DNA from: Dicyema japonicum
Lineage: Eukaryota; Animalia; Dicyemida
Assembly (NCBI GenBank): GCA_011109175.1
Contig: RDEW01000058.1
Location: forward strand, 192,033-256,032
DNA: 64,000 bases
Direction: 5' to 3'
In this document: piece by piece, positions 1 through 64,000 of the stretch
How positions within the stretch are numbered: position 1 is the stretch's first letter
How the letters are laid out: each line of letters opens with the position of its first letter
The notes under the pieces: model-generated
What the model was told of the DNA's origin: nothing
Database searches by the model: none
Seen by the model: the letters and a program-made list of their open reading frames with translations, nothing else
Made by a program: the position numbers and the translations under genes

Positions 1-1047
1 CTACAGGCTCCACTCCTGGTGGTGCCCTTTCGTCAATTCCTTTAAGTTTCAGCTTTGCAACCATACTTCCCCAGAGCCCAAAGACTTTGGTTTCCCGGAA
101 GCAACCCGCTAATGTACAAATACTTATCAGCGGAGTGCTAGTTAGCATCGTTTATAGTTGGAACTACGACGAGATCTAATCGACTTGGATACTCCAACTG
201 TCGTTCTTGATTAATGAAAACATCCTTGGGAAATGCTTTCACTGTAGATCGTCCTGCACCGATCTACGAATTTCACCTCTAGCGGTGCAATACGGATGCC
301 CCGTCTGTCTCTGTTAATCATTACTTTGCTACTGTAACCAATAGAAAAGTCTTATTCTATTATTCCATGCTGAGATATTCAAGCAGAATGCTTGCCCTAA
401 GCACTCTATTTTGTTCAAGGTATTACACACAACTTGCATGTATTACACACAAGCAAACCGAGATCCAACTACGAGCTTTTCAACTGCAGCAACTTTAGTA
501 TACACTATTGGAACTGGAATTGCCGCGGCTGCTGGCACCTTGCCCTTCGATTGCCTTCATTAAAGCTTTTACGATTATTTCATTACAATCTCTGGACAAA
601 TGCCCAGATACGTTATCTATCATCACCATCACTTTATGCCAAAAGTGGATAATTTTCGCACTTGCTGCAATCCATAGATCTGGCAGCCATTTCTCATGCT
701 CCTCTCCGGAATCGAACCCTGATTCCCCGTTACCCGTTGTAACCACGGTAAGCCACTACCTCACTGTCAACAATTGATGGGGCGGACATCTAATTGATAT
801 GTCACCGGATATCCGGTGATCAGCAAAATTATCTAGAGTCAACTAATTCTAATAATTTCGTTTTAATAAGCTTTACGCATGTATTAGCTCTAGATTTACA
901 ACAGTTATTTACCGTCGTTTGACATTATCAAGTAAGTTATGTCCGATTTAATGAGCCGTTCGCGGTTTCGCTCATTAGAGAGCATGAACTTACACTTGCA
1001 TGGCTTAATCTGTAAGATAAGCATATGATCATTCGCAGGATCAGCCT
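1..1047 (-). rRNA. 18S rRNA 5' half, degenerate (probable pseudogene), cut by the window edge
   Basis: The reverse complement shows SSU landmarks: GATCCTGC...CATATGCTT...GATTAAGCCATGCA at the 5' end, GTGCCAGCAGCCGCGG, and GCTGAAACTTAAAGGAATTGACG. Near-invariant sites carry lesions, e.g. GGCACC[AGAC]TTGCCC is deleted at ~540. There is a short duplication GTATTACACACAA at 420-452. Confidence 0.93.
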
Positions 1048-2229
1048 GCTATCTTTTCACAGAAATTACCCACACTTACATGGGAAATACTAGGGAAAAT
1101 GACGCCCGAATGACTCTCGCAATTGCGAAAGAGATGGGATATATGAGCTTCCAAAATTTTGCTGAGTACAGCACACGTGGAAACTTTTTTTAAAGTTACT
1201 CACCTTATATGAGGAGAAAGAGAACTTTAATACTAGACTATTTGTAGAAACCTACAACCAGGTCTGGAAAATCATGGAAGAGCATGATGTTGTTCAACAC
1301 GGGGCTGAACCATTAGCAGAAGAATCAACGAGGACTTACATCAAATCGGTTGTACTGAAGAGAACGCTCGAAAGTATGCTCATTGAACATAAGCATGGGA
1401 TGAAGGTATACGATGAAGAGTACGCCTCTACTACCTCCCAACTTTTAGAACTGGCATGCCATAAGGACAGCCCACTGTACACTAACGGAGATATTTTGAC
1501 TGAATCTGATGTAGAGATGGGGAGTAACAGGGAGGTTATGGCACACTCTTTATCTAAGAGAAGAAGAGGGATTACCAACAATCTGGATCAAAATATGCTT
1601 AATTAGTTAATTTACTCGATATTATTATTATTAAATAATTTTTAATTTTTTGTTAATTTGGGCTTCTAAATTTCTCTGAATCTGATTCCCTATAATTATC
1701 AGAGACACATGGCTATTCTCGCTATATATTTCGACGAGGACTCTATTAATTTGAAGACATATATGCGATTTGCTAAAAATGATCTTTTCTAAATTTTAAA
1801 TCTTGAAAAAACTGACTTTAATATTGAAGAGATAAATGTTAATTATCATAATATATAAAAGCAATCATAGCCTGCAAGCGATCCCAATGTGCTGGAAGAA
1901 CGAACGTGTCATTCTAGGATCTCTTTTTAGTCCTGCAAGTCAGTCGATAAACTTTGCCGTTATGGAGCAAGCATATTGAAGAATACATTTGTTTATATTG
2001 GAAGCAGATAACTGACCCCGTTGAACCGTATTAGATCGCCTATCGAAAGGAAGAAAGATATTAGAGAGAAGAATTGGCGTTTTGAGTGCATTTCCTTAAC
2101 ATAGTTAATTAATCAACTACTCAAAAATCCGAAAAAATAATTTTAATATATTTTAAAATTAAATATTAATTTATTAATTTTTAAAATTATTATATTTTTT
2201 GTCTTTAAAAATATTCATTTTGTAGTGAA

Positions 2230-5099
<2,870 letters not shown>

Positions 5100-5100
<1 letters not shown>

Positions 5101-6810
5101 CTATAAGAGAGGTCACATTATGAATGCGCATTTACAACTAAAAAGATTACGAACCCCCTTTACGAAAATGATGGGCAAAATCAACGACAGGATGGTGTAG
5201 AATTCCTAAGCCAACAGAACATCCGAAATCGTTGGAGAGAATATACGGAACGGCTATATTCAGAAACTGTGTGCCCACCCATATATGTTGATGAAGCAAC
5301 GTTGGGTGAGGAGCATAAAATTCTTGAGGAGGAATGCGTGTGGTCTGCACGGCATTTAACGAGGAACAAAGCACCGGGGATTGACAACATCTCAAGCGAA
5401 TTGTTGAAGGCTATACCGGTGACAGCTATCATTAGTCTATGTCAAAAAAATTTGGAATACTGGTATTTGGCCACGCGAGTGGAAAAAATCTATAATTATT
5501 CAAATACCAAAAAAAGGGGATAGCAAGGACTGTTCAAACTATCGTACAATAGCCTTAATTCCCCACGTCAGCAAAATACTTCTAAAGATAATACAACATC
5601 GTCTAATGCCAAATGCCGAATTGATTCTACCGGATGTCCAAGCAGGATTCAGAAAGGGACAAGGCACACGTGACCATATAGCAAATGTCCGGTGAATTAT
5701 GGAGAAAGTCCATGAATTCCAAAAGAGTGTATACATGTGCTTCATTGACTATCGGAAAGCTTTAGATTCCGTTATACATGACAAGCTGTGGTCCGCTTTA
5801 AAAGAAATTGGATTCGATACCCATCTGATATTGCTTATCAAATCTCTTTATAAAGATCAAGAAGCTACTCTTAGAACAGTGTATTGAGATAACTATTGGT
5901 TCAAAATTGGTAAAGGAGTAAAACAAGGATGCTTATTATCTCCTATCCTATTCAATATTTATGGCGAAATGATCATGACTAAATTGGATACTGTATCAAA
6001 AAAGGGATTAAAATTGGATGAAGCAACATCAATAATTTGCGCTATGCTGACGATGCAACCTTACTGGCTGAAACAGAGGATGGCCTCAGGGAGTTGATTC
6101 TAAGATTCAGAGAATAGAGCGTCGTCTTTGGTTTATTGCTAAATATCAAGAAGACCAAAATTATGACTACTGCTAATAATGGAACTAAAAAATTGGGAAT
6201 AAGAAACAAGAGATTTGAGATAATGTTGTTTTTCTGGGATGTCTAATTAATCGGAATAATGACGGAGGTTTGGAAATCAAGAGGCGAATTGCCATGGGAC
6301 GAGACACCTTCCAGAGAATGAATAGAATTTGGAAAAGCAAAGATATTTGCTTAAGGACCGAATGCAGACTGGTTAATGTAATCGTGTTACCGGTTTTCCT
6401 ATTCCGCGCAGAATCATGGATACTGAAAAAGGTGGATAGACGAAAAATTGATGCTTTTGAGCTGTAGTACTGGAGGAGGTTACTAAGAATCCATTGGACT
6501 TTTAAATTAACAAACATTGATGTACTCAAACGGGTGGAAACGGACATTTCGCTAGAAGGAAGAATCGTAAAACACAGAATGGCGTTTTTTGGGCATGTTG
6601 TCCGCTCTGATTCCCTTGAAAGAACCATTATGCTGAGCAATATCACTCGGAAGAGAAGACCTGGCCGACCAAAGACTTGGTAGCTATCACGGTGGAGGAG
6701 GTTACGGGAATTCTTATATCAAGGCTACTCCAAATTGCAACGGATCGGGGAGAGTTGAGGAAACTCGTTCATGCGATCTCCAAGGACACGACTTAATAAA
6801 CAACACAACA
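5100..6810 (+). mobile_element. RTE-clade non-LTR retrotransposon, 5'-truncated and degenerate (RT domain to 3' end)
   Basis: NKAPGIDNISSELLK, NYRTIALIPHVSKILL, QAGFRKGQGTRDHI, FIDYRKALDSV, GVKQGCLLSPILFNIY, LRYADD, EIKRRIAMGR, FFGHVVR. Several stops and frameshifts. Confidence 0.9.
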
Positions 6811-6839
6811 TATAATCATTATTTCAGAGTTGCCACCAT

Positions 6840-7140
6840 CTATGTGGACCATAGTCTCAAGGTCGTCGCAGTTTTTAAATTTCTTTTAATTTTAAAGAGG
6901 TTTTTTTTTTGTAAAACTGTTGGCATTGTTGTATTTGGTCTTCGACGATAGCAGCCTTCTTGACTAACATAGTATATTTCCATAGATTTGTTAGGTGGGG
7001 ATGTTAATTCAATCCTCAGCACGTGTCCGAAAAGCTTCCTTCTGGATTCCAGTAATTCTAAACTGATAGGCATAGTGCTACATCTCTTAAATAAAGCATT
7101 TCAAGATTTCTCGTGGGCCAAGTAGTTCCTGTTTTTTTAC
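6840..7140 (-). mobile_element. 3' fragment of an RTE-like LINE related to the element at 48265-50636
   Basis: RRKLFGHVLR...NKSMEIYY...RRRPNTTMPTVL matches the C-terminus of the longer copy. Confidence 0.65.
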
Positions 7141-7747
7141 AGCTGAACTTTGTGGAACAAGTCTAGTTTTATGATCCTCGGTGTCATAAACTGGATTCCA
7201 GCCAAATTTGTTGGAGAGTATTTTTTAACATGTGAACGCCGCAGCAATGTTTCGACCATTAGCGAATGGGAGTATCGTTATCCCTTCGGGGTGTTGCCAT
7301 CGCAAAGAAAGAAACATTTTTTAAAGTCAAGTTGTTATTTCATTTCGGGGACCAGCCATAAATCAGCTTAAAGACTGATACCCATCGATTCAGCGTCCAC
7401 AGAAGCATTTTCATTAACACAAAATTAAGGTCAAAACGGAGCAAGGTAGAGATTCTCACTGCCTCGTCGTCAGAACGTTTCCAATTTTACCACATTGATA
7501 AACATTCAACCAAGCATTTGTTGATTAATTTATAGTCGTCTAGAAGAAGATCTCCAGTATCATATTAATCTCAAGGAACTCTTTATTTTTCAAAAACATA
7601 TCTTAATGTGATTTCAGATTTATTCGGTCAATTAGATCATTCAGAAAATCTACTTCTAATCGTCCACAGATCCAGAAATAAGAGAAGTGGTAAAGTCAGA
7701 ATAAACCTAAACCTTGCATCCACATTTGGTTGCGAATAATATTAAGA

Positions 7748-9753
7748 ATACTAATAGCATCTATAGTCATCAAATGTATATTTAAAATTACTTTAACGGT
7801 TGACCTAATTTTACGGTCAAGAGAAATATGACCTATTTTTACTTTCAAGTAAAAAGATCATCCGAGGTTGAAAATCTTTTAGTCCTGATAGATCAATATG
7901 TAGCCAAAATCGCACAAAAAAATATTTTGTCATTAATTGATTACCTTATTCGATTTTTTAATATTTCATATAAAATCAATTCGAGAGAGCGAATGTTGGT
8001 CATTCGTTACTTGGAACAATATCATCTATTTAATTCTAAAAAGGCAAAAGATTCTCTTATCATACTCAGGCTAACTACTTCATACTGCTTTGTGTTAATT
8101 TCACGTCTAATCCTCCAAAATTAGACCAATTAAATTACCTTGCAGTACTCTTGTCTGAAAAAAATAATTTCATTTACCCTGCAGTACTCTTGTCTAATAA
8201 AGAATTAGCTATCATCATTCTTCTAAAAAAACCAGGTCATCCGCATATCTTAGTTCCTAGATAAAAGTAGGACAATTTTTAGATCCCAGATTACGAAGAG
8301 CAGCTTCCAGATAGACAACAAGAGGATTGGTTATTGTGAGTCAACTTCTGAAGTGTCAATGTGTGTAGCCTATCTTCAGATTCACTTAAAATTTTATTTT
8401 CGCGCAAATTGACCTGTAATTAAACATTATTCAAAATGTATTAAACTTTTTGACACAATTTTAAGTATTTTGATAAAGTTACTAAACATTAAGGCAAAGT
8501 TATTAGACATTTTAGACAATTTTATTAAATTTTATGGTAAAATTATTAAACAAATCGGAAAACCATGTAAATTGTGTGAATTTAATTAAATTATTTTTTA
8601 ATTTTATTTTTTTAATCCAACACTTTATTTAATAAAATTATAATTAATTATGACGACTGTATTTCATGTAGTAATTTTTATTTCTTGTGGTTATCGTATA
8701 TTCATTATTTCGGTATTTAATCATATAGATGTTCACTTTTCTCGTGTTAAACTTGTCATTCGATATTTTGACATCACAGAATTTATGCAAAAACGAATTA
8801 ATAATAAATAGAGCTCTGTATTAAATATAAATTATTAAGATATTGGATTAATTGTACATATTCGATAACTGGCCTACCTGAATTTTATGTAGCTGCATTA
8901 ATTGTTCAAAATATTGAATTTGAACCTGATGTCATCTTTTCATTATTGGGAATGAAGTTAGATGCTTTGTAATTATTATTATATATTCATAGTCGATGTG
9001 TTATTATGATGAAAGTTTAAAAACTGTAGACAACCAAACATTCCCACCTACCATTAAGGACATGTTACTTATTTTTTTAAATTTATAGAAATTTTAATAA
9101 CTGTATTTCTCTCAAATTCATATCGATCGAATTTGCGGAAAATTTATCAATGCTTTTAGAAATGTAGTTTTTTTGTTATTAATGTAGATCTTTCCTCGAG
9201 GAATAAGTGTAATTCAAATTTTTAAAATTACTTCTAAATTTATTATTTTTAATGAGTATTTTTAATAATAATATAGTGTTATCGTTTGCATCAATTCATT
9301 CGATAATCCAGAGGCGTATGATATTATATTTAGTATAGATATGAAGCAATAACTAATAGAGGATTATATCTCAAAGATAATAAAATGTATATGTTAGAAA
9401 ATAATATATTTAGAGGAAACAGCAGGCCGACAAGTGAATATTTCAGTCTAATAATCTGCAGTGCCATTAAAAACAAGTATAATGTACTTGGAATTTGAGG
9501 AGTTCAATTAAACATTTAACTAACTTAATGGTTCATTTTTCTGGGATATAAAATTCGTGTTAATTAATTCAAATTTATTATGATTTAATTATTATCCTGG
9601 TTGGACAACTGAATTACACAGCTGTACTATTGTCTCTAAAGAATAATTTTACTTAAAAAACGATTACAGAAGTAATCGACTTTGATAGGTGATAAAGAAC
9701 GGACGGTTTTTCTCAGATTTATGCAGAACGGCGTATGCATTATTCTAATTAAT
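7748..9753 (+). repeat. ~2 kb segmental duplication, copy 1 (direct repeat of 34561-36553)
   Basis: Both copies start ATACTAATAGCAT.TATAGTCATCAAAT and stay colinear to GCATTAT..CAATTAAT/GCATTATTCTAATTAAT. By eye they are roughly 90% identical over the first ~900 bp, then patchy. Confidence 0.93.
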
Positions 9754-9885
9754 CATGTAAGGACATAAACTACTAGCTTTACTCACACACGATTACTCTC
9801 AATGAAGAGGAATATGTTCAAACAGTTGTGAACGATGGTGGGAGAATTGACTATATAAGGAGCATCGTCATTTTACTACGAATAC
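8650..9885 (+). pseudogene. LRR-type multi-exon gene with a probable jacalin-like segment before the gap (frameshifted)
   Basis: Exons of ~69-75 nt are bounded by phase-2 micro-introns (8969-8992, 9064-9088, 9164-9187, 9256-9276, 9316-9338, 9387-9413). Exon 9089-9163 encodes I|NFNNCISLKFISIEFAENLSMLLEI, an LRR pattern. 9787-9885 reads TITLNEEEYVQTVVNDGGRIDYIRSI...FTTN (last part after a frameshift). Confidence 0.55.
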
Positions 9886-10276
9886 NNNNNNNNNNNNNNN
9901 NNNNNNNNNNNNNNNNNNNNNNNNNNNNNNNNNNNNNNNNNNNNNNNNNNNNNNNNNNNNNNNNNNNNNNNNNNNNNNNNNNNNNNNNNNNNNNNNNNNN
10001 NNNNNNNNNNNNNNNNNNNNNNNNNNNNNNNNNNNNNNNNNNNNNNNNNNNNNNNNNNNNNNNNNNNNNNNNNNNNNNNNNNNNNNNNNNNNNNNNNNNN
10101 NNNNNNNNNNNNNNNNNNNNNNNNNNNNNNNNNNNNNNNNNNNNNNNNNNNNNNNNNNNNNNNNNNNNNNNNNNNNNNNNNNNNNNNNNNNNNNNNNNNN
10201 NNNNNNNNNNNNNNNNNNNNNNNNNNNNNNNNNNNNNNNNNNNNNNNNNNNNNNNNNNNNNNNNNNNNNNNNNNNN
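9886..10276. other. Assembly gap (391 N)
   Basis: Run of N. Confidence 1.
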
Positions 10277-10399
10277 TAAGTGCCAGTAACAGGAATAATG
10301 TTTGTAGGTAACTTTACTGTGCTCATATAAATTACCAATTTCATGATATTATATATCACAGAAAGCATATGCGAGTCGACGTAGCGAAATGTTGAGTAA

Positions 10400-10995
10400 A
10401 TTAGATCTGCGTTATTACTGGTAGCTCGTAACACTGCGAATGTGGGGACGGATATGAAGAATATACTGTTGGTGACAAAACACTGTGTACTGGTTGGTTA
10501 ATCATGAAAATCAAGCACAAAATCTTCCGTATAAGTTTAAGCTTTGTGATCTCGTTAATGGACTCTGTGTTAACTATGAGTTCTTGTACGGTTGTACTGT
10601 AAATCCGGCTTTTACGGAAACGGGTATCATTGTTACGGTTTGTGTTGGGAATTAAGATCAACGAGCGTCTTGATAATACATTAAAATCGTGCAATTAAAA
10701 TCATCACATTTGCGTCAATAAAATGGGCGGCAATGAATGTGTATGTAAGCACGGATTTAAGCGAAGTTTCAATGGCTAATGTGAAGGCGATCTTATTCAT
10801 TTAAACTTCAGATTTTAACGAATGCATTTGCTACCACAATTGCTTAGAAATTTGCGTTAACACGATAGGGAGTTATCATGCACGTGCCCTGGTGGGATAC
10901 ATTTCATTAACGTGCTAGGTATATTCAAATATTTAGTTTAGTCACTAATGAGTGCAAGGGCCATCTTTAATGCGATCACTTGTGCGCGAAAATAA
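10400..10995 (+). pseudogene. Tandem calcium-binding EGF-like repeats, degenerate
   Basis: CECGDGYEE...LCT; CDLVNGLCVNYEFLYGC-CKSGFYGNGYHC; ICVNKMGGNECVCKHGF; DFNECICYHNCLEICVNTIGSY-CTCPGG; TNECKG. Phase-1 micro-introns lie between repeats. Stops and frameshifts are present. Confidence 0.8.
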
Positions 10996-13900
10996 ATGGT
11001 CATGTCTCTCATCTTACACCAACCTATCACACTTTTCTATATAAAAAATATTAATCATATGTGGGGATTTCAAAGCAAGACACCCACCTTGGCTAACCTC
11101 AGTTCTCTGACAACTAAGGTGACCCAATTGCAAGTAATTACTGTCACCTTTTTTCTGAATGACTCAAAAAACCACAAGAACTCCACTAAGAAGTAACGAG
11201 ATCTTCACATTTTTAGATCTGTGTCTCCTTTATTAGCTGGACTTATTACATGTAAATTGAATTATGATTTCTATTCTTACTATTCTTAATGTAAGGAAAT
11301 TTCGACGTCCACAGATGGCTTTTGGAAGCCATAAAATTTAAGAGCTACAGAAAAGTAGACTGGTCAGAATTCAATAATCTCATTGACAAGGAACTGATGT
11401 TGGATTATCGTCGCCTTTGTGGATAAGACCATGAAAATTATCACTGCAGTAATTCAAAAAACTGACAAGATTTTCATTTCTATTTTCTCACTCGGTCTCA
11501 TGAGACGTAGAAAACTCTTGAAAAGACGCCTTTGAATAACATTAGGAAGTTAAATAAAAGATCCGGAAATGGAGGCATCTGGTCAGTAGCTCCAATAAAT
11601 AAAGCTCCTTACAATATTTCTTGAAAAGACTAAAACAGTTTGAGGGTGCAAATGGAATAATACAACTTTCCTCATAGCACTGCATCATATGCATTTAATC
11701 TACTCATGAAAAACTACGTGGCGGTCAGTTTCAAGGCTTATACGAGATACCAGAACGTCATGGTGGATCCTCATAAACCAAGTAGACGACTGTAGTATAA
11801 ATTATTTTCAGATAACAGATTGAAGACCTCATATTTCCGCGGTCTAGAAAAAGTATCATCAACTCATTTGAAATATTTGAGTTACTAACAATCTCATACC
11901 TCACATAGATCTTCACTTCGATTCCAATATGGTCTTTGTACGAAAGATCGAAATTAAGAACAGGGAGGATGTCTTAGATTTTGAAGATGAAGCGAACATT
12001 AAGTAATTTTTCGATGCCAGGGCACACAAAACGTTCCGGGTGGAACCGAAACGAATGGACCCTGTCTTACAAGTCTTCTAAGTCCTTTTAGACTTCGTAG
12101 ATGATGATGACACACGGGACACGATTTACCTCAACAAGGTTAGAGTGAGTTACTTTAAGTTTGTGTAGCTCGGGAGCAAAATGTAGCTATGTGTCAAAGA
12201 TTCGGTCATACAAACTCTCACTGACTTATAAAAAACAGTGCCTTTCTTGCGGAGCCCACATTCACGCAAGGCCTTCAATCTAAAAAGAGGTCTGTCAAAT
12301 GAAATGTAGATAGCTATGTCAAGTGCCCCATCTATCAAAGGCCTCGGATAGGGTAATACATGGGAGGCAGCATTTTCCCTTCATTAGAGTAGATAGTGAT
12401 GAGGTACTATCAACCATATGGTACAAAGCATGATATTGTTGGTTTTCGAATAACCAACAATGGGTGGGAAGACACTGCTTGAGATGTTCAAAAAACTCGG
12501 ATTGTCAGTGGCCAACTCCGACGAACCCAACCACTAGGATACTCAGGTCGAAAAAAACAGACCTGATTTAAGTAAAATAATACTGAAAAAAGATCAGTTT
12601 GGTGGCCAACTCCTCGATTAAGAAGAATGCGAACACCAAACTGTTTATATACGCAGACGATATTCTGATTACGGATACGTCGGGGAAGTCAACATTGTCA
12701 GAAAGAAGAATCAAGTTCCTGGGCGACCACAGAAACGGGGGGCTTCCAACATGAAGTAATCCTCCATGGCTACATTCGCGGGGGCATCTAGGTCCAGCTG
12801 AACAGATTATAAGGAAGACTAACTTGAGACTAATTCACTGAATGATCTTTCATCTGAGTCTTCCTTTTTATCCAAAATCCCCGATTTGCACTTCAAGTAA
12901 ATGTACGGAGTACCTTTATGACGATTTAGAAGAATAAGCGAGCATGATCTGGTACGACTTTACCTCCAGCAAGTTTACTACACTCGAATTTAAGATTTGC
13001 CAAGATTTTTTCTATGTTACACATTTTTTAACTTGGCAAGCTGGACTGCAGTATCTAAGGGTTTTCACGGTGGCAATTCCTAGGTTATGTTGTACAACAT
13101 CCACGGAATTGAACTGAATCTGACCAAGAATTCAAATCTTTAGGAGAAGTCTTATCGAATTAGATTTACCCCAGCATGGTATAATTGCCCAACTTGGTGG
13201 CTGTAATCCCTTAAATTGGAATAATCAGGGAGTTCATTGAATTTTAATTTGCATTTGACCTAATTTATTGCAATAAATCGACCTTAGTCATACCACATAG
13301 CGCTCACATCAAAGATCACACAAAATTATCATTTTAAGCAAAATTATAGGTCACCTTGATCTCATGACTCGGGTACTCATAAGTTTGATTTTGGGGTAAA
13401 AAACTTAGGGGTTCAAGGAACTGATGATTTTTCCACCTCTTCTTCATTCTGACAAGAGCAATAAGTATTATTTGCTTCTTGATTTCTTGTGGTTATCTGC
13501 TCGTGGGAAACTCTCTTCTCCATTAACAAACAACTATAGTTTGTCTGGTGGAGGATACGGGAGAGGACCAGATATCATTGACTAAACAAGTCAGTTATAT
13601 ATCGTGTGGTCTCTTGAATTTTAGGATTCGAATAGTCAACAATAAAGGTAACGAAATGCCTGTGAAAATGGGGGATATATTTGTCTTAGTAACTCTTATT
13701 TTCTTTGTGAACAATTTCATTCGCTTAAATGATCTACGTCTAAGATCACTTCCAAATGTAGCCACTGACTATGTAACCGGAATTTTAACATATCCAGCCA
13801 TATTTCTACAAATTGATTAAATTTGAGGTTTTTTTCGACTGACGTCTTCTTATAAGGTGTGTTATTGTAGAGTTCTGGTCGAAAAGAGATATTCACGATC

Positions 13901-16449
13901 AAAATGGGACATTACGAGATCGAAATTGTCACAAGAATAATCGCATACGAAAGATCTTAGACTACTGAACTGATGCCAAACTGAACAGCTAACATATTTG
14001 GTTTGAAAACATTAGACATGTCCAAGGCAGAGAAGCATTACGACTGGGATGAACTGTTTTGAAGAATACACCTAGTGAACTGGAATAAGTATGGAAGTAG
14101 AATCTCAGAATAATTTTTCAAAAAGAGCTCAAAGATGTTTGACAAATATTATGGGGACCAACCGTTGAGAACTAGTTTTTGTAAGTTGAAGATGCCTCCC
14201 CATAATACTTGGGGAATAAGATTTTTTATGCAAGCATATCCTCCCTTAAAAGTAAACCCGGGTTTTGGGAGTTAGCAATTCCTCGTCTATCGGGGTAACT
14301 CAATTCTCAGAACAGCTGAAGGAGTTATTTAAGTTTTTCGCCGTTGGTTGGCAAAATAGGCAGAGACTATAGAACATGAACATTGTGTAAATAACAACTA
14401 CATAGTGAATATTTTTATGGTGGTGTCTGTGCTTAAAAATAGTTTTCAAGGTTGACTTCATTTTCGCTTTGTAGTTCAATCCCGTGTTTAATTCCTACTC
14501 TTAGCAATATTCCTGATTCAAATGATCATAAAGTATACTTGGATGCGGGTTCTGTGATGAACGATAGAATACCAAGTAGGTTCGAAATCCTTTCCGTTTG
14601 ATTGTGCAGTAATCACTTTTGTCACCGCGAAAACCGTATATTCCATCCAATTGACAGTTTTCTTGCTGCAGATGTCTAAAAAGAATAATATTAGGGGGAA
14701 GTCTTTAATGATGGTATTGGTGGCTGTTTGAATCTAAGGATTCCTAAACGAGTCACTTTGATTCCAAATTTGAATAAATTCTCGTTAAAGTTTTTGTTTA
14801 TTCGGCCAACCTTGCTAAATCCGTTGTTAAAGGCTTCGTCGTCCCAGTTCATGATTGTCTGGGATTTCTTAGAATTGGCGACTTTTGATTTTAAAAAGTT
14901 ATTTTATAACGATTTTAGCTCCTCCCCGTAGTTCAAAATCAGGGACCAGCCTTGGAGCATCATTCTGTAGTCGAGTTCATTTCTAGCCCACGTGTCTGTC
15001 CCGTCCGAGGTCTGTTTAGTGAAAGACAAACTGTGTAGGCTATGTAAGGCTTCCAACTGAAGTGGGTCTCGTTAACTTTGATGTTTGGAACGTACTTTCC
15101 ACGGATTCGCACGTGAATCTCTTTATGATGAAATCTAAGTAATTATATTCGCTCGACAAGAAAATCAGCTGCATTCCGATTATTCTAAGGTGGTTACAAT
15201 CTTACTTCTCCAAAAATAAATTTTTGCGGATTCTTTCAAATCTGTCCTCAAATGTCAGATACTCCATCTCTCGATGATGATCCCATCGATGAAATCCCTC
15301 ACGTTTATCAAAGACAGCTAAGATTACAGTAAACTCAACATTCATGTTTTCCATGCTCGAATTGAAGCTGATTAGAAGATTGATGTCTTTAGTTAAACCA
15401 AAATCGACCATATTTGAGTAAAAATCTTTTTATTCATACAAAGTTGCAGAAATTTTCGTCAATGCTGTTGTTTATTTTATATAACCCTCATTGTTGAGAG
15501 TGTTATACTTCCGTATGTAGAAATGTCTATAAAACATATCTCCCAAGGGAATCTTTCGAATTACCCCAAACTATTCAATTCTGTAACGATTCTCGAAGTA
15601 AGAGCAGCCTCCCCAGCCTTCAACGCAGAGCTTGAAAGTCTCGAGTTAAAGGCACCATCCAAAAAAGTATTTCCCCGAGAGAAGGTGAATACAGTTACCC
15701 CGCCCGGGCGTTCTCCATCTCCACGATCCAGGCTCACCGGTTCCAGAGATGACGGGAATCCAACCCCCTCATAGAGCGCATCACAACCTTGTTGATGACG
15801 GAATGCCTCAGGATCCTTTTATTGCTGAAACAACAAGAGAACGGATGAAGCCCTTTAACATTACTTTAGTTATTTCGGGAGAGATACGAGAAAAAAGTTG
15901 AGAAACACTGCCCTAGTCAAAGCTTACGAGAGGGAATACGTGGCTTTTGTTCATTATGAGGGGGGTGTAGACAAAGGAACGTCAAATTTCTGTTAAAAAC
16001 CACCTGGTCTACTATTCTTTGTCTGCTCTTACCACAGGGTCTCTCATAATTTAACCACCTGTTTTTATCTAATAGTTCAGCCTTTTCATGCGCAGTTTTT
16101 TCACGTTCGTTAGTTTAACTTTTACCGTATTTTTAAAGAAATTCTGACTTTACCCATGAAACTCTCTGGAACCACACTAGTTTCATTCCGACGCGGACTG
16201 ACTCGGGCCTATGGAACTTCTTACACTTCTTATTGCTTATCTGATCTGATTCCCCCCATTTAGTCTCCTGGATTTATGGAGAAATTCAGCAACTCAAATT
16301 TCCGTTAAATTAACCGATAACTTGGCCCAGTACAAACAGTCACAAATTATCCAAGGAAGAACGTCTACCTGTGCCGACCAAATTCATCATCCAATAGTCC
16401 ATTACATCCTTCCAAAAGAGGTGGATAAGTAGGTCCGCTCTCTTCCATT

Positions 16450-17150
16450 TTTGTCCCACGTTCTATTGTGACTTCATTCTTTAGCTAAGATTTTTCATAA
16501 CGGAAAGTCTTCACCAGTGGATTTGGCCAGGAAGAAGGTAGGAAGATCCTTTTCAACAACTATGTCTTATCAGAAGGACTCGTCGCCTCACGAGTTGGAT
16601 CTGTTTGACGAGAATTGACCTTCGTTGAAAAAAACCATATTTCGGATTCGAACCCACGACTTGCCTCTGTCACGAGAACAGAAACCGGTACAACTCAAAG
16701 TGGGTGTCCGTGGCGAGTGCGAATCAGCCATTCATGCCCCTCACTTCTTTGTGACCTATGTGAAGAGGATCGCTGGAATTATTGTGAAGCTGGACGTTTC
16801 CAACACTTTAATTCGATGAGATCATCTAATTGAAAATGAGATTGCCAAACATTGTCCAAATTGCGAACCTCGCATGCGGTACTCCAACTCATCTTATTAA
16901 ATCATCGATTGAGATCCAACAAGGTGATCTTCTTGGTCCACGTTTTTTGCTTTGGGAGTTACGAGTTGCTCGTGCACGTGACACAGCTTTCAATTGTGGG
17001 TATTTGGACGATGCTACTATCGCCGGTTCAACCGAGTCGGTTATGAAAAGTCTTAAAATACTTCTTCCCTCTCTTAGCAGAGGTGACCTCGACTCACGAA
17101 AGATGAATTTTCTATATCGCGATGCATGTTTATGACTTTTCTCCCCGATG
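16450..17150 (+). mobile_element. CRE-like (RLE-type) non-LTR retrotransposon RT fragment
   Basis: QLKVGVRGECESAIHA, IVKLDVSNT, QQGDLLGP and YLDDATIAG fit CRE-clade RT motifs (QLGVG..GGCEAAIHA, QQGDPLGP, YLDD). Confidence 0.75.
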
Positions 17151-17699
17151 CTGCTATTACCAATGAAGATCATCATATGATGTTGGGCTCTCCTATTTCC
17201 ATGGAGATTTTCCCTCATTTAAATTTCTAGCGACATATTTAACTTGGAATATTATATTGTTGTTATTGAGTTCTTACAAGGGTTTTGTGAAAGACTTTTG
17301 GATAATATTTTCCCGAAAATCTTCCGAGGTAACGAAAATATAGACTTGTTAAGAAAATAGAGAATTTCTCTATTATCAATGAAAGTATTGTAAATGTGCA
17401 ATAAATGTACAGACTGTATCTTAAATGCACTGATCTCAAGTTAGTCATATCCCTGGATAATGAAACCGAAATGGAGCTCGTGGCGAAATCATTACACGAG
17501 TTTTCACGCGAAGAAATAAAATTGAGTATGAATGTCGACAAAGATACTTTACTGTCAAAAATGAGATTATCAGAAAAGTCATTCAAAATTGTGAAGTTTT
17601 CAAATTTTCGCTTCCTTAAATAATTAATATTTTGTCGAATAATCGCATTGAGGTAGTTTTTAGTTCAAAGTTAATGTAACGGGCTGCCCATAGGTATCG

Positions 17700-18430
17700 C
17701 GTGGCCCATGTGACATATTTTGTATTGACCAAATAAAGATGAAGGGAAACAGAATCCTCAAATATGATTACTTCATCGAATAATCCATAGATCATTCAGA
17801 GATGGATAACTTCCTGTCTGGCAGAGTGTAGCGCACTCTGGCAATGTCGAGAAAACCTCATGTACGCTACCTTCCAAATGAGATGCCGAAAGCTCTGTCC
17901 AAACACTGCTGTAATTAATCTTCATTTGAGCAGCATAGCTGATACTGAGAACACTCTTGTTTTCCCCTATGTAGATTATTTGGTCCTCGCAGTTCAGGAT
18001 AGGATTATTTCTAGGGCTTCAGTTAGACTCCAAAAACACTTGGACTCCCTGGACTCATGAGTATTAGCAAACACCACACCCCATTTCCTTCAACATCAAG
18101 TTTCAAGATTATCACTCAGAATCCACTCTTTTGTAAAATATCCGGGTAAACCTGGCTCGTCTACGATGTGGGTACCACCCCTCTCTACAGACGTACGTGT
18201 GTAAACTGGATGATCTAAAAGATTTCCACTGTTCCTCATGTAACCGCTAGGAGTTGACAGCAAACCACCTTTTTGAATGTCCTGTTACAATGTTCGTCTA
18301 CAATGCCAAGACCGCCCGATCAATGGGAACGACCGGCACTAGCTGCGTCCTACATAATTTCTGCTGGTGTCCTACAAGATAGTGAGACTGGGGTTTCTAA
18401 ACTTGCTAACCCCATATAAGCTTAATTTAA
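17700..18430 (+). mobile_element. 3' end of an I/Jockey-group LINE (C-terminal CCHC); family also at 43760-44200 and 63650-63930
   Basis: RVNLARLRCG(Y/H)H...CSSCNR*ELTANHLFECP. GAGTTGACAGCAAACCACCT.TTTGAATGTC is shared with 63767-63797. Confidence 0.65.
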
Positions 18431-18499
18431 CAACGGGGGCATATTTTAATGTAATTATAAAGTGTGTATGGGAGATGAAAAGACGAAATATAATTTTAA

Positions 18500-19140
18500 T
18501 GTGGTTAACAAAGTTTATTAAAAATTAATCGGGAGTTACAACTTTGACAACGGATATTTGGGTTTACCACGACTTTCTGAAGTGACTCCATTTGCAATGT
18601 ATGTTTTTGGGAGAGGATTATTAACCAATCAAATATTATAGAATTCTGAGTTCAACTCTACTACTTCATGCCAGTTAAATTCAGGAAAACGACTTGGATT
18701 TATTCTTACCGTTGTAAACGACTACTCCCAAATTGGTATAATCAATTCAAAACAGTAATCCTTTGTTTCTCAGTACACCTCATTCCTCCTGCATTTGACG
18801 TACAATAAAATTCGAAATTCTTAAAGGTAAACAATGCACATTCCGAGAAGCCATATTAGCTATCGCTTCCCTCAGGCAGAACACAGGCTTTATTTTAAGC
18901 AAAGAACAATTATTTTAACTAATAGATGATGGGAAAACCAATAAATGTTCTTCACTTTATTTGTTTTCTATTTTGTTAGGTTCCTATATAGACGATACGG
19001 TTCCGCAGTGAAATGTTTACTGATGACGGCGTCACTCGTCAAGGCAAAGCATAGAGATGTGAGGAACCCTCAACCGAAATGTACAGTAACGAGATCAAAC
19101 TAGCGACTTTCAGGCATCTTGCCCGGTACCCGTAACTCTG
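18500..19140 (-). mobile_element. Probable MULE transposase C-terminal remnant
   Basis: The minus strand gives ...RINPSRFPEFNWH...NPLPKT..., like the MULE C-terminal P.FP...W...LPRTNN region. Heavily degraded. Confidence 0.4.
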
Positions 19141-22100
19141 CGCCAAAGGTAAAAACGTTTGATTAATAATGCTTTGGTTGATATGTTTTAATTTTAGTCA
19201 ATTTTTTTAACTATTATCCAAAGACTATAATTTTGATAAAAATAATGAAGAAAAAAATGACAAAAGCACGGTCAATGAGAACATTCATAGTCCCCTTATT
19301 GGACAAACTTGTACTCCATTTTACCGGCTAATAATGCTTTCACTGATTTTTTTCTAATATTCCCACATTAGATTTATAAGATCAAAAATAAAAGTCAATA
19401 TTTGATTTATTTGATTACTCTGTTCTATTTTACTCATTATCAATGATTTTAATGTTTCCATATTCCCTCCAATCCTTAAAAATGGATTCTCTTGACTGAC
19501 CTCTTTTAGTCGAAATTTGTGTAATAATTACTTTCTCATTCTAACCTGTTCTTACACATTCATCGATTTGGCTGTCCTGAAGAATATGAGTGATTAGCCT
19601 TTCTTAATTTACCAATAATCCTTATATAACTCTAATATATACATTTTCAATGAGTTTGAGAATATATCCAACATTTCAACAACATCATTGTGAGAACTCA
19701 CTGCAAATGAAGTGTGCTTTTTATCCCTTTATTATTAAATTATTCCAAAGAGCAAGGGTAACCAAACTAACTAACTACTTGATCCTGACTTGTTACAGCA
19801 TTCCAGAATTTGTCTCCAGGTATTTTTATGCCATTACCTTGATATACTCAATCCAATAAAAAAGAGATAAGTGATGTCTTTTCTCTCTTTCAGTAGATTT
19901 TATCATTGTGAATTATTAGAGTTGACAAACGCACTTCACCGGACTACTTATTTCTATTTTAAACAAAATAATTAATTTTTATTTAATTAAAATAAAATTA
20001 AAATTACGGCTTCAATTGTCGACCTTAAAGCTTCGTAGATGCGTAACAAATATACGCATCTGCCTATGCGGAGCTAATACCACGGCTCCGTGAAAAAGGC
20101 TGTTATTATTATTATTATGCGTAACAAATAATCGACGAGAATAGTATTCGGAATTGAAAACAGATAATAGAAACAAATGCTCCAACTGAGGAAGAAAAAC
20201 ATATTTAGTTCCTGTGAAACCTATTTCCACGTACCTGGGTTTCTGAGAAGTGTCGAAATGGCACTTTGTTGAGGACTCCGAAACCAATCTCTTAATTGAT
20301 CTAGAATTTTCAAAAACGATCTGTTGTTATACATAAATAGTAGGGGGACCGAGACAAGAGAAAAAATGACTTCTGTGGTTGTATAGAGGGTAGAAACGGC
20401 AAAAAATGGTGGTCCTTCATGTTGTATCTGAAAAGCACCATTAACTTCTCCTTTCTTAAATATTTTAAAAATTATTTATTCTAGTGTGAAATCAGAGTCA
20501 TTAATATTTTGAGTTTTAAAATTTCGATCAATTTTGAGAATTTTAAATATTAGAAATAGATATTTCAGTTGAGGCAGAACTGGCACTACAACTTCGTTTA
20601 CAGTTAATCAAAAAATTTGAAAAAAAGTTCCCCGTCTAAGTTGACTACAAACTCTGAATATGTCTTTGCATAACATGAGCTTTCTGAGTTCGTGACCTTA
20701 TGCCCATTAACCAACAACGTGAGTCCAGTAAAAATGTAATTAGTAATTTTACTTATTGTAAATAAAAATAGGAAAAATGTCAAAAATAGCATTTACCCAA
20801 AATGATTGATTAGAAACCTGCGAAATTACGATCACTTTGAGTCCCCAATTAATATTTTTTGAACCTTCATGCTAATCTTACAGGTTTCCACTTCATATTA
20901 GTCATTTTCCAGATCAATTAAGTCATTTTTCTTTTTTAATTAAACCGTTTCCAATCCAATTAAGTCGTTGTCCACTTCAAACGAGTCACCTTCTCTTTCA
21001 ATCAAGTCACCTTCAACTTTAAATAATTCATTATTTTTTTTAAAGCAAAATTTACAAAAAATTAAAAACCAAAGTATATGTTTTAAAAGAAAATTGAAAA
21101 TTTAGACTTAATTTAAAATAATATGCAATCTTCTATACTCTTTAACTTTTTTTAACATGTGTCTAAAAATTTCAGCACAATCGTCTTCAGTTATCGTCTC
21201 GAGACCTTCATTAATCAAATTAGGTTGACCTTAATAATAATTTCATTTAAGCAAGGTATTTATGTTCAATTTCAGAGAGTTTTCAAAACACCAGGAAATA
21301 TGACGTCTCTATAGATTATCCGCAAAAGACTGAAATTGTACTCAGTCTCAGCGAGAACCGCGGAAAATATTGACGAATAACTTTATTTAGCAATTCAAAG
21401 CATTAAGGAATTATATTTCTCGTCAATTCAAGATTCCCCCAGAATCACTAAACTGTAGTGTAAATTACAGGATCTATGTTATGAAATATGTTTCAATAAC
21501 ACAAAAATATTTTATAATAAAAATACAAAAATCAATCAAAAATGATCCCCGTTGTGTTTCCTCTCAAGATCAACTGGATAGGGAAACGAGTCTCACGTGT
21601 GTCGTAGCTTTTTAGTGTAGCCATGAGTACCGGCTTATTTATATAACTTTACAGTTGGATCAGTCACTTGTTCATACCAAGCTAAACATCCTCTTCATAT
21701 ACAATATCAAGCTTATAAGATCATCAATAGAAGTTCAGAACTCAAATAGAAGTGCAGAACCGGGGCTAAGTGATGAAAAATTCGTTGAAATCGTTTTATA
21801 GGCGTCTCATTCTCTGACGTGAATCTCAAAAAAACCACGACAGTGATCTTTTGTAATTAAGACAACGGCAGAACGCACTTTGTCTATTGTAAAGCATAAA
21901 ATTACTTTAGTGAGTTCAAGTCGAGGATAAGGTTGTCCACAGTGGAAATTGATTATCAGCGTATCTTTTGATCGTTTCATGGGCTTCTGGAATTAAATGA
22001 GAGAAGTAATCTGCTATTTCACTTTTTCCTCATCACTATGGTCACTTTCCTTTATTTGAATTCCTCATAGAAAGATGACATCAATTCATCCATAAAGTTT

Positions 22101-24289
22101 TTGTCATTGATTTTTACGCCACTACTCAAGACCACAACAGATGAGGTTGAAGAATTTATAGGAATTTGGGAGTTTATCCCAAAAAAGTGAATCCGATCAA
22201 GTTGATTGATGTCCATTATAACAATCGTCGTGAATAATACAGTTTTTGAGTGTACTAAGGAAGACCTGAATCCAGCTTTCACCCGCACAAAGTCGCAAAT
22301 AATGAACAATCTTTAAATTTAAAAAAACAATATTTTATACTTTAATCAAGTAATCATTCGAAATTTTACGAATAATAATAATAACAGACCACGGTTGCAC
22401 AAACTAACGAATACAGCAACTTAAGAAAGATTAATTTTTAAATTAAAAAAATATATAAATAGTTTTTTATAGTAAAAATATCCATCTGATTTGAAAGTGA
22501 AAGCAACATAATTTTTTTTACAAATAAATTAATTTATTACTGAAAAAAGTGAGCAAATGGTCATACAGCGGCCGCTTTGACTGCGTGGCTATTCCCTCTC
22601 AAGATGGGCGTTGAGCCAGTCAACGCTCTCAGAAGATGCCTTTGTCACAAATAGGCACTGCGATGTCAGATAGATGATACTAGCAGATCTTCAAAAGAAT
22701 ACCGGCATACAGCATCGTCCAGGCCTCGATGAAAGAACATGGAAGGTAGGGCAACATAATTAAAATTAATTTTAATCAAAAACGCTTAAGGCCAGGTTAT
22801 TTCATCTGAAAATAGTTCTTGAGGTACTCTCTAGAAACCATCCAATCTCACCTAGATCCTTGGTGATCCTTAGGATCCGACGGACTAGGTCGTCCGTTTG
22901 TGCGACATGGATTCCTGCCATCTCAAAAGCAGAAGAGACTAGAATACCTTATTACAAACGATTTGGATGTCCACAACAACTAAACTCAACCAAAAACAAT
23001 ATGGTTTACATAACCAGTTATTCTGAGATCTCCAAATGGCTCAAGAACCAAAAAAGAGGACTCTGTATCTTCGCATTTGCAACGAATTATCGTATCGATT
23101 CTATTAGTCATCAATAGAGCTGTTGAGTTTGTTAAATGATGAGAGAGGAACAATTTTTTGCATTCTTGTAATAGGTAGACTGCATGAATGCAAGAAAGGG
23201 GTTGAAAAGTTAAATGAACACTCAATGTGCCATTGATTGATAAGGCATATTGGGTCACTAGTATGGGTGACATCTTACTTGTGTTCTAGGGGTTAAATAG
23301 GAAATCAGTAACCATTTCCGAAAGTGTGGTCCATAAAGACATTGAATACTTGACCATAGACCTCCTGAGATCATTTCTGCTCTCGAAAGCCGCTCTCGAA
23401 AGCGCTGCTCTCGAAAGCCGTCAAAGAGACTCCCATGTCTAGTCCAGCTCTGAATGGAAGATATGTTCGAGATCTCCTTGCTTATCCTAGGCCATCAGGA
23501 CTATCGTGAAAGTGGATCCAATGACGCCAACAGAGCAAGGAAGATGAATTTTCAACCAATTAGCCACACAAGACGAAACGCGGCCCGAAAAATTGAATTA
23601 AACAATAAATTTATAAATTTAATAAAACTAAGCAGATTTATTAAAATAAATAGATAAAAATAATCAACAAGTTATACGTCTAACTTACTATTTTAATATT
23701 AATCAAACAATAAGTATTTATTTTTATTAAATAAATAAAAATAAGTAAAAGTAATTATTTTATAATACACGTTTAACTCAATCTTCTCTTCTTGGGGCTA
23801 ATCCCTATTGCTTTTATAGGCATGTTACGTCGCTGTATTTCCCACATTCAGAGACTACCCTAGGTTGACATTCCATCAACAGGCATCGGTACTTCATGCC
23901 TCCCCTCAGCTTGTATACTCTCCAAAGTCTTCCGTAACACTAACATCTGTATGTAAGCTTTGTCCCTTTCCTCACCTTGAAAGCATCCAGGTAGCCTTTG
24001 AAGAATCTGGAGACAATTTCATCCCAAGTGATGACCAGAAGGATTAATTTCACCTTTGCGTGAGGATAATCTCAAGTTCGTTAACTTTATGAGCTAATCC
24101 TTATTATTATAGGTTCTTCCGCGTGGTTAATTGGATGAACGTCTTACTTTTTATGCTGATTTCGGATAGACTTTGTTTTTGTGGAAAAGGAAACTGGATA
24201 CACTTAATCTAGTTTTTTACTTTAACTTTTTTCTCGGTGAACCCGGGGTTAATAAATTAAAATTAATTTAATTATTATAAGCAACAACA

Positions 24290-25200
24290 TAGAATCATAT
24301 TTAGTGCCAAACTCCGCCGACTACTATGTCTTCACCGTTCCCTAGTAATCTGTTTACTGGTCTCAAATCTCCACTAAGGACTTAAGGAAGCGTTATACGT
24401 AGACGCCCTATGACTTTTTCCACGTTTCAAAGAATTTGTTTGCTGGCGTATCTCATTTCATTCTTAGAATTTAACCAAACAGTTTCCACCTCATGATCAG
24501 AGTGTTCAGGGGTCCAGAGGAGCATCTTTTGTTACACGCATTGGCCAGTTTAATCCCAAGAGAGATAAAAGTTGCTTCTTATGAAAGGAGTTGAGCCTTT
24601 GTCTTTTGGTTTTCGAAATTATCCATGTTCCAGAGTTATACGTAAGGATCGGTTTCACGAAATCCTCATACAATCTGACTCGGAGTGATGGGCAGACTGG
24701 ACGCCTTTGGATCCATCCTTTCAAAATGTTCTTACTACAGTTTTCGGTACTGCGTGGTTCTAATTGAGACCATTTAGCTAGGCGGTCTGCTGCTACCTCC
24801 AGGAGATGTCGAAGTGCATCTTTATTACTTGAGACAAAGTCAACATCAACGGGGTAAACAATTTCCATAATATTGTCGCTGTAATACTTCCGGAGATCTC
24901 GTAGACCATATTCAATGTACGCAGCTAACAATACCAGAAGAGGGAGTCTCCTAGAGGTGTGCCTGCTGTTGTCACGATTTTCCAATAAGCACTCGCAACA
25001 CCGTGTTTGATAAGAGTATCCGTATTAAGGTGACCGAGTCCGGATCCAGGAAGGTTTCCAGGACTTCAATGAGTTTTCCTCGACGGACAGTGTCCAAAGC
25101 TTTGGTGAGATTAATTCCTGCGGGAAGCGGTATGGCTGAGGCAATGAATTGGGATTGCAGTTGTCCACGGAAACGCTTACTCCGTAATGTCAGCAGCCGC
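24290..25200 (-). mobile_element. Degenerate RTE-like LINE (RT to 3' end)
   Basis: NLTKALDTVRR, YPVDVDFVS (degenerate YADD) and LRVRLYEDFVKPILTYNSGTW...LNSFHKKQL, paralogous to 48694-49377. Confidence 0.75.
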
Positions 25201-26819
25201 TCTTCCCCGATATTGTTAATAAATAATATTTTATTGTTAAATAAATCAAAATTTATTTAACCAACATAAATTTATTTTTTTATTTAACACTGCCATCCAT
25301 CCAAAGTGGACCTCGCCGACATTATCGACGTTGGATTGCCTCTCACGATTGCAACAAAATCAACTGGAGAAGCCACCGGGTCTCACGTGCGTCGTGGCTT
25401 TTTAATGTAACTAGGCGTCCAAATTTCTGTAGGAAGCGAAGCGATTTTCCACTTATTCCTCCAGTTGTCTCGACCACAATTGGAAAAACGCGAATCGGTC
25501 GCGATGCGTTTATTGTTAAATAAAATGTTAAGCATAAAAAATAAAAATAAATAAGAAAAACATCGTTTAAGTTTTATAAAAATCCTTGAAATTCTAAATT
25601 CGAGCATTAGGTAACGCGTAGCGCCTGTGACATAATGGAAAAAACCACCGGAAACTGACATAAATTGATACTTTTTTCACCTGAAATTCTTGGTCACTTC
25701 CTCCAATGGAATTTCAAAGTTTTCATGATTAAGTCCTGCAAATATAATAATGGACAATTACTTTAACAATGAGAACAAACCATCGTTTAGAGGAAGACCC
25801 AGAGTCATTCTACCCGTGGCTCTGAACAAGGATCTTAATGGAATAGGAAGAAAACTTAAATCTCCAGAAGTCGAACCGCTCTCCAAATGGACCTGGAATA
25901 TTCTCTTATAGTGGATGGTTTTTAAGGTGACGTAAAGGGAGCTCTTGTTAAGTTGGTTAATTATAGGAGTGACTCCAAGAATCTTTTGTTGAACGACGAT
26001 AGCCTCCGCGCCATGTTGTTAGCATGATTTTCGGGCTCGATGGATGACCCGAAGCGGATTCATCCTTTTAAGGAGAAGAAACGCCGTGAGGTTACTCAGA
26101 CGTACCGATCCCATCGAAATCAAACGTGGTCTTGAGTCAACTGAGTACCCGTCTTTGATAGAGCCCTCGTGTTTCACAACTGAGAAAAGATAAGGATGAC
26201 CTTTACATGTTTTCACAAGTAAGATCTCTTGTTTGGGAAATGTGGGTGGCTTCATTCACTGATAATCTGACTGCCCAATTGCCTACTCTACCGAAGAGAG
26301 GGAACTGAAGACATACTCGGCCCCTGTATCTCCTAAAAGTGACTCTAAAAAGTGGTATTAAGAGCCAGGAGTTAGTTTGGTCACCCTTTGTCTTTGGAAT
26401 AATTTTTAATTTTTAGCAGAGTAATTTTGAAAAATTTGATGCGACGTTAACCAACTTGATTGAAATGTTGAAGAACAAGTAAATTTGACACATTTAAATC
26501 AACGATCAACATTATTAAGGAATGGAAGACATTTCTGGAATTTTCTTTCGAAATGGAGAAATTGGAATCTGAAGATTGGATTTAATTCAGGTTTGCTTGT
26601 AGAATTAAATTGTAAGACAAATACTGGTGATTTTGCCGATCTAATAGACTCGTGGAGTAAACGACTAGCTAAAGAAGAGAAGTCGGGAGTAATTATTAAA
26701 TTAACCAAGGAAATTGACAATTTAAAAGTTTGTAGTAATTTCTAAGAGCATTCTAATAATCGATTCCATACTTTAAATGGCTTGTTGGAGAAGACCTGGC
26801 TTATCTTTTTTAATTTTTA

Positions 26820-27122
26820 AACGACTTTAGTTCCTTAAAATGAGTAGGCTCGGGTGTCTACCCGCACGCATTAAATGGGACGATCCAACAACCTCACTAA
26901 ATCATTCATCGGTAGTAGCGACGGGTGATGTGACAAAGGGCTGGGACTTAATCATTGCAGGTTAATGACTTGCGATTACTAAGAATTCCTTATGCACGAG
27001 GAATAATTACAAACCTCGATTCCTGTCACGAAGAAATTTTTGTGTTGCTGCTTTTTTTGCCAAGCAAGACACCCACTGCTATCTTTGTTGTAGCGCGTAT
27101 GCAGCCCCAAACGTCTAAAGTC
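26820..27122 (-). rRNA. 18S rRNA 3'-region fragment (pseudogene)
   Basis: The + strand reads CCTCACTAAATCATTCATCGGTAGTAGCGACGGGTGATGTGACAAAGGGCTGGGACTTAATC...GTAGCGCGTATGCAGCCCCAAACGTCTAAAG. This is the reverse complement of the SSU 3' domain, with substitutions in the universal 1391/1406 region. Confidence 0.9.
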
Positions 27123-28379
27123 AATGTTACTTCACTATATTCTGGTTTTTTGGTTTAACTTGGTTCTTAAAAAGTATGTTCAAGTGGTTGAACGAAACGT
27201 CTGATGACATCGGATCTGAAGGTCTGGCTGGGATCGAATGGAGTTTTCAACGAAGGTCAATTCTTTTCAAACAAATCCCACCCATGAGGCGACGAGTCCT
27301 TCTGCGCGATACAGTAGTTGAAATGAATCTTTCTACCTTCTACCTGACCAAATCCTCTGGTGAAGATTACATTATGAAAACTATTCCGCCGAATAATGAA
27401 GAGATGTCTGCGACGGTAGGACGTGTGATGAAAATGGAATAGGGTGGTTCTACTTTTCCATCTCTCTTCTGAAGTGGAAGCATGTAATGTACTATTGGAA
27501 GATGTATTTGGTCGACACAAGCAGATGTTCTCATTTTGATAAGAGAATCCACAGAGTGTTGAGGGTTAATGACCGAATATCCGTATTTCAGATTAAAAGT
27601 AGGAGGACAGATAATTCCTTTATATCCTCAATGGCTGGTTTGTCTATAAACCCTGATGAACTCGATTTGTTTTACATGTAACTAACGGATACCGTCTCTG
27701 ATTTTAAAGCCTCGTTATGACCTTTTTAGTGGAGAATGGAATGCAAAAGTGGTCATTGATTTGGAAAGAACCCTTTATGGGCGGGCATTCTAGCGGGGGA
27801 AAAATATGTCAGGATTGCTTTTTGTACAGTCATGTAACGTGGTTGATCACTTTATTTAAAATCGGTATTCTATCATAATAGGGGACATAAGATTACATGG
27901 ACTGGACTCTGAAAAGATAGGATGGAGATTACATTCACAGTCAGAAAGACTATGTACAATGAAAAGGATCTCTTCGTGCGTTAATAACAGCTTTCCTCAG
28001 CTATGTTGTAAAATGCTAAAGACCCCCACATCTGTGAAAAAGTATTTCAGAATAGATGGAGATAGAAGGAGAGATTTGATCTTTTACAGTGGAAGCTTAT
28101 GCTTATGGGAGAAGACGTGTGGAAATCACTGTATGGCGATTAAGAAGGAGATTGCGGACATAAATATGGAACTCCTCAAGCGATGACTTGGAATCTACTG
28201 TTGAAGGAATAAAGAAAGCAAGTTTCGATTTGCTTGGGAAAAAGGGCTGCAGGATTTAAAGGAGTCTTTGATCTCAAAATTTAACCATTATCTTACGAAG
28301 AGAAAGAAATCGTATGTCAAGGAGATTAGAAGGGTGAAAAAAAGAATTTATGTCAAAAACTGACGAATGTGTCTGTGGA

Positions 28380-28560
28380 ATTGCTACAACTAATCCAAAA
28401 AGTAATACAAATATTACAAAAACTACTACATCCCATGATACTATAACTATTCACAACTATTACATCTCAGACTACAACTACTCCAAAACATGACATCTAT
28501 GACTACAAATACTCCAATAACTACAACATCCCCTGATACTATAACTACTCCAACAACTCT
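28380..28560 (+). repeat. Degenerate ~33-bp tandem repeat with Thr-rich coding potential
   Basis: Units such as ACATCCCATGATACTATAACTA and ACATCCCCTGATACTATAACTA. The ORF at 28490 reads MTSMTTNTPITTTSPDTITTPTT. Confidence 0.6.
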
Positions 28561-29329
28561 GGACATTCTTTGCTTCTGTAACGTAGTTTATAATAATAAT
28601 TTTGGCAATGTCGTTTTTGGTAACGCAGTGAAAATCGTCAATAGTGTATATTTATTTTTATTTATTAAAATAAAATTATTTCGTATTTTAAAATCGTTAA
28701 AATTGATCAATGCACATAAATGGCATAGTCATACTATTTGACCTTGATGTCATATATTGAACTGCGTACTTTCCCTGAACAAATTTTCTAGTACAGAAAA
28801 TAATATGAAAACTATTCCGAAGAATGAAATTATGTTCGCGACGGTAGGACGTGTGATAAAAATGAACGAGGACGGACTTACCTATCCACCCCTTTCTGAA
28901 GCGGAAGCCTGTAATGTGCTATTGGAAGATGGATTTGGTCGACCGCACTGAATACTAAGAAGGCCTACTATCTACAAGTTATTTTACTGTTTTCATCCAA
29001 GTAGACATTAATTAGAGGTACATCACTTAAATTTATTAAAAATATCTTTTAACAATCATTGATTTATTAAAATAAACACGTGTGTAATTTAAAATATGTG
29101 AACCCTCTACTAAAAGAAGGTACATATAAGTAGTCAACATCTTCCATGTCCTCTACTTTGAATATTCTTGCTCTCTTAAGTCTACTCCATCCGTTTCCTC
29201 TCAGTCCACATCTTAGAAGACTTTGGTCCTCGTTTTGCTTAATCTTCAGTTTCTTCTTCAACAAATCCACACTCGGCATTGGTTTCTCTCCTGAAGCCAT
29301 CAATATTGAGTCCCTACATATGTCATTAT

Positions 29330-30593
29330 TAGGGCAAGTTGTTTCTAGCAGTTAAAAAATATTTTTTTAGCGCTAAAAAATCACAAAATCTAGCAATTAT
29401 AATTATAAAAATTAGCACTTAAAATGATAAAATCTAGCATTTAAAATTGTAAAATCTATAACTTAAAAAATAAAATATAACATTTAAATTTTATTTATTG
29501 TAATATAATTTCGGATATGCACACTTTATACGTAAAATCGTATTGTGTAACAGATTAGAAACATGTTGTTGTACATGACCATTAATGTTTTACCACCTAT
29601 TTATTTAAATAAATTTATATCACCAGAAATCATATACGGAGTGGCATCTGAAATTAGTAGATAAAAATTGTCACGAATAATCTTCATTTCTCTAATGACG
29701 TCATCTATTAATTGGCAGATGATAGCAGCAGTGGCATGATTTTCCAGTGTATTGCATTCAACCAAATAGGATTTTGTTGGAAAGCGAATGCTCCCAATTA
29801 GAATCACTACAAAACTTTTCCTTCGGATATCTGTTTCATCAATTATTATAAAAATCTTTTCTTTTTTTAAGTTGAAAATAAATTTTAATACGTTAATAAT
29901 TTTGTTAACTCATTTATCTTTTTTCTGCAAAAATTGACCGTAGTTCTGCATGAAAATTCGAAGGAATGTTAATTTTAAATGTTTTAAACACTTTTTTGAT
30001 CGAATCGTTATTTAATTTGTACAGCGGGATGTTTGCTTGTACAAAAGCTTCCGTGATCGTTTCATTAGCCGAATCTACTTGGATTGATTCAGTTAATTTT
30101 GTTTGAACTGAATTACATGAATGACCTACAATTGTATTAACAATTTATACGCATATTGTTCTGATGTTTTAAACAAGAACGATGAGAATCAACTGAAAAT
30201 TTTTTTGAACAGTTGACTTTGGATTAACGAAGAGAACAAATTAGAAGGCCATCGTCAGCAATACAGAACTCATCTTGAATTCCGAGACTATACGATTAGC
30301 TTTCTTAAGCAACGAACACTTGGGTTTTGGCATCACTAAAATACTATATAGCGTGCTAAATTATTTTATTTAAATTATTTTATTATCATTTTATGGGTGA
30401 TATAAAAATGATTTTTTAATGCAATTTAAATTAGCATTTAAAAAAAAACTTAGCATTTAAATTAAAAAAAGCACTTATAGCATTATAATGTATGTTCTTT
30501 TTAACAAAATTAAAAAATAATAATTCCAAATTCTATTTTATATTAAAATAAGTATAAAAAATAAAAATAGCATTTAGCACTTAAATTGCCCTA
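29330..30593 (-). mobile_element. hAT DNA transposon (CGGBP1-like transposase), internally deleted
   Basis: Termini TAGGGCAA...TTGCCCTA with a perfect 8-bp TSD GTCATTAT (29322-29329 and 30594-30601). Subterminal TAGCA.TTAAA repeats at both ends. The minus strand gives MPKPKCSLLKKANRIVSEFKDEF...LIC and FYLLISDATPYM. Confidence 0.88.
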
Positions 30594-31233
30594 GTCATTA
30601 TCTTCCATTTTGTTAGCAGTCTCTTCATCACTCTTTTCCCTAGTTCTTTTGACTTTATACGTCGAGATACCCCCCTTATATAATTCATCCAAAAACATTC
30701 CTCCTCCTCACTTTTATCAATATTTTATGTTTTCTTTTCGAATAATTTACGACCTTTGGCATCACCTCCTTTTCCGCATCCTCACTATGTATTGGTTCCT
30801 CATATCTTTTATTTGTTCTCTCTTCTTCGCAATCCTCGTCTTACCTAACTCTAAAAATAAGCCAAGGGTCATTTTTATAATTAGAAACTGTCCTTCAGTT
30901 TATCGACAAAGTTGTGGTTTATTATTGTAGGTTTGGTCACCGGTATAAAACTGAAAATATTTGTTTGTTGATTTGTTGTTATTTAAGTCATATTTACATA
31001 TTCTATCAGAATTATGCATAAATTTATGTTTGTATTTCTCTAAAAATGAAAATTGCTGATAACCGATAACCAGTTTATCAATTTCAATTGAAAATAATGC
31101 CTCTGGATAATTTTTTGTAATCTTGGAGATTGAGGTAGTTTGTTGTTAAAATAGTGTCAATTAAATGATTAACCTCGTACAGATCTCGTTGAATATATAA
31201 GCATTGATGACATTCTTAAAGTCATTAACTAAA

Positions 31234-31550
31234 TTTTTTTTTTTTTTTTTTTTTTTTAAATCAAGAATTTATTTATAACAAAAAAATCGTTCTAAAGTCC
31301 AGCGGATATGATCGAGTGGCTGTTACCTCTGACTACTGCCAGGGAATATCTTTGGAAAAAGCCACTCGGTTTCCCGACGCTCCTCGAGGCTTTGGTCAAT
31401 AGACACCAAGTGCTCTAAGGAAAGAGACCGTCTTGGGGCCAAAGACTCCGCTCGTCTCGACGACCACTGGCTGTATATGAAACGGTTTATGAGGCTGCTG
31501 TATTTCTTTTTTTTTTTTTGAAAACTCGAAGATAAAGAAATACAGCAGCC
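31234..31550 (-). mobile_element. 5'-truncated CRE-like retrotransposon insertion with poly(A) tail and TSD
   Basis: The minus strand gives QPVVVETSGVFGPKTVSFLRALG...RETEWLF-RYSLAVVRGNSHSI* (RLE C-terminus). T24 run at 31234-31257. Duplicated target TCATTAACTAAA(TT) at 31222 and 31551. Confidence 0.85.
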
Positions 31551-34500
31551 TCATTAACTAAATTACATTGAAATCTGAGATGTGACTTATATTTAATTTA
31601 AATTATTTAAAAAAAAATATTATTAATATTATTAATTTCTTATGAGCTTTTTTTTCTGTTGATCATAGTGGAATATATCCTTCGTACTGAGTTATGAATT
31701 TATTTATTTATTAGCTATGAATGAACTCAATAGAGAGGATAATGATAACTCGAGCCCAGTGGTGTTTGGCATACTGGATATTGGAAATTGATACAATAGT
31801 CATGAATTCGGTTTCTCAATGGAGAACAGGACTATTATTAATAATGCCTTTGTTTGAATGAATGGTCACTATTAATAAGTACTTTGTTATTTTAAGGTAA
31901 ATTCACGAATCAACGGATTTATGGAAATACTTTAATTCGTAAGAACCGAGGGTAATTATGATCATCCAGTATTATACATGCTTATTTGGGTTTTAGAGAG
32001 GAACATTTGGTCAAAAATAGGAAGGAGCTTGAACTTGTCAAAATCAAGTGATTAGTCAGTTTGGTTTTACTTTGGTCTTGTGAGGTGGGAGTGCAAATTG
32101 TTTTTATACAATACGGTTCTCATTATTCAGAAATGCTCTCGGGAGGATAGTAGTATCAGTTGAAGGATTTGATCTTTACAGAATCCATAATTGAGTAAAC
32201 CCAAGTATCTTCATTGTACTGGATTTGTCAATTGTTAGTTAGTTAGTTAATTAACCCAGATCTCACTAACTTGTGGAGACCAACGGCTATAAAATCTGAC
32301 ATCGCAGATGACGGTCGCTATCATATATTGGTCAACTTGGTATGGTAGACGAACAGCGTTAAAGAGATCAAAAGGTTATTTGCTGTCAACTCGGAGAGGT
32401 TGCAAAAGGAACAAAGAAAATTTTTTACATTATCCAGTTTGCCAACGTCGGTCGATAGGGATGGTCCCCACATCGTTTACGAGTCAAGTTTACCCGGAGA
32501 TCCTTCGGAAGAGAGGATTCTGAATAGTCAAGTAGAGGAAAAGTCGATGTAGTATTTAATCGTCGAGTCTTTAACAAATTCAACGTGAAAGTAACTCTGT
32601 AAAACTCAGGAGTAACTATTCGAAAGCGCAAATCTCATGACGTCGGGGCCTCAGATGGGCGGAAAAGAAGTCTTCTAAGACGAATTATTTTTTCTAAGAA
32701 ATTTTTATCTTACAAACGTAATAAATATTAAATAAAAACAATATAATAAATAAATAATTAATTAATATCTTAAAAGTATGATGTGAGAATCCTCTGAAAC
32801 AATGAAGACTATAAAAAGACGAGGATGAAGAACCAATCAAACGTATAGAAAACTAAGAAAAAATTCTCTTAAATGGTAATTCCGTTGATCTCACTATAGC
32901 TTCAGAAAACTTCACAACCTCCACGAAAGCGACAAAAACAGTTTACTCTGTCTTGCGGAGTATTCGGAATTATAAGCGAGCAAAACGAGACCATGCAGCA
33001 AACTTTGAGGTAAAAAACCAGACTCCGTCCATCGACCTTTTTCCGTGGTTCCTCTGAGGAGATTGACACAGGAAGAACTCCTAGCAGAAGCCAAAATAAC
33101 AGAAGAACGTCCAATATTACGGAATATCCGATATTTTGGTGTATTGGTCTATATATCTTAGAGTGACATTACCGTCGGTAGATCACTAGAAAAAAGTCGG
33201 GAAAACTTTAAAAAATCACACCTAAATTGTGAATTTAAGAATATAGATATCGAAGACCCAATATAAAAAAAAACTAGAAAGGGAGTTTTTGTTCTTCAAA
33301 GCAAAATATGCTAGAAAACCATGACCTGAAGCAAACTAACCAATCTTTGTAGCAACATAAATCGTCTTTAAAACAAATAACCAAAAATGATCAAATCCAC
33401 GTGTTGGGAATCATTATCATCAACATAATCACTTTAATGATCGAGAATTCAACACATTTTTAGCAAAACAACTGGACGAGTCAATCTCCTTCAAATAAGA
33501 CGAAAAGTGTTGTTTTCCGTTTTCACGACCTGGTAAGATTTTGCAAAAAAATTGGAAGAGCTTCAAAACTCGAACGATGAACTGAAGACTGTTCTAAATG
33601 ACTAGAATTTCCAAATGATGTACTGAAACAACAGAGACAGTTTTCGAGCCATTTTGGACAAATTGGAGGATACAAATTCGTGCAAAAACTAGGAATATCT
33701 AGAACTGATAGCTACAAAGTCTCCGATTGAAGTTATTTGTAGTCTCTTTGATTATTAGAGGGGGGAATGTCTGGTCGGATGATCTAGGTCTTTTTGCCAA
33801 GTCGGAATCATATTTACGGGAAATTGCGATGTTGGTGGAAGAAAGATGACCAAGAACGAAACTAGCAATAATTTTGATGTTCTGAAAGAATGTAATTCAA
33901 TGCTGGTGGGTGAGCTTAATACACGTTGTTCTGATGTGGAGGTTGAGTCCCTAGCATTATCAGATGATACTACCCCATTGATGGAATTGGCAGGTATTTA
34001 TGGTTATGAGTATTCGTAGTTTATGTTTTGAAGGAGAAATTGATGCACGAAAAGAATCTTCTTAAGAAATTCAAATGATCGGTTTGTTTGCTTGTCAAGT
34101 TGATGTTGGAGATTGGAAGGCGATTATCCGAATGGCTGGAAAAGAAGTACCTAAGATCGGGTTAAAAAGAAATTTGGTGTTTGCGGTTGTATTGGTAGTT
34201 ATTGGATGAGTGTGACTGTAAGTACAAATTAGTTGAGTCTGGATATACTGCATGTATTTGTCATTTGAGCGATAAGTATTTGCGGGGACAGCCTCGGCTC
34301 CAATGTTTTTGGTAGCGCATATTTTGAAGATTAATGGAATGAGTAATAATTTGAAAAGTTTAGGTTTTTTGCTTTAACTTGTTGATTTTATTATGTTTTG
34401 TATGAATAGTGTAATATTTGTTACTTTTCTGTTGTTTTCTTACAGGTGGTTGGGTTACACAGAATTTTAATAAAAATGAGGCACAATAAACCGGACATTG

Positions 34501-34560
34501 TGATACACGATATAGAGCCTGGTCAAGTCCTCATCATAGAAGTTGGCAATAATAGTAAGG

Positions 34561-36553
34561 ATACTAATAGCATATATAGTCATCAAATATAGTTAAAATT
34601 ACTTTAACGGTTGACCTAATTTTACTGTCTTAGAGAAATATGACCTATTTTACTTTTAAATAGAAAAGAACATCGGATGTTTAAAATCTTTGGTCCTGAT
34701 AGATCAATCTGTAGCAAAAATCGCACAGAAAAATAATTTTGTCATCAAACGATCACTTTATTCGATTTTTTAATATTTCACATAAAACCAATTCGAGAGT
34801 GCGAATGATGATAATTCGTTACTTAGAACAATATCATCTATTTGAATCTTAAAGAGGCAAAAGATTCTCCCTTCATACTCAGACTAACTACTTCATACTG
34901 CTTTGTGTTAACTTCACGTCTAATCCTCCAAAATTAGACCAATTAAATTACATTGCAGTACTCTTGTCTGAAAAAATAATTTCAATTACCCTGCAGTACT
35001 CTTGTCTGAAAAAGAATTAGATATCATCATACTTCAAAACCAAAATCCAGGTCATCCGCATTTCTTAATTCCTAGATAAAAGTAGGATAATTTTTAGCTC
35101 TCAGATTACGAAAAGCAGCTTCCAGATAACAACAAAAGGATTGGTTATTGTGAGTCACTTTCTGAAGTGTCAATGTGCATAGCCTCTCTTCAGATTCACT
35201 TAAAATTTGATTTTCGCGCAAATTGACCTGTAATTGAACATTATCAAAAGGTATTAAACTTTTGACACAATTTCTAGACATTTTGATAAAGCTATTAAAC
35301 ATTGTGGCAAAGTTATTAGACATTTTCGACAAATTTATTAAATTTTATGGTAAAATTATTAAACAAATCGGAAAACCATGTTAATTGTGTAAATTTAATT
35401 AAATTATTTTTTAATTTTATTTATTTAATCCAACACTTTATTTAATAAAATTAAAATTAATTATGACGACTGTAAATCATGTAATAATTTTAATTTCTTG
35501 TGGTTACTAGTATATTCATCATTTTGGTATTTAATCCTATAGATGTTCAATTTCATCATCTTATACCTTCATTTGGCATTTTGACACAGAAAAATTGTCA
35601 AGAAATAAATCAGGTGCAATTTCTGTATTATATATTAATTATTAAGATATTTGATTAATTGTACATTTTCTGGACTACAAATTGATTCTAAAGTATAGAT
35701 TTACGAATTCAATACATCACATTTGAACATGGTTTCAATTTTTCTATTATACGATCGAAAGTGACGAATTTGTATTAAATATTACTTATTATAGTTACTG
35801 TTGGGAAGAAAGTTTAAAATATGTAATCAAAATACTTTTCCATCTACTATTGATAGCTTGTTATATATATTATTAAATTAATAGGTATTTACAACGATGC
35901 AATTCCCTCTTATACATCGCAATTGATTTTGCAGAAGATTTATCAGTACTTTACAATATGTAAATTTTTTTAATTAATGTAGTTTCTTTCCACAGAGAAT
36001 AGAAGTTATTCAAGAATTTAGAATTAGTTCCATTTGGGTTACATTAAATAAGTATTTTTAATAATAATGTAGAGTGATTGTGTGCAGGGATTCATTCGGT
36101 GATGCAGAGGCGTATAATATTATATTTATCATAGGTATAAAGCTATACGTGATAATCATAATTTTCCAATATAATAACATGTATATGTTCGAAAGTAATA
36201 TATTTAGACGAATACAGCAAGCAGACAAGTAAAACATGTAATTAATAATGTTATTTCAGACTGCAGTGCCATTGCGAACAAGTACAATGTAATGGGCTTT
36301 TGCGGAGTTACTAACATTTTACTAACTTAATCGGTTCTTTTATCGAGAATAAAAATTGGTGTTAATTAATTCAAATTTATTATGATTTAAATAATTTCCT
36401 GGTTGGCCAACTGAATCACACATCTCTACTCTTGACTCGGAAAGAATAATTTTAATTAAAAAAACGATAAGGAAATGAATCGATTATGATTGGTTTTAAG
36501 AACGGATAGGTTTCCTTAGATTTATGAATGACGTGAGCATTATCCCAATTAAT
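34561..36553 (+). repeat. ~2 kb segmental duplication, copy 2, containing the paralogous LRR-type gene (from ~35463), truncated by a gypsy fragment
   Basis: Colinear with 7748-9753. Exon 35885-35959 (75 nt, phase 2-2) encodes L|YLQRCNSLLYIAIDFAEDLSVLYNI. Confidence 0.9.
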
Positions 36554-36569
36554 TTATTTAGTTTTGATC

Positions 36570-38060
36570 CCTGTCGACATAATTGTCGCTAAGTTCTTTC
36601 TCAAGATATTCAAGGAGATCAATTATATGAACACAATTGCCTTTAAGAGAGTCAGCGTCCAAATTTCTTGAGAATATTCCTCGTCGGAGTAGTTAAATGA
36701 ATTGGCACACAACTTTTTTTGTCATCAGGTGTCAAACTCCACGGATCAACACCTGAATTTTTTGATCTGATCCTGAATATCGAAGGTGTTTTCTTGGTCA
36801 TGTATTTGCCCCCGTCTGGATTATTTTATATAATATTTTCTGCCCCCGACTTCGGACACTTTATCTTCCAATAGTCTTTCCAAAAATAGGGATTTTTACA
36901 TAAATCTTAGCACCCTCAGCCTTTCATATACGTCCGTTTATTATTTCCATTATTAGACATGAAAACCCTATAGTAACTCTAATCTAATTGAGATATGTTG
37001 AACCTCAAGAAAACTAAAGTAATGCTAGTTCATTATGCATTTTCCTTAAGGATCAAGCATTCACTAGCAATATAATCTTGTTTCAACATTTTGGTGACCT
37101 TGCTTCTTCAAATCCAAGCTTACTATCTCCATTAAATCCATCTGTGTATTCGCGGACAGATAGTTAAGATGTGACATAATCTTTGATATTTCCGTATATA
37201 CCTTCTCTGATAGATTGGGTGGGACTTCATTCGATTTCGACAAATTTTTAGTGCCGTCTTTGACGTAACTGTCTTTGCTGTCCACGTTCTCCCAATATCG
37301 CTTATTATCACCTGTCCATCGTTTTACCCTACTCTCCTATGATCAAGACTTTTAGGCGAATGGACATCCATCATATCTATCACAATGTGAGGACGAGCCA
37401 CAATTTATGCTATTAATTGTGTTCCCAGGAATCTTTCACACGCAGACAGATCGTGTTCTCCTCAAGTGAGACATCTTGTATTCTTACAGAAGCAGGATAT
37501 ATGCCCATAGCGTTGGCAGTTGAATCATTTATGTGGCTTCTTCCGTACTATTCGCATGTAATAGTACGTGAGAAATGTTGAAACAATTTCCGACAAGCGA
37601 AGTAGCCTCAGCCTATGATCCAACTAGAACCCTTAGAAAAGGGAGTCTCCATCTGCCTTGTAGAGATGACATAAGCTCGTGGTAGATGAGGCTAATTCCT
37701 TTACGAATTCATAAAGGTCGTTATCATATACTCATAAAGGCAGGTTGTTCACACAATTTCGAAAGATCTAGTCGGATTTAACTAAAGCAATGGTTTCCAA
37801 GAACATAAAGAGAAGTAGCATCATCATGTTCATATAAATTCCTTTGTCCCCTCCTTTCTGAATTCGAGGCGGAAGATCCCGGAGCCTTTGTGACTCAATC
37901 TGATAAATCTCGTCAAGTCGACGAGTACAGCACTTTAGAAATTTTGATAGCTCTCATATTCGATGTGACAGAAATCTGTGTCTAAAGAAGACGAACAAAC
38001 TGACGGATCTGTCACTTAAAAGAAGAAATCGATTGATAAATAAAAAGGAGACTCAGGAGA
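36570..38060 (-). mobile_element. Ty3/gypsy-like LTR retrotransposon gag-protease-RT-start remnant
   Basis: Degenerate zinc knuckle K*FNCQRYGHISCFC at ~37480-37535. A protease-like segment at ~37390-37415. IFSRNLDADSLKGNCVHIIDL, typical of the pre-RT region, at ~36615-36680. No LTRs found. Confidence 0.6.
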
Positions 38061-38464
38061 GTTCTGACATGTCTAGAATACGGAAGAAATCAGGTAAATA
38101 TGTCAACTTAAACGAGCCGTGGATGATTCACTCACAGAAAAGTGATAAAAATCCCCATTTTATGGTATCATTTATGATCAATTTAATTTCCTTCATCAGC
38201 TAAGAAACCAGCAGTTTCTGTTTTTTGAAAGTCATTTCCGACAATTTGGTTGATTTTTGATGTGACTTAGCTTTCTGAAAATGGTTATAACCTCAGCGAG
38301 CCTAAACACTCCGGGTTTGAGCCATTCGAGCTTCCATAACAGTTTACCTACCAGGAGTTGGTTCAGATACTGACAATAATCAACTTTCTCTTCATTTTCC
38401 GCGGTTTTTGAACTTCCAAGAGGATGAGACTATTTCCTCTGGTATTTATTATTAACTGTTAACA

Positions 38465-39122
38465 CTTCCTTCAGTACGTATGCAAAACGCGAAAGCGTGG
38501 CCTATCGATCCTTTTGCTTTTAAAAGCTTTAAGCTAAAGGTGACAGAAAAGTTACCACAGGGATAATTGGCTTGTGCGCCCAAGCGTACATAGCGACGGC
38601 GCTTTTTGATCCTTCGATGTTGGCTCTTCCTATCATTGCGAAGCATAAATCGCAAAGTGTAGGATTGTTCACCCACTAACAGGGAACGTGAGCTGAGTTT
38701 AGACCATCGTGAGATAGGTTAGTTTTACCCTACTGATTCGGTGTCGTTGCAACAGTAATTCTGCAAATTACGTGAGGAACTGCAGAGTCAGACATTTGGT
38801 TCATGCACTTGACTGAAAAGTCAGTGGTGCGAAGCTATCGTCTAAAGATAATAACTGAACGCCTCTAAGTTAGAATCTTGACTGGAAGCAACGATATTGT
38901 GCAGTGCTCTAATATAGCAAGAATATGCTTTTATGCTGCTGTTACCTTGGTGTCGAAAGGTGTCCTAAAAGTAGGCATTATCACCCAGGTGAATTGCATT
39001 GAGACTGAGTACTGTGCTAAATCACATGTAGACGACATTTATTGGCATGAGAACTGTACGTATGAAAGCTGCTTTGGTGGCGATCTACTGAGGTCCATCT
39101 CTTTGCCAAAGATTTGTCCGCT
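38465..39122 (+). rRNA. 28S rRNA 3'-terminal fragment (probable pseudogene)
   Basis: CAGAAAAGTTACCACAGGGATAA, GATCCTTCGATGT.GGCTCTTCCTATCATTG, GGATTGTTCACCCACTAA and GGTTAGTTTTACCCTACTG. The sarcin-ricin loop is mutated (AATTACGTGAGGAAC vs AGTACGAGAGGAAC). It ends with ...AAGATTTGT. Confidence 0.93.
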
Positions 39123-39214
39123 TGTCGGACGACATTTAATGAAGATTGGGATACTCGGGCCATGGTATACGGTGATAATTTGAGTATATAGCTATTTTCC
39201 TGTATTGTCAGAAA

Positions 39215-39472
39215 GGGCTTTTGGACTTGTAATTTTTTCGCAAATAGTCAAATGGGTGTTTTGTATTATCAGGCCATATTCGCAGCCATAAGTTTCGTCA
39301 CATGGGTCTATTAAATGCACGATAAATACGCTGAGGGTATATGGTGATAAGTGATTGAGGCCTTTGGACTTGGTATATTTTTCGCAAAGTCAAATGGGTG
39401 TTTTGTATTATCAGGCCAAACCCGCAGCCATAAGTTTTGAAAACATGGGTCTATTAAATGCACCAAAAATAC
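39215..39472 (+). repeat. Two-copy ~140-bp tandem repeat 3' of the 28S fragment (3'ETS/IGS subrepeat)
   Basis: AGTCAAATGGGTGTTTTGTATTATCAGGCCA...CGCAGCCATAAGTTT...ACATGGGTCTATTAAATGCAC occurs at ~39246 and ~39388. Confidence 0.85.
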
Positions 39473-40177
39473 CCCGACGGTAGATGCTGGAAAGGTAAAA
39501 AAGAGACCTTCCATGGGCATAAAATGCATCGAGGTTTTTCTAGCCAGATATTAGCTAATGCATTGGTATTATAAAATCGGGCCTCGTAATAGGCCCGAAT
39601 AAGTAATATCTAATGAATAGGTGAATAACCAGGTATTTGCTAGATAATAGAAAATCGGGCCACCTAATAGACACTAAAAAAGTAGTGCGTGGGCAATATG
39701 GGCAGACTTATAAAGTTATTATTTATAGATTTCAAAAAAGCCCAGTGGACAAGTAAAGGATTTTAACAAGGAAGCCCAGTAACTGTCCTGTTGAGTATCC
39801 ATTGATTCCTTACAGTAAGTGGACAGCCTGCCGTCCAATGAGTGGCCATGCAAAGATCTTTCTGCATTTGATTTTTCAAGTCGCCGGAGATGCAAAGACT
39901 AGTAACATGGTAACATTAGTTGGACATGAAGGCAGGTTAACACCGGGTGTAAAGGGTTAATGGGGAAAGGCAGGACAGGGGCCAGGGAAACGGGGGGAAA
40001 AGGGATCGGATTAGATTTACGGGAAATTATCGCCACAGTTGTCCAAAACCTTATTTTTCAATAGGCTAGGTAGACAGCTATTTGAGATAAGCTTCATAGG
40101 GTTCGAGTCCCAGAGATTGTTTTATAATTTTCGTTTTAACACTTTTATTTATTTTTATTTATTTTTTTTATTTTAAG

Positions 40178-41152
40178 CACGTGTCTACAGCTCATAAAAA
40201 TTTGGTCACGTGGTCCGGGCACGTGCCTTATCTCTAACTAGAATTAGATATCTCCATCTGAGTTAGAAATTCAGTTAAAAAGCCAAATAAAAGCTTTAAA
40301 TTAACTATTTAATTATACAATTTAATTACTTATTTATTTTTTTTTTTTAACACGTGTCTACCACAAAGAAAAAAACTGATCACGTGGTCAAGAAAAGTTT
40401 TAAATATTAAATTTGAACCTAAAAATCTGTTTTAGGGCTTAATTATAACTTTCTATTTAATTAATATATTTTAGGCACGTGTCTAAGCTAGGAAACTTAA
40501 AAATTTAGACACTCAAAAAATTAGCCACGTGGTCGGGCCCAGGTGGTCAAGACATGTGGGTACTCCAAATAAATCGGGGCTCATTTGCTATTGAAATATT
40601 TAAACCAAATTAACAAATAAGCTTATTAAATCAATTTAAAAAATAGCTTTTTAATTTCTAAAACCAAATTATTAAAAGTGTTATTTTGGGCTTAAAACAA
40701 GCATTTTTTCTGGTCCCCGAATAGATACAGATTCTCCGGGATTTGTCCCCACTTGCCCTAACTTTTTTCGGGTACGCACTTGCATATTTGTTGCTCTTTA
40801 AAATTGGCAAACTTGTCTTGACCTTAGGTCCCCCAGGGATCACAAATGAAGACTTTGAGTTTCGGGAAATTTCGATTAATATTACTCCTGTCAAGTGGCG
40901 TGACCATTAATGCTAATTTCAAAAACTTTCAACTTTAATCATTTCTAGGCATTAATACAAGAACCCAGAGATCCCTGAGATGAAGACAATGGGAGACAGC
41001 CCACGTGGGTAAAAAATCAAAACTTAATTTTTATAAACTGCTTATTTAAACACTCTCCTTCTTACAAATGCAATAATAAAATATTTATTTCAAGTCTCCT
41101 AAGCACTTTAAGTCAAAATAAAAGTGTCCCACAAAAAGCTAGAAAGCACGTG
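40178..41152. promoter_or_regulatory. Cluster of nine CACGTG E-box palindromes in the putative rDNA spacer
   Basis: CACGTG starts at 40178, 40207, 40220, 40351, 40381, 40476, 40526, 41002 and 41147 in very AT-rich DNA. Function is inferred only. Confidence 0.55.
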
Positions 41153-42732
41153 GTCAAAAAACTTTTTCAAAAGTGAGATATAATATAGCTAAAATTCATT
41201 ATAATTATAATTAATACAAAAGATACCGTCTGGTTGCAATTGGTTACTTCTAGAAGAAACTTTGGTCGAAAATGTGGACCTTTTATGGAAGGTAACTGAC
41301 AAATCCATGTACTCTGAGGTGTTTAATAAGTTATACAGTATTTTAAATAATGTAAATAAACTTAATTAGCTTTATAAAGATTGTGAATATTTCAAGTCAG
41401 TCCCAGGACCTTCAAAATCTTAAGTAATTTGCTTAACATAGTCGATGATCCATGTCAAAAAAATCGAAATTGTTTTTCTAGGGTACCAGATCTCACAAAC
41501 TACGGGACGGACCACGCTACTTTTTTTCGGAGGAACTATATTTAAAAGAGAAAAAGGTTTTGAATTTTTTTGGAGATCGGTCCCAGCTAGCGGGAGATAC
41601 AGAACTTTTGTGATGGTTCAGATTTCATTTCGATATTAAAGCAATCTTGACTAAATTTAATATGCGAAATTTATTAACTTTACTAAAGTAAAACACATTT
41701 GATAATTTTTTTGGGATCATTCACTTTTTTTCACATTATTAGTGAGATCCACATTTGATAATTTTTTGGGGGATCAATCATAGAGATCGATTTGACCACT
41801 TATATCCCCACAATAGCAGATTGGAAGACAAAGGCTGAATTACTGTTAGAGTCAATGTGGGGGAGAAATTGTATTAAAAAGTTTTAGAGGTTTTTGTGCA
41901 AAACACAGAGAATTAGCTGATGACTAGGATATAGAATGGATATAGAATGCCTCATAGTGATCTCTAGAATCCTCTTATAATCAAAAAAGTCAGTTTTGAC
42001 GAAAATTGAAATCAAAGTTCGTTTGATATAAAACAGAATTTAGTATTCGATCACTAATTTGAAAGGTTATACGAGGAGATTAAGAAAACAAGAGACTTTT
42101 CTATATCTTGTGACCGCAAATTTTTAAATTTAATCGATTATGACTATTTTTAAAACTAACTAACCGATTCGTAGATGGGAAGACAAATTCCTCCACTTTG
42201 GTGAAAAAGACAGAAACCCTCTTCTCCTGTCTCTACCTTAGTTAAAGGATAGAAAGTCTGCTCCTAAGTTCTCTTCTCCAATAGATTTCCTGTGTAAGCA
42301 AAGAAGAAGGTGCTTCCGGGAATCGGTTGATGCAATGGAAGACCATGAACGTAAGGTGCTCTGCTAATGGCGGGAACTGAAATTAGCCACTAATTGAGCA
42401 CATTTTGTATCTCTCAGTGACCCTGGCATTGATATGAACTGTGAGGATTTTGTTGTACAATGAACCAAATCCTCACAGTTCTGAAAGTCTTAATCGACTT
42501 TTATTTATTTGTAACGCAGGCTACTTAGTAGTTAATTGGTCAGAGGGTCGAGCTGGTGACGTAGCTATGGTTCACTATGCTTAACTCTAGTTCACTTAAA
42601 GTTTTTATCTTTTCAAATAAGTTCAGTCTTGGCTGAACTTCTTAAATAGGATAACTCAGGGATTTCATGTGGGTCATTTGGTCGGGGACAAGTGAACAGA
42701 CCCAACCTCTCTTACCGAACGACTACAAAATA

Positions 42733-43225
42733 CAGTAAAACCTCTCGAATCCACCAAATTTGGATTTGGAAATTACTGCTGATTCGAGAAGCAAATTTTA
42801 ATTTTTTGTAAATTAATAAAATGCATTTTTTTAATTTTAAAGACTAGTTAAAAGATGAAAACATTAATTTCCTTTAAAATAATCAGTTATTCTTGTTATA
42901 ATGTTCGTTCTGATGTTTCTACTAACATCATCAAGGAGATTGAAGACATTTAAGTTAACTTCATCCTTCTGTTTAAAGTACTTCCTCAATGTATAGACTG
43001 CATTCATTGCATCATAGTCTGAAACGACTTGTTCATTCTTTTGTTCTCCATCATTAATGCATTCTTTGTCTTCATCATTTTCATCCAAATTTTCCAGGAT
43101 ATCTTCATTCTCCGTATACTCATAGAGAAGAAAAATTGGATCATTTTTGAATTTAAAAAATAAAATAATAAGAAAATGAAAAAAAATTATTTTTAAAAAT
43201 GCGGCGGATTCGAGAGGTTTTACTG
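42733..43225 (-). mobile_element. Short non-autonomous pogo/Tigger element
   Basis: TIRs CAGTAAAACCTCTCGAATCC...GGATTCGAGAGGTTTTACTG with TA at the left flank. It carries a Tigger-type C-terminus (DAMNAVYTLRKYF...TRITDYFK). Confidence 0.85.
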
Positions 43226-43759
43226 TTGTTTGTTTGGTAGTAGGTAGGAGACGAGTGCCAAACTACCGTTCCAAAATTTCTTTAATTTGGTGTGATGAAA
43301 ATGAAGTCAATCACGGACCAAAGTCAACCAATGAAATTAGAAGATAGTCCAGCTAAACATTAAGGGAGTTTCCAACAAAACGTACACAACTTCAATAAAA
43401 CCATTCTGCAAACATCGCTCCTACCAAAAGACAAAGCTTACATCAAAGTCAAGACTCCAGACTTCGGGAGTTATTATGTTATCCATTTTGACCCAGCATC
43501 CAGCACGACTAGAGGAGGTTTACTTATATCTCTTCATGACTCAATTCCATTTGTTGGTTCTCGCTCTGTAGTGAGTACACGACGAACACCAAACTACCAA
43601 TTCCTATATTTTGTTCATCAGCGTCTAACTCAAAAAGTAAAATCTGCACAAGTTAGCGACAATACAGCTGAACATCAAAGATTTTAAAATAGTTTTCTCA
43701 GAACATCCTTGTTACCTTTTGTTAGCCACCGGTTCCTTTATTGAAAGGGAGTTAAGTGT

Positions 43760-44200
43760 TCTTGAAATGTCTCCGCGGTATTAATAAGCATATGAATACT
43801 TAGGGTTTCCGCTTGCTGCCGTGCTCTAACAGTTTCTCCGTGTAACTTCCCTCCAACGCACGACTCCGCTGTTCATCAATGTGTCCACGAGAAGACTAGC
43901 CTCACTAACTTGTAGTTACCTGTATATATCAGATGAGACGCAGCAAATGCCGGTCGCTCCATAGATCAGTCAGTCCTGGCATTGTAGACGAATGTTGTGC
44001 TAATTCATGACATTCAAATAGGTGATTTGTTGTCAATTCGTAGAGGTTGCTAACGAGAAGACATCGTACGTCGGTAGAGAGGGGTGGTGCCCACATAGTT
44101 GACTAGCCAGTTTTACCTGGACGTACCCCGGAAGAGAGGATTCTGTTGGTCTATTGGAGGCTGGGCCGGTGTAGTACTTTATCATCATTGAGTCTTCGGA
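43760..44200 (-). mobile_element. 3' fragment of the I/Jockey-group LINE family
   Basis: VQVKLASQLCGHHPSLPTYDV...; nucleotide similarity to 18140-18370 and 63700-63870. Confidence 0.6.
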
Positions 44201-46889
44201 TGTTTCTCGTAGCACAACAAAATCGTGTATCTGTTTCAGACGACTCCGGTCATGGGGTGGAAGAGATGGATGATAGCATTCGGAGGGTTGTTATGATAAT
44301 CTTTCTTTTGTTTTGTGGTTTGCATAGAAAGTGACAGGGGTGGTCTAAGCTTGGGAGAGGAACTGCATAGCTCTCATTTCCAAATGGTTTTCAATTGGAA
44401 GGATCTTTGATTCCAATTTAGATGATCAATAAGGGGTTGATTTGAGACATTCAGTAATGTTTGGACTTTTGTAGTTCGTCGATGCCACTCAACCAACGAA
44501 CTTGAAGCGATTGGAGGTAAATAAATAATAAAGTAACACAGGAAATATTCGTCTTGAACGTCTGCATCCATTTTCACAACGTAATCTTCCACAGGTGTCC
44601 TGGAAAGACAACCACATGCACGTCATCTGAATGTAGAAAATTTTTCCATGGCGCATTGCAGTGTGTTTCTTTACCCATCCGTAGAATATGTCCAAAAGAC
44701 GCCAACGGACTTCAAGTACGTTCAAACTTATTGGTCCACAATCAGTCTGTATAATTTATTGTTTGAGATTTTCTTTGTACAATAATATCCAAGGAATTTT
44801 CTTAGTTGGCCACTGTGAAATCCATATCTTTCTTTGACGTTTCCCAAGTACCTGCGTTGTACAAGAAAACAGTACATACGGCAATAAATATATTTGAATT
44901 AAAAAAAATAATTATTGTAGTTTTTCAAATTATCAAGAAATTTTTTTTCAGTGGAAAACAATTTATTAACAAAAAAAGATTTAAATAATTAATCCTTTGC
45001 ATATGATATCTGGGGCCATTAATCTCTTGGACAAATGTCTTGAAGATCAGGCTAGCCGAAAAAAGCTCCAAAATCACGGAACGCTAGATTTCTGGAGAGT
45101 TCCAGCCACCAATACCTCATGAAGCCGTTATACGAATTAATCACGGAACGCACCGTGGTAACTGCGAAGATCCAGTCATTCAGCCGATATGTGCTTGTGT
45201 GGGGTAGGGGGAGGAGCATCGGGCCAAGATGAAATCCCTGCTAGTGCGTGCTGGGATCACGTGATTAGTTAGTTTGTGTAACCGTGGTCTCTGATATTAT
45301 TATTATTAATCCTTTGCAGATAGGATTGCGAATACGTTTCCACGTAATACGGAAATCTCGATTAGTTGTCTTAGCAAGAACGCTTCAAGGGGTTCTTTCT
45401 TTCGACTCGCTAGTATCCCTCATATATTGTTTTAGATTCTGCCGAGTCCGAATCAGCATTTTTCGAAACTGAGCATTTCATCAAGAATTCTGACTTTCAT
45501 CAGTTCTTGGAGAGACTGATCATCGACTATTGCAACTCCGGAAATAACAAAACCGACTATATTGATGGCATGACACTGTGCTCTTTTCCATAGCTCCATT
45601 CATCCGAAGAACACCTTTAATAAAACGTATTCATGCCTTGTTGTTCCGTAATATGAATTTGGATGCAGTTTAGTTGAGCTTTTGCTGTGTAAATACGAGA
45701 AATATCTTGCACTAAGTAACCATGTTATAGCGTTTTCCTATCGATAACGACAATAGGCAATCAACAACAACATTTGGGCAATCAAATACTTCGTTTATTG
45801 TAAATTCCTCTTAAATATACATTTTCTGTTGAATTGGAAAAATGGGAGATTGTAACTCAAATGTCTAACGCTTTATCACTGATATACTCTTTTATCTCAG
45901 TCTCTTTAAACACGTCAAGACTAGATGAGTAGTGAAAGAAGGGTGTATTCAAACGCTCATGGAGGTAACTCTGATATGAGAGTAACTTAATCATGAGAGC
46001 ATGACTATAAATGCATGTCTTTAGCATCTTAATAAAACTGTCCAACAAGAACAAGTCCATTCGGAACCAGGGAAAGGGGATAGAATATCCAGTCCTCGCA
46101 ACTATGGGAATATGCGATCGGTCACTTTTTTCTCAATCAAAAGGTGGAAATAATCACATGTCAATCTTTGTCAGATCCCATGAATATGTTCGACCACCAC
46201 AAATTAACCTTTAGTCAGGTATACCTTTTAATGAATAACCTATCCATTTACTACTGAAGCATAGTCAACTCCCTTCTAGATCATGAACATAATGATAATT
46301 TTAGTGAGTTTATAAAAAATAATTTATTTCGCCGAATTAAATTAAATTTATTGAACCAAAAAAAACACCGTTTTAGCCAAAATGAAAAAATTCAGGTGAT
46401 CCTGGCCATTCCTCAGCAGTCTTGGCATGCTTGGACTATAAGGAAGTGCAGTCCAGGAAGAACTCTTCTGAAGGTTGTGATGGTTCAAGCTATTTTAATT
46501 CCAATTCTAGAATCCTATTAATTAATTCGCGAATAAATTAATTGTTGTTCGCAAATTAAATTAAAAATAAAAAATTTCATAAATTTTTCGTTGATTAATT
46601 ATTAAAATTTAACTATAATTAACTATAAATTAAAATTTAACTATAAATTTTAATAATTAATCAACAAAATTAATTAATTAATTTAACGTTTAGGTTGCAT
46701 GGCGCTATGTGATGCTATCCACCTTACTGATGAGACCCCCAATGCCTGGCTAGCATCAAGAGGATCCAATTATTCTTCCTGGGGGACAATGTCGTTACCT
46801 GGAGACAAGTTCTAGAATGCTGGAACGAGTCAGGATCAAGGACTTTGTTAGTTTGGTTACCCTTGGTCTTTGGAATTATTTTAATTTAA

Positions 46890-47430
46890 CATGAACAAAT
46901 GCGTCTTTAAGAAAATCCAGAAAATTTATTTTCGACAAGGAAAAGGCCTATATTTTAAACGGTAATAAAAATACTACGTTTTTTGTGAAGAAGAACAGGA
47001 ATTGGTGCAAAAACAATATAGGTATTCTTTTAAGTTACAATATATTAGTCAGTTCGGTAAAGATGGACTATTTTCAAATTGAGGCAGGAATATTGAGGGA
47101 TTGGTAGAGATCTAATTGGGACTGTTATCTCAAATTGTGTATTTTCCAGGTATTTTTTGCATTTTATTTACACAGGCAAAGAAATTTCTGAACATGAAAC
47201 CGTCTATAACACCGATCTAACTAGAAGACCAAGGGCTCGCATATTGCTGACTTAATAGACCTAAAAAGATACTCAGAAATGAATGATGGATAATCATGGG
47301 TGTGATTTCTGATATTAAAGTTTAGATTTCGGTTGTTGTAAAACATGTCCGAAGTTGTCCACGAGTCCCCTGGAGTCAAGGACAAGTGGAAAGGTAAATT
47401 GCAAGTTATAATTTTGTAGATTTAATTTGA
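46890..47430 (+). mobile_element. Ginger2/KRBA2-SCAND3-like integrase transposase remnant containing micro-introns
   Basis: KLRQEY*GIGRDLIGTVISNCVF (integrase Zn-binding region), ADLIDLKRYSEMNDG*SWV (first catalytic D region) and HVRSCPRVPWSQGQVER|FN (catalytic E motif). 26-nt GT-AG introns at 47150-47175 and 47394-47419. Confidence 0.7.
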
Positions 47431-48264
47431 TGACTCAGTCATTGATTTCGGAGATGGAGTGATTTTAAGGTTGCGTACAAATACTATTTTTAGACAAGAA
47501 AGTGATCCAAATATCCCCGGTCTCCATATAGGATGGACTCTTCTTAATAATTAAGATAAATTACTAAAATCAAGATGCTTCAAAATACAGAATAATTTGG
47601 ATCCTTAAAGGGGCTTTCTCATCTTTGGTCTCTCCACTTGTTGAGAGATTTATGGGAGCGATTGGCTTTTACAGCTGAGAGCGTGAAAGTCACCGACTTA
47701 CAATATGTTACTAACTACGTTTTAATAGAAATAAATAATAATCAAAAGTTAGACATTCCTTAAATTCAATGACTTCGTTCAATTCCCTATCAAATTTCTG
47801 CAATCAGTCCTTGCACAAATAAAGAAATGAATGATAACCCAATTAGTCTAAGGTTATTGGATAACAGTAGATCGCAACTAAGAGAGGTTTTGAATAAAGA
47901 TAACGTTTTTATATTAAAATTATTGGTAAGTAACTTCCGTGATTGGAAATAGATTACTATTTTGTACGGAAATGCACCCAATTAGCCATTCCTCTTCTCA
48001 GCTATCTTTCATTTTGTTTTCAACCGATGGCACGTAAGAAGGAATGCGAATGGTCCTATAATTCTGGAGGTTAGGCTGCACTAATTAAATTAGTTTTAAA
48101 ATCTTTGATGAGGAAAATTGTAATTAGACATCTCTTAAAGAATATCTACGCCTTACACCTGATATATCCCCCATTGGATTTCTTATAACACGAATTGATT
48201 AAAGGAGTAAGTAAGCATATAAATACAGTAAACTCTCTCAAATATGCCACTCTTAAATTTATTA

Positions 48265-50636
48265 TTATCAATAGCACTTTCGAAGAACCAAAAATGTAAT
48301 TTATTTAAGGTTCCGCTTGTGCCGTATTTTTCTTCAGGTTATTCTTTCTCCCACAATTCTCTTAACTAACTTCCTCCATGCTCCACGGTTACTGGCATTA
48401 TTCTGAGCGTATCCAGATCATCTCCTGTTTTCAGCTTTCGTCTAAATTGGTCAGGTCCTTGTGTAGAACCTCTGGCAAAGTTATGCGAGGTCTTCCACGG
48501 AACGAGGTATTCACTTCTTGGTAGAAATAATCCTCCATTGCTATTTTAGCAGGCGTCATCTGGCTCATCGAAGGATGTGACTGAACAGACGCCATCTTGA
48601 TTCAAGGATATCCAGACTCAATGGTCTTGTATTACATACTTTGTATAGATTCTTGTTTGTAATTTTTCTTGGCCAGTTGATGCCAAGCAACAGTCAGAGT
48701 TGTTTGCGATGGAAGGCATCTAGTTTGTCCATTACCGCTTGTGAGACTTCCCAGGTTGCAGCGTTGTACATTAGGACCGGTTTCACGAAGGCATTGTATA
48801 GTCTTACACGTAATTGTGTGCTAATTTGTCTACGATTATTCCAGACTACTCCCATTTTTCTGAAGGCCGCGACGGCCAACATCTTCCTGTTAGTGATATC
48901 CTCAGCGTCTCCGAGCAACGACCCCGATTTTTTACAGTATCTCTATTTTTCATCAGTTCGGGTTTAGTTCACGGCGTATGGTAGTTGTCTCCGTCTTTTC
49001 CGTATTGATTTTGATGAACCATTTTTCTAGCGCATCTGGCATCCTTGTCCGTATATAGTTTAATGTTTTCTCGTCGCTGGATATATGGTCGAACTCATCT
49101 GCATAAATCACTTTAGTTTGAGGTAGATCGCCAATTAATAGTCTGAAGTCTCTGAGTGCCGCCTCCAGATATGTCACAAAAAGTACCGGTGACAAGGAAT
49201 CTCCCTGCGGTACCCGAATGTTGTCTCGAATGGGACAGACTCCAAATTTCCAAAACGTACACTTAGCTGCGTTGTTCCAAGTAATAGACGAATCATTCTG
49301 ACACTGTCCTCGTCAACCAGCTTCTCCAAGATATCCAAAAGTCTATCTCTGTGTATATAGTCAAAGGCTTTGGACATGTCCGTGCCAAGGATGCCAGTAG
49401 CCCCCTTGTACTTTTGATGTGTTGCACACAGCCATCAATGTTCCCAGAAAATATGAGCTGTAGATATCCCTGACCTGAATCCGCTTTGCCCGTGAGAGAG
49501 AAAGTTCTCGATGTCAGTCCAATCCTGTTCAGCACTATAAGTGATAGTGTCTTGCGTAAAGTCGTCAATAGTACGATGGGTCTTAAATTTGTTAAGGTGC
49601 CTTTAGCTTTGCCCGGTTTTTGTAGTGCAATTAGTGTGCCATTACCCACATCCAGTGGTGAGTTGTATTTGAATGTTTTGTTGTATATCTCAGTTAATAG
49701 CTCAGAGATCTCATTCGGTGCATATTTGAGAAGTTCTGCATTTATGTTGTCAGGGCCAGCAGCTCTATTGTTGTTCAGTTTGTCCAGGGCTTTTTTTGTT
49801 TCCAGAATCGTTATCGGAATATTTAGTTCTCGTGCTTCACATCGAATTGTTTGATGTTTTCCGCGTGGTTGATTGAAGGCCTGCTGATAATGACTGGATA
49901 TGGCCGATAGAATTTCTTTTTTGTTTAACATAGTCTTTCCAAACTGATAATGTACTGTGATTTTTGATGACTGCGTGTCTCTATGTAGTAGGTGAACAGC
50001 CTTGAACATATGCACTCCGTTTTTTAGCCTTTCTACTTCTTTAGCCATTCCAACAAGTTTATTTTCCTTTATTTCCTTCGTTCTTTTCTTTATTTTATAC
50101 AAGGTTTGCTTCCTCATGACTCTTAGAGTGTGTTCCTTTGCCTGGTCCTGACAGGTTTCGACCTGTAAACGTAGGTTCCTCTGTTTGGAAACCCCAAAAT
50201 ATTATTTGAAAAGGAAACGTGCCAATCTGTGATCACTATCTACTAGTGTCCCACTGTAGCTCCGAGAATCTGTTAGCAGTGCTTTGTAGGCTTGTTTGCA
50301 GATAATGTAATCTATTTGGTTATATATAGGCTTGATAGTCCCAGATTTGTCCTTTTGGTAGCAGCTCCATGTCGTCTTATGTCTTGCTGGGTGCCTGAAA
50401 GCAGTATTACATAGAAATAGTTTGATTGTATCGCAAAATTCGATAAGCGACTCTCTCCTGACTGGTTCCTGATCCCTCTTCCATGGATTTCCATGAATTC
50501 TTCGTAACTACTCCCACGTCCTGCCTTTGCGTTCCAATCTCCGGCAATGTATGTCATGAACGATGTTTCCAAAGTTGCATATAGTTGCGAAGGGAGGAAT
50601 AGAAGTCGTCTAGTTCGTCTTTTTCTATTTTCAATG
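48265..50636 (-). mobile_element. RTE-like LINE (APE + RT), frameshifted, nested in the Tigger element
   Basis: IAGDWNAKAG (APE), NNRAAGPDNINAELLK, NLRPIVLL, DMSKAFD, SPVLFVTYLE, IYADE and LYNAFVKPVLMYNAATW. Confidence 0.9.
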
Positions 50637-51646
50637 ATATTTGCCAATTCTGAAATTTGGCAACAATTTTAAAAATTATATTTATTTCTTTATATATTTT
50701 TAAAAATTAAAAAAAATTTAAATAATTTAAAGCAAGCATGGGTCGAATGTTCTTGTTGGAGGCTACACCAGAATTTCAATTGCTCAAAAAGTGGCTATAT
50801 TGCGGTATAAAGAAACGAATAAATAAATCAGCTTCAATCAGACGATATGCAACAGATTTCTTCTATTTTCAAAAAGAGAATCTCAAGAAGGACAGTCAAT
50901 GCAATATTAATGATTGCAGAATCGCTTATTTCAGTTCAAGAACAGAAATCCTAAAATAAAAACTTGTAAAAAATTAAAATACCCAGAGCTTGATGAAAAT
51001 CTAGTAGATTGGATGGATTCAATGGAATCAAAAGGTACACTATTTACTCTAACATTTAAGGTGCTTTATTGACGATTCTCTAATATTACATGAGGCAGAA
51101 TTTTTGCTAAAGAACTTTCGTTTACTAATTTTAAAGGTTTTTGGAGAAATTAAAAAAAACATGGATTTCGAATGCGTAAATTACATGGCGAAATGCGCAC
51201 TGAAAAACAAAGAGTTAGTCGTCAGAAAATATTTATAGTTTGAATGAGACAGGAATATTTCATAAATTGATTCTTTTCGGAGTATTTGCATTTCACCTTT
51301 TGGCGGATATAAAAATTTTAAGGAAAGAGTTTCAGTCATGCTGTGCGCCAATATGTCAGGGACACACAAGCTAAAGTCTCTATTGATCGGGAAACCAAAG
51401 ATGCCCCGATTTTTAAAAAATATGATTATAATTCCTTAGTTTCTTATCACAATTCTAAAAGGGGATGGATGACTTTATCATTTTTGCGAATTGGATTACG
51501 AATTTTGACAATTTATTGAAATTTGAAAAAAGATCAATTTTGTTATTAATGGATAATTGCCCATCCCATTGCCCACTTCTTTATCTGGAAAAAATTAAAA
51601 TTATGTTTATTCCAAAGTACAGGACTTATTCACCTATAGATCTGTG

Positions 51647-53122
51647 GGTACTGGGACATTTGGCCGACAGACGTTTAGCCGACAATTCAATTAAGCATAA
51701 ATGATCAATAAATACACTATGTATTTTAATAACGGTAAAAAAATGGAATTTTCACAAACCAGTCGTGGAAAGAGAAAACTTCTGCATGATGGCTATGCGT
51801 ACATTGTAGATAGACAGAGACAATGTCATACATTGGAGATGTGAGCTGAAAGGAAAATCAAAGCAGAGTAAGAACTGTAATGGAGAACTTAATGGAACTA
51901 TGACACCACACGAACATCCACCAAATGCAGGACGTTTACATGCGCTGAAAACCGTCAATACGATAAAGAAGAGAGCGAGAGATTCTGAAGAAATTACATC
52001 CACGATTATCCAAAATTGTTTAAGCACATACCCTATTGATGCTGCTTGTGCGCTACCCAAAAAAACCCTTGCACGCATTGTTGGACGACAGTGTACAGAT
52101 CACATACAAGACGGTAATGTTCTTACTGATGAACTTAAAAGTACTCTCAGAGGAGATGACTTTGTGCCACACGATAGTAATGGATTGCTTATATTAATAA
52201 CAGCAAGAAACCTTGATCTTATGTCTATGAAAGAACATTGGTTATGTGATGGTACTTTTGATTCAGCTCCATTAGGTTTTCAGTTTACACATGTTACATT
52301 ATGTAAAACATGTACGGTTCCATTAATGTACGCTATTGCTCGAGAAAAATCTCAACAAATGTATGAACAAATATTTTCTACACTAAAAGAGAAAAGGCCA
52401 CAATTGAATCCACTATCATTTACCATAGATTATGAGCGAGCAGCGATCAATGCTATCAACAGAATTTTTCCAAATGCAAATGTGTATGGCTGTTACTTTG
52501 GGCAGTGTTTATGGCGAAAAATACAAAATCTAGGACTGCAGGCATGGTACAATGACCCAGCAAATGCAAACTTAATTAAAAGTATTCAGCACTGGCATTT
52601 GTTCCTGTACCTCAAGTCATTGAGAGTTTCCATGCGCTCCTTGAAACTATAGATGACGAGATGATGACGTGTTGGGAGATTTCTGACCTATTTTGAGACA
52701 ACATGGATCGGAGACTTGTAACGTGGAAGGAGAAAAAGACCATTGTTTAGTTTGAAAATGTGAAATGTACACGACATACAAGCAGAAGTCCTCCCAAGAA
52801 CTAAGAATTCACTTAAAGATGGCACAGATCTTTTTCACAAAGAGTGTCTATAAAACATCCAACGTTTGTCGGCTTGTTGCAAAAATACGAAAAGAACAGT
52901 CGGAGTGGGAGCTCACAGTAGAACAAGTGATGGCCGGAATAACAATAAGACAGGTAAAGAAGAAGCAAAAAAATAAAAAGTATTATTGAAAAATATGATG
53001 AATAAACTTCAGTAGAATTTTTGACTGCGCTTTCTCATAACCTTTAAGTAAATGTTTTTATTTTGAATTTTATCTCTGAATTTTAAAACCAGAATTTCCT
53101 GTCGGCCAAATGTCTGGACACC
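51647..53122 (+). mobile_element. MULE (Mutator-like) transposon with FLYWCH + DDE transposase, nested in Tigger
   Basis: TIRs GGT....GACATTTGGCCGACAG / CTGTCGGCCAAATGTC....ACC. Imperfect 9-bp TSD AGATCTGTG (51638-46) / GGATCTGGG (53123-31). Protein motifs KLLHDGYAY...WRC, WLCDGTF, IDYERAAINA and GCYF-GQCLWRKIQ. Confidence 0.9.
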
Positions 53123-53915
53123 GGATCTGGGAATCATCAAATTTTTCAAAGTTCATTTTACGAGGGACAAATTACTATATTTAACGGATATATTGGAATG
53201 CGAGAAGAACTCAGTATATGAATATATAAGAAGTTAAATATTAGGGATACTTTATTGTTTGTAAAAATGGCATGGAAAGATGTGAAATCTCAACAATTTC
53301 AAGGTGTTTAAAACGCCTAGAACGTACAGAATGCAAATCAGAACTTACTAACATGAATGTAACAGATGAAATCGTATCCAGAACAGATATTTATGATATT
53401 ATTGAAATAGAAGAATTTATTTTAATTGACTACAGTGAAAAGGAGGCAATTGATGAAGAGGAGATATTAATTGTTATTGAGGAACAAGAAGAATCCGGTT
53501 GTGTAGAAGTACATGAGTCATTAAACAAGGCTGAAATGTTTTTAAAATTAAGAGATTGAAAATTATCTAGAAAACATTGAAAATGCCAATGTGCAGAATT
53601 CATTACTTCAATAAGAAGATATAAAGAAAATATTAAAATTTCTAATAAGAGGGAATTGAGAAATACTTTAATAAATTTAATTAATTTTTGTTTCCTTAGT
53701 TAAAAATATTTAAAAAAAATAAAATTTATTAATTTAAGTAGTTTAATTATCTTTAAATAAATTAAAACTTCAAATAAAATTTTATTCTGAAATCTGCCAA
53801 TTCTCAAATTTGCCACAATTTCGCTGAACCAAAAACGGCAAATTTGAGAGAGTTTACTGTATTTTGAATCCTATGTTCTTTAGAAGAGCAATGGCTTAAG
53901 GGACTATAGTTAATA

Positions 53916-54078
53916 TGTCACGAGCCTAGGGTGTTACCGAGCCTAGGTGGTTACACTAATGGACTTAGAATGTTCTTGCCGTCTTATAAAATTGGTCGCC
54001 ATAATTTTTTAGTTTATGGGTTATTCTAAGTCCATAAGTGTAACCACCTAGGCTCGGTAACACCCTAGACTCGTGACA
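53916..54078. mobile_element. 163-bp MITE with 56-bp TIRs, TGT...ACA termini and 5-bp TSD
   Basis: TGTCACGAGCCTAGGGTGTTACCGAGCCTAGGTGGTTACACTAATGGACTTAGAAT and its reverse complement (2 mismatches), flanked by TAATA on both sides. Confidence 0.88.
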
Positions 54079-56393
54079 TAATATGATTCTATTGTTAGCA
54101 AAGTGATTAATTGACAAGAAGGTTAGGTAGTGGCTTTTATTGGACGCACTTTCTCATCTTGATGGATTTCCTATGTTTAACTTTTAGGTGGACGGACAAA
54201 TAATAGAGTGGAGAGGTATCGAATATGCGAGTATTCCTGAACTAATAAACGTCGGACGCATAATGCTTTTAGTTTGAATCTTGTTTCCTCCAAATTTGGA
54301 GGTATTCGGACATGTCTGTTTTAAAGAAGAACGGTAGAGCCATAATTTGAATTTTAATTCTAGAATGTGCTAATAATGTTACAGTATATTCAAAAATCAT
54401 TAAGTGCTGACTGTTTAATCTTAGCTAATTTTGAATGAGGGAAGAAAAAAACCACAAGACTTGAGAACACATGAACCACATGATTTGAGAATATCCCACA
54501 ATAATGGGTTATTCTCAAGTAATTAGAAGTCGGTTTTTGTTAATTTTGGATTTCAACTCTTGAATAAAATAGGCAAATCTCTGGAATAGTCATTAAATGT
54601 CCCAAAAAACCAACGAAATTCTAGAACCGATTTTTTATAAAATTCTGAATTTTTATGAAAGTTTTTTTGCTAGCTTTTAAATGTTTGTGTGAGGTGAAAG
54701 ATTTACCGCAATTCAACCCTTTTAACAGTCACTGAAAGCTGGTAAATATGAAGGGAAAACCGTTGAGCTTGGTTGTATCCTCAGGTCCCTCATTAATGTT
54801 AAAAATATGACTTCCTGGTAAATCCTTAATTGCCGAACTGAAATTCTCAGTCACAAATTTACTTTGTTTCATCGTATCTACCAAAGACTGAATTACCAGG
54901 ATATTAAGGGGAAGATATGGCGATTATGTGACCCGACTTCTCTCAAGCCTTGGACTAAATATAGTAAATTCTCCATAGGCATCTGAAACTAATCGGGTCT
55001 CACATAACTTGAGATTTAAGATTTATTAATTTTTTAATTTATTTTTAATTTTAATAATTAATTAGTCAAAGTCAAATTTTTAGTAAATTACAATTTTTGT
55101 GGTCACAATTAGTTAACATTAAAAACCAAATTATTAAGGTAAATTATATCGTTTGGGGTCACAGTAGCTTGGCAACCAATGCTAGTTCGACATGAACAGA
55201 ATATGTAAATCAATTCTTTAATTCAATAATCTATATTTGAGTGAGGTCATGAAAGGCTATTATGTGTGTCGAGAGAACAGTTTTTCGAAAGGCCAGAATT
55301 GACTCTTCCAGTTGTACCAAATAATGACCTGAAAAGCTGAAGACAGCTGAGAGCTATGAATGACCAGGAATCTGATATCATTGACTAACAATCAATGAGT
55401 ATGTAAGAGACTAATAATAGCGATTGTATGAGTGTGTTCATATATCGAATTAATATTATTATGGCGGTTTGTACTACAAATTTGTTCAAAATCTCAAACT
55501 AAGTTTAATTAATTATGATATTTGATTGTATAAGATGACTCGTTTAATATAAAGGTGGAATACCCTGAAGTCAGGACTCCCAATTCATTTGTTTATCAAC
55601 TCTTATTTTTTATTTTTTTCAATATAAAAAATATCTATTTTTCTAAAATACCTCATTTAAGACTAAAATTTGAACGATCTAAGAAAGTCCTAACAAGCGC
55701 ATTTTAGGGTAAGCTCAACAATAAGGTTATAGATATTACAACTGACAACAACCATCCACCTAAAAGAAAAACGGTGAGACTGCAGGAAGTTGTCGCAGTT
55801 TTAGGGGGACACCTGATATTTCTTGAACTTTTATAATGATTAGCTTAACATGAGGGTCCTCTTGAGGTTAAACAAATATATGAAAACATGGCTATTCCGT
55901 TCTCATGACTGCTATGAGCTAACGTTTAAACAAACCATCATAAGGAATGCCGAGGTTTCGACATCTTTGTTTCATGCGGTTAAATGACCGCACGGTTATC
56001 CAGGAAAGTGGCAATCACCCGTTGGATTGTATCGAAAAAACATTATTGCTGTTGAATCTCCCAGAAAATCCAGTAAAATATAAAAGTGGAAGAATGATAA
56101 AATAATTAAAGAGAATCACATTCGGCAAAGAGAACTTTGATCTATAGCGAATTCAGTAGGGAATGTATGGTACCTTGCCCAGAACAAGAGTAAGTTAGAA
56201 ACCTTTGGACAAAACTGGGAGACTACAAATTAGTTGAGGTCATGGAATTTAACCTAAAAGTGTCGGATATAAATATCAATACAACACAAAGTCAATTTAA
56301 TACTATTGATTCTGGTTTGAAAATTTTCAGTACAGGTTTTCATGGCGACGGTCATGGTAACAAAATAAAACACATTCCGACGTTTCATAACAA

Positions 56394-59300
56394 ATGGACA
56401 GTTCACGAACGCGTGAAATATTCCAGCTGAACTGCGAACTAAAAGACAGACTAGACATGGAACAGTCAAATTACAGGAAAAAACTGGAAATGTACCAGCA
56501 ATCCCAACAACGACAGGCAAAACTGGTCAAACGACTTCAAGAGAAGGTGAGGACTGACCTTATCCTAAGGTTATTCAATACAAGGACCGATTGAATGAGT
56601 TAGAAACCAAGGTTATGTCCATCCAGGACTCACAGAGGCGACAGAAGGTTAATTTATATCCCCACTTCAGGTCGAAGTCCCAGAGAGATCAGGAACCTTT
56701 AAACAAAATTCAGAGACAGTGCTTTTTCAGTTGGAAGAGGAGAGTGGGCGAGATTAAGGGAACTAATTTGTCAGAAATTCTGAGCTCAAACAAGTCAACA
56801 GCCATCTCAGAGACCAGCTCGACCAGGCGACTTCTTCAAATCAGCAACTGACTCAGAGAGTAGAAAGTCTCGTTTGTGAGATGAATTCACTCAAAGCCAC
56901 CAACAAAGAGCAAGAAAATGAGTTCTCCCGTCACAACCTGGTAGAATTTGATTTTGAGCAATTTGCAGGAAATGGAGAACTACTTTTCTGCTGAACACAG
57001 CAAAATGCTCTCTCTTTGGAGGGACGTCCATGGATTAAAGAACTCCTTAGAAAGCCTGCGGATGGAAAGTTTCCGGGAAATTTCGGCCAAAAAATCTGAA
57101 GTGGATAAAACTGTGAATTCGGTGAATGACCGCATAATGGGACTTAAACAGAAAACAAAGGAGAATGAGACTGTTTTTATTCTTTTAATTTCAGAGTTTA
57201 AAGAAAGAGGTGGAGAAATTGTTTTCCAAAGTCAACCAGCAGGCCTTTGAGTTAAAAGAGCGCGAAAAAATGTCGGAAAGTTTGGAAGAAATCGATTATA
57301 AACGACGCATGGATTTGGCAGAGCGGGAAAAACAAGCAAATTCTATGCGAGCTACTATCGCTAGATTGGAGGCTGAATGTGAATCCTTGCAGCACAAAAG
57401 AAATGAGGATATTCGAAGAGAAAGAGAAGAGACCGATGCCCTGCATTCGTCTTTACGGAAAATTGCCGCGGTTGGTTTTAACAAAAAACCACAAATAGGC
57501 CTCATTGGGAGATGATGGAAGTTTCGGCGTGAGAAACGAAGTCGATTTGTCATATAAATCCGGGTCAGATGCCACGCAGTCTGCAATCATTGCCGCCTTG
57601 GACAAGAAACAGCTTCAGGTATTCATCAAGCAGAGTACTCTTAGATTGCCGATTTACGAGCAAAGGTGACGACAACAAGGGAGAAAAAGGAGGCTTTGGA
57701 GTCTCAACTGAACGAGGCGACAAACACTGAGCGAACTCTGAGGCGAGAAAATGAAGCCTTAAAGACCGACAATGAAACCCTGTGAAACTATATCCATATT
57801 TTAGACGGGAAAAAATGGCTGTTTTATGTGAAGACAAAGAAAAAACCGAAAATCGCCTAGAAATGAAAACTGTGGACTACTTCCAATTGGAATCAGTAAA
57901 AAAGACTCTCAACGACCGGATCGACAAGCTAACCAACGAAGTAGAGCTATTACAGACCACCAACACAGAGCTTGAAAGACAAAAGTATACCAGTCAGGTT
58001 GTAGAGAGTTAACAAAGCAGGTGGAGCTAGATGACGTTGTGAGAGAACGGGAAAGGCAATTGAAGGAGAACGAGAGATGGTTTGAAGGGAGCTAATTTTA
58101 GCCGCCAAATGATCGACAGAATGGAGAAGACTCATGCCACATTAAAAGACGAATTTTTGGGCGTGAAAGAAGTGCTAAATAAAGTGCAGCTGGAGAAGGA
58201 TGTGGTGGAGAACCAGAAGGTCTATGATGGGATTAGTCTTAGAGAGATCAGCAGGAGGCATATGAGGGATTGGAGAAGGATCACTTACAGTGCACTAATG
58301 AGCTGAGAAAGGTTAAATTTGACAAATCGAACATGGCAGAGACTATCAATGAACAGAATTCTAACATCCAAATACTCGAAAGAGAAAAGAACGAATGTAA
58401 CCGAATTATCAATCAGGTTAATACTCTTTTTTATTTCTTAACCAATTTTAATTAACAATTATTTTAATTAATTTAATTTTATATTATTTAAATTAAATTT
58501 AATTATCATTTTTTTAAATTATTAATTTGTGTTAAATTATCATTATTGTAGCTTGAAAACGAAAAGAGTAAACTTGTTGCAGATAGGAATGACCTCGAGA
58601 AGACTAAATATAACATGCAGGATGAAATAATATCCTTAGAACAGGATAAGACTGAACTACAAGAATTCATCCAATGTGCTTTCAATACTTATTTTAGCCT
58701 ATAAAGAACAGGTTGAGTACTACCAAGTGAAAAAGACAGACTAGAGAACGACCTGATGGAAAATGTTAAGGAAAGACTTGACTTGGCAGATCAATATAAA
58801 CTGGTTTTGATCAAATTTAACATTTTAGCTTAACAAACAGAAAAATTCACTAAGTGAAGATTTGGCTACTGTCAGAAACGACTTCTCTAAGCAGACCGAA
58901 AACTTTGGTCGTCTCAATAAGGAAAAAGAGCAGCTAGTGAAGTCCAACAGCTCACTAAATGAGCAGCTGAGATCTACTGAGAAAGAAAACAGTCAGCAAA
59001 AGGAGGTTCAGCGATTTAATGACACATGCAGTATATTTCTGGCATTAAAGCTGACAAGGCGTCACTTGAAAGCTCGATCTACGACTTGCAGCAGCAAAAC
59101 GCTGTTCTTAGTTCCCGAAAGGAACAACTGGAGGCTGAAAACAAGGAACTCTCTGCTAGAAAAGAATCCTTAGGAAGTTATAGTGTTTATTGACTTAATT
59201 AGATGAATTAGAACGAGCACTAAAAGAGCGGGAAAATTCTGAAGAATCAATGCGCCGTGACTTTGATCTTCTAAGACAGCAATCTACTGAAACCGAACAG

Positions 59301-62300
59301 AGCCTCCGACAGACGTTAGAAGCTTCAAAGAAAGCCTCGGAGGAAGACTCTGAGTTCTTCGTCTCTGAGCAAGTTGACTGTATTGCTCATAAATTAGGAA
59401 CGAATGAGAAGAGAATTCGAACTTAAATGCCAGAATTTGGTCGAAAACAGCAGCAACGAGCTCCAAGAGATGACTCAAAAGTACGCCAGTCAACTAGCCC
59501 ACGTGTGCGATGATATGAACACGCTTAAACTTGATCATGAGAGGGCCATTGGGACCCTGCAGACTGAGAAACAAGAAGTTTCTATTGGCTTGACTAATAT
59601 AGATTGTCTCAAAGCTAGAAGAGGACAATGTCCTTCTACAGGAGAGACTAAGAGAATTGAGGAGGACTATGACCGTACTTCTGATGAACTAAGCAAACTG
59701 AAGTGTGAGTATTCCAGTCTGCAGTCCTGGTCTGATCAAACTATGAAAGGCTTTGAAACTGAAGTGACCAAAGTGAAAGCTGACTTGGCTGCAGCAATGT
59801 GACTTTCCTGCTTATTTTAGGGATCAAAATGCCGAGATGACTAGTGCGTTTAGTAAGGCACGTGAAGACTATGCCCAATACAGAGAAAGGGCTGGCAAAG
59901 AAGCTACGAATTTGTCTAGGAAAGTTGACTCCTTGTCGGACGAGAATATGAGTTTGCGACAAGAAATTTCCAATTTGACTGAGAAAGTCGCAAATTTGAA
60001 CGACACTAAGAAAACCCTAACAAACGACATTAACGAGCTTAAACGTAGACGAAATGACTCATTCTCTTTAGGTTGCCTTTCTGAGGAATCTGCCGAGAAG
60101 GAAATCAAGATTAGAGCCAACAATGAACTGTTAGACAAAGTAAGGAGCCTAGAGAGTGAGAAGACAGAACCACACGTTGTTTGAAGGACTGCAAGAGCAG
60201 ATTGGCATGTTTGTGCCTTTTTCTTAGTCTTAGCACTACAAGGACAATTTGACCAGGCAGAGCTAGAAATTGAACAACTACGGGCGAGTTTAAGGAACTC
60301 AGAGTCTCTTAAAGCTGAGATTGATCAGGAGCGACAACAGTTAGCAAAAGAGTCTAGCCGACTGTCAACAGAATTGGAACAGCTGGTTGTAGACAGGGAG
60401 GAACTGAGCGGCAAAGTGGTTAAGCTGGAAGAAACGGGACGGAATCAGCCGCAAAGACATTTCTAACTACAAGCAAAAGGTTGGTTGTGAGATTGACTTA
60501 GCTTAGCTTTCCGACATGGAGGCTAATAAAGAATTGCTATTGAAAGATTTGGAGAGCTTAAACAACAAGCTAAGAGATTCTGAGAACACACTTCAAGAGA
60601 GGGACTGCGAACTTCAAATGGTATAAACGACTTGAACAGCATGGAGAAAAGACTAAATGGTGAAAAGGAGAGATTGGAGGGGCATTAGAAGCCATGGAAG
60701 AAGTTGTTGGGGTTATTTCGAGATTAGTGAACTGAAAATGGATGTTTCATGCAAGGATGGTCGATTGGGTGTGTTGGAGGCTCAGGTCTGCAAATATGAA
60801 GTCAAAAGCAACTCCCTTGGACATAAATTGGATGTTATCTGCACTGCTATAAGACGGTCTATTGGAGTGGAGCCTTCTAATACTGAAATGAGAACAAGAA
60901 GTATTAGTCCACGACCATTCTGTTGTTTTTTCCGCATTATTTATATTTGTATTATTATTTTATTTTCCATATTTTTTTAAATATTCAATTTATTTTATTA
61001 ATATTACAATTTATTTATTTTATTAAAATATTACATTTTATAATTTTTATTTTATTGACTAACTGCTGTAAATAAAAATAAACTGCTATATAGACATTGA
61101 TGGGTTATAGAGAATATATCCTTTGTGTGTCAACTCACTCAAGCGCTCATCATCTTTCACTGCTGAATTTTGTAAGATTGCGATTTGCTTTAATTTTCAT
61201 ATTATATTTTATCCACTTATTAATTAGTTTACTCTTTGAGAAGTTGCTTGTCTTAAAAATACTAATTTGAATTAACTCAGTTCCATGTCATCATGTATGA
61301 GGTGGGCTTCTATTGAGCGTTGAGTGATTGTGTTGGGTGCCAAGTACCTTAGAGTCACTAAATTTAACTATTTAATAAAATCTTATTATTTCCCGCTTAA
61401 TTTTAAATATTAAATTTATTACTGTATAGTTAAAATCGGCGCGTTTGCAATTTAATATTAAACATATGTTAGACCGAGAACGAGGAAATGGAGTAGACAG
61501 AGAGAATTGTTACTATTTTATAATTTTATAGCTCAGCTGCGGAAGTCGATGAAAATATGTTTCGTTCAGCTATCATTTCTGTTTCGGAAAGACTTGCACG
61601 TGCAGAGAAAGACAGGGTTACTTTGACCGTTTACTTTAGGACGACTTCCAAGCCCAGCTTGCCTTCGCTGACTCTGATATTGCTGATCTAAACAACGATT
61701 GCAGTATTCTCACAAACAAACTCGAACGTGTTCAAAAAGTCATACAAGAACAAGAAAAAGGTTAATTTTTGTTTATTTAAAAATTAAATATTTTTTAATT
61801 ACAAAATAATAAATTTATTCTTCAGAAAAGATCGCTCTTGAGTTACGCCTATCATCCGTCCAATCATCCCTTTCTATGCAGGATGAGGCCATAAAGAAAT
61901 TGGAGGCGGAAAAAAAGTCACTCGTTGAAAAGATGAATTCTCTCGAACAGTCTAACCTTCACAGTCAGACAGATAACAGGAATCTGAATGTATATGATTT
62001 GTTTACATGCAGGAAAAACTGACTCGACTCAAAGCTCAAGAAACGAGCCTAGACAAGGAGGCTGGTAGTTTAAAACAGAATCTTGAGGACCTGACAAACA
62101 GGCTTGCCTACTCGGATAGTGTCCGAATAAAGACGAGGACAATCTGAAACGTTGTAAAAATCTTCTTCAAGGGAAAACTGAAGAGATTGAGGTAAATGTG
62201 TTCTATATGGGAGAAAATCCAAAATCGCTGTTCTAAACAACAGAAACTGGTTGAAGAACTTGAAATTAAGAATTCCGCATTAAATGCCACCGTTGAGCGC

Positions 62301-63284
62301 CAAAATTCAGCCATTTCAAAATTTGACGAAAAATGCGCGCCAATTCAGGATATGGTTAGTGTTGTATTTTTTGAAGACAGAATTCGAAGCTTTCTGCTAT
62401 GTTGACGGATGCTGAGACCAAACTAGAAACTGCCCAGGGACGTATTTCTACTCTACACAAAGATTTGGCAGATTCTGATTATAAGAAGGGGCAGTTACAA
62501 CAGCAACTAGAATCAGCCAGGCAAATCGACTATTTAATACATAGATCTCAGGTTGAGGTCCTAAGACGAGAGAACTCAGCTATTATCGACAGAGCAGACA
62601 ACGTGGGATTCGAATTGCGAGAATGCAAGCAGGAGATGTATGAACTGGAAGGTCAAATTCAACATTTGACGGATTCTGCAGAAAATTATGAGCGGGAAAA
62701 GCTAGCAAATGTCTATCAATTCCGCTGTTCTGAGGAGGCTAGGGAAAAGCTGGAAAACCAGGCCAAATCCCTCACGGAATTACTTGAAGAGGGCGAAAAG
62801 GAGAGAAACTGCTTGAAAAACGCGCTTTTTTCAGTTGAGCGGGAAAAATCGGCAATTCAGCGCCAGTTCTGTTCAGTAATTGTCGTTTTGGATTGCAGGC
62901 GGAAAGCGAAAAGAGGCACGTGGAGGGGAAACTACAGTCTGTCAGTATTGAACAATGCAGAGTATTCAAGAACCTGGAGAAGGAGAACACTGAGCTCCAA
63001 CGGCAAGTTGAGGAACTGCAGATGCAGCTAGTTGATGCAGAAGACACGTGTTCTAAGAGGTAGAATGATTGTGTTAGTAAGATTGGCGGAAATATCAGCC
63101 AGGAAGCACATTGAGTGTGAGAGTGAGGTGCAGAGGATGGTGAATACTCAGATGGAGAATACAAGGTCGTTTGATATGAGGGAGAGGGCCCATCGTAGGA
63201 AAGTGATGGCGTTGGAAGATCAGGTCGTGATTGTAGTTATTTTAGGTGGAAGAATTGAGACGAGAGTTGGGGAGGAAGAAGTGA
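56394..63284 (+). CDS. CROCC: Rootletin (ciliary rootlet coiled-coil protein), ~30 micro-introns. The true start is probably further upstream (~55200-55700). Several 1-nt frameshifts in this assembly.
   Basis: The spliced translation gives YRKKLEMYQQSQQRQAKLVKRLQEK|VIQYK, VNSHLRDQLDQA, YFSAEHSKMLSLWRDV, AALDKKQLQ|I, KASLESSIYDLQQQ and ERAHRRKVMALEDQ|V. These motifs are colinear with rootletin. Stop TGA at 63282-63284. Confidence 0.9.
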
Positions 63285-63649
63285 TTTACTAATAAATATA
63301 TTTTATAACACTGGTTAGAAAAATCTAAATTTAACTAATAAATTATTTGCATTGACATTTTTTTCCCACCTAATATATTGACTGGTTCACTGCTTCTTTA
63401 GCAGGTTAGAGGTTTGCTGGTTGGAAGGTTTCTCCTTTCTTAATACACTTGGAGACATTGAATATCTCAACGTTTGAGAACACCTCAGATTTGTAAATCT
63501 CTATAGTTCGATTTCTGAATAAATGAGAAATATCATCTTAAAAATTAAAGATTTAGCTATTTGATTTAGCCTAAATCTTTTTACTATAAATTCAAGATCT
63601 TCTGCCCCAAATTTGCTTGGATTGAGTCTTGAATTCTTTACTTTTTTCG

Positions 63650-63930
63650 ACTGTTTTATTGTCGAGACTCACTAAACCCATTATTTATTTAAAGATCATC
63701 TACGATGTGGGCATCACCCCCTATCTACCAACGTACGATATCCTATGTCTTTTTTGCAACCTCTACGAGTTGACAGCAAACCACCTATTTGAATGTCATG
63801 TATTAACACAACGTTCGTCTACAAAGTCAGTACTAACCGATCTATGGGAAGACCAACATCTGCAGCTTCCTATTTAATAGCGGCTGGCTTCCTACAAGTT
63901 TGTGAGGCTGGGGCAACTTAACTAGAGATA
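63650..63930 (+). mobile_element. 3' fragment of the I/Jockey-group LINE family
   Basis: LPTYDILCLFCNLYELTANHLFEC, matching 18160-18290. Confidence 0.6.
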
Positions 63931-64000
63931 CGTTATTTGTTATATTTTTCAAATTATAGCTTATTATATATAATTTTATAAATATTTGTCATTTTCTAAT

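What the first reader, a model, noticed from the sequence alone, without database searches (positions are those of the whole stretch)
8650..9753. Hypervariable LRR gene family: exons diverge faster than introns between two paralogues
Seen: the paralogues at 8650-9753 and 35463-36553 share exon/intron layout. Their micro-introns are close: 9256-9276 differs at 1/21 sites, 9387-9413 at 2/27, 9316-9338 at 3/23 and 9064-9088 at 5/25. The upstream 900 bp is about 90% identical. In contrast, the 75-nt LRR exon differs at 27/75 nt and only 11/24 residues match (NFNNCISLKFISIEFAENLSMLLE vs YLQRCNSLLYIAIDFAEDLSVLYN). The structural L/C/I/F positions are kept and the x positions change. Established: one-repeat-per-exon phase-2 architecture is typical of extracellular LRR proteins, and exons outpacing introns marks diversifying selection in immune and toxin genes. 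Inference: this is a rapidly diversifying recognition or antigen family, plausibly at a host-parasite interface, evolving by birth and death. Caveats: both copies look broken, synonymous sites also differ, and AT-rich constrained micro-introns inflate intron identity.
Basis: partly seen in the sequence, partly recalled or inferred. Interest (0 to 1): 0.78.

Follow-up and report, generated by a model that had tools for sequence, protein, structure and literature searches.

The report
Hidden variable surface-protein family in parasite
These are two broken copies of a many-copy gene family in a tiny-intron animal, likely a parasite; it likely encodes small variable secreted or surface proteins, and its exons differ far more than its introns and flanks without showing more protein-changing than silent change.

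Summary
The reading frame starts at 8729/35543, not 8650. It gives a ~205-residue protein with a signal-peptide-like start, six shared cysteines, one clear LRR-like repeat and a hydrophobic tail. Both copies are broken. Thousands of contigs from public runs cover the unit, with up to 52 carrying one variant letter. Some contigs keep the frame where copy A is broken, and a second sample holds contigs spliced at the predicted introns. So this is a real multi-copy family, likely transcribed, with no homologue found.

The selection claim fails as stated. dN/dS is 0.47 (CI 0.28-0.76), and silent sites diverged most (dS about 1), against 9% in the upstream flank and 15% in introns. Best reading: old coding variants kept distinct while recombination evens out the flanks, plus 92% AT introns that look conserved. 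The LRR fold is untested. Micro-introns are general in this genome, which fits a dicyemid or myxobolid parasite.

The parts
7729..9753 (+). Copy A of the repeated unit (part shared with copy B)
   Evidence: self-BLAST; alignment
7750..8649 (+). Upstream flank, 9% diverged from copy B, with small indels; likely promoter region plus sequence of unknown origin
8650..8728 (+). Likely untranslated first exon or short upstream ORF (8650-8695) and 33-nt intron 1 (8696-8728)
   Evidence: out of frame with the main ORF in both copies
8729..8817 (+). Copy A coding exon 2: ATG, hydrophobic signal-peptide-like start, first cysteine
8840..8968 (+). Copy A exon 3 (129 nt): cysteine-bearing N-terminal cap-like segment plus a degenerate repeat; both boundaries match spliced contigs
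   Evidence: X5 records 25-27; loose ends at 8964, 8968, 9000
8993..9063 (+). Copy A exon 4, LRR-like; frameshifted near its 5' end in this copy
   Evidence: table 4
9089..9163 (+). Copy A exon 5 (75 nt, phase 2), the clearest LRR-like repeat
9188..9255 (+). Copy A exon 6, degenerate repeat; frameshifted near its 5' end in this copy
   Evidence: table 4
9256..9276 (+). 21-nt intron 6; absent from one X5 contig (21-gap record)
   Evidence: record 30
9277..9386 (+). Copy A exon 7 (9277-9315), intron 7 (9316-9338) and exon 8 (9339-9386)
9414..9528 (+). Copy A exon 9 and last exon, fused by damage to the last intron; two in-frame stops; hydrophobic tail; shared final stop
   Evidence: X2 record 16 matches the damaged form 108/108
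34542..36553 (+). Copy B of the unit; cut at its 5' end, with repeated cover continuing past 36553
35543..36330 (+). Copy B coding region: exons 35543-35624, 35647-35771, 35795-35859, 35885-35959, 35983-36051, 36073-36111, 36135-36180, 36208-36237, 36260-36330; five frameshifts

Best explanation
The two loci are broken copies of a multi-copy gene family in a tiny-intron animal; the family likely encodes small, cysteine-braced, possibly LRR-like secreted or surface-anchored proteins, whose old coding variants are likely kept distinct while recombination between copies likely evens out the flanking DNA. Shown: gene layout, decay of both copies, many related contigs, in-frame stretches where copy A is broken, spliced contigs, dN/dS below 1, and silent divergence far above flank divergence. 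Inferred: export from the cell, LRR fold, membrane anchor, a role at the host interface, and gene conversion or unequal crossing-over as the homogenising force. The introns look conserved partly because they are 92% AT and partly through constraint or short conversion tracts; that split is not resolved.
For: Family: 3962, 1253, 1021 and 1153 contigs laid on copy B's region in runs X1-X4 (one sample), with up to 52/26/26/29 contigs sharing one variant letter at 35062. In-frame members: contigs carry an extra base at both of A's frameshift sites (9 contigs at 8999 and 5 at 9190 in X1), a sense codon at A's first stop (20/10/12 contigs in X1/X2/X4), and the full 22-nt last intron (5 contigs each in X1, X4). 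Splicing: in run X5, 3 loose ends at 8968, 2 at 9000 and 1 at 8964 join exon 3 to exon 4, and one record lacks 21 nt over intron 6. Age of the coding cassette: dS 0.62 (NG) to 1.0 (ML); four-fold sites differ at 14/26. Younger flank: upstream 83/894; a change-point in non-coding divergence falls at 8641-8694, just before the ATG (87/938 before, 70/380 after, permutation p=0.003). On A/T-only sites, upstream 7750-8400 differs at 14/426, introns 2-8 at 12/124 (p=0.007) and four-fold sites at 5/14. Possible mosaic: one X5 contig equals A for 113/113 nt of exon 3 and then departs from it. Precedent: introns more alike than exons in primate L/M opsins through conversion (PMC3213168 abstract; PMC3924837 passages).
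Against: Only two full sequences, both decayed, so conversion tracts could not be tested. Introns of 21-27 nt are very short to be homogenised apart from their exons, and four-fold A/T sites still exceed introns (5/14 vs 12/124, p=0.016, five sites only). The flank could be conserved by selection instead. Contig counts mix paralogues, alleles of pooled individuals and errors, so they give no copy number. X5's kind is not on record (tool guess 'DNA?') and it also holds unspliced contigs (records 28, 29, 31, 32), so intron-less DNA copies are not excluded. Nothing here shows protein, location or host contact. The listed coding variants are 24 replacement to 6 silent, about the neutral ratio, though that list is a selected 40 of 215 rows.
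Confidence: 0.55

Rival explanations
1. Old duplication with plain constraint: the copies split long ago (dS about 1), and the flank and micro-introns stayed alike because regulation and splicing constrain them; no conversion is needed.
For: omega below 1. Introns are 92% AT, and their G/C-bearing sites differ as often as silent sites (9/12 vs 7/8). Some intron letters are nearly fixed across family contigs (e.g. 9069, 9177).
Against: It needs five- to ten-fold constraint over 900 bp that carries small indels. A heuristic model of the rootletin gene in the same window has short introns of only 68% AT with little consensus, and PMC13644364 reports splice motifs reduced to GTa and AG, so splicing alone does not demand this conservation.
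Confidence: 0.25
2. One reading: strong diversifying selection on exposed residues of an LRR recognition or antigen family explains the exon excess.
For: Only 46% amino-acid identity (78/168). Hydrophobic and cysteine positions are kept. Listed family variants are mostly replacements, 24 of 30. omega of 0.5-0.7 is high for an old pair.
Against: Silent divergence exceeds replacement divergence, and omega=1 is rejected downward (p=0.006). Selection on amino acids does not by itself raise silent rates. The excess is even over exons 2-9, not limited to one face or repeat.
Confidence: 0.12
3. Exon-limited exchange or mutation through an RNA intermediate: spliced transcripts are reverse-transcribed by the genome's LINE enzymes and rewrite exons only, leaving introns and flanks alike.
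For: It would explain a silent excess confined to exons. LINE-type reverse transcriptase remnants lie close to copy A. Intron-less contigs exist in X5, whose kind is not on record.
Against: All eight introns are kept in both copies, whereas cDNA recombination usually removes introns (recalled). No intron-skipping joint is listed for X1-X4 (tables are cut). No direct test was possible.
Confidence: 0.06
4. The unit is retrotransposon cargo or an assembly artefact rather than a host gene family.
For: Copies sit among LINE and rDNA debris. An RT-like motif was seen by eye on the minus strand near 8230-8340 (translation). Copy B shares only 0.56 of its sampled words with the best run.
Against: The RT likeness of the shared flank did not beat shuffles and found no Pfam or database hit. 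Splicing at predicted sites, omega below 1 and an exact 108-nt read match to A's damaged intron argue for real genes and real lesions.
Confidence: 0.05

Closest known systems
Trypanosoma cruzi MASP surface family (PMC2691823, abstract read)
   Same: Large parasite multigene family; conserved ends and conserved untranslated regions around a variable middle; possibly GPI-anchored.
   Different: Unrelated organism and sequence. Here the gene has nine micro-introns, six fixed cysteines and an LRR-like core. Surface location is only predicted.
Primate L/M opsin paralogues (PMC3213168 abstract; PMC3924837 passages)
   Same: Non-coding DNA more alike than exons, silent sites included; explained by gene conversion with selection against homogenising exons.
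   Different: Two or a few tandem genes with long introns. Here a dispersed family with 21-33 nt introns, in which intron-only tracts would have to be tiny. Tracts are not demonstrated here.
Tetrahymena 90-bp-exon LRR genes (PMC6564038, passages read)
   Same: Lineage-specific LRR families with repeat-sized exons, phase-2 introns and nearby LINE-like elements.
   Different: Those vary repeat number by exon shuffling. Here exon number is the same in both copies, exons are 66-75 nt, there are three or four repeats at most, and there is a signal-peptide-like start.
Snake venom gene families (PMC6062510, passages read)
   Same: Duplicated secreted proteins whose coding regions diverge fast.
   Different: Those show KA/KS above 1; here omega is below 1. 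The classic intron-versus-exon paper (PMC46847) was not held, so that comparison is recalled only.
Lamprey VLRB and Leishmania PSA-2/GP46 (recalled, no call)
   Same: Signal peptide, cysteine caps, few LRRs, stalk and GPI tail; variable recognition or surface proteins.
   Different: No sequence link was found; LRR fold and GPI anchor are untested here; no sign of somatic cassette assembly.

Membership tests
Extracellular LRR proteins | LxxLxLxxN/CxL hallmark with 24-26 residue period | tested here: inconclusive
   One 26-residue match in each copy across exons 4-5 (shuffle p=0.012 and 0.007). The pattern is recalled and was tuned after seeing the sequence, and the copies are not independent. 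The 11-residue motif gave p=0.09 (A) and 0.007 (B).
Extracellular LRR proteins | Match to curated LRR profiles or solved LRR proteins | tested here: not met
   No Pfam family for 7 of 7 single exons, 6 of 6 read-through frames or 2 further pieces; no LRR hit in PDB. Power is low because only 22-42 residue pieces are in frame.
Extracellular LRR proteins | Repeat-sized exons bounded by phase-2 introns | tested here: met
   Exons 4-6 are 72/66, 75 and 69 nt once breaks are allowed for, all phase 2. The intron 3 and intron 6 junctions are seen in X5.
Extracellular LRR proteins | Curved solenoid fold | not testable with these tools
   No spliced full-length protein was available to fold; no homologue was returned.
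Positively selected immune/toxin-type families | dN/dS above 1 over the mature region | tested here: not met
   omega 0.66 (NG), 0.47 (ML, 160 codons) and 0.32 (96 best-aligned codons).
Positively selected immune/toxin-type families | A class of sites with omega above 1 | not testable with these tools
   Needs many intact members; only two full, decayed copies are in hand.
Parasite variant surface families (MASP-like) | Many divergent copies with pseudogenes | tested here: met
   exact copy number unknown.
Parasite variant surface families (MASP-like) | Signal peptide and GPI or membrane anchor | tested here: inconclusive
   Hydrophobic N-terminus (11-residue mean 1.9-2.0); no 19-residue window above 1.5; moderately hydrophobic tail. 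No dedicated predictor was available.
Parasite variant surface families (MASP-like) | Surface display and variant-restricted expression | not testable with these tools
   Only contigs were available; splicing seen in one run of unrecorded kind.
Conversion-homogenised paralogues (opsin-like) | Non-coding divergence below synonymous divergence | tested here: met
   Upstream 0.09 and introns 0.15 vs four-fold 14/26 (p=3e-8 and 3e-5).
Conversion-homogenised paralogues (opsin-like) | Discordant trees or detected conversion tracts | not testable with these tools
   No whole genome is held; two sequences give only a change-point.
Retrotransposon-borne gene | Reverse-transcriptase homology or element ends inside the shared unit | tested here: not met
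   The only significant RT match (7014-7265) lies outside the shared unit.

The most novel reading that the evidence does not exclude
A roughly 30-cell animal parasite carries an undescribed repertoire of tens or more LRR-like surface proteins that it diversifies by exon-limited exchange (micro-tract or cDNA-templated conversion). Its 21-27 nt introns would act as near-invariant recombination anchors: antigenic-variation-like machinery used against an invertebrate host.
Probability: 0.12. Interest if true: 0.85.

Novelty: new member of a known kind. Interest (0 to 1): 0.5.

Why it matters
Tiny-intron animal parasites are known for gene loss. In the one dicyemid genome paper checked, none of the 9 of 10 multi-copy cluster rows seen is an LRR family, and a search for 'dicyemid' with 'leucine-rich repeat' found no paper. 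A large, spliced, lineage-specific family of variable exported proteins would be a first candidate for host-contact or immune-evasion molecules in such an animal; it may have been missed because it looks like a repeat and has micro-introns. The pair is also a clean case of silent sites (dS about 1) outrunning 25-nt introns and flanks, which makes the minimum size of conversion tracts and the constraint on micro-introns testable. It is not evidence of positive selection as it stands.

Tried and rejected
No whole genome is held, so members could not be counted. One search listed no RNA holder; that is no evidence either way. Homologue searches were blank: 20 candidates, none at E<=1; 107-342 aa only; HMMER over 1.84 billion representatives, 0 hits; Atlas, exon 3, no usable hit. 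These libraries may simply lack this organism. The Atlas could not be run on exon 5, so it gives nothing on the LRR question. No third copy was found in the window. A ciliate-type code (stops read as Gln) was considered and dropped: the standard code gives open exons once the start is moved to 8729. A shorter protein ending in exon 9 was considered. It was set aside because the last exon is open to the same stop in both copies and family contigs hold a sense codon at A's first stop there; A's second stop was not among the 40 rows shown. The idea that the conserved upstream flank is a dead retrotransposon was not supported. Summed contig depth was not used as a copy number. A text search for a short 18S motif found no paper, so dicyemid versus myxobolid is not settled by a call; dicyemid is favoured by the rootletin gene and the recalled absence of cilia in myxozoans. 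Earlier findings of the scan: nothing. Literature searches were seen as listings only, except for the papers named.

Full report
Observation. The two loci align over 7729-9753 and 34542-36553 at 81% identity. Eight AT-rich GT-AG introns of 21-33 nt are shared. Their internal sites differ at 24/165, against 171/504 in coding sequence (p=1e-6).

Organism. No genome is held. The window has an 18S rRNA piece (1-1048, minus), 28S fragments (38562-39115), LINE and MULE remnants, and a rootletin gene (Pfam E=1e-8). A heuristic model of that gene has 35 introns, 30 of them 35 nt or shorter, with median 23 nt and 68% AT (unvalidated, one frameshift). So micro-introns are not special to this family. PMC13644364 (parts 1-2 of 3 read) finds such introns among animals only in myxobolid myxozoans and a dicyemid, both parasites. 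I favour a dicyemid because of rootletin (the lack of cilia in myxozoans is recalled), but no call settles it.

Gene model. The ATG at 8650 opens a short exon out of frame with the rest. The frame that links all later exons starts at 8729/35543, directly after intron 1. Read with X at breaks, the product is about 201-211 residues: a hydrophobic N-terminus, six cysteines shared by both copies, several N-glycosylation sequons, no 19-residue window above hydropathy 1.5, and a moderately hydrophobic tail ending at the same stop. Exons 4-6 are 66-75 nt and phase 2. One 26-residue stretch across exons 4-5 fits an extracellular-LRR pattern in both copies (p about 0.01 each; pattern recalled and chosen after inspection). 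Its neighbours are degenerate. Pfam, PDB, the Atlas and two large protein searches gave nothing, and the fold could not be predicted. 'LRR-like' is therefore a lead, not a membership.

Both copies are broken. A has two frameshifts, two in-frame stops and a damaged last intron; B has five frameshifts. A's damaged intron is matched 108/108 by a contig, so at least that lesion is real. The single-base frameshifts could include assembly errors, but the rootletin model needed only one in a far longer coding region.

Family and expression. Five runs were listed; X1-X4 are one sample. On copy B's region 3962, 1253, 1021 and 1153 contigs were laid, spread from under 90% to over 99% alike, with up to 52 contigs sharing one variant letter. 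On 8600-9600, 1657, 560 and 568 contigs were laid from X1, X2 and X4, and 25 from X5. Contigs keep the frame at both of A's frameshift sites, have a sense codon at A's first stop, and carry the full 22-nt last intron. Listed indel rows also fall at three of B's five breaks. These are local stretches; no contig spans a whole gene. X5, a different sample, has contigs that join exon 3 to exon 4 exactly (3, 2 and 1 loose ends), one lacking 21 nt over intron 6, and one starting at the exon 3 acceptor. It also has unspliced contigs; 8 of its 25 records were listed. Its kind is not on record, so transcription is likely rather than shown. Counts mix paralogues, alleles and errors; 'tens of variants in a pooled sample' is as far as they go.

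Rates. Nei-Gojobori on 168 codons: pS 0.42, pN 0.32, omega 0.66 (0.42-0.99). Codon ML on 160 codons: dN 0.48, dS 1.02, omega 0.47 (0.28-0.76), p=0.006 against 1; on the 96 best-aligned codons omega is 0.32. Divergence is even across exons 2-9 and lower in the last exon (13/70). So the exons are not fast because of replacement changes; they are old or fast at silent sites too. Against a simple purifying picture, the coding variants listed are 24 replacement to 6 silent, but that list is selected.

What needs explaining is the low non-coding divergence. On sites that are A or T in both copies, upstream 7750-8400 differs at 14/426, introns 2-8 at 12/124, the 3' flank at 14/145 and four-fold sites at 5/14. 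On sites with any G or C the figures are 46/220, 9/12, 31/76 and 7/8. Introns inside the coding cassette are thus about three times more diverged than the upstream flank, and part of their apparent conservation is composition. A change-point in non-coding divergence falls at 8641-8694, just before the ATG (p=0.003-0.008). This fits a young 5' flank joined to older coding cassettes.

Mechanism. Most likely (0.55): a birth-and-death family of small exported proteins in which recombination or conversion homogenises flanks while selection keeps coding variants distinct. This is the pattern described for L/M opsins (PMC3213168 abstract; PMC3924837 passages). AT-richness and some constraint keep the introns alike. 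Rivals: plain constraint on flank and introns (0.25); diversifying selection as the main cause (0.12); exon-limited exchange through cDNA (0.06); element cargo or artefact (0.05). An RT-like motif seen by eye in the shared flank failed every test. A role at the host interface is inferred only from the predicted export, the variability and the parasitic lifestyle of the candidate groups.

Comparison and novelty. It works like parasite variant surface families such as T. cruzi MASP (abstract) and resembles Tetrahymena exon-per-repeat LRR genes in layout (passages), without demonstrated membership of either. Unlike venom families (PMC6062510 passages) it has omega below 1. Searches for dicyemid with LRR and for Dicyema with gene family and repetitive found no paper. 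Passages of two dicyemid genome papers and 9 of 10 rows of one multi-copy table name no such family. The library lacks most subscription papers, so absence from print is not established. Verdict: a real, apparently undescribed family and a real rate anomaly of a known kind; the headline claim of diversifying selection is not supported by these two copies. Interest 0.5.

Noticed in passing
window 1-1048 (-): 5' part of an 18S rRNA gene with small deletions in conserved motifs, likely a decayed copy.
   Followed up: partly
window 38562-39115 (+), 39216-39489, 40147-40389: 3' fragments of 28S rRNA followed by short direct repeats (143-nt spacing) that may be rDNA spacer.
   Followed up: no
window 56391-63284 (+): Rootletin-like gene with about 30 micro-introns; the heuristic model needs one frameshift near 62127, possibly an assembly error.
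   Followed up: partly
window 5107-6650 (+), 7014-7265 (-), 24506-25024 (-), 48568-50500 (-): Several decayed LINE-type reverse-transcriptase remnants, mutually similar.
   Followed up: partly
window 51810-52652 (+): MULE transposase domain, Pfam E=5.5e-9.
   Followed up: no
window 34410-34548 (+): Copy B's 5' edge abuts a short frame resembling the restriction-like endonuclease of R2-type retrotransposons (motif recalled; no Pfam hit). Ten contigs continue here with letters resembling copy A's 7706-7735 by eye, so B is cut.
   Followed up: partly
window 36553-36900: Repeated contig cover continues past the A/B homology, so the full unit is longer than the shared 2 kb, or another repeat follows.
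   Followed up: no
window 9256-9276: Intron 6 has a 3-nt longer form in many family contigs (17 in X1).
   Followed up: no
window 8127-8215 and 9606-9655: A 39-nt tandem duplication in the upstream flank resembles a stretch in the 3' flank (76% over 50 nt), in both copies.
   Followed up: no
window 53911-54083, 46568-46685, 31485-31558: Imperfect palindromes of 75-175 nt, possibly MITE-like.
   Followed up: no
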